From: Watersipora subatra
Taxonomy: Eukaryota
Length of the DNA: 64,000 nucleotides
Reading direction: 5' to 3'
NCBI RefSeq assembly: GCF_963576615.1
Contig: NC_088716.1
Span: 43,623,910-43,687,909 of the forward strand
Both the position numbers and the translations under genes were made by a program. Every line of letters begins with the position of its first letter. Positions within the stretch are counted from its first letter, which is position 1. Shown in pieces: positions 1-64,000 of the stretch. Under the pieces are notes generated by a model. That model was not told the origin of the DNA, did no database searches, and was given only the letters and a program-made list of their open reading frames with translations.

Positions 1-455
1 CTGAGTTGAGATTGCCACAAGGATGCTATTGAATAGCATACTTTAAATCTGCATATTTATAAGTTATACAACAATAATCTCTCAAATGATAAAAATATAT
101 ATTCATGAACAAGTGACATAAACGAACCATACTTATATTACATGCAGAAACAAAGATTAATGTTTTTAAAACAAAAATATTTCCATCGTTTGCTCAGATA
201 GCTACATTCTGATTGTTGCTTCCGATGGAACGAACATCTTTTAGTTGTCCAATATCTTCTGGCCCCACCTCTTCTTCTGCACTGCTGAACTAGTCGATAT
301 TAGCACCGAAACATTTTTTTGCCAGAGCAAACCTTTTACTAATTGCATTTAGCGCAAATGCAACGGGTGAAAGTTTGCTCGCTAAACATAACCTTTGACC
401 CATAACTTGCAAATAGTTTTTATATGCGTTTTCTTCGAAGTATTAAGGTCGCGTT

Positions 456-638
456 AAACAAGGAACTACTATTAGCCTGAAACAGTAATTATTTCGATGG
501 TGTGGCTTTCAAAGTTCATCTACCAAGGTGAATTTAAACTGTTTGTTATATATGTTCATGTACTTCGACAAACTTAAACAAGAAACTACTATTAGACAGA
601 CCGTTGTGGATTATTTCCATGGTGTTGCTTTCAAAGTT
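456..638. repeat. Two direct copies of a ~60-bp motif (456-515 and 576-638) spaced 120 bp apart
   Basis: Direct reading: aaacaaggaactactattag...ggtgtggctttcaaagtt recurs as aaacaagaaactactattag...ggtgttgctttcaaagtt. Confidence 0.5.
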
Positions 639-852
639 TTAATGAAAAATAGTCAAAAGCTTTGGAGTTGGATAACTAGAGAGTCAATTGTTAATAATGT
701 AAACAATTCATTATTCATACAATTTGGTGGACACTTTTCCACTGATCACTTGATAATATTGGTTGATAAAGATCAAAGACCTTCAAAGTGGCAGTCAAGT
801 GGAGGTGGCATTTAAATAGAGGGTGATGCTCTATTTTTCAATCCTTCCCTCG

Positions 853-932
853 TAGTGGCGGTCAAATAGAGGTGGCACTCAAATAAGGTGGCGTTCAAAT
901 AAAGGTGGCGTTCAAATAGAGGTGGCGTTCCA
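853..932. repeat. Approximately 17-bp tandem repeat (GGTGGCGTTCAAATAGA), about 5 copies
   Basis: Visible reiteration of gtggcg(g/t)tcaaata(g/a)a units. Confidence 0.7.
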
Positions 933-3864
933 TTAAGGGTTTTACGGTAACTAATTATCCTCTTTAATGATTTTTTTAATTTTATGTTATTATTTTTTGT
1001 TATAAGTTGTTGTTATGTCTAATGATACAGTCAAGCCTCTATTTAGTACCTTAAACTTTTACTCAAACGAGATTTCCAAGTTATAAAACGTCTTTTTGTA
1101 CAAACATTGTTTCAAGTTACAAAAAATATTTCTCGATACGAAATGCTAAAAGGCCTTTTGTATATTGGCCCATTCGTTCAAAAAGCAAAGAAAAAATGGA
1201 AAAGCAAAAAAAGTAGATTTTTGTTTTAGTGTGTGTGTTAATTTTGAATTTACTGTTTGATCATCTTTGCACATTGCATTTTCTTTCAGCTGTCAATCAT
1301 TGGCTGCCTCTTCCCACTGTTGTATAATTAAGAGTTATCTTTTATCACATACAGAGTAGGATAACTTTAGTTTTTAGCAATTCAAGTTGTCTTTTTCTGT
1401 TCTATGACATAGGCCTACAGTGCTTCGGTTTGTGCTGGTGTAAATAAATGTTCCTACTTGTGTTCCTGAAGCACTCATTATCTGCAAAACGAAACAATAC
1501 AACACCCATTTTCTTTGACCGCCGTCCTCCCACTCCCCATAGTCTTTGCTTAGCCAACACCAAAGCTGAATAAACAAACATACTAGGGTCTTTATTTGTT
1601 ATTTCTCTCTTCTTTCTTCATTTTGTGTATGCTCTTTCTATTTATTATGTAGTAATATAATTCTAACATGTTTTTGTTACAGGTTTAAATCTGTTACATG
1701 TATTCATAATTATTATTATAATTATACAAACATTTTGTCCGAGTTTTGGGGGATTTGAGCAGATTAGGTTAGGGCACTTGTGGGATAAAATGCGTTTCTA
1801 CATATAAAATTGCTATGAAATGTTTTCCTTCATTAATTAATTTCCTAAATAGAAGTTCCACTGTTTTCTTAAATTTTATGAATTATTAGACTTATTATTT
1901 TATTCAAGTCTCTGAGTGAAATAAAATGAAATACTATAATCATTGTGATAGCAATAAAACGAGGAGTACCTCCTAGAGGAAGTCACTCATAAATACTGTT
2001 AAATATTTATACCAATAAGTCAGCTAAAAGTCAGGCACAGTTTCTTTTATACCACTTTGTTTTTTCCTGGGCAAGGCATTGCCTATGATTCGAGCAATAG
2101 AATGGCTGCTACACTGAAATCACATGCATATGATGTGTGCATGGTATAATAGTCTTTGCTTGGCAGCCAAGATACTTGGGGCAGGAGTTAGTGGTAGGCA
2201 TTTGGCTCAAGATCCCAAGGCTCAAACTATTCAGCGTCACTCTACATGCCCCTTTAGCAAAGCCTTGACTTATTCGTGTACGACTTCACTAGCAATTATA
2301 TATGTGAGTCAGTGGATGACTTCTTACTCACTTTTGATGTTGTTGTATTTCGGTATGTCAGGTTTCTACTATTATAGTATTTGTGGATCAGACAGCAGAC
2401 ATTCACAAATCAGCAGACTTAAAAAAATGACTCCGACTAGCCAAAATGTCTTCTGTACAGAATACATGTCAGACTAGTCAACAAACTGTTTCTAGTGGTG
2501 TTCACAACTACGACTCAATTCGGAGTTGTCTTTTTTCAGTGTGTTGATTGGTCTTTTACCCTCTCTTCTCACAGTACAACCCACGCTCCTCGAGGGAGTC
2601 AAGACCTTGATTAGCTGTCTTGGCTAATGTCCTCTCTAATACCCTGGCTAATGTATCTCTCACTCACACTTCACATATCTATATGTCGGTATGTTTCAAC
2701 ATTCTTACACGTTCATCTATTATGTCAGATGTTGTCGCTGCCTACAACTATGCCATGGTGGTGGCATGCAGAGCGGATTATTTAGGGTACAGCTAACGAA
2801 AGGCACCAGGATTTAGTCAAATAAAGGTTCATCCTTTTTGGTCATTTGAGCTATTTGTGCATTATGACTTTAGTCCTTTATTGATGAAGAACTATATGGT
2901 AAGTCAATGGCATAGAATGCCTAGGCCTATCTAGTCATATCTACAATGACTGTGCACTTACTAGTGTAGTCATTGGTCAGTTTATGTCATTCAATAATCC
3001 ATCACTACTGTAGTAAAGATGAGCTATTCTTACGCAGGTGTTTACATTGAGCCTTAGGTGAAGTGTTTTCTTTTACAGAAGTGCATTGAGTGATACTACT
3101 AACAGTCATGTCTGTTTCAACAGCTTCGTTTTGCATCGAGTTACTCAGGAGCTAGGCGCTTATGAATCTAGCTTTACACTTCAGTATAGAATCGCACAAC
3201 TAGTGACTCTATCAAGCGTATTGATGGAGGAAGTGTGGCTGCTAATAAAATGAGGCATAGCAAAAAAATATTGAGAGAGTCACACCACATTACTGTTAAG
3301 GCGAAGTTTTGTACACCAAGTATACTTTAAACAAACAATTTGAGAATAAAGAAACCAGATGTGGCGAATGGCGTTGTTATCGTAAGAGATCATGGTCTTG
3401 AGATGATAAACAAGTTATTTATTAACTACATTACAAAACATTTGCCCTTTTAATGTCCTCATGTATGAAGTTCATGTATGTGATGTGGTAAAATTATTGT
3501 GAACTATTCAACATTTGTATCACAGTTGAATTGATTGGATTGAAGTGTCAAAGATGTAATAGCCTTTGGCATATCAGTTCTCGCAACCTGAATGTGCCAG
3601 CTCAGTTCCCTTCAAACCGTTTGAAGTTAGTGTGCATGGGCACGCATGATAACTCCGACAGGAGTCAGTTCTGGTCTTGCATTTAATTTTTAACAAATGT
3701 GTACAATTGCCATATATTTGTTCATAGCCTGTTTGCATATCTTTGAATGAGATTCTTTGTAGCTTTATTTGTATGACTAGGGGAGTTTTACTTTTTGTTA
3801 TTACATCATGTGCTCATTTATGTGTTCTTGTGGTTTTTAATTTTTTAAGACGAGTTGGAATCAC

Positions 3865-3907
3865 ATTTCTTACACTAAGTAGTAATAAACTACTTAGTGT
3901 AAGAAAT
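3865..3907. other. Perfect 18-bp-stem hairpin (atttcttacactaagtag / ctacttagtgtaagaaat) with a 7-nt loop taataaa
   Basis: Exact reverse-complement arms read directly. The loop contains an AATAAA hexamer. Confidence 0.6.
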
Positions 3908-4941
3908 ACTGCTCTAATACTGCTAAAACTAGTGATGTCGCTCAGTTTTTTATTGGAAACGATAAACTATGCATAAAATAATGGCAAAAACATCGATGAT
4001 AGCTTCAGTAAATCTAAATGAAGATATATAAATGATAGATCCACCTGAGTCAAGTAAATGCCTTACGGCATCCTGTTGGTTCAGCAGTTGAAAATTGCTA
4101 TACAAATCTAGATATTCACCCTCAGTGTTAGGCATATTCTAACCCTTACTGAGTGTAACTAAAGTCATGATTAGAGCTGTTACTAAATTGGTGTTCCCAC
4201 TTCATGGTTTTCAAATATACCTTGTTCACAGGCTTTCCATATGTGTAAACTTGTCACATTCTGGGTGAGCAAAACGAAATTTGGCACAATGGCTGTAGCT
4301 TTGTTGGTATTTTTATCAGTTTTATGTGCCTTCCATGATTGTTTGGTAAATTCAAAAAACGGACAATGCCAGCTGTGAAGCAGAAACACAAGCATGATGA
4401 TATGCCAACCATTTATATGTCTTGAAACAAATCTAGGTAAGTCTGCAACCACTGTCTTTAGGGATAGCTCCAAAAAAGTCCATGCATTGATTATGGGTTG
4501 AACAGCCTTAGATGGAACCACTTTGATGAACCTGTCATTATCGTCATTCATCAGCATTTGCAAATCCTTGTAAAAAGGTTCTCAGTGCACCTGTCACACC
4601 TGAGCAAGCTCGGTACTATCGAGTGTTCGTGAATAGCAGTAAGGTAGTGGCTCAAAAAATCTGCCGGCGCTTATTTTTTTGACCAACATTTAGCAGGATT
4701 AATGTTTTGCTGAAACCATCAGTGAGTTCATGGACATTAAAAGCGAAAGGTTTCAACTTGCCATCTCTGTCCAAGTGCAATATATGATTTGGTCTCATAA
4801 CTTGATTGATACACACAACGTATCAAGCAACCTTTTCGAATGTTATCCGCACTTTGTGGTTGCAGGATATGGATCGCATCTCTAACCGTTGCCTAAATGA
4901 GAAACAAAGTTAGGAGAAATAAAATATTGAAATTTATGTAC

Positions 4942-5789
4942 CCAGGGGTGGATCTAGAAAAAAAAGTGTGTGGTGCAAAATTTGTGTAATATCTCTGGAG
5001 TGGGAGGGGGTGCGCGGGGCGACCCCTTTACCTGGCCCCCGCGCTAGCAGAACTTTTTGAAATTTAGGCATCTTAGAATGAAGGAGAGGTGTGTTTGAGC
5101 CCAAAAGAGTCTAATCATTTATTTGCAGCAAACAACAAGTTTAGAGGTAAAAATTGACATTAGACATGATCAATTAAATTGGTGTTTTATAATGTTCCTT
5201 AAGCTATTTATATCAAGATTACATGTAAACAGAAAGTTGACAAACATTTGTGCAGTAAAATAAAATCAAGACAAAATCAATCACAAAACCTCAACAGCCA
5301 TTTGGTTTGGCTGTGCAGAAATTAGCCATAATTTCTGTAAACTACCATAAAAAATGTTTCGTAGTATTAGCTACATAATGATGCTATTATAAAACAGATA
5401 TATTAGGGCCTACTTTTTTGATTTGTTGTTTTGTCGTCGAAAAAAATGATCCAGAGTTCGTTCTTGACCTTTCTTTTGAGACATTTTGCTTTTAAAATTG
5501 CTTGTAGTACTTCTTTCGAAAAATTGTGGCTCAATTGGGGATGTTTATTGGGACCACTCTCATTTGTTTATAAGCTAAACAAATTTAGGTCAATGTAATT
5601 GAAACTGGTTCGTTATAACGAGCTCTACTAGGCCGTTTTTGTTCCTTTCCTCCCAAAGCAAGTTCTTAGTGAAATGAATTATAATTTACTCAATTCTTGA
5701 TGGATTTTAAATTTTTTTTTTTAATTTTTGCCATATTTATAGTGGTGCATTAATTTTGCACCATATGCACCACAGTAGATCCGTCCCTG
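4942..5789. mobile_element. Non-autonomous TIR element, copy 1 (~848 bp), terminal inverted repeats CCAGGGG(T/C)GGATCTA
   Basis: The left end cccaggggtggatctag is the reverse complement of the right end ctagatccgtccctg. A second copy about 90 percent identical lies at 22395-23235. The element is AT-rich internally and has no long ORF. Confidence 0.7.
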
Positions 5790-6169
5790 TGAAATTCACT
5801 TACTATTCCAAACTGTAAATTCAAGTCTGTAGAAAGAAGAAACATCAAACTACCTGCAACATTTCACTTTTCCCAAGTACTCAGGAATGAGATGTGCAGT
5901 TTCGCACTTGAGCTAAGCCAATCAAATAGCATTCACGAAAAGGATTTCCCAGGGTTTTCCATGGCGTTACGGGGTTTTTTACTGAGTGAGATAGTGATCA
6001 GAAAACAACCAAAAACGTCATTATTTTTTAATAAATACCTATCCAGCTATTCACAATTGACTTATTTAATCATTAAATATTTAAAAAGAGCAAAATATAC
6101 TAATATAAATAGAGATCATACAAATGTCTGTTAAAAAGTCTGTTAGCCATATTTGATGCGTAAAAATAC

Positions 6170-6570
6170 CTCAATTTTTACGGTTAATTATAAGATATCA
6201 CTGTTAAAAGTGACAGCATTACAATGACGATAAAACAGACGCGTAAGAACAGACAACATCTTTAATCATGTCTATACAGGGTTTTGAGTGCGTGAAGTAT
6301 ATTTGTGAAAATATTTCGACGAATAAGGTTGCACGAAAGTGTAAACAGAAACCGTCTACCACAGCTGCGTCACAGTTGAGCCATTTTGGAAAGAGAATCC
6401 AAACTATGGTGATCTTGTGTGGCTGCGATTAACTGTTCGTTTTTGAGCTTTTAAGAGCTTGTAATCACATTTCCACATATTTTGCACTTACAAAACAACG
6501 GAGTAAGACATGGTGAATCTTTTCATATCAAATAACTGTGTTGTGAATTTTGTTGCAAGTCAATCTTTAA
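6170..6570 (+). repeat. Dispersed ~390-bp repeat, copy 1
   Basis: Near-identical to 16630-17017, with a shared string tacggt(t/a)a(a/g)ttata...gtgacagcattac...gttgcaagtcaa. Confidence 0.7.
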
Positions 6571-7139
6571 CACCGCTTACAATGGATACACATTCCTAAC
6601 TCTTTTTCTATTGCACATTACAAGCTATAGTTTTGGCAACAAGCTTTAGCAAACATATCAATGAGTGCAATGATATTTTATTTAACACTGTTAAATATAG
6701 ATATAAATAAAAACATGCTTTCAAGTTTAGAATGAGTTGCAGAAAATGCAACAGTACATTTTTAGCATTTGTGTTATAACATCATTTAGGCGCATTATCT
6801 AACTTTTTCAAGTTTTCTTCTTTACATTGATAAAATTGTAAAGTTACACTGTTTTTAGGAATTCACAACTTTAACTATTACGTAAAAAATGCCATGAATT
6901 TGTTATTAATTGCATGCAGGTATATCTTAGACCTGAGGCTAAATTGTGCCAAGGGTATCAGCAGACATCGTAACGAATCTCTCATTAGTGAGTGAGGAAG
7001 GAGTTTGGTATTGTGAGGTGATGACTAGGAACTGAAGAACTATTATCTTTAAAACTGTGTTACCAAATGAGTTATTATCGCTAGGGTTATATCAGGTACT
7101 ATATAACTACTACTAATATACTACTTAGTACTCTCCCTT

Positions 7140-7390
7140 ACATCACCAAAGATCTCTCTTATGATACTGTGGTGACCGATCGCCGAGACCAGAGCCGGGT
7201 CAAAAAGAGAAGCCGACCCTGAAGCAACCGACGCCATGACAGGGCCATGCCTCGACTCGGCAGACAACACGGCTCCCGGTAGCACTTTCGGGCAGCCAAA
7301 GGTCAGCTGCCGAATCGATCTTGCTGCTGAGGGCGGAGCTAAGCAGTCATAAAGAGCTGTAAGAGACTCCGCAGGGGTGACCAACAGCAG
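7140..7390 (-). repeat. GC-rich dispersed repeat, inverted relative to a related copy at 57720-57960
   Basis: Roughly 70 percent nucleotide identity to the 57.7-kb copy. The two overlapping spurious ORFs share the peptide motif ASVAS...IGHH. GC content is atypical for the flanking sequence. Confidence 0.5.
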
Positions 7391-7671
7391 GACGCCTGGA
7401 AGTCTTTCATTGTGCAGTTTACTGGATGTTCATTGCGTCTTGAACCGTACTCTTATATATATAATAGTTGTGCTACCCAGCGTTGCCAGGGTATTAAAAA
7501 TCAGCTTATAAACATTGAGAAGTAATCAGAGTTGCCTGCCACTTGCTATTAGCCAGGCAGACTGCCAATGGAAAATTTGAGTAAGCTAACTAATGACAAT
7601 CACTTACTTATGCAACGACAGTGTGTACCCAACCTGCAAAGCCGTTGGGTATGTGCTCTCAAGCTATCAAC

Positions 7672-7745
7672 TGATTCTCTGTGGCCTAGTGGGTAGGGCG
7701 TCGGACTGGCGAACGGTAGGGTATGAAATCAAATCTTCGGTATGA
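7672..7745 (+). repeat. tRNA-related SINE-like segment
   Basis: ggcctagtgggtagggcgtcggactg...gaaatcaaatc resembles tRNA D-arm and T-arm sequence and is similar to 49700-49790. It is not foldable into an intact tRNA by eye. Confidence 0.3.
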
Positions 7746-7789
7746 ATTCATTATTCCAAGAATTTAATAGCTATAGCTGGAATGCATAC

Positions 7790-7960
7790 ATACACGCATA
7801 CCTTGAGAAGTATATATATTTATATATACTATCCATGTTATAGTATATATATAGTTTATATCTACCATATACTATAGATATATATATATATATTTATAGT
7901 ATATATATATATATATGTATATATATATCTATAGTATATATATATATAGAAGATTTACTG
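7790..7960. repeat. TA-rich microsatellite, (TA)n with interspersed tatag
   Basis: Direct reading. Confidence 0.8.
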
Positions 7961-8089
7961 TGAAATATATATTCTATGTCTTGCATTTGAGTGGTTTGTT
8001 TTGTTGTGGGGCAAGTAGAGGAACTTGATTGGTTCTTTTACAGTATGCTGAAGATTATTCTTATACTTCAGAATGCATTTTTGTGAGTT

Positions 8090-8150
8090 AACTTGGTGGT
8101 GTTGGCCTCACAGTCTGAAGGTCATGGGTTCGAAACCAGAGCGAGGCATC
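8090..8150 (+). repeat. tRNA-like fragment (gggttcgaaacc T-loop-like motif), probable SINE remnant
   Basis: ggtcatgggttcgaaaccagagcgagg resembles a tRNA 3' half. No complete cloverleaf is evident. Confidence 0.25.
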
Positions 8151-9029
8151 ATTTTATGAAGCACTTTATTTCAGAGTGACAGTTTCAAGATTACAAGATC
8201 AGAGTCTATATAGTAATAGAAGCAAATACCAGTAGATAGATTTAATGTTTATATAATGTAATATAATATAATTTTTATATGCTACGATAACAGAACACTC
8301 GCCGTGTATCAAACACATTTAGTATATACTAGAGCAGTTTTATGGTATTTGTTGTAAGTAATCAATGGAAAACCGAAAGCATCTAAGAATGTGGCATTTG
8401 AAGGATAAATCTATGTTCAAGGATAAAAGTGAAGCTATATGGAATCTATTTGGAAAAAGAATTATCAAGGTTGGTGGGTTGTATCCCGACCTTGACATAG
8501 CTTAGAGAACTCGACCATTTTCATGGAATTAGCTAAATAATAAATAGTTATTTCTAATAGTAATAAATATATAATAAATAGATATTTCTCATCATGTATC
8601 AAATATTTACATCTAGCTGTCTCCGCTAATATTTTTTGGTTTTTAACAAGTATTTGGCAGCGTTAGTAACAGAACGCTAACTGACAGCAGTCATGCATCT
8701 GACTGCTGTTATTATAGCGCATGAGATGTGCTGATATGTAGAAAGAAACCAGCTCTGAAATTGATGAAGAAGCTTGCAAAACACTTTAAATATTTTTGGC
8801 AGTAAAAAAGTTAATGAAGGAAGTTATTATACCTTTCATTTGCATTGCTCTATTTTTAGATATGAAATAAAGTATGGAAAGAGTATGCTTCTCTATTGTC
8901 AAACGACCTTATTGATAAGACAACTATAACAAAACTTAACACACGATTGGTACAATAGGTTCAATTCAACTAGTGTATATAGTTTATTTACAAACAAACA
9001 AAAATAACATATATGTACAACAATACTTT

Positions 9030-10703
9030 CTAACGAACATTCGGTTTAAAACAACCGAAGAACAATTTTTTGAGTCGACCACCATTTTGTGGTGGGAAAA
9101 CCTCAATATTGCCAATGTCCATGTCCAATGTAACATATTTGGTTTGAGGAGGATTAGCTTCCTGGCTACAGGAAGGCAAGATGCTGCTACCGTCAATAAC
9201 TGTCACGCGAGCTTCTAGGTCAAGGCTTGAGTTGTCTTGTTCTAATGTAACATATTTGGTTTGAGGGTGATCAGCTTCCTGGCTACAGGAAGGCAAGGTG
9301 TTGCTATCGTCAATAACTGTCACGCGAGCTTCGAGGTCAAGGCTTGAGTTGTCTTGTTCCAATGTAACATATTTGGTTTGAGGGTGATCAGCTTCCTGGC
9401 TACAGGAAGGCAAGATGCTGCTATCGTCAATAACTGTCACGCGAGCTTCTAGGTCAAGGCTTGAGTTGTCTTGTTCTAATGTAACATATTTGGTTTGAGG
9501 GTGATCAGCTTCCTGGCTACAGGAAGGCAAGATGCTGCTATCGTCAATAACTGTCACGCAAGCTTCGAGGTCAAGGCTTGAGTTGTCTTGTTCCAATGTA
9601 ACATATTTGGTTTGAGGGTGATCAGCTTCCTGGCTACAAGAAGGCAAGATGTTGCTATCGTCAATAACTGTCACGCTAGCTTCTAGGTCAAGGCTTGAGT
9701 TGTCTTGTTTGAATGTATCATATTTGGTTTGAGGGAGATCAGCTTCCTGGCTACAAGAAGGCAAGTTGTTGCTATCATCAATAACTGTCACGCGAGCTTC
9801 TAGGTCAAGACTTGAGTTGTCTTGTTCCAATGTAACATATTTGGTTTGAGGGTGATCAGCTTCCTGGCTACAAGAAGGCAAGATGTTGCTATCGTCAATA
9901 ACTGTCACGCGAGCTTCTAGGTCAAGGCTTGAGTTGTCTTGTTTGAATGTAACATATTTGGTTTGAGGGTGATCAGCTTCCTGGCTACAAGAAGGCAAGT
10001 TGTTGCTATCGTCAATAACTGTCACTCGAGCTTCTAGGTCAAGGCTTGAGTTGTCTTGTTCCAATGTAACATATTTGGTTTGAGGGTGATCAGCTTCCTG
10101 GCTACAAGAAGGCAAGTTGTTGCTATCGTCAATAACTGTCACTCGAGCTTCTAGGTCAAGGCTTGAGTTGTCTTGTTCCAATGTAACATATTTGGTTTGA
10201 GGGTGATCAGCTTCCTGGCTACAAGAAGACAAGATGTTGCTATCGTCAATAGCTGTCACGCGAGCTTCGAGGTCAAGGCTTGAGTTGTCTTGTTCCAATG
10301 TAACATTTTTGGTTTGAGGGTGATCAGCTTCCTGGCTACAAGAAGACAAGATGTTGCTATCGTCAATAACTGTCACGCGAGCTTCGAGGTCAAGGCTTGA
10401 GTTGTCTTGTTCTAATGTAACATTTTTGGTTTGAGGGTGATCAGCTTCCTGGCTACAAGAAGGCAAGATGTTGCTATCGTCAATAACTGTCACGCGAGCT
10501 TTGAGGTCAAGGCTTGAGTTGTCTTGTTGTGATTGTTCAATCTTTTCCAACTTCATCTGAGGCCTGAATTTTATTGCAAAGCCTTTCCATTTACCCTGAC
10601 CTTTCTTTTTGATAAGGTATTTCTTTTTTCTTTGCTGTTTGGGTTTACTTCTTGGACCTGTAGAAGCTTTAACTTTCGTACCAGGGATGTTAAAGAATCT
10701 GTA
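9030..10703 (-). CDS. Terminal coding exon of a repeat-containing protein: lysine-rich segment followed by ~13 tandem 39-aa repeats, stop at 9030
   Basis: On the minus strand the reading frame stays open from a splice-acceptor-like ttatatttacag (plus ~10704-10715) through ...NIPGTKVKASTGPRSKPKQQRKKKYLIKKKGQGKWKGFAIKFRPQ MKLEKIEQ... and the 508-aa repeat ORF. An AATAAA lies downstream of the stop on the minus strand at plus ~8975-8985. Confidence 0.55.
   Translation of the reverse strand, partial: YRFFNIPGTKVKASTGPRSKPKQQRKKKYLIKKKGQGKWKGFAIKFRPQMKLEKIEQSQQDNSSLDLKARVTVIDDSNILPSCSQEADHPQTKNVTLEQDNSSLDLEARVTVIDDSNILSSCSQEADHPQTKNVTLEQDNSSLDLEARVTAIDDSNILSSCSQEADHPQTKYVTLEQDNSSLDLEARVTVIDDSNNLPSCSQEADHPQTKYVTLEQDNSSLDLEARVTVIDDSNNLPSCSQEADHPQTKYVTFKQDNSSLDLEARVTVIDDSNILPSCSQEADHPQTKYVTLEQDNSSLDLEARVTVIDDSNNLPSCSQEADLPQTKYDTFKQDNSSLDLEASVTVIDDSNILPSCSQEADHPQTKYVTLEQDNSSLDLEACVTVIDDSSILPSCSQEADHPQTKYVTLEQDNSSLDLEARVTVIDDSSILPSCSQEADHPQTKYVTLEQDNSSLDLEARVTVIDDSNTLPSCSQEADHPQTKYVTLEQDNSSLDLEARVTVIDGSSILPSCSQEANPPQTKYVTLDMDIGNIEVFPPQNGGRLKKLFFGCFKPNVR
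9100..10535. repeat. 117-bp tandem repeat array, about 12-13 units, more than 90 percent identical
   Basis: Direct reading: the unit ...aatgtaacatatttggtttgagggtgatcagcttcctggctaca(g/a)gaaggcaag...caaggcttgagttgtcttgttc... recurs every 117 bp. 117 = 39 codons. Confidence 0.9.
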
Positions 10704-11539
10704 AATATAATGGTGGAGTAATTAATGATTGTCTGTCAATCAGCACAAACTAGTTATGGTACATTTTACTTTAGATGAGAAGAACAGACTCTATCACTAC
10801 TGCTGTCATCATTAATAGGCATAGTATTAAATGCAGCCCTGAATTATGATAGAGAAGATATGGTAAGATTACACTGCTCTGACAATGCTGGAGTTGTACT
10901 TCTCACATCACACGCATTATCATTAGTGTTATCAACCAGATGAGATAACTTTAGGTGAAGCTGTTGTGTTGTGCACAAAGAGAAACTAGCTGCTCTGAAT
11001 AAGTTTAATTATATCCGATCATACACAAGCTTGTGTTCTTACAAAAGTAAACTATTTACTATAATACAGTTAAGTGTATTCATGCGCAGGGTACAGGTAC
11101 AAATTGTAGTATTTTAATTGTTAATTGTATTTTTAATAGATATTAGCTGACTTACAGTATCTTCTCAATCAGTGGGACGATGATAATAGCTATCGTAAGA
11201 GCTACACCATTTCTCTCTATATAATCTCGAACTATCGGTATGATCACTTGAATCAGCATGTGATCACATGACATAATCACAAAGCAAACGAGAAGAGCCT
11301 GAATAAACATGTTTCCTATTACAAGTTTGTTCAGCAAGTAAAATCTGATTGTTTACGTAATGCTGCTTCAGGGTTTTTATTGTTAGGGTAACGATGGGTG
11401 ACTGCATTTGAATTGGTGGGAACGTTTCGAAGCAAATTACTGTAAATCAATTAGAAGGAATTAACTTTTGAAAGATTTTTTCAATGAGAACAAACACTTC
11501 CTTATAGGCTAGTATAAAAAACTCATAAAACATATGTAG

Positions 11540-12270
11540 ATTCATACATCATATAACATAGATACCATCATATAATATAGATACATACATCATATGAGAT
11601 AGATGCATACATCATATAACATGGATACCATCATATAACATATATATTTACATCAAATGACATAGATCATGCATCATATAACATAGATACATACATCATA
11701 TGAGATAGATGCATCCATCATATAACATCGATACCATCATATAACATAGATACATACATCATATGGCATAGATGCATACGTCATATAACATAGATATTTA
11801 CATCATACGACATAGATGCATACATCACATGACATAGATGCATACATCATATGACATAGATACCATCATATGACAGATACATACATCATATGACATAGAC
11901 GCATACTGTACATCATATAATATAGATGCCATCATATGACATAGATATTTACATCATATGACATAGATACATGCATCATATGACATAGATATATACATCA
12001 TACGATATACATGTAGATACATCATATGACATAGATGCATACATCATATGATATAGATACCATCATATGATATACAGTAGATGCATGCATCATATGACAT
12101 AGATACCATCATATGACATAGATATGTACATCATGACATAAATGCATACATCATATAACATAGATGCATGCATCACATGACGTAGATACATGCATCATAT
12201 GACATAGATACCGTCATATGATATAGATGAATACTTGGTATGACATAAATACCATCATACGACATACACA
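11540..12270. repeat. Satellite with 19-22-bp units (catcatatgacatagatacata variants)
   Basis: Direct reading of reiterated catcatat(a/g)acatagat(a/g)c units. Confidence 0.85.
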
Positions 12271-14519
12271 CAGATAAAAAGGATAAGACATAGAGAAAGT
12301 GTAAGGCAAAACTTACCCAGAAAACACCCACCATTCCAGCTATTCACATATAGGTAGTGAAATGGACTACATTGAATGAAAAGCATGGTTACACTGACCT
12401 TCAAGGAGCTATCCATGCACATTCAATGAGCTTTACAACAATGATAACAATGGACATGGCAAGAGATTATATCTTCGATTATTACTACTTCCCATTCCGG
12501 TATGGATACTCTTCAGTCAGATTTATGTATACATACATACTTCTTACATTTTCATGATTTCAGTGAAGCCTTGAATCAAATCTTTTGGCATGGGGAGGCT
12601 TTCTAAAGGTTTTGTAAAATCCTCTTCTAGAGAAGGCAAGACAACTCAATGAAAGATCTATGCTGGAACTAATAAATGAGGGCCTGCAAGTGATGGATTT
12701 ACCTATAACTTCTGTTCAGTATCTCACCTGCCCACATGCTTTCCATAAACATTAGTGTATGGAGGTACGATTCAACTGCTGCTTTACGTGAGCATGGCCG
12801 AACAGGTATCTCACTGCCTGTCAAACAAAGAAAAGGCGATGCAGCACTCTTGATACAACCTGAGAACACTACAGTTGACTTCTACACGTTATAGGAAGTA
12901 ACGAGAAGAGCCGGCAATTGCGTGCTGTCTGTACAACAAAGTCACTTCACTGATTTGGCCCTCACCCTTTTTCAAATACAAAAAAAGAATGGTAGCAGCC
13001 TAATCAGCTGTTCCTCGGCTTTATCAAGCTGATCATTTGAGCAAAAGAGTGTTTACATGTGCTTCATGTTTTCACCACAACATCAGGACACATTTTACCC
13101 TCCTAAACATATAACACAGCTGCTCTCATAGACACACTCTACTCTCAAAGACATTCTATGCTCATAGACACATATTCAACACAATATATGCTCATAAACA
13201 CACCCAACATATTCTATGCTCATATACCCACTGTCACTTGCTGAACTTTTTACCGAATGCCACATTTCTTCTGTAACATTTATTTTCGACGCAATGACTG
13301 GTGAGAATTAAAAGTAAAGTACTAGCTATTCGCAGGGCATAACCAATCACAGCTCATTCCCACTGAGAGAGAACATGAGCATATGACCCCTGACATATGT
13401 AAAGCATGACTAGATCCGTCTTGACCATCTGTAGAGAAAACTAACACGTCGGTAGAAGTCTGTACATACAGACAGAATCTAAGCAAGTAAATACGCCATA
13501 AGCATATAATACTACTAGCAAGACTTTACAACAATAGCCGGAGCAATGCTGAAGGAGGATTATTTTCATAGCTTTAGCGAAACTCAACTGACTATTATTT
13601 TCTGGTAGTTAGAACAAATCAGAAATTTCTTTAGTACCCTGAGAGTTTGTTCAAAACTAAGAAACAATTCGCACAACCTGAAGAACAAAAAGCTTCCAAA
13701 TTACTGATACAAGGTGCGGACCACATTAGTCGCAAAGCAGCAATTTAAATTAACAAAATATAAAAGTAAAACAAATAATAAATATAGAAGGCATGACCAA
13801 CTGCATCACTCTTTTATTGAAAGTGTAAGCTAGTAGCCTCAGATCAGAGTTGTTCTTTCTACAATAAAGTCGGATTAACCAACAACACAAGGAGTTATCT
13901 TACCTTACTTGATATAAGCAGTTACCAACCACCTCTTCTTAGCTAATTTTTGAAGCAACAACGATCCATCTTTGCAATAAACAAACTTAATTAAATAATA
14001 GATGTGACGGAAAATTCAAGCAAGGTAGTTCAAGACCAGCTTACCTTTTTCTCATAAAATATATCTAACAATCTACATGTGTTTGATCAACTACCTACGA
14101 TAGAGAGAGCAAGCAGGGAATGGAGAAAAACAAAGTTTTTCCTATAAAAATACTTTTTTCTTTTTAAAAGCAGTAAATTACTAGAAAAGATATATAAAAT
14201 TTAAAATTAAATTGGACATAGCAGCAGTGATTTACTAGTAATTAATGGACAAGGAACATAACAGCAGCCAGTGAAGGTATGTTTGTAGATCGTACATCAA
14301 CTATTCCATATTTATGGTCAGTTTATTATATAAATCATAGTATCACTTGACTTGCACCTCCCGAGCGCTACTTCATCTTGGCCATCCACATGGGTGAATA
14401 ACTCCTGCACATGTTACTTGGTATAATTGCTGAGAATTCTATGGGTTTAAAATCTTCTAGTCTGTGACTACGAACATAATGATCATAATCATGTAGTAAG
14501 CTACTGCTATAGAGCAGTA

Positions 14520-14700
14520 GAGCTACTTTAATAGAGACGTAGAGTTCCTATAATAGAGACATAGAGTTCCTATTATAGAGACATACAGTTCCTACTACAG
14601 AGACATAGAGTTCCTATTATAGAGACATAGAGTTCCTATAATAGAGACATACAGTTCCTATTATAGAGAAGTAGAGTTCCTATTATAGAGAAGTATAGAT
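14520..14700. repeat. 21-bp tandem repeat (atagagacatagagttcctat), about 9 copies
   Basis: Direct reading. Confidence 0.85.
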
Positions 14701-14710
14701 ACTACAGAAC

Positions 14711-14908
14711 TCACAAGTCTGGCTGAGCAGATAATTCCATCTGATGATAGAGCTGTTCGTACTGACGGTTAAACCCAGAACCGTGAATAGCAAATGCATT
14801 AAACTTGTCCACCTTTGGGGGGAAATAGTCGAGAGGTATGTTTGCTTGCCCCTGCCAACTACCTGTGTCAGCACACAATGTCGTAGAATACTTGAGGGGT
14901 AGCAGAGT
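14711..14908 (-). CDS. Putative 3'-terminal coding exon (65 aa + stop): [65 protein letters not shown]
   Basis: The minus-strand frame is open from an acceptor-like ttttgtatacag (plus 14909-14919), immediately after an in-frame TGA, to a stop at plus 14711-14713. The peptide has low-repetition, protein-like composition. It differs from the frame listed in the ORF track. Product not recognised. Confidence 0.35.
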
Positions 14909-15399
14909 CTGTATACAAAATCAACGACGTTAGGTCAGCCAGTCCTAGGACGATTGAGGTAATAACCTGTTCAAAAAACGATAGAAACTTATTTTTATAG
15001 AATAAGCGAAAAATGACTTTAAATTAATTTAACTTATTGCTATTAGATTGTAGGTAAATAATTTATAGTATTTAATGTAAGTACTGGGTAAACACCGAAC
15101 TCTCTCATGACGAGCTCAACTGACTGGCTTACAATAAGCCTCGACTCTATAACGTTGTACAACCGTGAGATGTCATGCAACTACATGAACGTGCCACTAG
15201 TTATCATTTTATAAACAATTTTTAAATATGTTTACCGAGGAAGAGGTATATGCAGCTTGTAAACACTTTTTTGCATTTTATTTGTACTTGTTTCAGGATT
15301 ACCTTATTACTCTTATTATTACTCTTGTCTGTTTATTTATTGTCACTAATAGTGTTTTATCACGACTAGACACGCCCTCAATGAGAACAACTGCTAGTA

Positions 15400-15725
15400 A
15401 ATAATGTGTACAGGAGTGAATAGTTATTTAGTAAATAATGTGTACAAGAGAGGATAATTATCCAGTAAATAATGTATACAGGAGAAGAGAACTCTCCAGT
15501 AATTAATGTGTGCAGGAGTGGATAACTATCCAGCAAATAATGCATATAGGAGTAGATAATTATCCAGTAAATAATGTGTGAAGGAGCGGATAATTATCCA
15601 GTAAATAATGTATACAGGAGCGGATAATTATCCAGTAAATAATGTGTGAAGGAACGGATAATTATCCAGCAAGTAATGTATACAGGAGCGGATAACTATC
15701 CAGTAAATAATGTATACAATAAAAT
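15400..15725. repeat. 34-bp tandem repeat, about 9 units, each carrying the 12-bp palindrome GGATAATTATCC or a 1-2-mismatch variant
   Basis: Units ccagtaaataatgt(g/a)tacaggagcggataattat read directly. GGATAATTATCC is its own reverse complement. Confidence 0.85.
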
Positions 15726-16140
15726 CGAAGTATCTCAAAGTATTTATTCCTTATGTACTGCTATCATGTCTGAACAGATATGCATTTGTTATTTATTGCT
15801 TAGCTCTCCTACCCTACCTGACTTATTGTCACCTATTGTATTAGAATTGATTTGCATGATCTTTATGCAGTTGACATTTCAAAGGTGGGTTGTAGCAGAG
15901 TTAGAATAATAGTGCACAGAGTCCCGCGACCAATGAAGCATATATGGGAGCTCGCTAGTTTCCAAATAAACAGGCCGCGCCTACCATTTTTATATAACCT
16001 ATAATTGAGAGTCAACCACATTACCAAACAAAAATACTCCCATTTGCAGTTGCCCTAAAATTCATTGTTGTATTACATACCATATAGAAGAAGACAAAAT
16101 TTCTTACTAAATGCTATCAATAATTTTATAATTAAAGGTT

Positions 16141-16278
16141 GACTTGCAACAAAAATCACATTACAGCTATTTGGTATCAAAACATTCACCATGTCTTACT
16201 CTGTTGTGTAGTAGGTGCCAAATATGTGGAAATGTGATTACAAGCTCTTAAAAGCTCAAAAACGAAAAGCCGCCGTAG
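16141..16278 (-). repeat. Inverted partial copy of the 3' ~135 bp of the 390-bp dispersed repeat
   Basis: It matches the reverse complement of 6435-6570 (gacttgcaacaaaa(t/a)tcaca...gagcttttaagagc). Together with the direct copy at 16630-17017 it forms an inverted pair about 350 bp apart. Confidence 0.65.
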
Positions 16279-16629
16279 ATTGGAATCTTTTTATTTCGAT
16301 GACGTAGCTACGAAATTTGGTTATCGCCTTGTCACGTATGTTCTCACGTGAATTGAAAGGCCAATACAAAGCTCAATATAAAACTTATCGTAGCACTAGT
16401 TTATGACAAACACTTCGGGTTTTACCGAAGACCCAGTATCAAATATAGATGCTCGCTACTTAACAGTTTTGTTTCGGTTTGGTCTAATCGGCAAGTCGTA
16501 ATCTGATCATGTGACCCAATACTTCGCAAATAATTTCTGCAGCACTTTTCGATTATCACTGGTGACCAACAGGCTCGTCGTGATTATCAGACAATGATAT
16601 GTACTCTTTCAAGCTAAGGCTAAAAAATT

Positions 16630-17017
16630 AAACGAATTTTTACGGTAAGTTATAGGATATCAGTGCTAAAAGTGACAGCATTACGATGATGATAAAACAG
16701 ACGAGTAAGAACAATAGACATGGTTTTATTGAATGCGTGAAGTATATTTATGAAAATATTTCGACGAATAAGGTTGCATGAAAGTGTAAACAGAAACCAT
16801 CTCTCACAACTACATCACATTTGAGCCGTTTTGGAAAGAGAATCCAAACTACGGCGGTCTCGTGTGGCTGCGATTAACTGTTCGTTTTTTGAGCATTTAA
16901 GAGCTTGTAATCACCTTTCCACATATTTTGCATCTACAACACAACAGAGTAAGACATGGTGAATCTTTTCATATCAAATAACTGTAATGTGAATTTTGTT
17001 GCAAGTCAACCTTTAAA
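16630..17017 (+). repeat. Dispersed ~390-bp repeat, copy 2
   Basis: About 88 percent identity to 6170-6570. Confidence 0.7.
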
Positions 17018-17230
17018 GAGGGTTAATTTATTTTAAATTATAGAATTAATGACATCATCTTGTAGGGAAATTCTTTTAAATGGTATATAATACAACAAAC
17101 AATTTTAGAGTGACTGCAAATGGGAGTTATTTTTATTAGCTGCTATTGCTGTCTCTCCATTACAGCTTATGTAAAATGGTCTGTTTGTTTGAAAACTAGC
17201 CTTTTCGTTTCCGGTTCTGGTCACGGGACT

Positions 17231-20200
17231 CTATGCGCTATACTCTATGCGCTATACTCTATGCGCTATACTCTATGCTGTATACTCTATGCGCTATACT
17301 CTATGCGCTATACTCTATGCGCTATACTCTATGCGCTATACTCTATGCGCTATACTCTATGCGCTATACTCTATGCGCTATACTCTATGCGCTATACTCT
17401 ATGCGCTATACTCTATGCGCTATGCTCTATGCGCTATACTCTATGCTGTATACTCTATGCGTTATACTCTATGCGCTATACTCTATGCGCTACACTCTAT
17501 GCGCTATACTCTATGCGCTATACTCTATGCGCTATACTTTATGCGTGTATACTCTATGCGCTATACTCTATGCGCTATACTCTATGCGCTATACTCTATG
17601 CGCTATACTCTATGCGCTATACTCTATGCGCTATACTCTATGCATTATACTCTATGCGTGTATACTCTATGCGCTATACTCTATGCGCTATACTTTATGC
17701 GCTATACTCTATGCGCTATACTCTATGCGCTATACTCTATGCGCTATACTCTATGCGCTATACTCTACGCGCTATACTCTACGCGCTATACTCTATGGGC
17801 TATACTCTATGCGCTATACTCTATGCGCTATACTCTATGCGCTATACTCTATGCGCTATACTCTATGCGCTATACTCTATGCGCTATACTCTATGCACTA
17901 TGCTCTATGCGCTATACTCTATGCTGTATACTCTATGCGTTATACTCTATGCGCTATACTCTATGCGCTACACTCTATGCGCTATACTCTATGCGCTATA
18001 CTCTATGCGCTATACTTTATGCGTGTATACTCTATGCGCTATACTCTATGCGCTATACTCTATGCGCTATACTCTATGCGCTATACTCTATGCGCTATAC
18101 TCTATGCATTATACTCTATGCGTGTATACTCTATGCGCTATACTCTATGCGCTATACTCTATGCGCTATACTTTATGCGTGTATACTCTATGCGCTACAC
18201 TCTATGCGCTATACTCTATGCGCTATACTTTATGCGTGTATACTCTATGCGCTATACTCTATGCGCTATACTCTATGCGCTATACTCTATGCGCTATACT
18301 CTATGCACTATACTCTATGCTCTATACTCTATGCGCTATACTCTATGTGCTATACTCTATGCGCTATACTTTATGCGTGTATACTTTATGCGCTATACTC
18401 TATGCGCTATACTCTATGCGCTATACTTTATGCGTGTATACTCTATGCGCTACACTCTATGCGCTATACTCTATGGACTATATTCTATGCGCTATACTCT
18501 ATGCGCTATACTCTATGCGCTATACTCTATGCACTATACTCTATGCTCTATACGCTATACTCTATGCGCTATACTCTATGCGCTATACTCCATGCGTGTA
18601 TACTTTATGCGCTATACTCTATGCGCTATATTTTATGCGCTATACTCTATGCGCTATACTCTATGCGCTATACTCTATGCGCTATACTCTATGCGCTATA
18701 CTCTATGCGCTATACTCTATGCGTTATACTCTATGCGTGTATACTCTATGGGCTATACTCTATGCGCTATACTCTATGCGCTATACTCTATGCGCTATAC
18801 TCTATGCGCTATACTCTATGCGCTATACTCTGTGCGCTATACTCTATGCGCTATACTCTATGCGCTATACTCCATGCATTATACTCTATGCGTGTATACT
18901 CTATGGGCTATACTCTATGCGCTATACTCTATGCGCTATACTCTATGCGCTATACTCTATGCGCTATACTCTATGCGCTATACTCTATGCGCTATACTCT
19001 ATGCGCTATACTCTATGCATTATACTCTATGCGTGTATACTCTATGCGCTATACTCTATGCGCTATACTTTATGCGCTATACTCTATGCGCTATACTCTA
19101 TGCGCTATACTCTATGCGCTATACTCTATGCGCTATACTCTACGCGCTATACTCTACGCGCTATACTCTATGGGCTATACTCTATGCGCTATACTCTATG
19201 CGCTATACTCTATGCGCTATACTCTATGCGCTATACTCTATGCGCTATACTCTATGCGCTATACTCTATGCACTATGCTCTATGCGCTATACTCTATGCT
19301 GTATACTCTATGCGTTATACTCTATGCGCTATACTCTATGCGCTACACTCTATGCGCTATACTCTATGCGCTATACTCTATGCGCTATACTTTATGCGTG
19401 TATACTCTATGCGCTATACTCTATGCGCTATACTCTATGCGCTATACTCTATGCGCTATACTCTATGCGCTATACTCTATGCATTATACTCTATGCGTGT
19501 ATACTCTATGCGCTATACTCTATGCGCTATACTCTATGCGCTATACTTTATGCGTGTATACTCTATGCGCTACACTCTATGCGCTATACTCTATGCGCTA
19601 TACTTTATGCGTGTATACTCTATGCGCTATACTCTATGCGCTATACTCTATGCGCTATACTCTATGCGCTATACTCTATGCACTATACTCTATGCTCTAT
19701 ACTCTATGCGCTATACTCTATGTGCTATACTCTATGCGCTATACTTTATGCGTGTATACTTTATGCGCTATACTCTATGCGCTATACTCTATGCGCTATA
19801 CTTTATGCGTGTATACTCTATGCGCTACACTCTATGCGCTATACTCTATGGACTATATTCTATGCGCTATACTCTATGCGCTATACTCTATGCGCTATAC
19901 TCTATGCACTATACTCTATGCTCTATACGCTATACTCTATGCGCTATACTCTATGCGCTATACTCCATGCGTGTATACTTTATGCGCTATACTCTATGCG
20001 CTATATTTTATGCGCTATACTCTATGCGCTATACTCTATGCGCTATACTCTATGCGCTATACTCTATGCGCTATACTCTATGCGCTATACTCTATGCGTT
20101 ATACTCTATGCGTGTATACTCTATGGGCTATACTCTATGCGCTATACTCTATGCGCTATACTCTATGCGCTATACTCTATGCGCTATACTCTATGCGCTA

Positions 20201-20415
20201 TACTCTGTGCGCTATACTCTATGCGCTATACTCTATGCGCTATACTCCATGCATTATACTCTATGCGTGTATACTCTATGGGCTATACTCTATGCGCTAT
20301 ACTCTATGCGCTATACTCTATGCGCTATACTCTATGCGCTATACTCTATGCGCTATACTCTATGCGCTATACTCTATGCGCTATACTCTATGCGCTATAC
20401 TCTATGCACTATACA
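17231..20415. repeat. 14-bp satellite (CTATGCGCTATACT)n, about 225 units, with ~1375-bp higher-order periodicity
   Basis: Direct reading. Variant-unit landmarks (ctatgctgtatact at 17921 and 19296; ctacgcgctatactctacgcgc at 17765 and 19140) recur at an offset of 1375 bp. Confidence 0.9.
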
Positions 20416-20639
20416 GCTCTGGGTTGTAGTATCTTAAATTAAGCAATAGAGAAAGATTTACAGCCAAGTATTCTATCCATGTTTATGTCATGTTGACTTA
20501 AACGTACATTCTTCAATGTTCACATTGTCTACAAGGGTGTAAAAAATTCACATTTTCGCACTAACTACACAAGTTATGCAAAAATTGCTAGCTTGTGTAG
20601 TTTATCGGCTCGATGGATTTGATATCACATGCGAGGAGT

Positions 20640-20850
20640 GCAAACATTGTATACATTGTACGTAGTGGGTAGATGATGTGTAGGTAGTGTGTAGGTGATG
20701 CATAGATGTGTAGGTAAAGGGTAGGTGATGTGCAGGTGATGTCTAGGTGTTGTGTAGGTGTTGTGTAGACGATATGTAGGTAGATTGTAGGTGATGTGTA
20801 GGTAGTAGTAGATGATGTAGAGGTGCAGGTAATGGATAGGTAAAGGCAAT
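20640..20850. repeat. 12-bp tandem repeat (GTAGGTGATGTG variants)
   Basis: Direct reading. Confidence 0.8.
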
Positions 20851-21940
20851 GAATGAACATTTCATATATATGGAATGTAATAATAGTCTGTAGAATCAAA
20901 CATAATGGAGAGAAAATGTTCGTCATTGCAATCTCGCAAATTGTACACAAAAGTTTCTAAAGAACTAAATACTGTTAACCACCAGTAAGGACAGTAAGTA
21001 AGTACGTACATACCACCAGTAAGTACATTTGATGAAATATCGCTGCTCGGTCTATTTACCTCTGTAGGATTACGCCTCCCTTGCAAAAGAAGTACGATGT
21101 AGTGTCCGTGCCTGCATCATAAAAATGGAATCAACAATAAAGCAGTATGTATATTCATTCAACAACAACTATCAAGTAGCAAGTTTTCATAAATACATGT
21201 GATAATCTCCTTCTACTAGATAAGTTTTCACAGATGTAGTGATATTCTTGTCTTTCATACAGGCAGCACTCACCATGCAGGATGTATTGTAGCAAGCATA
21301 TTATCACTAATAGCAAACTTCCAACCTAGATAAAGCAACAATTTTTTCAGCGAACAGCATTTATTGGTTTTCGGATAACCAATTTTTTTGCAAAATGGGC
21401 ACTTTTACATGTGCCTTTTTGTGCCACATATTTCCATTGCAAGACCATTGAGAATAGAACCTGATGCAGAACTTTTACTATATATGCTGCCTGCGCAGCT
21501 ATCTGACATAATTATGTCTGATGCTGACAATGAGCACATTGAAAGTTAAGACTGTCTTATGACAATTCTCAACACGTATCTCTATATTGCTGAAAAGGCT
21601 GAGAGTCAAACCTGCTAAGAGTAGAGATCTTTGTGCAACTGCATGTTAAACTGCAGAACCCCATACTCACAAAGCAGCTTTTTATATGTATTACTAGGTG
21701 CATGTAGGGGCTTCAGAATGATTGCATACATGTAAATACTCACGCGCTACCAATGCTAATCATAGATATAAAGACCCATATATATCTATGATGCTAATAC
21801 ATTAAACCCTAGAAGATAATATAGGAGCAAGTGCTATCATTCCTGTGTTACCCTAGTCCTGTCAGGGATTGTTGTCTAGCTAGCAAAATGCATAAACAGG
21901 TCAGCTGATAATTCAAGCATAATATTATGAAGATACTCAC

Positions 21941-22006
21941 ATAAAGAAATATTCGCTCATTCGGGCAAGTGTCAGAGGCCCATGCAAGCGTACCAGCAGC
22001 AACTAA
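21941..22006 (-). CDS. Candidate 66-nt internal exon (LVAAGTLAWASDTCPNERIFLY) flanked by a ctttttcag acceptor and a gtgagt donor on the minus strand
   Basis: Both splice-consensus motifs are present, and only one frame is open. The evidence is weak: short, and no homology recognised. Confidence 0.2.
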
Positions 22007-22394
22007 CTGAAAAAGATTGCGCAAATGAGATGACTCACGGAGAGTATTCGACTTCCAGGTACGTATCATTTTGAGAATTGAGGAAAGATGCCTCGACCAC
22101 CTCATAATCCCATAAAAAGTCTGTTGGTCGTATAATTACATATAAGCTAATGATAATTAACTATTTCGAAATCGATGTGAGAGACTTATAAATCTAAAGA
22201 TGAGAAAATGTGGGAAATATGAGTGCTATGAATGAGAAAACAATAAAGCTGCACAATGATCGCTTAATTAAACGATTAACGCGACCAATACAAATAAACG
22301 ATTAACTGAGTTTGGCCAATTAATCTTCAATTAAAATGCACCCGAGGGGATGTAGTAATAATACGTTAGTAATTCTAAAGTAGCCGGTTACTAC

Positions 22395-23235
22395 CCAGGT
22401 TTGGATCTAGGAAAAAAAGTGTGTGGTGCAAAATTTGTGTAATAGGTATATCTAGAGTGGGAGGGGTGCGCGGGGCGACCCCCTTACCTGGCCCCGCGCT
22501 AGCGGAACTTTTTGAAATTTAGGCATGTTAAAATGAAGGAGAGGTGTGTTTGAGCCGTGTAATCATTTGTTTGCAGCAAACAACAAGTTTAGAGGTAAAA
22601 ATTGACATTAGATATGATTAATTAAATTGATGTTTTATAATGTTCCTTATACTATGTATATCAAGATTACATGTAAACAGAAAGTTAACAAACATTTGTG
22701 CAATAAAATAAAATCAAAACAAAATCAATCACAAAACTTCAACAGCCATTTGGTTTGGCTGTGCAGAAATTAGCCATCATTTCCGCAAACTACCATTAAA
22801 AATGTTTCGTAGTATTAGCTACATAACGATGCTATTATAAAACAGATATATTAGGGCGTACTTTTTTGAATTGTTGTTTTGTTGTCGAAAGAAATGATCC
22901 AAAGTTCGTTCTTGACCTTTCTTTTGAGACATTTTGCTTTTAAAGTTGTTTGTAGTACTTCTTTCAAAAAGGTTGTGGCTCAATTGGGGATGTTTATTGG
23001 GACCACTCTCATTTGTTTATAAGCTAAACAAATTCAGGTCAATGTTATTAAAACTGGTTCGTTATAACGAGCTCTGCTAGGCCGTTTTTGTTCATTTCCT
23101 TCCAAAGCAAGTTCTCAGTGAAATGAATTGTAATTTACTCAATTCTTGATGGATTTTAAATCTTGTTTTGAAATTTTTTGCCATATTTATGGTGGTGCAT
23201 TTGCACCATATACACCACAGTAGATCCGCCCCTGG
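22395..23235. mobile_element. Non-autonomous TIR element, copy 2 (~841 bp)
   Basis: About 90 percent identical to 4942-5789. The termini are ccaggtttggatctag ... ctagatccgcccctgg. It is flanked by tac on both sides, a possible 3-bp target-site duplication. Confidence 0.7.
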
Positions 23236-24249
23236 TACCCTCTCCTATAATGTATTTCTAGTTCACGTGATTTTTTGATGCACTTTGTGTATCAACATCT
23301 GCTTTGGTGTCTGTGTGTCTAATGAATATCACAAAATTTTGGTGTGTCCATATACCATGTTGTTGATGACACATCTCTTGTGGCACTCTTATGTAATTTC
23401 CTTGAACTCTGAAAAAGATATCACATAATGGGTAGTAATCCTATAATAGACATGTAAATAAACATACATATGAGTTGCTCCTAACTAGATGAAACCTTAC
23501 TCTACTGTTCAGGTTCCCTATTATTGCTACTACAATATGAAAGAACAGTTGAAAATAAAAAGTATCTCTGTTTATCCTACATGTAGATACAGTGTATAAC
23601 AGCCTCTCCTATTTACAATTTTTAAAATGGAGAATCGATAGGATATCAATTAATATTACTATGCCAGAATTGTAATTAGAGTATTACTATCCAGTATAGT
23701 AACACTCTTCCAAAATATTACTATACTGGAAGAGGGTCAAGTTAAGCCAATGTAAACAAAACTTGCAGCATGCATCTGTTGCCTAAAATAAGGCACCTGC
23801 ATATCCAAGTAAAAATGTAACATACTGCAAAGAAAGAAACAATGGCAACTTACCTGAATCGCTGTACAGTAGTAATGAACTGCAGTGAGATAGTCACACT
23901 CTCTAGAGGAGCGGCATGCGCATCAGACGTTCCACTTTCTATTCATCACATGACACTGTCACCAGACTACCATGGAGACATGAAAACTTCTCTATTCATA
24001 GACACAACATCAAGCTTGTTGGTAACGCTGCAAGAGAAGGTGGGGAGGGGGAGAAACCAAATCTGTGTGCTAAATTCTAGTGAACGTGAAGCCTATAGTT
24101 TATAAGCAGCTGTTTTTGAACACCAAATTTGAATATTTACAAACCAAATGAGATTTGTTAATTTTGCTGTCAATTTTAATAATTCACGCCTTTTTTAAAT
24201 AAAACGAAGAAACAAATGTTACCTAAATCAAAAACAGGGAAATACGCTT

Positions 24250-24910
24250 GAATTACTATTATCAATGTTCCAAAAGGTAGTTGGAAAACAGTTAGCTTTA
24301 CAGGGAGTACAACTATTGTCTGGCTTAAATGTTGTACCCGTGAGTACGTTTGTCAGAGGCAGATGGAGTTATGGTATCACCATCACTGTGCTTAACTTAG
24401 TAGTAAGTCGATGATTGAAAGTCTTCAGTCCATAGAGGCTTGCTCTTTATGAGCTGCTGTAGGAGTGTCACAAACAAGTAAGTTCGTCGAAACAGGTAGG
24501 ACAAGGAGGAAGTCGGATCTTCTTGAGCTATTGTGGTGTGCTTGCATTCATTTTTGGCAATTGTAATATATGCAATTTACCAGTTGAGTAGTCTAAGCAA
24601 AGCCTGTCCATAGGTCTCAAATTGTCAATTCTCATTATCAAAGGGTAGTGGCATTCCAGCATGACCAATAGCCTGGCTCTAATTAGCTTGTTTTGATTAC
24701 ACTGCAAGGTAAACTGCTCCTATGCCATTGACAACATTTTCATTTTTTGACCTTCTAGCTCGAACTGTTTCTTTCATTTTAGATGCTTACCCAAGGGAAT
24801 CACAAAGAAATTTTGTAATGGTAGAAATTTGAGCTCCGCTATCGATAAGGACTGATTGTTTCACACTGGCTACCATAACTCTCACAATTGATTCACGTAC
24901 TCCCAGTAAG
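24250..24910 (-). mobile_element. Degraded LTR-retrotransposon pol fragment (retropepsin-like region)
   Basis: The minus-strand translation gives LLGVRESIVRVMVASVKQSVLIDSGAQISTITKFLCDSLG*. It contains a DSGA aspartic-protease motif in the usual hydrophobic context, with stops and frameshifts around it. Confidence 0.35.
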
Positions 24911-26699
24911 AAGATAAAAGTTAAAAGCCAGAATTAATTGGATAGAGATAAAAAGATACAACCTCAAGATCTAGTCAAATTAAGCAAAAATCACATGCAT
25001 GGTGTATTGGAACACCGTGTTACAGTTAAGTTACAGGTGGCTTTAAACTGCGCTGCTTGAGACGGCTCAGTTTCTTGACAAAGACCTTCTGTCATTTAAT
25101 GCCTGCTCATATCAGCCTCTAATATTATATTCATACTAACCAAATCAGGGTCAGTAACATGCAAAATGCACAACAAACCAAACCAGTTCAAACCACTCTA
25201 TTCAACAACATAGAAAATTACTCAGATGAACATCACTCTACTCATTGCCATGTCACCAAAGACCTATGCACTGTTACAAAGCAATTATTTTAAACCCATT
25301 ACCCTGATCGCAGTATGTCAAAATATGAGATCTCTATGCTGCAGGATGTAAAAATGCAAGAGCTGGACCACACAGCTAGAATGGTCACAGGTAAAAATCA
25401 ATTATTTTATCACAAAAATTCCCTCCAATTATAAATTACAATAAATTACAAGAACAACAGAGAACAGAAAGATGAATGCACTAACCTCATGAGCATCATC
25501 AACAAAGCGTATCGTGACATATTTCAAGACTTATCCATAAAAGATCCTATCTCAAAAATGGTCATGAAGGAGGACATGACAGACCAGAAAATTAATAGCT
25601 GCACAGTTACTTGCCAGCACTTTCAATCTTTTTCGATTTTTGGATTTCCTGACCATACAACCAAGTGAAAAACTAAAATAAAAGAGCTATGGAATGCAAT
25701 TCCAAAAGCTATTCCAAAGAGTTATCAATTAGAAAACCACAAAAACAGTTTGGCAACAAAACCCACTCACTATTTACAGCGATATACAACAATGGCACAA
25801 TATTCATCCAAGGCTGTATGGTCCTGTTTTATGCTGAAGAGGTTATTAAATCATTACTGACTAGTTGGCTCCCTTCAAACTGTTCCATGTTAACGGTAGA
25901 AAAACGCTGACTTTCACATATGTTAAAGAAATCCCTGTCATTCCTTCAGTCAGATAAACATTCAAATAGAACCTCTGATGACAATTTACACATGATTACC
26001 AGGTCCAATTCTCTTTAAGAACCCAACACAGCTCCAAGTCTGGTAAAAACATATTATAATGTGGAGTTTCCTCAAGGTGGTTTTATCGTATGAATGTTGA
26101 CAAGGATAATTCAAGACGACTGCTTAGCTAGGCTGCTTGATCAGTACTGATGAGTCATAAAGGTAACACCAGCTGGACCACCCATAACATTGCTTCAAGG
26201 TCACACATACTTAGTACACATATAACAAAACAATAGAAAAAGCACAAGAAAGACAGTCTGAAAGGATTCTGGTTGAAAAACAGTTCATAGTAGACATACA
26301 AAATCAACTCGCGTTCGCTACACAAATAATAGGAAAACTGAAAAAAGCTATATTAAATACTGAACTCTAAATGACAACAGGTCCAAAATTAGGAAACCTT
26401 AGTCAGCGTGTGAATAAGCTAAAACACAGTAACAGAGAAAAGAAAAAAAATCATACAAGAATGCAGCTCTTTCCTAAGCCTCAGACAATCTAAGATAAAA
26501 TTTACCTATCAGAAACTCAAACAGCAAAAACAATGCCCAGCATGTCCCAAACAATTCAAACAGAAATTTACCCAATAGCAATGCGATTAGCAGAAATGAT
26601 GCCCAACCTTCTACAATTGCATCAGACATGATAAGAGTTATGTTTGCCCCAAACAAATGCATTGTAATATACGATTGCAATGATAAAACACAACTCAGC

Positions 26700-29600
26700 A
26701 AGGGTAGCAATATCAGAAGAATAATAGGTAAAGACAAATAAATCACCATTGATAGAATATCTCATAGCACTAATGGCAATGTTCTAGTTCAACTTAGCAA
26801 AGAATTAATGGTTGACAAAGTTATCTGGCAATGGGAACCAAAAACTTTGGAAACTCCAAAGTAAGAAAGATTATTTCAGCAACTCTAAAATCAGGCGTAT
26901 TAAAGGGAGTTCCAACAGACAAATGATGAACAGATACAGGACGACCTACAACAAGAAGACTATAATGTCACAAAAGTTAAGCGGTATCGAGTGGACAGCT
27001 CATACACTACAGCAATAAAAATCAGAGGAAGTAGAACCAGTAGGAGGACGGATTTCAGTGACACAATGCTATAACTGCATGAAATCTGTTCACATAGCTA
27101 TGACCATTTTTTCCGTATGAGTCAAAAGAAATGTCGCCACTATTCTGACCCCTATGAAGAGATGCATGATGAATGTCCAAAGGAAAAGAAATGTATTAAC
27201 TTTGAAAAGAAGCACAAACCCCTGGATAAAAACTACTCATAATACAGAAAGCTCTTTCATCGACAAGAACTGAGATGAGAACAAATGTTATGCTCCATCA
27301 ACTACTATGGCTAATAAGTCTGACAACAAGCGAAAGATGATACAGATTAGCATAAATGGTTTTTGTCACCTCTCACTATTAACTCTCGACAAATACATCA
27401 ATCAAAACAAAGCAGATCTAGTATTCATTTTAGAAATTAAAACAATGCAGATTTCAAATGATTACTTCCAAAACTACAGTGTTCTCTTAAAACCAATCAA
27501 CAACAACCTCTCTAAGCAAGGCACCGTTGTTATATTACTACACAACACTATAAGCTCTGACAGACTACACAGTATAGAACAACGAGATTCAGAAATACTT
27601 TTCATTGCCATCAACATAAATGGTAAATATTCATACTCGGATCAACATATATTCAACCTGAAAATACTATTAAACTAGAAACTGTTCTCAAACAAATTAG
27701 TAGAGCTAGAGTCGAGACGCCTAATCTCAAGTGCACAGAACTAGCTATACATGGTGATTTCCATGCAAGGAGCCCTGCTTGGAATGACTGCAAAACCAAT
27801 TCACTTGGCCAACAGCTTTTTAACTACTGCAACAACCAAAACTTTTAAGGGGTAGACAAACACAATGATTTCACTTTTCTCTGCAATTATGGTGGAAGTG
27901 TTGTAGACCTAATGATAACAACCCAAAATACAGCTATCATAATAAGCAACCAGTACACATATGACTTCACAGAACTTTGCTCAGGAGCACCAACAAGAGG
28001 CCACATTCTGGTGTGGACTTTGTTTACAACACAGAAGATGCAAACAGAACCAAAAAATTCATACTCATATAACAGATGTGAGTGGATTAAGTAAACTACA
28101 CAATTAGATATACTTTGAGCAGAAACATTCTCGGGATTGCAGCAGAAACCGATCTTACAATTATCCAGAACAAAATTTTTACCAATCTTACTCGTTTTAA
28201 AGAATCAAATATCCCAAAAATTAAGCTATCATGAGACTGCAAAACGTATTGGCCGTATTGGACTGAAGAACTATCAACCCTGTCGAAAGAACTAAGACAA
28301 GCAAAGGCAAAATTAAAATAGACTAAGAGTAGTTCTTTTGAGAATGGTGATACACTTGAATTGTCAAAACAAAAATTCAGAAAAGCATCAGAATATGCAA
28401 AAACAAAATTTCCTTGAAGCAAAAGCAGACAAGAGGACCGCTTGAAACAAGCGGTCCTCTTGACCACAGTAATAGTCCAGAGTTTTGGAACAAATTCAAG
28501 TAGACCTTTTATCACAATACTAATGCTCGGTGGTACTTAGATTGGTGATCTAAGTACCACCGATCTAAGATTGGTGGTCTAAGTACCATCAGCAAGATTC
28601 TAACCACCGATTCAAGTAAAGCAGAACTTTTTTATGACAACATCTTCCAAGGCAAACACTTCACATCAACTCTACACCACACTTAGTTATCAGGGATTCG
28701 TTAGGGATGCATGTTAACAATTTAGTCATCAGGGAATTAGGAATTAGTTAGCATTTAAACAACAGAGTTGCAGAAGAATTGAAAAATGCACCTAGATTTT
28801 CACGCTTGACCAGTCACAATAGAAGAAATAATCGAGTCTACAAAACAAATTAAAACCAGAGGAAAAGGACCCGACTACGACAGAGTACACCTTTCAATGA
28901 TAAAAAATGGAAGTTTCCAGTTTCAAATTACACTCAAAATTCTGTTTCACAGTATCCTTACCTCAACCAGGAACCATTTTTCAACAATGTAGTTAATTTC
29001 TTGAGAAAGCATGGGAAGAAAGATTACACCACAACAAACAACTATCGTATCGCCCAATCACAAAAATCTCTCAATGTGGAAAAATTCTAGAAAGAATAAT
29101 TTAGCACGAACTTAAAACTCTAACAGGCTGGATACCAGAATACCGTCAGAATTTTGTAAAAACAGATTTACCTCTACTTACCTATGGCCAATGATGATAG
29201 AATTTCAATACAATCAATCATCTAAACAAAAATTCGCGGGTCTCTTTATTGATTTGCAAAAAACGTTTGACACTGTATGGCACCACGGAATGTTGTTCAG
29301 ACTCGCTGAATTAAGAATAAATGGACCCTTTTTTCAATTAATATCTGATATTCTCATACGACGAGCGATCAGAATTAAAGTTAACAACCATCTATCACAG
29401 CCAAAACAATGCGAAATAGGACTCCCACAAGGAAACATCTTATCCTCTGTACCTTTTATATTTTACACAAGAGACATGCTGAGCTTATGGAATGGAACTC
29501 CGCTACAATATGCAGATGTCTGTTTAGTTATCTGCTGAAAACCAAATAAAGAGCTACTATATGAAATAATGAAAAGCAACTGCATCAAGCTCACACACTG

Positions 29601-30540
29601 ACTAGAACAATGGCGCATGAAGGCGCACTGTTTTAAGACAGATACTATTTGGTTCAACTGTAACTCAAAACAACTCCAAGTCAGCGGAGAAAACATAAAA
29701 ATTACTAATTTTTCTAAAGTTTTAGGTTTAACCCTAGACTCTAAGTTAGCATTCAACAGACAAAAAGAAGTATCAAAAGCAATATTGGCCAAAAAATGGA
29801 GACTACTTTTCTAGTTCATCAATGCAGGGTTAAAGCCATACTATTCTAAAAAGATATTAGAATCAACCATAATACCGAAAGTGTTTTACAATAGTTTTAT
29901 AGGGAATCAAAAAGCTGACATCTCTCTCCATAGTTGTTTGAAAGACATATACTAGGAGCAAAGACTAATCCTTCAATAGAAGCACTCCAGCATATCACAA
30001 ACATACCTACAGCTGAGTCTTTAAGCTCCAGAGACATATACACATACTGTTGAGTGGCAATAGGACAAATTTATTTCGCAAAAACTTTGTTATCTACGAA
30101 AAGTAAACTTCAAAATAAAATACATTCTCACATTGTAAGCCTAAATGGTAGAAACACAACTATAGCAGACATGTCAAGTCATTTTAGAGGATCCACTATT
30201 CGAAAGCAACTAATTAATGATTGGCAACGCCAATGGATAACTCGTCTGATAACGGGACACTGTTATCTTCTTCAGACCTGAACCCTTGTATATAGTATCA
30301 ATCAGTTTATTTTTGTACAAGTTATCCTGCATTACTTATTTGAAGTCATCCTCTCATGTAAATTTTATTTTAGGTTTCACACAAATAATCTCAAACTGAA
30401 CATGAATTGTTCACTACTATCTTGTATTCAGAATACTTTTACAGTTTCCATTTTATTTGATAATATTCCTGAAAATAGAGGCTTTTTATTATTTTGTTAT
30501 CAACAAAATAAAAGATTACTAATTAACTTCAAACCTGGAA
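26700..30540 (+). mobile_element. Non-LTR retrotransposon (Jockey/CR1-like LINE), copy A, degraded
   Basis: Around 27000 there is an ORF1-like CX2CX4H knuckle remnant (CYNCMKSVH). The AP-endonuclease start is at 27307 (MIQISINGFCHL...DLVFILEIK). The RT lies at 29190-29800 (FIDLQKTFDTVWHHGMLFRL...NNHLSQPKQCEIGLPQGNILSS...YAD). There are multiple stops and frameshifts, and an internal deletion of the zinc-finger region relative to copy B. The 3' tail ends ...aacttcaaacctggaa. The 5' boundary is uncertain. Confidence 0.8.
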
Positions 30541-33500
30541 CAACAAGATTCAGAGATACTTTTCATTGCCATCAACATAAATTGTAAACGATTCATACTC
30601 GGATCAACGTATATTCAACCTGAAAATACAACAAAACTAGATACTGTTCTCAAACAAATTGGTAGAGCCAGAGCCGAAATGCCTAACCTGAAGTGCACAG
30701 AACTAGCTATACTTGGTGATCTCAATGCAAGGCACCCGGCTTAGAATGACTGCAAAACCAATACACTTGGCCGACAACTTTTTAACCACTGCAATAACCA
30801 AAACTTTGAAGTGATAGACCAACACAAAGATTTCACTTTTCTCTGCATTAATGGAGGAAGTGTTATAGACCTTATCATAACAACCTAAAATACAGCTACT
30901 ATAATGAGCAACCAGTACGCAGATGACTCGAAAGAACTTTTTTCAGGAGCATCAACAAGAGGCCACGTTCCGGTGTAGACATTGTTTACAACACATAAGA
31001 TAAAAACAGAACTGAAAATCTCATACTCTTGGAACAGATGTGAGTGGATTAAATATACTACACAATTAGAGATACTTTCAGCAGAAACAATCCCAGGGAT
31101 TGTAGCAGAAACAGATCCTGCAATTATATGGAACAAAGTTCTTACCAATCTTACTCATTCCAAAGAATCAAACGTCCCAAAAATTAAGCTATCAGGGCAC
31201 TGCAAACCTTACTAGAATGAAGAACTGTTAACTTTGTCGAAAGAACTAAGACAAGCAAAAGAAAAATTCAAATACAGAAGTTCTTTTGAGTATGGTGATA
31301 CGCTTGAATTATCAAAGCAAAGATTCAGAACAGCACTGGAAGATGCAAAAACAAAATTTCTGGAAACAAAAGCAGACGCCCTCAACTGCAGTAATGGTCC
31401 AGAGTTTTGGAAGAATTTCAAGCAGACTTTTTATAACAATACTAATGCTAAGATCGGCGATTTAAGTACCACCAGCAAAATTCTAACCACCGATTCAAGT
31501 AAAGCAGAACTCTTCTATGACAACATCTTCAAAGGCAAACACCTTACCATCAACTCTACATCAGACTCAGTCATCAGGGACTCGTTAGGGGCGCATGTGA
31601 ACAAAAGAGTTGCAGAACAATTGCAAAACGAACCTAGATTTCCACACTTGACCACACCAGTCACAATCGAAGAAATAATCAAGTCTACACAACAAATTAA
31701 AACCAGAGGAAAAGGACCCGACTACGACGGAGTGCACCCTTCATGATAAAAAATGGAAGTTTCCAGTTTCAAATTACGCTCAAAATCCTGTTTGACACTA
31801 TCCTTACCTCAAGCAAATGGCCATTTTCCAACAATGTAGTAGTTTTCTTGAGAAAGCTTGGGAAAAAATGATTACACCACAACAAACAACTATCGCCCAA
31901 TCACAATAACCTCTAAATGTGGAAAAATTCTAGAAAGAATAATTGAGCACAGACTAAGTATTCTAACAGAGTCAGAAGGCTGGATACCAGAATACCAACA
32001 ACGATTTTGTAAAAACAGATCTACCTCTACTTACCTATGTCCAATGATGTTAGAAATTCAACACAATCAATCATCTAAAAAAAGCTGCAGGCATTTTTAT
32101 CGACCTACAAAAAGCTTTTGACAGTGTATGGCACCAAGGAATGCTGTTCCGACTTGTTGAATTAGGAATAAATGGATCCTTCCTTCAATTAATATCTAAT
32201 TTCCTCACACGACAAACAATCAGAATTAAAGTTAACAACCATCTATCACAGCCAAAACAATGCGAAATAGGACTGCCACAAGGAAGTATCTTATCCCCTA
32301 TACTTTTTATACTTTACACAAGAGACATGCTGAACTCATGGAATGGAACTCCGCTTCAATATGCAGATGATTGTTCAGTTATCTGCTTAAGACCAAATGA
32401 AAAACTACTATATGAAACGATGGAAAGCTACTGCATCAAGCTCACACACTGGCTAGAACAATGGCGCATGAAAGCAAACTGTTCCAAGACAGATACTGTT
32501 TGGTTCAACTGTAACCCAAAACAATTTCAAGTCAGCGGAAAAAACGTAAAAATTACCAATACTATTCTAGTTTTAGATTTAACCCTAGACTTTAAGCTAG
32601 CATTCAACACACAAAGAGAAGAGTCAAAAGCGATATTGGCCAAAAAATGGAGACTACTTCTCCCGTTCATCAATGCAGGGTTAAAGCCATACTATTCTAA
32701 AAAGATACTAGATTCAACCATAATGCCGAAAGTGTTTCACAATAGTTTTATATGGGATCAAAAAGCTGACACCTCTTTCCATAGTTGTTTGAAAGACATA
32801 TGTAGTACTAGGAGCAAAGACTAATCCTTCAATAGAAGCACTCCAGCATATCACAAACATACCTACAGCTGAGTCTTTAAGCTCCAGAAACATATACACA
32901 TACTGTCGAATGGCAATAGGACAGAGTTATTTTGCAAAAACTTTGTTATCTACAAAAAGTAGATAGATTAAGTCATTTTAGATGATCCACTATTCGAAAG
33001 CAACTAATTAATGATCGACAACGCGGATGGAAAACTCATCTCATAACAGGACACTGCTCCACTGGTTTATTAAAGGACCTAGAAACAGATCATCTGGAGG
33101 AAAACCTTATTCCACTTATATTACCAAGGAGACAAATATCAATTTTAACTGGGCGTTTCACAGGCCACACAACCTTACAATATCACTTATACAAACTCAA
33201 TTTAACATTTACACCAACATGCACATGCCTGGATGAGGACCAAACAGTAGACCATTATCTATACAGATGCCGCAATTACACCAATCTAAGAAAGAAAATA
33301 TTTCCAAACCCTCACAACTATCAACGCCTGCTAGAACTTGTACATGAAAGCGGCCGATTCAATTGAAAACATAATTAACCCACTGTAGATAAACCATAGA
33401 AGTAAACATCAACGATACTTACACACACAGATGATACCGACCATATTATAGTCATCCTATTATTAATAACAATCAATCTTGCCACAATCAATACTCATAG

Positions 33501-33771
33501 AGGATCTATTCTTCAGACCTGAACCCTTATATATAGTTTCAATCAATTTATTTTTGTATGTGATCCTGCATTACTTATTCGAAGTCATCCTCTCATGTAA
33601 ATTTTCTTTTAATTTTCACACAATAACCTCAAACTAAACATGAATTGTTCACCACTATCTTGCATTCAGGATACTTTTACAGTTTTCATTTTGTTTGATC
33701 ATATGCCTGCAAATAGAGGCTGTTTATTATCACCAAAATAAATTATTAATAACTAACTTCAAACCTCGAAG
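30541..33771 (+). mobile_element. Non-LTR retrotransposon (same family), copy B, 5'-truncated within the endonuclease domain, head-to-tail with copy A
   Basis: It starts at the position equivalent to ~27577 of copy A. The endonuclease is interrupted by stops. The RT is more intact (FIDLQKAFDSVWHQGMLFRLVELGINGSFLQ...QPKQCEIGLPQGSILSPILFILYTRDM...YADDCSV). The C-terminal zinc finger is CTCLDEDQTVDHYLYRCRNY. The 3' tail matches copy A and ends ...aacttcaaacctcgaag. Confidence 0.85.
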
Positions 33772-33873
33772 TTACGAGATTACCCGCCATTTACTCCCTC
33801 ATTAGGAATTTAACTATATTTCGCTTGTTTATTTGTTATTTTCCATTTATTAACCAAGGCGATATAGGCTGCC

Positions 33874-33921
33874 ATGGCATACAAACCTCAGAAGGTGCAG
33901 AAGGTTATGGTACAACCCATT
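33874..33921 (+). CDS. SNRPE: snRNP Sm-E (SNRPE) exon 1: MAYKPQKVQKVMVQPI, donor gtatcc
   Basis: The peptide matches the conserved Sm-E N-terminus (MAYRGQGQKVQKVMVQPI in human). A GT donor follows immediately. Confidence 0.8.
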
Positions 33922-35950
33922 GTATCCTTTCAAGTCTTTTTATCCAACGCTCAGGCTTGCCAACCCAAGAGTGGGGCAATGCTTGAGATTTGGTTTGGGG
34001 CAACTGATGTATCAATGATAGTATATATAAAATTGTTGAAATTGGGTCCAAAATCTCACGCATTTTCATTTTAACTTTGGGTTGGTTGTGTGAGAGTTGG
34101 CAGGTATGCTAACGCTAATTACTTTCCGTGAAAATGGCGCTGATCATTATTTTCATGATGATGAACTTTTTATTATTAAAATATGATATACAACAATGAA
34201 GCAAAAACCTCTTTTTGCAGGCTAACATGAAATGAAATTGTATGGTCCGATTATAGTACATATTGACCTTAATAGATCGTAATATATTATATAGCTAAAA
34301 ATGTATTATGTACAATTAAAATGGACGTGTTTATTTTGATTGTTCATGTTTGGCAATGTTGACTGGCAAAATTTTCTATTTAAACAAGATTGTATTAAGT
34401 GTTTGGCATGATAGTCTTACGCGTTTGGCAAAAATTGTCTTGAATGCTTGGGTCGACAGTATCTGCAAACATCTGCAGAGCTGGTCTCCTGACGTCAGAC
34501 GGCCCTAGACGCCGTCAAGTGTTAGTGTTGGTCGAGTTAACGCCTGGCCAAGGCTATAATATTATCATCTGGTGTCATGTGAACATGAGACGACGGGTGA
34601 CTTGCAGGAAGTCTATTAGGGAATCCCAACTATTTTCTGTTGGCTGTATGTGTGATCTAGCATCTTTGGAATCCGCACATATATGGAGGTAATGGTGATC
34701 ATCTTCTTTTAAACAAGTGCAAGTTGGACTGTAACTGAATCCTGATCTGAATTGGAATAATTGGAGTCTGCTTTGGCCCGCTTTGTTTTACATTGAAGGC
34801 ATATGCTCAAAATGTTATTGTCATGAGCTTTCATCAAAACATTGACGCCTTAAATAATGTTATGGTGTGACTTCTGAATTACCTCGGATGAAGTAGAACG
34901 ATTTTTGTCACCATTAGCATAGTGAGTGTGCCCCATGTTTAATGTAGTGCTATTATATATATGGCCGGGGTTCAACGATACTGCTGATCATGTTTAGCTG
35001 TCAGCGGGCCTTATATTGTGTAGGCGCTGTAAATGTTTGCGATAGTTATGTAGTATTTTGTCTACCCAAATTCAGCAATTTTTTAAAATCAGCGTATAGG
35101 TTTCTATTTATATATTATTTTTTTAGATTTGCATGAGAATGCAAAGTTCTGTTGACCTCACCAGCAAAGAAAAAATTAAATATAACTTAAGTGAGTATAT
35201 AATACGAGTAGTGGATAGAGTATTTTATGAATGCAAAAAACTTGGCCCTAGTATGAGATGGAGTAAAATAGATTAAACATTGTATATAGGCCTACATGAG
35301 GTATAAAAAAACGAAAGATTTAATTTGGTAATTGGGCTAGACTTAATTCACTGTACTAATGGATGTACATGGAAAAAATAAATATGTCTATTTATGGAGG
35401 CTCCCTACTCTACTGTTCAAGAGCCATTTATGGCCCTAAAATGTAGACAGCCCATTGTTTATGATAAAGAAAAAAAAAAGATAGGGTTTATAACTTTCTA
35501 CACACAAACACACCTATATGTACGTTATGTTATGTATGTACGTATGTATATATAAGAGGTCTCGAGGCACTGAAGCATTCACGTCAAAATGAGTTATTAT
35601 CTGGTAGCTAAAATATCGGTCAAGTTTTGTTTAAAGCAATTTCATATGAATTTGCCTACGCTATCATGAGTGGGCGAATATGTAACAAGCTAGTGATCAC
35701 TGATCATGCTTGTAAAAGCTGTTTCCATATGTCATCAGCCAATTGGTTTCATTGTTTGTGCGATCTGGTCATCATATTTAACGCCACTGTTGAATTAAAA
35801 ACGACATTTTTAAGAAAATTTTGGCGTCATATTCTATTTTTTAAGATTTATTAGTTTGTTATCATGCCTAAAATGTTGTACAAGTCAAAAGTTGTAGTAA
35901 TAGGTTTGGTTTACAAAATTCTTTCATTGCTTTTCTTAACTGCGTTGCAG

Positions 35951-36119
35951 AATCTTATATTTAGATATTTACAGAACCGTAGTAGAATTTCTGTGTGGCT
36001 CAAAGATAATGTAAAGCTAAGAATTGAAGGGATTATTGTCGGCTTCGATGAATACATGAATGTTGTCATGGATGACTCGGAGGAGGTTCATCAAAAGACA
36101 AAGCGGCGAAAAACCATAG
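35951..36119 (+). CDS. SNRPE: SNRPE exon 2: [57 protein letters not shown]
   Basis: The acceptor is ctgcgttgcag and the donor is gttagt. The Sm1/Sm2 motif sequence is nearly identical to the conserved Sm-E ([17 protein letters not shown]...RIEGCIIGFDEYMNLVLDD). Confidence 0.9.
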
Positions 36120-36919
36120 GTTAGTTGTATTCGTGTTAGTTATAGAACTTTTTGTATAGCTTTATATAACTTATTTCGTATTAAATAATAGTGTGTATTT
36201 TTATAATCATCAGAGAATCTGTATACATTTCAATTGTTTCTTTTTTGTGTGTATCAGTCCGCAGTAATCATCTGAACGAAAATTTTCAATGTATACTTTT
36301 CTGAATGCCATATTAATTCTGTGTCATATGAACATGGTAACTATTGATTTCAGCCGCTGTGTGCATACATGTACCCACCTTTCCTTATGAGTACATTAAC
36401 AGTTTTGTAATAGTATTCCCCAAAGATTCTAAAGAAATTACAAAACCAATATTCTGCTTTTGCTCTAAAACGCGTTGTCATAAACCACACAGCATAAAGA
36501 TAATATATATTCGTTGCGCATCTCACATTGCCAAACAAATCTTACATTGTGACTGATGGTTGGAAGTACTATAAAATCTCAAATTACAAGTTATTCTGTA
36601 GTAGTAGAAGTAGTTTACGATAGAATTAATAAATCATCTGCAAATCTACACAAAAAGTTGGTAAAAAATATCAGTTTTCACATAGTTGGCCCACCTAATA
36701 TAATAGTAATAATGATCAAATAAAATAAGCTTGCAATAACAAAGTTATTGTCCACCGTCAATCTTTGCGTTATTTTAGGTGTGACAATAGATGTCGAATT
36801 GAAAAGCTGATAATGATTTTTAATTGTTTCTCATAATTACAGTTGATTAATTTAATAAATGGTGGAGGAATCTGAACTAAAGCAATGGTAGTTGTGTATG
36901 ACATAAATTGCTATTGCAG

Positions 36920-36984
36920 GTCGAATTCTACTGAAAGGAGACAATATAACACTACTGCAGGCCGTAGATGGTGTGGGAGGATAA
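36920..36984 (+). CDS. SNRPE: SNRPE exon 3: (G)RILLKGDNITLLQAVDGVGG*
   Basis: The acceptor is ctattgcag. The phase-1 junction gives ...TIG|RILLKGDNITLLQ, which matches the conserved RIMLKGDNITLLQ. A stop TAA is at 36982-36984. Confidence 0.8.
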
Positions 36985-37069
36985 CTGACCAACATCAGTT
37001 GCTACACTTGTACAGCATGCAAGGTGTCCATGTCCGACAGCTTAATGGTAATTAGGTGGTCTTTGAACA

Positions 37070-38180
37070 CCCAACTGCTCTAGAGCAAGGCTGTATTTCC
37101 TGTATAGTTCCCATCATATGTACATAATAAATTGCTTTACACATTTGTTTCTATTTGCCATTGTTTTTCATTTGTAAATAGATCTGATTGCCTATAGATT
37201 TTGTTATGCATAGAAACTATCATAGATGTACAACTTCTGTTTTCTAGATTGGGCAACTTCCTTGCCATTTTTATACCAAGTTTAGTGAGAGTATTATTGG
37301 TAATCTAAATGCTAGAATCTCAAATGAATGTCTTTGAATTGCTACTATGAGCAAATGGTCATTATTGAGGCAATAGAATTAGCTCTATTATCGCTTGATG
37401 GAATTAGAACTACATAATACCAGCCATCACCCAGCAACCCATCACATGCCAGCAACAAACATAAAAGTATGCCATTTGATAGTCACACGTTACTGTTAAA
37501 GAACAACTCCTAACATGGCAACAACAACAAAGCAATGAACAAAGGTGCAGGATGTAAAAGTTTACAAAGTAGGATGGCACTGTCAATTTTGATGTTGGGT
37601 GAAGGATTAATTTAGGATTGTCGAGTCTGGTTTACGATAATGCAAGGACAAGTTTCACCTTGTAGATGAACTCTAATGTTGCAGTGCAACCAAGAATTAC
37701 AAATAAGGCTACATCAAAAAATAAACGTGATTCGCCAATAAACAAAAGGAAAGCATGGACAGCAATAAGCTTTTAGAAGCTAAGCTATCATACAGTTACA
37801 GTAAGCAACTCCTAACTAGTGTTACAAGATTGCAGCCATCTTGTTTCAATAAAAATGTTTTTTTGGTGAAAAAAGACAGTAGTACTAGAAACATACCAAA
37901 GAAAGGTAATTAATAATACTCATGAGAGTCGCCAAGGAATTACCTTGTGTAAAAGTACATTACGGCCTTTGTATTAGACAGACATGGAAGTTGACATGAC
38001 AATAAACCACCCCAAGTGAGAGGAAAATGTTGCAAAATATGAGCTCAACGTGTCTAGGCACTATGACATTGTTGAATTAACAACAGGTGTGTTAATAAAA
38101 ATTGTCACACTGTATTTTACTTAGTTCTTTTATAAAGAATTATTAATTTTCATTTTGATGCACACTTTCTACAACGTCTT
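37070..38180. repeat. SNRPE 3'-flank segment that is reiterated at 40810-41870 and 43630-44210
   Basis: Long near-identical strings are shared by the three intervals, e.g. gagcaaggctgtatttcctgtatagttcccatcatatgtacataata and gagctcaacgtgt(c/t)taggcactatg. Confidence 0.8.
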
Positions 38181-38239
38181 ATGTTGTAATGATAAGTTTC
38201 GGTTAGAGAATTTTTTGTAGTTTTTCTCAACTGTTATTT

Positions 38240-38325
38240 AAAAACCTGAAGTTTAGATATTTACGGAATCAAATCAGAATTTCTGTACGGTTAAAGTAAA
38301 ATGTAAACATAAGAGTTGAAGTGCT
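38240..38325 (+). pseudogene. Highly degenerate SNRPE exon-2-like remnant
   Basis: tttagatatttacggaatcaaatcagaatttctgtacggttaaagtaaaatgtaaacataagagttgaag aligns to exon 2 (tttagatatttacagaaccgtagtagaatttctgtgtggctcaaagataatgtaaagctaagaattgaag), with many substitutions. Confidence 0.5.
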
Positions 38326-38769
38326 CCCTATTGCCTTTGACGAAAAAGCAGCCATGCTTCATTTTTTATACACCAGCTTATGATCAATAGGTCAGTGATT
38401 TAAATCACAAAAGAACCATTCCTGGCGTTAGTATCTAACCACATTTGCTTCTGTGCTCCAGTCAACCATCATGCCAGTATTAATACAAAACATTTCTGGC
38501 AGCAACGACCCCACAATGAGTAGGACCAGCCAGTAAAAGCAAAATCGTTAGCATTTACTACCATGAACAAAATGTTATTATTGCGGATTGCTCCGGAATC
38601 ATTTGTTGGCATTAGAACTACATAAAACGAAACACCTCTTTATGTAATAGCAACAGATATAAAAATGTGCTGCATCATTACTCAATAATAGCAGAATTAA
38701 GGTTATGAGTCACATAATAAAATTGTAAATCGATAATGAGGGTACCACCAAAGTTTAGTGAAAAACGTA

Positions 38770-39080
38770 CAATTACCTCGGCTGGAACGTTTCAAGAATA
38801 ACCCTGAAGTAAGACGGGAAGACTGCCAACTTTTCGACATACTTTTTCACTAATGATTGCCAGCGATGGTTGTTGATGTAAATAGAAAAGCAAGCACAGT
38901 GATGTGGCAAAAAATGCGTTGGCGATTATGCTATATGCAGATAATGATTATAAAACATGAATTTCCAGCGTTTCGTCAAAGCCGACGTGTTCAGCTCAGC
39001 GCCAAAATATAATTTGCAATAAATCATTATTTGTTTTTTCATATGTGTTGATATCTTACAACATTTTATAACATTTTAAA
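38770..39080. repeat. Unit of a second segmentally duplicated block, also present at 44560-45200 and 45840-46480
   Basis: Strings shared across the three intervals include tgccagcgatggttgttgatgtaaat / tgccagcagtagctgtcgataa and ...atatcttacatcatcttataacatttta.... Confidence 0.6.
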
Positions 39081-39782
39081 ATATAGGAGCCTAGAGCTAA
39101 AAGTGTTTTAGTTACGTTTTAGAGAAATTAAATTTTGACATAAGGGGGTTATGGTACACATATTGGTACCATAACTCCTTATCCTACTTTGGTACCATGA
39201 CTCCACAAACAATTGCACTATGTTTGTGTTTCTCTTTGTAGCCAATTAAATTGCTATCTTCAGCCAAACTAGGAAATTAGCTGGTGATTGTGACTCAAAT
39301 AAGATTGATAGCTTTGTTTTCAGGATTTCTGACCAACATGAATATAGACTTTTAAAAAAACTCAAAAATAAAATTCACAGACTTGACAACTCAAAATCAC
39401 TGGTTAAAATCCCTTAATTGATTGTATTGATTTTTTTGTCTTAGAAGTTCCTAGATCCTATTAGACAGGCTCATTAAATTGAAAGCTGTCCGCTTTTATG
39501 TGCCTAAAATCTTCAAGTCGTTGATTTCTATGCAAAAAGTGCCTTAGTTCCTTTGGAGCCAATGAGGTTGCTCAACTTGTTCACATGATCATTGGAACAA
39601 TTCCGGCAATCAAGAGAACCGAGTAGAAAATGCTGGTCAAAACCATAAAAATAGTATTGCAGAAAGAAAGGAAGATCTTCCAGAGAAACCAAATCAAAAC
39701 TAAAAAAGTGACACTTTGAGGTGAGGTTAAAGTTTGAGTCTTTTCCAGTTGCAGATTTTGATATTTAGTTACATATCTAGCC

Positions 39783-40282
39783 TTGGAGCTAACTATAAAC
39801 AGCATGGGGAACATTTACAATGAAGAAAATTCAGAACGCCAAGTAAAATACCGACTCTACAATGATATCTTCAACCATGAGCTCAACATAGCATTCGGAT
39901 ATCCACGCAGCTACATCTGCGACACATCTAGGTGGTTCACCATTCAGCTCACAGCAGCTCATGCCTTTAACGATGCCGAGAATTCGAGGAAACTAATCAA
40001 TGAGCACAAACTCCTTCAGAGAAAAGCTTATGTGTTTAACACACAACTTACTGAAGCAATGAAATCAACAAGGGAAAAAAGGACGCAGTTGTTTTATTGA
40101 TGGATTACGAGAAAAACCTTCCTTTCCCGTTAACCAGTGTAGACAAAGAATACTACAGGAGGCAGCTTTGGTCGCTTAACCTCTGCATCCACCATAGCGT
40201 TAGAGACGAAACAAAAGTGTACATATATGCTGAATACATTGCTGGGAAGATCCCCGACGATGTACAGTATATGATGTCTTGA
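39783..40282 (+). other. Frameshifted ORF pair (105 aa + 61 aa) with non-repetitive protein-like composition, possibly a remnant of a transposon- or host-derived gene
   Basis: The two ORFs abut at 40097-40100 in different frames. The peptides are ...LYNDIFNHELNIAFGYPRSYICDTSRWFTIQLTAAHAFNDAENSRKLINEHKLLQRKAYVFNTQ and NLPFPLTSVDKEYYRRQLWSLNLCIHHSVRDETKVYIYAEYIAGKIPDD. I could not assign a family. Confidence 0.3.
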
Positions 40283-40603
40283 ACCTGTCACCTGAAGTCA
40301 CTCACGTTGTGGCTATATCATGAGTGGGCGACTAAGTAACTACCTGGTGATCACTGATCATGCTTGTAGAAGCTGTTTCCATATGTCGTCAGCCAATTGG
40401 TTTTGTTGTTTGTGTGAGCTGATCATCATATTTAACGCCACTGGTAAATTAGAAACAAAACTTAAAGATAACTTGGGCATCGTATTCTATTTTTTAAGAT
40501 TTACGGGTTTGTTTTCAAGCCCAGAATTTTGTACAAGTCAAAAGTTGTAGCGATAAGCATGGTTCACAGAATAATTTCATTGCTTTTCTTAACTGTGCTT
40601 CAG

Positions 40604-40775
40604 AATCTCATATTTTGATATTTACAGAAACGTAGTAGAATTTCCGTGTGGCTCAAGGATAATGTAAAGCTGAGAAGAATTGAAAGGGTTGTTGTCGGCT
40701 TCGATGAATACATGAATGTTGTCACGGATGACTCGGAAGAGGTTCATCAAAAGACAAAGAGGCGAAAAACCATAG
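40604..40775 (+). pseudogene. SNRPE exon-2 pseudo-exon, copy 2: in-frame TGA (F*YLQKR) and a 3-nt insertion ([11 protein letters not shown])
   Basis: cagaatctcatattttgatatttacagaaacgtagtag... has an AG acceptor and a gtaagt donor. It is preceded by a duplicate (40320-40600) of the intron-1 segment found at 35660-35950. No exon-3 copy follows. Confidence 0.75.
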
Positions 40776-41925
40776 GTAAGTTGTATTCATGATTAGCTAG
40801 GCTGGATTAGCTAGAGCAAGGCTGTATTTCCTGTATAGTTCCCATCATATGTACATAATAGATTGCTTTACATTTTTGTTTCTTTTTGCCATTGTTCTTC
40901 ATTTGTGAATTGATCTGATTGACTTTAGGTTTTGTTATGCATAGAAACTATCATCGATGTACAACTTCTATTTTCAAGAGTGATCAACTTCCTTGGCATT
41001 TTTATACCAAGTTTAGTGAGAGTATTATTGGTAATCTAAAGTCTAGAATCTCAAATGAATGTCTTTGAATTGCTACTATGAGCAAATGGCCATTATTGAG
41101 GCAATAGAATTAGCTCTATTATCGCTTGCTGGAATTAGAACTACATAATACCAGCCATCACCCAGCAACCCATCACATGCCAGCAACAAACATAAAAGTA
41201 TGCCATTTGATAGTCACACGTTACTGTTAAAGAACAACTCCTAACATGGCAACAACAGCAAAGCAATGAACAAAGGTGCAGGATGTAAAAGTTTACAAAG
41301 TAGGATGGCACTGTCAATTTTGATGTTGGGTGAAGAACTAATTTAGGATTCTCGAGTCGGGCTCATGATGATGCGAGGATAAGTTTCATGTTGTAGATGC
41401 ACTCTAATGTTGCAATGCAGCCAAGAATTACAAATAAAGCTACATCAAAAAATAAACATTCACAAGTTGACAAAATGAAAGCATGGACAGCAATAAGAAT
41501 TGTTCAGAAGCTATGCTATCATACAGTTAGAGTAAGCAACTCCTAACTAGTGTTACAAGACTGCAGCTATGGTTCCTTGGTGAAAAGACAGTGGTACTAG
41601 AAGCATACTAAAAAAGATCATTGATAATACACGTGAGAGTCGACAAGGAGTTACCTTGTGTAAAAGTACATTAGGCCTTTGTATTCGACAGGCATGGACA
41701 TGACAGTAAGCAGAGATTGTTTCAACATATGAGCTCAACGTGTTTAGGCACTATGGCATTGTGGAATTAACAACAGAAGTGTTAATAAATATTGTGACAT
41801 TATACTCCACTTATTTTTTATAATGAATTATTAATTTTCATTTTAATGCCAACAGTTTGTACAAGTCAAAAGTTGTAGTGATAAGTCTGGTTACGAAATT
41901 ATTTCATTGTTTAACTGTGTTGCAG

Positions 41926-42094
41926 AATCTTATGTTTAGATATTTACAGAAACGTAGTAGAATTTCTGTGTTGCTCAAAGATAATGTAAAGCTAAGAATT
42001 GAAGGGATTATTGTCGGCTTCGATGAATACATGAATGTTGTCATGGATGACTCGGAGGAGGTTCATTAAAAGACAAAGAGGCGAAAAACCATAG
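41926..42094 (+). pseudogene. SNRPE exon-2 pseudo-exon, copy 3: single premature TAA ([13 protein letters not shown]), otherwise near-identical
   Basis: ...[45 protein letters not shown] with an intact ttgcag acceptor and gtaagt donor. Confidence 0.75.
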
Positions 42095-42739
42095 GTAAGT
42101 TGTATTTTGAATTAGCTACATGTATATAACTTTGTTTTATTTTGTATCAAATAATAGTGGCTATTCAGAACAGGCTATATAAACCTGTTACTGGTAGCAC
42201 ATGTAATCCAGTACCACCTGTACATGGGTTAGGCCGATGACTAAACCATCAATCTCCATAGAAATTGGAGGGTTAACTGGACACCATTACAAAATTAAAA
42301 AACAGCCTCTGTAAAAGCACTGCGCTATCCCAGTGATGCTCAGTGGCAGCATTTAGAGGGTGAGGATAAGCAAGCCTCTTCATTGCCCAGCCACTGCAAC
42401 AGAATAAAAATGCTAGCATGTCTCGACCTGTTCTTGCCCACTGGATACCATTTGCTTTCTGTCGAGGGAGTAAATCTGGTACTGCGAAAGCCAGAAATCA
42501 CTTAAAAATTTGCACACAGTTTTGTGGAATAAATCACAAATTAAACAATGTCTAATACCTGCTTGAATGTCGTTCGAGTTAACAAGGTTTGCTGGGTCGC
42601 TTCCTCTTCGGCATCTCGCAAAAAGTAAGCTAGGGAAAAATGCAAACAAACAGAAACTATTGAATTTAGCTGAGTAGAATGTCAGCACATTGAGTAACAA
42701 AGAGACCTCAAAAAGAGGTATTTTCTAGACAGCATTCAT

Positions 42740-42960
42740 TTTGAAGGAGCTCGGTAGATGCAACATAGACGTAGCCTGTCTATATGAAACTCGACAGTAT
42801 GAGTAAAGTATTCTGGTAGACAATGGATACGCTTTCTTTTGGAGTGGAAAGCGGACAAATGAAAGAAGAGAGTCTGAAGTCAAGGTCACTATCAAATCCA
42901 TCACCCAATGCCTAGAACAAGATTCGGAGCCCAAATCTGATCAGATCGTGTCAATGAGAC
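42740..42960 (+). mobile_element. Fragment of a LINE endonuclease N-terminus (L2/CR1/RTE-type start: ...YETRQYE.SILVDNGYAFFWSGKRTNERRESEVKVTIKSITQCLEQDSEPKSDQIVSMRLPLFK)
   Basis: The conserved motif FFWSG(K/R)...ERRE.GV.F.IK...SDR(L/I)M.LRLPL at the start of APE domains is recognisable in a + frame. There is one internal stop. The fragment ends abruptly at ~42960. Confidence 0.55.
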
Positions 42961-43629
42961 TACCACTTTTTAAATAAAAGTAATACTACTAAAATTTTCA
43001 GTGGTTTAGTCAGTGATACTCTGGTCCTTGAATAATGTAGACGTTGAGTAAAAAATACTTCTTTCATATGACTTGTGAGCTACTGAAGTCTAAAGCTATG
43101 CCCAGTTTATTGAGAGTTCTGCCTGTGTTCAATACTATGTAAGTCCTCTACAAAAGTGATAGGATTTATGCTTGAGACCGTCTTGCTGCCAATTCTAGGG
43201 AATGTATCACGGAGTTGGTCAAATGTAGAGATATACAGTGTGTTAAGGCTAAAAGCCAATGCTCCCCTATACATGTAGGTTATTAAACGCTGGCATGTAA
43301 ATATATTGAGCAGAAAATTTATGCCAGTCAAGGATCATTGCATCTAGACCTTAGTTTTTAAAGCCTGCCAACAAAAGAGCCAACCACAGGCTTTTTGATA
43401 GAGAGCAAAGCTTACAGTTCACTCTTGTGAAATTGTTTATCGAAACAACTAGGAAATCCTGTCACAGACTGTTTATATTTTACTCCATTCTAACGACAGG
43501 CATCTTTATCGTCAACACTGAGATAGTTGCTTGTATAAACAAAGCAGACAAGGCTGGAAAGATGGTAAGTCTCAGTTAGAAAAGTAAGATAGCACTAGAT
43601 CAATATTATGTCGGAGTGAAAGACTAGTT

Positions 43630-44210
43630 TAGGGCTGTAGAGTCTTGGACTCTTGGCAATGCAAGGACAAGTTTCACTCGGTGGGTTGATTCTAATGTTG
43701 CAATGGAGCCTAAGAATCACGAATTATGGCAGAAAATGAGAAATATGATTTACCAATTAACGAAAGGAAGCTTGTTTGGTAATAGAAACTGCTTGGAAGC
43801 TATGCAGTCAGACAGTTAGAGTAAGCAACTCCAAACTAGTGTTACAAGATTGTAGCTATGGTTCCTTGGTGAAAAGACAGTACTAGAAACATACCTAAAA
43901 AGATCATTGATAGTGCTCATGAGATTCATTAAGAAATTACTTAGTTTAAAAGTATATTAAGGCCTTTGTATTAGACAGACATGACGGCGAGCAGAGATTG
44001 TTTCAACATATGAGCTCAACGTGTCTAGGCACTATGACAGTGTTTATTAACAACAGAATGGTTAATAAACACTGTGGCATCATATTCTACATATTTTCAT
44101 AGTGAAGTATTAATTTTTATTTTGAAGCCCAACATTTTGTACAATGCCCAAGGTTGTAGTAAAAAGTTTTGAGTACAGAATTCCTTTGCTGTTTTTCTTA
44201 CGTAGAACCA
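43630..44210. repeat. Third copy of the SNRPE 3'-flank duplication unit, ending with the first bases of another exon-2-unit start
   Basis: It aligns to 37600-38180 and 41330-41900, e.g. gcaaggacaagtttcac...gtgcaaccaagaattacaaataa and gagctcaacgtgtctaggcactatgaca. Confidence 0.7.
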
Positions 44211-47200
44211 TACATCACCCTATGTAATAGCAACAGATATAAAGGTATGCTGCATCATTGCTCCATAAAAGTAAATCAATAAACAATAAATTTATTTTAC
44301 CGGCGCAAAGATTTTATAACACTGTTGTCTATTGGGTAATGTATATAATGTAGCATTAAAGCCCAATGTTGCGTGAGCGCAACCTTTAATATCTCAGGTC
44401 AGGGCGATAATAGAAAACAAAAAAAAATAGGAAAATACTTATACATATATCTGGAGACTGTCCAAAAAGTTTGAAAATTTTCAGTGCATATCTTCTATGT
44501 ATGGGCCTCAGAGGGTTAAGTTGGAAACACATAAAAAAATTGTAAATAAATACTGAGGGCGGGTTTGGAGTTTACAGACCATTACCTACCATGCATACCA
44601 TTGCCTGGGTGGAATGTAATACAATCGTTTGAAGTCAGAAACACTATGACTGCAAACTTTTCATAATGGTTGCATGCAGTAAATGTCGATAAGCGTGCGT
44701 GAGCGAATGATGTGGCAGGAAATGCAGCGGCAGTGCTGTTTTGCCGTAACTAATATTATTTAAACAAATATTATCTGCAGCAACATCAATGTATCAGCTT
44801 GAATAAATCTTTTTTCTTCTTTTAGATATGCTAATATCTTACATCATCTTATAACATTTTAATAATTCTTATTAATTTTAGAAATTCACTATTGCATTTT
44901 CAGAATTCAATTTGTGATTGTAAAATTTTGCTATAAGATTTTAAAATTTCACTATATTATTTTTAAAATGTACTATAACATTTTAAAGACTCTCTAGTTT
45001 TTTTTTAAATTTACACCTGCATTTTAAAAATATAGTATAACACTTTAAAAAGTTAAGAGAAATGAGTATAAGGGAGATTCTATCAAACGGATGGAAGGTC
45101 ATGATGTAAAAGTGACAAGATCAAAAGAGGAAAGCAATTTGTAGAGTAATTTCATCTCACTCTAGCCAAAAGTTTTTTGCTCTGCAATGAAAAGATTAAA
45201 ACTATCATAAAAAACTAGGAAAGTTTCTATTAGTTTCTTAAATTGAATTCAAGCAAGAGCACTAAAATTAATTTAATAGCTCATGACAGGTTTGACTACA
45301 AAAGGGTAGTAGTGCCCGAGCATAGCAAGTCATTACATCCCCTGGAATAGTTAGACCTAATGATTATACTAGAGCATGTCTACTGTCTCCGTTTACTGGG
45401 AGCTCGCGATCAAGCTAAACAAATGGGTTTCTCTCTTGAAGCTTAACAAAAATTTTTGATGCTGGTCAATAATTTGATAATGAAAGAATAATTTATCCAT
45501 GATCATATTTCAAACATTGAAGACAAAAAAGTTCGAATTTATTTCAACAGTATGTTCTCAATGTTACGGGATAGCGGAGTAAATAGCGAATATAGATGAA
45601 GAGCGGAATATATACAGTATGGTAAAGCTAGAAGCATACTCACCCATATAGATGTAGATCATTAAACACGTGGCATATAAATATATTGAGTGAAAATTTA
45701 AGCTAGTCACGGATCATTGCAGCTCGACATTTGTCTTTAAAGCCTGTCAGCTAGAGCCTATCACAGACTTTTTGTATAGAGAACTAAATAAGTGTAAATA
45801 AACATAGCACAATTAAATTTCCAGACCATTACCTTGAGTGGAATGTATCAGGAATGGCGAACGACTCGTTGGAGGTCAGGCATATTTTGACAGCCATTTT
45901 TTTCAATAACGAATGCCAGCAGTAGCTGTCGATAACTTAGGTAAGCCAATGGCGTAACGGATATGCTCCGGCAGTGTTCCTTTCCGAGATTAGTATTATA
46001 AAGCAAATGTTATCTGCAGCAAAACCAGTGTATCCTTAAATAAATAAATCTGAATAAATTTTTTTTTAATATGTTAATATCTTACATCATCTTATATAAC
46101 ATTTTGAGAACTCTGTATAAACCTTAGAAATTCACTATAGCATTTTTAGAATTCACTTTGTGATTATAAAGATTTACTACAAAACTTTAAAAACTCACTA
46201 TAATACTTTAAAAATTCATTCTATTATTTTTAAAATGTACTATAACATTTTGCAAACTCTCTATTTAAAAAAAATTTACAACTGCATTTTAAAAATATAA
46301 TTTAATGCTTTAAAAAGTTAAGAGAAATGAGTATAAAGGGAGATTCTATCAAACTGATTAAAGGTCATGATGTAAAAATTACAAGATCAAAAGAGGAAAG
46401 CAGTTGAATTTGTGGAGTAATTTCATCTCACTCTAGCCAAAAGTTTTTTGCTCTGCAATGAAAAGAGTAAAACTAAAAAGATATCATCCTTGTGGGTGGA
46501 ACTTTGGCCAAAGCTCTTAGAATCCTTTAATGGTGAACAAACAGTAATGGAAACCATTTGAATGAAACTATTTGAAGTGATAAAACTGGGCAATGTTCTA
46601 CAGGCTGAATATAAAGAATTGCCTGAAGCGCTGCTCTTTAGCGCGACACATGTACAAGCCAGAAGAAGAGCAAGATGACGCGAGTCACCGAGCCAAATGT
46701 GAGGAAAGATCATCTATCTATATAAATTTCAAAGTCTGTCTGTATGTGTGTATGTAGATTAGTGTGTCCAGCAATAGCCATTAAAATCTTGGAATTAAAA
46801 TCTCACATGGTGCTGGATTTCAACTCACAAAGATTGCAACTGCAGGTTTGTAATCTAATTGTGTAACCATGAGTCTACAAAGGCCCCTACAATTCATAAC
46901 TCTCATTATATACAATATACACCCTTTTGCAATTTTACACGCCAAATGACGTATTAATTGAAACTCTTAACTTTATAAAACACGATGCTTGTTCGTCCTC
47001 GTACTAGCACTAATTTGTTTTCTGCAAAGCGATATCAGCAATAATTTCTCTTGAAATTAAAATTTGACGATTGTATCTCAGTTCAGCTTCATCCGTTGTG
47101 GTAAAAACGGGTTCGCAAACAGATAAGTGATAAAATTTTAGTTTAAAGTTTACTGTAAAGCATACTAAAAATGCCTTCAAGTATGTTTTAGTAAGCTAAA

Positions 47201-48039
47201 TTCACATGAGTTAGATTCAGCATTTATGTTACATGTCTGTCTTGAAAGTAAGAACTCTGCATGTAGTATATTGTAATGTTACATTTTCTCGCAGATCATA
47301 ACCACAAAGTGCACTAAAGATATTGTAGGTAACTATACTTACTAAGGTTAACATATTGTTTTGTTATTATTTTTTAATGATGATGATTTTTACCAGGCAG
47401 TGATTGTATTAGATAATTACTATGGGTTTCTATACCATTCTATACGTCTCTATACTCTCTATACAAATCATATACTCGTATACCAAATAATTTTTTATTG
47501 TAATCGTAGCAAAACAAACTATATTTAGCTATTATTTACTAATGATTTCACATTTACAATTAAACACCTTTACAGTTTTATTTTTCTTTCTAATTTATTT
47601 CAACAAAACACTTCTTTCATGATATGAAAATTAAAAGTTACAGTTGTTTGAAAACCTTAACAGTTGTATTATTTTTTCTAAATTTATTTGAACTGCACAA
47701 ACAAACACTTTTCCCACGATATGAAACTTAAAAATTAGAATGGTAAATGCTCTATATATTAAATAAACATAAATTTTCTGTTCAAAAACTTTTTTATTAC
47801 TTGAGCAACGCTGGGCAATCAGATAATAGCATTCAGTCTAATATAAGGTCTGCTGCCTACAAAAACTGTTTTAAACTTTCATGTCATGTATTAAGCTAAA
47901 ATGATATTAGGAAAAATGGAGACTAGACATCTTGGAGATTAGAAATCCTGGAGCACCCTAAAATCAGCTGACTACAAAAATTTGTCAAGTATGTTTTTTA
48001 AAGTCATATGAACTCCTAACTGTAACTACATGTAACTGT

Positions 48040-48250
48040 AACTAACGGTAAAACACGTATAGTACACGTATAGTACACGTATAATACACTTATAATGCAC
48101 GTATAATACATGTAAAATACATGTATTATAATACAGGTATAATACACGTATTAATAATACACGTATAATACACATATTTACATGTATACATGTATACACG
48201 TATACAAAAATACACGTATATATGTATATATATTTACATATATACATAGA
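48040..48250. repeat. About 12-bp tandem repeat (TACACGTATAAT variants)
   Basis: Direct reading. Confidence 0.8.
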
Positions 48251-49699
48251 TCCTGTCTCCTGTAAAGAAACCCTATCTTAATTCAAAGGTCAACTATACC
48301 TCATAGAGAATCTAACAGCTATTTTGAGGGTTTAAAATGGCAATAGCTGTCAATAGTATGACTTAAAATTTTTTTAAGTTTTGTGAACAAGAGATGATGA
48401 GGAAAGATAACTTTTAGAAAAGGTTTTTATACTTGAGTACCCCGCGTTATGCATGCGAATGATTGACTACAGAGCCAACATTGTTGGTTTATGGATCGAA
48501 TTGTTTTTGAGACATGTGAATTATCTCTCATCCATAATTCACATCAATATTTTTTAATGTTTGGTTAATTTCTCATTCCTTTGTTTTTAAATATTGGCTA
48601 ATTCCTTTGAGGTATGCGTAACGTTGTCAAACGAATATTAATAGAATGCATAGCCACAATCTACAATAACTTACTGTTATTATCAAGAGAAATGTATGTC
48701 TGTACAAATTCTAAAGCCATCATCAATATTCTTTTCAAATTCTCGCCTGGTCTGGGTCAAGATTCTTCATATTTGCTCAAGTCTAGTTTAAGAGTTCAAC
48801 TAACAGAGATTAGCCAGTCTATGATACAGAAGCAAAATGGCTGAGTAAAGTGTCACCTATTCAAAGAAATAGTTTAACTGGTCAAGTCACCAAATTAAAC
48901 ATGATACCTAGTACTTATGTAATGCATATATGATTATCAGAATATTGAACTGTTGTATGTTTCAGTATAATGGACAAGCAACACATGACACATTTATAAT
49001 ATAATATTCGTGTGAACAGTATAGGCTGTCAGCCTAACAGAGCTTAGATTCGTTTGTTCCGAAATTGTGATACATGAAGCTTGAGCTTTCTACAATTTTG
49101 ACAGTTGTTAGCTGAGAACTTTTACTAGCGAGTCATAAAAGGTATGTTCAACAGTTCTACATCAAAGCTTATGACTAAAACTTATATATATATTACTTTA
49201 TTGGCGATTACTTCATTTCAAATAAAAATATTGTTTCAAATTATGCCATACAACAATAATAAAACCCAAAAACTCAAGTTTACAAATTACTAAAATTAAC
49301 AATGGTTTATTGTAGAGTTGCATTGCAACTCGTCAGATACGGACATGGTAGAAGTTATGTCACTAGTATATATAGAAGAATAACCAAATGCCCTGCGTTG
49401 CACGGGTAATAGAATAATTACCTAATGAATTTTAGTAACTTACCTGGAAAGCTAAATCTAAACTAAAATCTTTACTAAAACATTACCCATGCCTTTAGCC
49501 AGCTTAACAATAGTTACACTTAACAGTCAACAGTGCTAGTTATTAACCCCAAGCAAGCTCTTCAAGCGTGAGTATCTTAGCCAAAGTAATGACTATTTGC
49601 CAAGTGACTTAATAATACTGGGTAAGTATTATTAAGTCCCAGGGCCAATACTTAATAATACTTAATAATGCTTGCCTAGTTGTTAACACGGAATACAGT

Positions 49700-49790
49700 T
49701 GATCCACTGTATTCTGAGTAGCTTAATGGGTAAGGTTGCTGCCTCCAGATTTGGAGGTTCTGAGATCAAACCCAGCGTCTTGTACATTTA
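49700..49790 (+). repeat. tRNA-related SINE-like segment, preceded by a short hairpin (ggaatacagttgatccactgtattc)
   Basis: tagcttaatgggtaagg...ggaggttctgagatcaaaccc is tRNA-like. It is related to 7672-7745. Confidence 0.3.
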
Positions 49791-49938
49791 TCATGACTAC
49801 CTATAACTGAATACAGAGTTTAACAAAAAAACAAAAAGATATACACTAAGACTTACCTCTATATAATATATATATAGATTTAGGATGCATGTTTGATGAT
49901 TTACAAATGTTTTTTATGTAGGCAATATATTTCAAGAA

Positions 49939-50019
49939 ATGGATTTAGAGACACGCGTCACACAAAAAAGTATCGATGTGGAACTTGTGACATCAAAATT
50001 TATGCTGCCCTCTGCAAAG
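49939..50019 (+). CDS. Candidate first coding exon (MDLETRVTQKSIDVELVTSKFMLPSAK), donor gttagg
   Basis: An ATG sits about 75 bp downstream of a tatataatatatata TATA-like stretch. The frame stays open to a GT donor. Weak evidence. Confidence 0.25.
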
Positions 50020-50324
50020 GTTAGGAGTTTTCTTTCTTACCTGTTACATCAAATATAGTTTTTCTCCTAGTATCTCAGGCTATTAGAGTCACCTTCAGTA
50101 TAGTATAGTTTAAAATTCATTGTTTTTCCAACTGAAATTTAATCCTGTGTTTATGCATTTCATTACTTGATATGTCAAGCGGCAATGCATGCTGTCAGAT
50201 ATTAGGAGACAGCTGCGCCTTGCTAGTTTTTGTTCAGTCACACTCTTTTAGTTTCTAGAAACTTGTTTGCTGTCACATGCTATCTTGTTATCATCGAAAT
50301 TCTGTACATCTGTCATTATTGCAG

Positions 50325-50472
50325 ATGGCAAACACAATTTTGAGAGAGAATCTCAGTCAGTCCAGAATGTTACAGAGGCACAAGCGCTTGCTCGACAAAC
50401 AGGCCCGCAAAGAGCTCCTACTAGTAGATAGATCTAAGAAAAACTTTCTGTTCTCTCAAACAAGAAAGCAAG
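50325..50472 (+). CDS. Candidate second exon (MANTILRENLSQSRMLQRHKRLLDKQARKELLLVDRSKKNFLFSQTRKQ), acceptor tcattattgcag, donor gtaagc
   Basis: Consensus acceptor and donor flank an open frame that is phase-compatible with 49939-50019. No homology recognised. Confidence 0.3.
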
Positions 50473-52299
50473 GTAAGCGTAGAAGAATTTTAGAAGCTGA
50501 TAATTTTTAATCGCCGATAGTTTGCTTGTTTACGTGGCCAAAAGTTTTTTTTTAGCATATCAACCGTTTTACAGTAGTTACTAGTATTAGCTTAAAGCTG
50601 CATTGCTGCAATTGCTTTTAGTGGGGGAGCCAAGGTATGTTTTTAGTGGGGGAGCCAAGGTATGTTTTTAGTGGAGGAGCCAAGGTATGTTTTTAGTGGG
50701 GGAGCCAAGGTATGTTTTTTGCTCATTGAAGAGAACTGATTTTGATTCTGCAAGTAACTTTTTCGTACCAGTGGCAGATAAAACGCTACAGGGGCGTCAA
50801 CGGGGTAAAAGGGGGATTTGTATGCTTTTTCGTTGTAGTGTATATCAAAATGTTAGCATACTGTACATACTTTAATAACTGTTGATCCAAATCTCCTCTT
50901 TTTCATGTGTTATGCCGAAAATATTGTTGGCTTTGTATACTCAAATTTTACACCCTACCTCACTGTATGATCAGGGTTTTTTTGGAGATATTCAGGGGCA
51001 TGTCATATTTTTGCAACATTTTTGGGTTCGCACATCAGCCATTTCCTTTCAATCATAATTGAGCTTCTAAAGATTATATATCATGATGACCAATGTGTTT
51101 ATGTTCAGAATACTCAATTATATCTTTCTGGACTTATTACTTTTGAGAAAATTGACGCGTTTTGTATGTTATGTCTATTTCAGAGTCATCCCCAAATATG
51201 TATTATCTATGTTTTTGTGTGATCTGATGCATTCAAGATCCACATCTAGGTCAGTTTATAAGACTTGCACAGAGAAATGGCATTTTAGCTAATTTATTGA
51301 TAAAATGCAAGAACTAACAATGAAATAACTGCCTATTATCCATATAATCATAAAACTAACAGTAGTAGTCATTTGCAGGGTCATGGACGATCTCGTTCCT
51401 TTGTTCCGTGTTTAAAATAGCGGTCGTTTTATCTGTATTTCTTCTCAGCGTTGTGAGAGATATTTTGGAGAATAGCATATTAACATTTTTTTTATTTCAT
51501 TGTAACTAGTGCAACAATTGCCAACTTTTAACTTTGAGAGAAAGTTTTGTTGATATCGTATTTCGGGAACACAAATTTGTTCTATTCGAAAAATTTTGAT
51601 AAAGCATCCTGTTTCATAGACTTGGGCAACAAACATTTTGTAATTAAAGGGACATCGTAACCTGTGAGCGCAATGTATCAGTTAACTTTTTATTTAGCAA
51701 GTGCAATCGAGAAAAGGCTATACGGTAAATGATAAGAGCGCAAGAATTGTAAGAATTCTGTAGCTTCATGGTTGGAGGCAAGTATAGAAAATTGTGGTTG
51801 TAATTTTCGTTAGTTCAAATCCAGCAAAAAGCAAGTTTTTCAATCCAAGATTTTAATAGCTATAATTAGACAGATATCTGAACAAACAGACAATGACTAT
51901 GAAAAACTTTGATATCTATATACATAGGCACAGTGTAAGTATGCTTAACAGACAACTGCATAAAATGAGGCTCTCGTGCTCTGCCAACTTCTACTCGACG
52001 GGCTCCTTTTACATCGTAAACATTAGCAGGCTTCCCTTTTTTATGGGACAGCCGACTCGGTGGTAGGTCGAATTCTTTAAAGCCAGATGGCCATACTTGC
52101 CAAGTAGTTGAGTAAAAAAAGCGGAAGATTGACGGTAAAAGTAGTAGTTGAATCTGAAGCCTAGATTTTTTTGCGAAGTGTTTTTTCTTCTTTGGTATCT
52201 ATATAGAAGGCCCTTCTACGATTTTGTTCAATGTTCAGGTACTCTACTATCAATGTGAGGTCATGGTTGTTTGCCAATGATATGTCCATGTATAATCTT

Positions 52300-52800
52300 T
52301 GTTTATTGATGAAAAACTGTAGAGAAAATTGTTAGACATCAACGTTGCTAAATCTAAATAGCCCAGGTTTTATGGCAAACATACGGTTTAATAGCAGTCT
52401 GTTTCATTGTTGCTAACTTTGTATGATGATGAAGGCTCACAACTAGTAAACAAAGGGAAACGACAAGTAAAAAAATTAAACCACTACTTTTATTAAAAAA
52501 GCTGGAGGAAAACGAGAGATTTTGTAAAAAAGGGAGACTGACTTAAAATACTGAGGGTCTCGGCCAAACCGGGAGACTTGGCAAGTATGCAGATGGCTCT
52601 TTCGTCTTCTAGCTAAGACGCAGGTCGTCCAAAAAAAAGGGTAAGCCTTTTGCTCTGTGACCCTGTTCAGCTGGTGGTAGTCAACACACAATAAGAACCT
52701 TTTATCTTTCTTTTGGACCAACACCACTGGGGAGCTCTTGGCACCTTCAGCTGACTAAATGGACCTTTTGCTGAGAATTTCTTGCGCGTGGCATTTTGCC
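52300..52800 (-). mobile_element. Degraded Ty3/gypsy-like reverse-transcriptase N-terminal fragment
   Basis: The minus-strand translation gives SSPVVLVQKKDKRFLLCVDYHQLNRVTEQKAYPFF, then after a frameshift LDDLRL. This matches the ...SPVVLVKKKDGS.R.CVDYR.LN.VT.KD.YPLPRIDDL motif. Stops and frameshifts beyond it. Confidence 0.5.
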
Positions 52801-53985
52801 CCAGCATCCTTCTTTGGTCCGAGTTAATGGAAAGGTTGACATATTGGCCAGAGCTCCTTCTTCGATACTATAGGATGCTCCACTTCAGAGGGTCAGCCCA
52901 CATCTCTTTCTCACATACAAAACGTTGCTTGACAGCATGTTAACAGTTTTGATAACTGTTCAGAATGTCCCGGCTCTGTGAAGTTTTTTTTGCACTGCTT
53001 AGAACAGGTCCTTTAGGTAGGTTGGCACTTCTGCCTCTAGTGCTTTCGTACCCCGAGCCATGAACACCAAGCTGCAGAGAAGTGGTGCCTTATTCACCTG
53101 GTGGTCCTACACCCCAAATACGTGGCGAACAGGGTTTTAGCTTGGAACATCAGAGGTTTGTCTCTGAGCTTCAGACACTCCATAACTATGCTTCTCTTTG
53201 GCCCAGGCCGGTTCAAGCCTGAAGTCAGTAAGAGATCCTAACCAAAATTTTATTTACTCCAATCAGCAGTAATTCTGTGTGGTCACCCAACACAAAACAG
53301 ACATTTCAGCCGGAGCTGGCACCACCATGTCTCTTACCACCTGCATCTTGCTAAGTAACAGTATTCCTTGCCTATTTATGTTCGACGTAAAGGGAGCTCA
53401 TCATGCAGAGATTAGCAGAGCAAGGTAAATGCTCATTTTATGCAGTTGTCTGTTGAGCATACAAACACTGTACAGATTTATATATTTGCACAACATGTCA
53501 ACACTTTCCCTCAGAAGGAAAGTCCAGGCTGCTGAAAGTCCATAGGACACTATGGGCTGTTAGGAATGGTATTAAAAATAGGATCTTTGCGAATGTGGCT
53601 CATTACAAAGACCTCCTGGGTCTTTATATCCTATAATAAAGACTAAGGAGGTCTTTATTATGGGATACAAAGACCAAGGATATTCTAATACAAAGTTTGA
53701 AAATAGCTGTATTGGCAGCCGTATGACACTGTAGAATGGATCAATTTTTCCATCAGCCACGGGATCGTTGCTATTAGTCGATTTGAGTAGGTCTATCGTG
53801 CCTTGAGGAAACCTAAAAACCTGCTTGCTTAGCATGTTTGTAGTGCATCTGGTGTCAATCCAAAACTGGATAAACTTCCTCTCTAGTTTCTGTAGAAGGA
53901 AGTATCTTGTGGAATGGGACCAGTTTGGAGTCTGTGTTCTGATCAGCTCATCACCACGCTCGCCATGAGTGGTAAAGTTAACTGA

Positions 53986-54031
53986 ACCGAAAACTCATGC
54001 GTCTGCCAAGGCAGTCGCATGAGTTTTCGGT
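53986..54031. other. Perfect 16-bp-stem hairpin (accgaaaactcatgcg / cgcatgagttttcggt) whose 14-nt loop is itself a small palindrome (ctgcc..ggcag)
   Basis: Direct reading. The loop motif tctgccaaggcag recurs at ~54040. Confidence 0.6.
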
Positions 54032-57000
54032 GTTGTACAAAGAAATGGTCTGCCAAGGCAGACCTTTAGGGTCTAAGTTAGGTTCAGTGATGGAGTGTGG
54101 TATCGGTTGGCTCTGCTGCTTTAAAAGCAGGCTTCCGGACAATTGCAGGCCCAGTCTCTCCAGACCAGTGTCGGAGCGCACCTCTTTCAACCAAACTCAG
54201 TGGGGCTTGTTTAGACTCTGGCTGTGCTTCCCCAGTTGAGCTGCAGCTCAAGCATTTGGACTCCAGCTTTTCCAGGTCTCGTAATAAATTTGGGTGGCTA
54301 TAGCAAGAAATTTCCACATAACATTCTGAGTAGATATGGCAATAGACCTTTGCATCACCTTTCAATTTTAAGGCCATGGCAAAAGGTCGCCGTGTCACAT
54401 CTTTGTTCTGGGTGGATATGGCAGAGAATCTCTGCATCGCTTTTCCATAATTCCTTGAAGCCTTCCTCACTAGAGTCCAGCCAGACTCAGCATGTCCATC
54501 GAGCTTCCCGAAGCACTTTTTTGTTAGGGTCTGAACAGTTGGGGGCCTTAGTACAACTAAAGGTCGGTACTAAAATGTTGCGACCTTTCGCAGTTTCCCC
54601 GGTTTTGTTTTTTCACTGGGAAAGTTCTTCTAAACGTTCTTCTGGCTCCCACAGCCTCAACACAGAAATGGTTGAATTGACATAGCTTCTTTTAGGCCAG
54701 GGATATCGAAATCAATTGTACAAGGGGTCAAAATTCGAAACACAATCTAGGTCACGGGCTGAAAAGGATAAACACTTATTGAACATAATAAAACTAAATG
54801 TTTTTGGAACATAAATATGGATAAAAACAGACAGGAATATTATTCTGAAACAAACTTTAGATTAAATTGACCCAAGAAGCATGCAGAAAGGCAGTTGAAG
54901 TGTTGCATTATGGGATCTGTAGTTCTGTGCAGTATTATGTCATCAGCATTTCATATTAACGGGTCATGAATAGCAATAACGTAAAATGTTCTTGCAGGCC
55001 AGATCGGATTACAAAGTGGGCCGGATGTGGCCCGTGGGCCGGATGTGGCCATGGGTTTGACACATGTGTTTTTGGCCATGTTGCTCTTCTTGCAGCTGCT
55101 GGACCTGCTTGGTCAGCTGATGCCCCAGAAGTGCAAGCTGGTTGATGGTCTGATCCTAGACCACTTCCGTCTACTTGGCTACATGACTTGCGGGGGCCGA
55201 GCCTTCCTCTTAGCAATGATACTGCTGACCAGTCATGATGTGACCCTCCTTAGCCCTGGGTCCAGCTATCGTCTGCCACCACACTAGTACTTTCACCCAA
55301 AAACAATTACCAAAAATTTTGTTGATCTACAATTTGTGAAACCTTCATATCTTAATCTGTCTGACACCGCTGGTCATCACGAGAAAGAAATTATGACAAA
55401 AACCAAATATTTTTAAAATTAAACTTCACTCAGCATTGGCTGTAAACATATTTTCCATTGGCTCAAGGCAAACCGACAATTATTGTTTTCTTTAGTTCTA
55501 GTGTATACATTTATCGATTGAGTGTTAATTAATCAACTATTAACTCACCAGAAACGTTTTGTAAGGAACCTACAAAAGGCGCACCACACCCCTTTTGGCT
55601 ATATGCAACTGATGTGCCATGCAGCATTACAAAGCTTGTTGTACACAATAAGTTACATGTAAGAAAAAAGAAAAACTTTAGAGATAGTCATATTTATATC
55701 CTACAAAATCAAAGTCTTCTAGACTTTTGACAAAGTCGGTAAGTCAGAGTTCTAGTTGTTATAATGTTTGCATTACTATTTGTATTATCTATAATATAGC
55801 ATAAAATAGGTACAAGAAACACAACAAGTAACTGGTCCCGAGTTGTAACGCGTAACCCATGATAGCACACATGACCCGGTTTCATTTCATAACCTCTTTA
55901 TTGAACAATGAAGGAGAACTGGAAAAGTTTAGTGGCGCATAAGTAGATCATCCTATGACTACAAGACGTGCTTATTTTATGATTATATGGATAATAGGCA
56001 GTTATTTTATTCTGTTAGCTCTTGTATTTTATCAATAAATTAGCTAAAATGCCATTTCTCAGTACAAGTTTTATAAACTGATCTAGATATAAATCTTGAA
56101 TGCATCAGATAGCACGAAAACATAGATAATACATATTTGGGAGATCAGAAACTCACTTACGATTGAAAGGAAATGGCTGATGTGCAAACCCAAAAATGTT
56201 TAAAAAATATGACATGCCCCTAAATATCGCCGAAAAACCCCTGATCATACAGGGATGTAGAGTTGAAAATTTGGGGATAACAAGCCAACAATATGTTCAG
56301 CATAAAATGTGAAAAAGAGAAGATTTGAATCAACAGTTATTAAGGTATGTATGCTAACATTTTGATATTCGCTACAGTAAAAAAGCATACAAAACCCCCT
56401 TTCACCCCGTTTACAACCCTGTAGCGTTTTATACGCCACTGGTACAGAAAAGTTACAGATTCAAAATCAGTGAACTCTCAGCTTTCCAATGGTATATGGG
56501 GCATAAAGTTCTCTTCAATGAGCAAAAAACATACCTTGGCTCCCCCACTATAAACATACCTTGGCTCTCCCACTAAAAACATACCTTGGCTCCCCCACTA
56601 TAAACATACCTTGGCTCCCCCACTAAAAACATACCTTGGCTCCCCCACTATAAACATACCTTGGCTCCCCCACTAAAAACATACCTTGGCTCCCCCACTA
56701 TTTGGTGTACGGAGATATAATGTGGATGCTTGGAGCAGCTAAGCAAGGTAGCTTGTTGACCTATAAAACTAACAATCTAACTCTATTTAACAGGTTGTGT
56801 AGAGTTGAGCTTTACAAAAATACATAAAACTCCTCCAGGCGTTAAATGCCTGGCGTACTACTATGAACTTTTATATTTTAATATTAGTTGGCAAGTTTTA
56901 GTTAATAAATGAAATCTAACATCAGCGTAACCTACTGTCTTTCTGTAGCTTTTCTATAATAATAAATACAGCTTTATGTTTACTGTAATGACTAAGAAAA

Positions 57001-57719
57001 AATTATCGTTTGAGAGGCTTAGCCAATGACACAACAAAGCATTCCTTTCGTTTATATTTTTAGATCGATAGCTCAAACTGCAGATGGCTTGTGTTACTAT
57101 ATAAACATTTTTTGTAATATTTACCTCTTTGAGTGCGCTGCCAATTTACTACATGTAAGTTATGCCTCAGTAAAGCAATGGCGATTGAGCGCATGGCTTC
57201 GAGCTCGGCAATTCCGCAATACTCTTAAACAAAACTTTGCAGCATATACAAATGAAGTACCAACATCAAACAAATTAATTTAAATATGAAATATTTATAC
57301 TTTAAATATTATCAGTTAAAAAAATACTAATAAATTTTTAACAATTTGTATAAAGGCTACAAACAAAGTGGCAGCATCTTGAGTTGTTTACTGTTCAGCA
57401 TCGTCATGGCAACTATAGTGACCTAATCAGGCTATCTGATCATCTGGGAGTTATCTTCATCAGAGAGGGCAAATTCTGCTGACTTTAGAATGACTTGCAG
57501 AATAAGGGAACAAAGGGTAGTTTTGGCGAAATATTTTTAGGTATTAGTTTTTAGTAATTACATTTGCAGTCTTTGTGAACCTTGCTTTGCTGCCGACACC
57601 TAACTGTTTATGTAGCTCACTTCCATCCAATTAGTTAACAATTGTAAAGAAACTGACCGAGTTCTTCTACTTGTTTCCAAGAATCAAACCACTCGAGTAC
57701 AAAGCAAATGAGTATACAT

Positions 57720-57960
57720 TTGGCTTTGCCCCTCGGTGGGCGGGCTGAGTCAGTAGCCGAACTTCAGCTGACTGGAGGTGTTACCGAGAGCCGAGTCTTC
57801 TACTGAGTCAGGGTTCAGAGCGATTTTGGCATCGGTCGCCTCGGCTTCAACTGTCCTCTTTAGATCGGCCTTGGCCCCGACGATCGGCCACCACACATTG
57901 AGCAGTTTTTTCCTTCTTTTAGTTAGTGCTTTCTTTATGGGGTTCTATTGGGCCGTCACT
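57720..57960 (+). repeat. GC-rich dispersed repeat, partner of 7140-7390
   Basis: See 7140-7390. Confidence 0.5.
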
Positions 57961-58164
57961 TATGATCGCCTCCACAAACCAACTTTTTGACATACAACAA
58001 AAAATGAGTGAACATTTGTTTTGACATGAAATAATTTTTAATAGATGATGTCCAAAATTTTTTGATATATTACAAAAGAAAATGTTAGAAAGCATATAAA
58101 AATTAAAACCTGTAAAATTAATAAGAATCGATAGAAATGAACATACGCTATTTCTAGTGCAAGT

Positions 58165-58545
58165 GAGAGTAAGTTATGTTTATTGTATGTTATAGTAAGC
58201 TATGTGGTGTATGCAAGTGAGAGTAAGTTATGTTTATTGTATGTTATAGTAAGCTATGTGGTGTATGCAAGTGAGAGTAAGTTATGTTTATTGTATGTTA
58301 TAGTAAGCTATGTGGTGTATACAAGTGAGAGTAAGTTATGTTTATTGTATGTTATAGTAAGCTATGTGGTGTATGCAAGTGAGAGTAAGTTATGTTTATT
58401 GTATGTTATAGTAAGCTATGTGGTGTATACAAGTGAGAGTAAGTTATGTTTATTGTATGTTATAGTAAGCTATGTGGTGTATGCAAGTGAGAGTAAGTTA
58501 TGTTTATTGTATGTTATAGTAAGCTATGTGGTGTATTTTATGCCT
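58165..58545. repeat. 54-bp tandem repeat, about 7 units (gcaagtgagagtaagttatgtttattgtatgttatagtaagctatgtggtgtat)
   Basis: Direct reading. The open frame across it is a consequence of 54 = 18 codons. Confidence 0.9.
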
Positions 58546-59289
58546 ACGCATTGCTAAACTTACAATTCATTCTGATTGCTTTAAGGTGAAGCAACAGAGC
58601 CAGGAAAGGGGTTGCTAGGGTATTTGTGATTTTGTGGCACGCATTCCCATATTAGAGAATTTGGTGCATTCTGATAGTCAGAGTGCTAACAATAAGGAGG
58701 GTCATAAAGACTCTGTAGCAAATTATTATGTTAATATTACTAAAAAAGGAAACTACTACAAACAGGTATCGTATTCCTGAACAACCTTTAATTACGGTCA
58801 TCAGGTGTTTTTCTTATTCGCTTACTTCTTCCTTGCTATTTGAAATGCAGAAAACTTCTTCATTTTTACAGTACAGCAGTTTTTAATAGTAAGCAATAAA
58901 CTAGAATGTTTGATTAGTTTTTAATCTATGATTAGTGCGTCAGACCTAACTTCGGCCATGATGAATTAAATGAATTGATAGATTTTAACTTTATTAATGT
59001 TGATCAATGTTGCTTAAATCAAATTAGACCATGTGACTAAAATAAAATAAAGAATAGTAAAGTGAAGCTATGCGTATTGAAATAAAAAGCTCTTTTTGCA
59101 TAACAGTGTTTTATAATATAAATTGGCAAGGTGTTGGGGTCTAGTATAAGGTGTAGTGTTTTTTCTAGAAAAGTAGGAATGTAATGGATGGTCCGGCAGA
59201 TTGGAAATACGATCTGAGTATTTTAGGTAGCAAATATCTAATAACCTAGCCAGCTCAGTTTTAGGTCATTTAGATGTGGATTATAACTG

Positions 59290-59995
59290 TCTATATCAAG
59301 TAGTAGAACCTAGCCTGTCTTGACAAACTGTTGTTTTTGTGGAGTTGTCCCCCATCGAGGGGCGAGCAACACAACAGCTTGTCACAAGACATATTGCACC
59401 TGATGCATCAGCTGCACTTATAGGGAGTTGTTCTCTTCCGTCTATGCGGCTTGGTTGCGATGTTGTCGGTCGCTCCAATGGTAATCATAACGAATTTCGC
59501 GCAAAAATGTATGTAGAAAAAAATAAGATTACAATATTTAACCAGCGACCGGTCTCTGCGGTAAATTTTAGTAGAACTTGAGAACTTAAGCAGCAACAGC
59601 GACTAAAAATTTCGTTATTTTTGCGCTCTGTCAGTTTTATTTCTATTTTTGCATCAGTCAGTTTTATTTGTTCTTATGGATTTTATTTTCAATTTATTTT
59701 ATTCTTAAGTTCTACTAAAGTTTACCGCAGAGACTGGCCGCTGGTTAAACGTTGTAATCTTATTTTTTTCTACATAAATTTTTGCGTGAAATCTGTTATG
59801 ATTACCAATGGAGCGACCGCCATAACATCGCAACCAAGCGAACAACTCCCTATAAGTGCAGCTGATGCATCAGGTGCAGTACATCTTGTGACAAGCTGTT
59901 GTGTTGCTCGCCCCTTCGACGGGGGACAACTCTGCAAAAACAACAGTTTGTTAAGACAGGCTAAGTAGAACCTTGAAACATAATTTTTCAAAGTG
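59290..59995. repeat. Near-perfect long inverted repeat (foldback): arms ~59290-59590 and ~59690-59995, spacer ~100 bp
   Basis: The reverse complement of gtggagttgtcccccatcgaggggcgagcaacacaacagcttgtcacaag... equals ...cttgtgacaagctgttgtgttgctcgccccttcgacgggggacaactc... with a few indels. This also explains the mirrored ORF peptides QLPISAADASGA on both strands. Confidence 0.85.
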
Positions 59996-60520
59996 TTCAT
60001 ATGTTTTTAATGCCCCATTACTGCTGCGTCATTCCTAATTAACAGCCATGATAAATCAAATAATTTGAAACAGTGTGACAAGCTGTAAATCATTCTTGAA
60101 AGCTTCACATTTTTGTCATAAAAGTTATTCTAAAGACATCAAAGCTATTTGTTACAAACCAGGGGTACAAATGACTAAAGCACGGGTTCCAACAAAAGCT
60201 ATAATATTAGCAGACTGTCCATTTCCTTGATTTGTTGCAGTTCTCCAAGCATGTCAAAATGCCATTAGGTAAGCCAAGTAGATTTGACAGCCAAGCAAAG
60301 CAAATAAAATGCTTGACATAAACAATGACGTTAGCCGTTAGGTTTTTGTTGGCCTTTAACCAGTTATAAATGACCAGCAGCTAGAATAATTTTGTGGTTT
60401 TAACAGCTCTTTCCATGTCTAAACAAATTTTGAAGGTAAATGGAGAAGGGAAGACGAAGTGAGAGTAAATTGTTTAAATCTTCCTACAATAAAAGCTGAA
60501 AATCTACAAAGACCAAACAG

Positions 60521-60574
60521 TATGAAGGTTTTGTACAGCTCCCCGAACTACGATGCCGTAAAGCCAAATCAGCA
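60521..60574 (+). CDS. Candidate exon 1 of an unidentified gene (MKVLYSSPNYDAVKPNQQ), donor gtaagt
   Basis: ATG and an open frame to a consensus donor. Confidence 0.3.
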
Positions 60575-60956
60575 GGTAAGTATATATTGATAAAACATTT
60601 AATAAGCTAAAGCAGTCTAAAAGTTTTTTTCATAACAAGAAAAAGCATTTTGATAACTACTTTTTAAAAATATCAACGGAAATTCTTCGTTAATAACAAT
60701 ATGCTCATACTTTCCAAGTCGTGAGCGTAAGTATGATAGTTCAACTAATATTTCATAAAAACCAACTGAAGTCAAATATTCAAAACAAATTAAAAAAGTT
60801 AAATTAAACAAAATTTGGAAAAACTAAAAGACCTTCACAGCCACAACATTACTATATATGGCTTTAATTCAGAAGCTATGCTCGTCATGGATGTTGCGGG
60901 ATTGTCTGCTCTCTGTTAGTGAGATAGCCTTCCTATTTTTGTTTTTGTATTTTTAG

Positions 60957-61093
60957 ATATATGTGCCTTTACGTAAGACGATGGGAATCAACACTAAGAG
61001 GACAGAAATAGTAAATCACAACACACAGCTTGCTGTGACACACCTGCCTCCCATAGTCAATATTAGTAAGGCTGTGCTCTCTAAATATGACAG
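60957..61093 (+). CDS. Candidate exon 2 (IYVPLRKTMGINTKRTEIVNHNTQLAVTHLPPIVNISKAVLSKYD), acceptor ttttag, donor gtgagt
   Basis: Consensus splice sites. The frame is continuous with exon 1. Confidence 0.3.
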
Positions 61094-62840
61094 GTGAGTT
61101 AGTCCTGACTTTTGGCCGCTTTTGCCACAGACCAATTTTTTGAACACTTTCGTACTTTTTTAGAGCAAGTACAACAAGCGAGACTTAGTTTTTTTTATCT
61201 ACTTAGCTATAAGATTTATGCAGAGACCTTTTGTTTGCTAAACTATCCATGTTCCTTAGATGCTGCCAAACTCTTGCATATGATTGCCTCACCACACAAG
61301 AGTTTTAACACACAATGTATAACTTGAGTAAATATTCACTCCTATTTCGATATTGTTGGATGCTATTTAAAAAGTTGCAGCTTTGTAAGTAAATGTGTTA
61401 AGGCTCGTGAATATTAAAATAAAACATTAAAAAACAAAAAGAAAAACATGTAAGCTTAGTTTAAACTTGAACTAGTCAATGTTTGAGAAAGTTATGCTAT
61501 CTTTAAAATAAGCGACTCTACAATTCTATTTGCGCTTCTTTATGTTAAACAACAATAAAACCTATTTTTATTGTTTATGATTTATTAATTTCATTTTTAC
61601 ATAATTATAATTTAGTTATTCAAGTATTTGCTCTAATGCATTTTAATGCTATCAGTATTGCCTGCAAATTTTGATGAAAAATGATCATAGATTTTTAGAC
61701 TGTAAAGTGAATTAAACTAAATTAATTACTGCATATCATTCTAAGGTATACTATCGAGTCACTGTCAATTAATAATTGAATTAAATCACTCATTAAATTA
61801 TTAACTAGCACTTAAATTTAATGCACAATTCTTACGCATGGTAATTTAACATTTAATGATTAAAGCAGTTTTCTCAGCAAATCATTAATCAATGCAACTA
61901 TTATAATTAATGCAATTTTTTCAAATGCTTATTTGATAATTTACTGAAGAATTCAACTTTTGAAAAAATTCCCTAATTTTATTATTAATGTGCTTACTTG
62001 ACGAATTAATTTGGCAATTTAATGCATAATTCAATTCAGTCATTTGTTGATTCATTAGGTATTAATGAATCAACAAATAATGTATAAATTATTAATAATA
62101 ATAATATTATCAACAAATAATAAATAAATTAATGTATTTTTAAATTACTATTTAATTGCAATTTCTGCCATCACTCCAAATCTTAGTATATTATTCTGCT
62201 CTAACATATAAGCAGAATAATATACCAGGGTTTGACAATAGCAAAAATTAATTGTCATATTTTGGAGATGAATCAAAAAGAGATTTTATTTTTTATGCCA
62301 CACTAGTCGTTTGTGGTATAAGCGGTAATCATTTTGTAGTCAATTGAAATCGGCATACAAACCTTTACATCAATGATAGAACTGCTGTTTCACTTACTAA
62401 AAATCTTTGTTCAGCAGCTACAAAATATAGATTGCAATAAAGTAGAAGCCAGGTTGAAATTACTACTTACCAAACATATGTGCCGGTTTCTCTTTTCTCT
62501 TAAAAATGGTCATAACAATTTAATTGCGGATTAAAATTTGGTAAATTTGTTATTCAATGTTTCACCCTTATGATCATTGATGTTTGTTAATTGTTATATT
62601 ATTGATATTTTTAAGGGTGTTGTATTACGATAGTACAAGGTAACAGAGGTTAATTTACCTGCAAAGTGATTTAGCTATATCTCATCTGCAAAGTTTGTAT
62701 GCGCTATGCATGTATTTTATAAACCTTTTTGTCAATTAAACGCATTTTACTAGACTTATAACAACTTCTAACGGGATTATCAATAATCTATCAAAGCACA
62801 GATCGGCAGCGATCGTGATTGGAATTTTTTTTCTCCAACA

Positions 62841-63065
62841 GATACAGAGGCACATCCTTCATGACCCCAACTTTGCTGTCTACCGATGCGAGGTTTACAA
62901 AGTGCGCACAACTTCTAGAGACTCTAGGCGTTACAGAACCAAATCAGGGAGCAGAAATTCTCACCAAAAATGACACGACCCGTCAAGGCTTCTACCTGTC
63001 CTGCCCAACTAAAAGTTCAGAAGAGGCAACTAAAACAATGCTACAATCTCTAAACACTACAAGGA
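62841..63065 (+). CDS. Candidate exon 3 (R YRGTSFMTPTLLSTDARFTKCAQLLETLGVTEPNQGAEILTKNDTTRQGFYLSCPTKSSEEATKTMLQSLNTTR), acceptor ttttttttctccaacag, donor gtaagt
   Basis: A strong polypyrimidine acceptor and a donor. The phase is compatible with exon 2 (gac ag|a). Product not recognised. Confidence 0.35.
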
Positions 63066-64000
63066 GTAAGTCTTCTGTGACCTTTGCACCCACTACCTCA
63101 GTAAAAATGTCTACAACTGGGTTTTAGCAAACTTTCATCCAATATTCTTGACTAACCTGGGTGCGATCTCCTTCGACCTCAAAAACGGTTTGCTGTTAGC
63201 CAAAATTTCCAAACGCTTCAGCAAATTTTCAGAATGTCAAAACTTCAGCAATTCTGAAGTAACTCCAACAATTTTCATATTTCAAGAGATTTCGGTTATA
63301 CTAACAGAATCAAGTTAATCAATTTGACAGTTTCCATAGACAAGGGAGTTACACAACATGTTGGTTGAGGAGATATTTACAGAGGTCTAACGAACTACAA
63401 TAACAAGAATACTTGGTGCATTTTACTTACACTTCTCTCACTGCATATGCATGTAAAGTTGATACAATGTTACACCAATAGTATTAAGCTAGGCTTATTA
63501 TTATTATTATTATTATTCTTAATATGAAGAGAACTGTTGCTTTAAACTATCTTTGAACATCAGTAAAAACCATGAAGTACCATTTCGACAAATCAGTTGT
63601 GTTCACCTTCGACGAATTAAACCAGCCAGTTTCAAACTTTTGCTACTCTGAAATGAGAGAACGATACAAGGTCAAGGTCATACAACAGTGTAGCGAAATA
63701 CTTTATTCAGCCATAAAGCAAAATCTGGTGACCCAAACTGTCACAATGAGATGCAAAAAAATAGAGTCAGTGTAACATTGGTCAGGCCTACCATAGGATT
63801 TGCATTAGAAAACGAGAAAGGATCTAGAATGGTTATATAATCTTGTTCTGGAATATGTAGATTCTTCAATATTCTGATGATGAGAATAACGTCGTTAGAT
63901 GAATATGACAAAGTTGTAGGCTATTCAAGGCTAGAGATCGTTCACATCAACCATAAATAGCCTAAAAAACATATGCAATAATAAATGTTTGAAGCACTAG

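What the first reader, a model, noticed from the sequence alone, without database searches (positions are those of the whole stretch)
9030..10703. Minus-strand terminal exon encoding a basic segment plus about 13 near-identical 39-aa tandem repeats
The 117-bp array is not just an open frame by chance. The frame continues upstream through a non-repetitive lysine and arginine-rich segment (PGTKVKASTGPRSKPKQQRKKKYLIKKKGQGKWKGFAIKF) to a good splice acceptor. It ends in a unique C-terminal tail with a polyadenylation hexamer just beyond the stop. Repeat units differ at only a few positions, which suggests recent expansion or concerted evolution. The repeat (VTLEQDNSSLDLEARVTVIDDSNILPSCSQEADHPQTKY) is acidic and Ser-rich, and I do not recognise the family.
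Basis: partly seen in the sequence, partly recalled or inferred. Interest (0 to 1): 0.6.

Follow-up and report, generated by a model that had tools for sequence, protein, structure and literature searches.

The report
Orphan repeat-protein gene candidate, bryozoan
A 117-base unit repeated 12 times sits inside a long open reading frame that may be the last exon of a small, species-restricted gene in a bryozoan genome, but nothing shows it is expressed, so it is an ordinary unproven candidate.

Summary
A 117-bp tandem array lies at 9124-10528 with 96% identity and no indels. There are 12 units, not about 13. All lie in one open minus-strand frame, 10721-9033, with stop TAG at 9032-9030 and AATAAA at 8988-8983.

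The open frame inside the array proves little. About half of shuffled units stay open in some frame, and two other arrays in the window also give long ORFs.

The evidence for a gene is in the flanks. The frame stays open 64 codons upstream and 34 downstream of the array (P about 0.01 and 0.09). I also found a compatible first exon at 11310-11156. It has an ATG, two hydrophobic segments and a perfect GTAAGT donor in the phase that the acceptor at 10699 needs. The two exons give a 607-aa model: hydrophobic head, a segment with 16 Lys/Arg, 12 acidic 39-aa repeats (10 carrying TKY[V/D]T[L/F]) and a short tail.

Against a working gene:
- Variation between units looks near-neutral (7 synonymous, 16 non-synonymous).
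- No homologue or domain was found.
- The AlphaFold beta model is an artefact; a control ORF scored higher.

An SmE gene in the window is closest to Bugula neritina, so this is a bryozoan whose own proteins are not in the databases. Verdict: a plausible lineage-specific repeat-protein gene, unproven, of low to moderate interest.

The parts
9124..10528 (-). 117-bp tandem array, 12 units (in protein register 10538-9135), each encoding 39 aa with consensus VTLEQDNSSLDLEARVTVIDDSNILPSCSQEADHPQTKY
   Evidence: TRF: period 117, 12.0 copies, 96% matches, 0 indels. The units were listed and translated. All 12 matches are on the minus strand, against 0 expected by chance.
9030..10698 (-). Candidate terminal coding exon, including the TAG stop at 9032-9030. 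It encodes a basic segment, 12 repeats and a unique 34-aa tail.
   Evidence: Open frame 10721-9033 while the other five frames are closed. Shuffle and empirical tests were run on the flanks.
10699..11155 (-). Candidate intron of 457 nt, phase 2. Donor GTAAGT at 11155-11150. Acceptor ...ccaccattatatttacag at 10701-10699.
   Evidence: Sequence read directly. Phase check and spliced translation without a stop. GC is 0.33, against 0.44 in the array.
11156..11310 (-). Candidate first coding exon: MFIQALLVCFVIMSCDHMLIQVIIPIVRDYIERNGVALTIAIIIVPLIEKI(L). It has two hydrophobic segments, and the ATG has A at -3.
   Evidence: 65 open codons run into a perfect GTAAGT donor in the required phase. Only 2 of 17 GTRAG[TA] sites in the 11 kb upstream have 50 or more open codons. 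P(open) is 0.005 by shuffling and 0.022 empirically. Kyte-Doolittle 19-residue maxima are 2.2 and 2.4.
10560..10691 (-). Basic segment, model residues 55-98: 16 K/R, no D/E, pI 11.8. It directly follows the second hydrophobic segment.
   Evidence: Composition computed. Sequence.
9033..9134 (-). Unique C-terminal tail VTLDMDIGNIEVFPPQNGGRLKKLFFGCFKPNVR. Its first 4 residues are the start of a 13th unit.
8983..8988 (-). AATAAA hexamer 42-47 nt after the stop codon; a possible polyadenylation signal
   Evidence: Support is weak because this hexamer is common in a genome with 36% GC.
10774..10843 (-). 70-nt exon-like segment inside the candidate intron, with acceptor ...ataattcag and donor AAG|gtaaaatg. 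It was considered and rejected, because including it gives a premature stop in either usable frame.
   Evidence: Read. The frames were worked out by hand from that sequence.

Best explanation
The array is a coding minisatellite inside the last exon of a small two-exon gene restricted to one bryozoan lineage.

Gene model:
- Exon 1 (11310-11156) encodes a hydrophobic N-terminus. This is read either as a signal peptide plus a membrane span, or as a two-span hairpin.
- Exon 2 (10698-9030) continues the second hydrophobic segment. It then encodes a strongly basic juxtamembrane stretch, 12 tandem 39-aa acidic repeats (pI about 4) and a short tail.

By the positive-inside rule the basic stretch, and therefore the repeats, face the cytoplasm.

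Each repeat carries Ser/Thr in acidic context. In 10 of 12 units it also carries a TKY[V/D]T[L/F] motif. That motif fits both the YxxPhi sorting consensus and the [S/T/I/V/L]xYxx[L/V/I] (ITIM/ITSM-like) consensus. The inferred mechanism is a membrane-anchored, multivalent docking or sorting tail. Its valency was set by unequal crossing-over of the 117-bp unit.

Shown here: the array, the open frame, the phase-compatible exon pair and the motifs. Inferred: transcription, splicing, topology, phosphorylation and any function.
For: - Array and frame are confirmed.
- The frame extends beyond the array by 64 and 34 codons, with P = 0.01 and 0.09. ORFs through two other arrays in the same window stop within about 36 codons of the array edge.
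- The frame is open for 47 codons upstream of the first ATG, P = 0.036.
- The upstream exon has an ATG, 65 open codons and a perfect GTAAGT donor in exactly the phase the acceptor needs.
- The hydrophobic segment runs on across the junction (PLIEKIL|FFNI). It is followed by 16 K/R and no acidic residue.
- GC is higher in the array (0.44) than in the candidate intron (0.33).
- AATAAA lies 42 nt after the stop.
- The GT-AG sites resemble those of the real SmE gene in the same window.
- There are ten TKY[VD]T[LF] motifs, and the L-to-F changes keep a hydrophobic residue at Y+3.
- No terminal inverted repeats or second copy suggest a mobile element.
Against: - There is no transcript or protein evidence.
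- No true homologue turned up in 5.8 billion clustered proteins, including the Bugula neritina proteome. Nor in an exhaustive phmmer run over 1.84 billion representatives, Pfam, PDB sequences or JGI metagenomes.
- Variation among units is close to neutral: 7 synonymous and 16 non-synonymous variants, dN/dS about 0.61, codon positions 7/8/8.
- The exon 1 model was found after the fact among several candidate donors.
- Hydrophobic ORFs are common in this AT-rich DNA.
- The second hydrophobic segment contains Pro, Glu and Lys, so it is only a marginal membrane span.
- There is no juxtamembrane Cys.
- The first two units have Asn in place of Tyr.
Confidence: 0.4

Rival explanations
1. This is a non-coding minisatellite whose unit happens to lack stops in one frame. 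On this reading the flanking open frame and the upstream 'exon' are coincidence. Alternatively the locus is a young proto-gene or decaying pseudogene under no protein-level selection.
For: - 49% of shuffled units have an open frame.
- Other arrays in this window give ORFs of 124 aa and of more than 1000 aa.
- Unit variants are spread evenly over codon positions, with dN/dS about 0.6, not significantly below 1.
- No homologue or domain was found.
- The neighbourhood is rich in transposon remnants and minisatellites.
Against: - The joint probability of the two flanking extensions is about 0.001-0.003.
- A phase-matched upstream ORF has an ATG, a consensus donor and a hydrophobic-then-basic layout.
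- The period is a multiple of 3, with no indel in 1.4 kb.
- GC is raised relative to the flanks.
Confidence: 0.33
2. This is a real gene, but its product is secreted or exposed on the cell surface. On this reading the N-terminal hydrophobic stretch is a cleaved signal peptide. The acidic repeats then act as an extracellular matrix, mucus or skeletal-matrix component. They would be N-glycosylated and hold one cysteine per unit. This would resemble the lineage-specific acidic repeat proteins of calcifying invertebrates.
For: - The N-terminus MFIQALLVCFVIMSC looks like a signal peptide.
- The repeats have pI 4.05 with 92 D/E.
- Every unit has an NSS sequon and one Cys, and there are two further NVT sequons.
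- The host is a bryozoan, a calcifying phylum. That acidic repeat proteins are typical of skeletal matrices is my own background knowledge, not tested here.
Against: - A second hydrophobic segment followed by 16 K/R argues that the tail is cytoplasmic.
- Acidity of about 20% D/E is modest for matrix proteins.
- There is no homology to any known matrix protein.
Confidence: 0.15
3. The exon belongs to a larger gene whose true upstream exons lie further away. One candidate is the 68-codon open segment that ends at the GTGAGT donor at 14714, which is also in the required phase. On this reading the 11310-11156 exon is not used.
For: One search lists this second phase-compatible donor, with 68 open codons (ORF 14920-14714).
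Against: - That ORF has no Pfam domain.
- It abuts a 22-bp minisatellite.
- Two frames are open over the same stretch, which suggests a composition effect.
- No known domain is encoded anywhere in 10.7-17 kb among the ORFs tested.
Confidence: 0.07
4. The repeats fold into a beta-solenoid or beta-helix domain, and the protein acts as a structural or adhesive fibre.
For: AlphaFold2 on the single sequence predicts two long strands per unit, with pTM 0.61. The nearest PDB folds are beta-helices such as autotransporters and tailspikes.
Against: - Mean pLDDT is only 57.9.
- No fold match is significant: the best E is 0.66 and TM-scores are below 0.2.
- A control ORF through the 54-bp minisatellite at 58183-58554 gives a more confident all-beta model, with pLDDT 79.7 and pTM 0.70.
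- AlphaFold2 is documented to produce unrealistic beta-solenoids for near-perfect repeats (PMC11795689).
Confidence: 0.03

Closest known systems
Coding minisatellites in lineage-specific (orphan) tandem-repeat protein genes of eukaryotes
   Same: - The unit length is a multiple of 3 (117 bp = 39 aa).
- The units are nearly identical with no indels.
- Neighbouring units share variants, as expected from unequal crossing-over.
- Constraint within the array appears relaxed.
- There is no detectable homologue outside the lineage.
   Different: Expression and copy-number variation are unknown here. The evidence for coding rests only on the flanks and on a two-exon model.
Transmembrane adaptor proteins of vertebrate immune cells (LAT, PAG, NTAL, SIT) and ITIM/ITSM-bearing receptor tails
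   Same: - Layout: very short extracellular part, one hydrophobic span, a basic juxtamembrane stretch, and a long tail without domains.
- The tail carries many tyrosine motifs. Ten copies of TKY[V/D]T[L/F] fit [S/T/I/V/L]xYxx[L/V/I] and YxxPhi.
   Different: - There is no sequence homology.
- There is no juxtamembrane CxxC palmitoylation motif.
- The motifs arise from one recently amplified unit rather than from diverged sites.
- The membrane span is marginal.
- The organism is a bryozoan, in which such adaptors have not been described to my knowledge.

The resemblance is in layout only.
Acidic repetitive skeletal-matrix or mucin-like proteins of calcifying invertebrates
   Same: A signal-peptide-like start, tandem repeats, low pI, an N-glycosylation sequon and a Cys in every unit, and restriction to one lineage.
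   Different: A second hydrophobic segment plus a strongly basic stretch precede the repeats. Acidity is moderate. There are no poly-Asp or poly-Ser runs, and no expression data.
Non-coding minisatellites of the same window (14-bp x227 at 17228-20414; 54-bp x7 at 58158-58536)
   Same: These are also tandem arrays that yield long open frames.
   Different: Their ORFs end within about 36 codons of the array edges. They have no plausible start, splice or poly(A) context. Here the frame continues 64 and 34 codons into unique sequence.

Membership tests
Protein-coding exon (generic) | Open frame longer than chance would give, extending beyond the repeat | tested here: met
   The 5' extension of 64 codons has P = 0.01. 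The 3' extension of 34 codons has P = 0.09. Empirical values from this window are 0.023 and 0.11. The open frame within the array itself is uninformative, with P = 0.49.
Protein-coding exon (generic) | Purifying selection: an excess of synonymous or third-position changes | tested here: not met
   Among the units there are 7 synonymous and 16 non-synonymous variants. dN/dS is about 0.61, and codon positions carry 7/8/8 variants. Only paralogous units could be compared, because no orthologue was available.
Protein-coding exon (generic) | Transcription, splicing and polyadenylation | not testable with these tools
   No transcript data are available for this species. Its own proteins are absent from the collections: the best SmE hit is 89%, from Bugula neritina. 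An exact look-up of the 508-aa ORF found nothing.
Protein-coding exon (generic) | Compatible upstream exon with a start codon and consensus splice sites | tested here: met
   ATG at 11310, donor ACT|GTAAGT at 11155 and acceptor cag|A at 10699. Both sites are phase 2, and the spliced CDS of 1824 nt has no internal stop.
Transmembrane adaptor / ITIM-ITSM type signalling tail | Single membrane span followed by a cytoplasmic tail | tested here: inconclusive
   The Kyte-Doolittle maximum is 2.44 for VALTIAIIIVPLIEKILFF, but that segment contains P, E and K. It is followed by 16 K/R. No dedicated topology predictor was available.
Transmembrane adaptor / ITIM-ITSM type signalling tail | Multiple tyrosine motifs of the form [S/T/I/V/L]xYxx[L/V/I] | tested here: met
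   There are ten TKY[VD]T[LF] motifs at a 39-residue spacing. F at Y+3 in two of the units lies outside the strict consensus.
Transmembrane adaptor / ITIM-ITSM type signalling tail | Juxtamembrane CxxC palmitoylation motif (raft-associated adaptors) | tested here: not met
   There is no Cys between the hydrophobic segment and the repeats.
Transmembrane adaptor / ITIM-ITSM type signalling tail | Tyrosine phosphorylation and SH2-domain recruitment | not testable with these tools
   This needs experiments.
Acidic skeletal-matrix / mucin-like secreted repeat protein | Cleavable signal peptide with no membrane anchor | tested here: inconclusive
   The N-terminus is hydrophobic, but a second hydrophobic segment followed by a basic stretch comes after it.
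Acidic skeletal-matrix / mucin-like secreted repeat protein | Acidic, repetitive, glycosylatable sequence | tested here: met
   The repeats have pI 4.05. There are 12 NSS and 2 NVT sequons.
Dispersed satellite or transposon-borne repeat | Copies at several loci or in both orientations, or flanking terminal repeats | tested here: not met
   Within the 64-kb window the unit is found only in this array and on one strand. No terminal inverted or direct repeats frame it. A genome-wide count could not be made.
Pfam DUF6026 (the only hit above the curated threshold) | A match that survives when a single unit is scored | tested here: not met
   The whole ORF scores 59 bits. One unit plus the tail scores 12 bits with E = 0.19, and a unit alone gives nothing. 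The hit is an 11-residue match summed over the repeats.
Beta-solenoid repeat fold | A confident model with a significant structural match | tested here: not met
   pLDDT is 57.9 and the best Foldseek E is 0.66. The control minisatellite ORF scores higher.

The most novel reading that the evidence does not exclude
This is a bryozoan-specific membrane-anchored adaptor. Its cytoplasmic tail is a recently amplified minisatellite that supplies ten identical ITIM/ITSM-like or YxxPhi tyrosine motifs. Signalling or sorting valency would then be set directly by the copy number of the 117-bp unit and could vary between individuals or colonies.
Probability: 0.1. Interest if true: 0.55.

Novelty: new member of a known kind. 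Interest (0 to 1): 0.25.

Why it matters
If real, this would be one more lineage-restricted gene built largely by minisatellite expansion. It comes from a phylum with very little functional genomics. It could serve as a small test case for how repeat copy number tunes the number of short linear motifs in a membrane-protein tail. If not real, it is a useful caution. Tandem arrays give long ORFs by chance, here in about half of shuffled units. They can also give inflated Pfam scores and confident-looking AlphaFold beta models. In neither case does it bear on a long-standing open question.

Tried and rejected
- **Pfam on the whole ORF.** DUF6026 (59 bits), YxiG, GH36N and others turned out to be summed weak matches. 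They vanish for a single unit.
- **Word-indexed homology search with the exon.** No hits.
- **Exhaustive phmmer over 1.84 billion representatives.** It gave 16 hits, and the top four were read: two giant proteins with short VDASLNLK-type repeats, a fish-like Ig-repeat receptor and a kinase with helical repeats. I judged these repeat-on-repeat artefacts at 22-44% identity. The other 12 were not inspected.
- **JGI metagenome scan.** Pattern matches only, with no relative.
- **Exact look-up of the 508-aa ATG ORF.** Not on record.
- **PDB sequence search.** Nothing.
- **Rfam on the window.** Nothing.
- **AlphaFold2 plus Foldseek.** The beta-solenoid-like model was rejected after the control run and the literature check.
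- **70-nt exon-like segment at 10843-10774.** It has a membrane-span-like reading, but it ends in TAA in the phase-compatible frame. The other open frame leads to an immediate stop in the next exon.
- **Single-exon gene starting at ATG 10556.** Less likely, because the frame is open 47 codons further upstream.
- **Synteny with Bugula neritina around SmE.** The neighbours there, a PARP4-like gene and a copper amine oxidase, are not in this window.
- **Using the LINE reverse transcriptase to name the taxon.** Only two weak hits.
- **Pfam on ten upstream minus-strand ORFs.** Nothing credible.
- **Literature searches for comparable adaptors or bryozoan repeat proteins.** Nothing specific.
Full report
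**1. The observation**

Tandem Repeats Finder reports one array at 9124-10528: period 117, 12.0 copies, 96% matches, no indels.
- There are 12 full 39-aa units at an exact 39-residue spacing, followed by the first four residues of a 13th. 'About 13' should therefore read 12.
- The stop-to-stop open frame runs 10721-9033 (563 codons). The other five frames have 23-70 stops.
- The first in-frame ATG is at 10556.
- The acceptor-like ...ccaccattatatttacag|A lies at 10701-10699. The TAG stop is at 9032-9030 and AATAAA at 8988-8983.
- Within the window the unit occurs nowhere else and only on the minus strand.

**2. How much is chance**

The open frame inside the array is not evidence for coding. 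A dinucleotide-shuffled 117-nt unit has at least one open frame of six in 49% of trials. The same window also holds a 14-bp x227 array that gives three ORFs of more than 1000 aa, and a 54-bp x7 array that gives a 124-aa ORF.

The informative part is the unique flanking sequence.
- The frame stays open 64 codons 5' of the first unit. P is 0.01 by shuffling, and 0.023 empirically from all frames of this window.
- It stays open 34 codons 3' of the last unit, with P = 0.09 and 0.11.
- The 47 codons between the acceptor and the first ATG are open with P = 0.036. This favours a spliced-in exon over a single-exon ORF.
- GC is 0.44 in the array, against 0.33 in the sequence just upstream.

**3. Variation among the units**

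I found 23 distinct variants: 7 synonymous and 16 non-synonymous, over 24.7 synonymous and 92.3 non-synonymous sites. This gives dN/dS of about 0.61. The variants fall 7/8/8 on codon positions 1/2/3. None creates a stop, but only about one stop would be expected. There is therefore no clear sign of purifying selection inside the array.

Neighbouring units share variants: units 1-3, units 4-5 (identical to each other) and units 9-12. This is the pattern expected from recent local duplication.

**4. Gene model**

Reading upstream on the minus strand, I found an ORF that starts at ATG 11310, with A at -3. It ends at ACT|GTAAGT, with the donor G at 11155. The donor leaves two bases (CT) of a split codon. 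The acceptor at 10699 supplies the third base (A). The spliced CDS is 1824 nt with no internal stop and encodes 607 aa.

Of 17 GTRAG[TA] sites in the 11 kb upstream, only this one and one at 14714 have 50 or more open codons in the required phase. The probability that these 65 codons are open is 0.005 by shuffling and 0.022 empirically.

The product begins MFIQALLVCFVIMSC, which looks like a signal peptide. After a short polar loop (RDYIERNG) comes GVALTIAIIIVPLIEKIL|FFNI, which spans the splice junction. A 44-residue stretch with 16 K/R and no D/E follows (pI 11.8). Then come 468 residues of repeats (pI 4.05) and a 34-residue tail.

The real SmE gene in the window uses ordinary GT-AG introns with similar acceptors. 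A 70-nt exon-like piece at 10843-10774 cannot be included without creating a stop. The model was built after the fact, and hydrophobic ORFs are common in this AT-rich DNA. I regard it as plausible, not shown.

**5. Searches for relatives**

- Pfam hits to the whole ORF are repeat-summed artefacts. DUF6026 falls from 59 to 12 bits for one unit plus the tail, and a unit alone gives nothing.
- The word-indexed search of 5.8 billion clusters found nothing.
- The exhaustive phmmer search gave 16 hits. The top four were read and are unrelated repeat proteins; the rest were not inspected.
- JGI metagenomes, PDB sequences and Rfam gave nothing.
- ORFs upstream on the same strand have no domains.

**6. 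What organism**

A three-exon SmE (SNRPE) gene lies on the plus strand at about 33.9-37.0 kb. Its best protein match is Bugula neritina at 89%, and everything else is at 80% or below. The window therefore comes from a bryozoan that is not itself in the protein collections.

This limits what the negative searches mean. They show that no detectable relative is annotated in B. neritina or beyond. They say nothing about expression in the source species. The neighbours of SmE in B. neritina are not in this window.

**7. Structure prediction**

AlphaFold2 on the single sequence gives two long strands per unit, with pLDDT 57.9 and pTM 0.61. Foldseek finds only non-significant beta-helix matches, with best E 0.66.

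As a control I folded the ORF through the 54-bp minisatellite. It gave a more confident all-beta model, with pLDDT 79.7 and pTM 0.70. This agrees with the published finding that AlphaFold2 invents beta-solenoids for near-perfect repeats (PMC11795689). The model is therefore discarded.

**8. Most likely explanation**

I put about 0.4 on a real, lineage-restricted two-exon gene with a coding minisatellite.

If the second hydrophobic segment is a membrane span, the basic stretch places the repeats in the cytoplasm (positive-inside rule, established knowledge). The repeats then form a domain-free acidic tail with ten TKY[V/D]T[L/F] motifs. These fit the YxxPhi and ITIM/ITSM-type consensus patterns. 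The layout resembles vertebrate transmembrane adaptors, but there is no homology and no juxtamembrane Cys motif. This functional reading is inference only.

Rivals:
- A chance ORF, proto-gene or pseudogene (about 0.33).
- A secreted acidic glycoprotein (about 0.15). Every unit has an NSS sequon and a Cys, and the host belongs to a calcifying phylum.
- A larger gene with different upstream exons (about 0.07).
- A folded beta-solenoid (about 0.03).

**9. Verdict**

The terminal-exon reading is partly supported and is extended here by a candidate first exon. There is no evidence of expression, conservation or constraint.

This is a new member of a known kind: an orphan tandem-repeat ORF or coding minisatellite. 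Interest is low to moderate.

Noticed in passing
window 33874-36972 (+), with extra copies at 38234-38344, 40595-40777 and 41917-42096: A three-exon SmE (SNRPE) gene, 86-89% identical to Bugula neritina SmE, identifies the source as a bryozoan. Three degenerate extra copies of its exon 2 lie downstream, two of them with in-frame stops. This suggests local segmental duplication.
   Followed up: partly
window 50613-56700: An element of about 6.1 kb has roughly 700-nt terminal inverted repeats (50613-51319 against 56013-56700, 87-98% complementary). The repeats begin with 25-bp tandem arrays. One of the ORFs listed for the last part of the window reads like a retroelement reverse transcriptase (…PVVLVQKKDKRFLLCVDYHQLNRVT…). 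Its position inside this element was not checked. The element may be DIRS-like or foldback-like.
   Followed up: partly
window 17228-20414: A 14-bp minisatellite (ACTCTATGCGCTAT, about 227 copies) yields three overlapping ORFs of more than 1000 aa on the plus strand. It serves as an internal control showing that arrays here give long spurious ORFs.
   Followed up: yes
window 58158-58536: A 54-bp x7 array gives a 124-aa ORF. AlphaFold2 folds it 'confidently' into beta strands (pLDDT 79.7), which illustrates the repeat artefact.
   Followed up: yes
window 27307-32824 (+): Two fragments of non-LTR retrotransposon reverse transcriptase lie at 29191-29538 and 32141-32824 (Pfam RVT_1). They are probably two decayed LINE copies.
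   Followed up: partly
window 5037-5729 / 22492-23178, 6162-6570 / 16624-17016, and 16132-16269 with 16886-17016: Interspersed repeat copies at 86-95% identity flank the locus at a distance. One pair forms a MITE-like inverted structure around 16.1-17.0 kb. None of them frames the 117-bp array.
   Followed up: partly
window 11537-12266: A degenerate 22-bp minisatellite of about 34 copies lies immediately upstream of the candidate first exon, where a promoter would be expected.
   Followed up: no
window 14714-14934 (-): Two overlapping open frames of 69 and 83 codons lie on the minus strand. One ends at a GTGAGT donor in the phase the terminal exon needs. Neither has a Pfam domain. This could be an alternative upstream exon or a composition effect.
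   Followed up: partly
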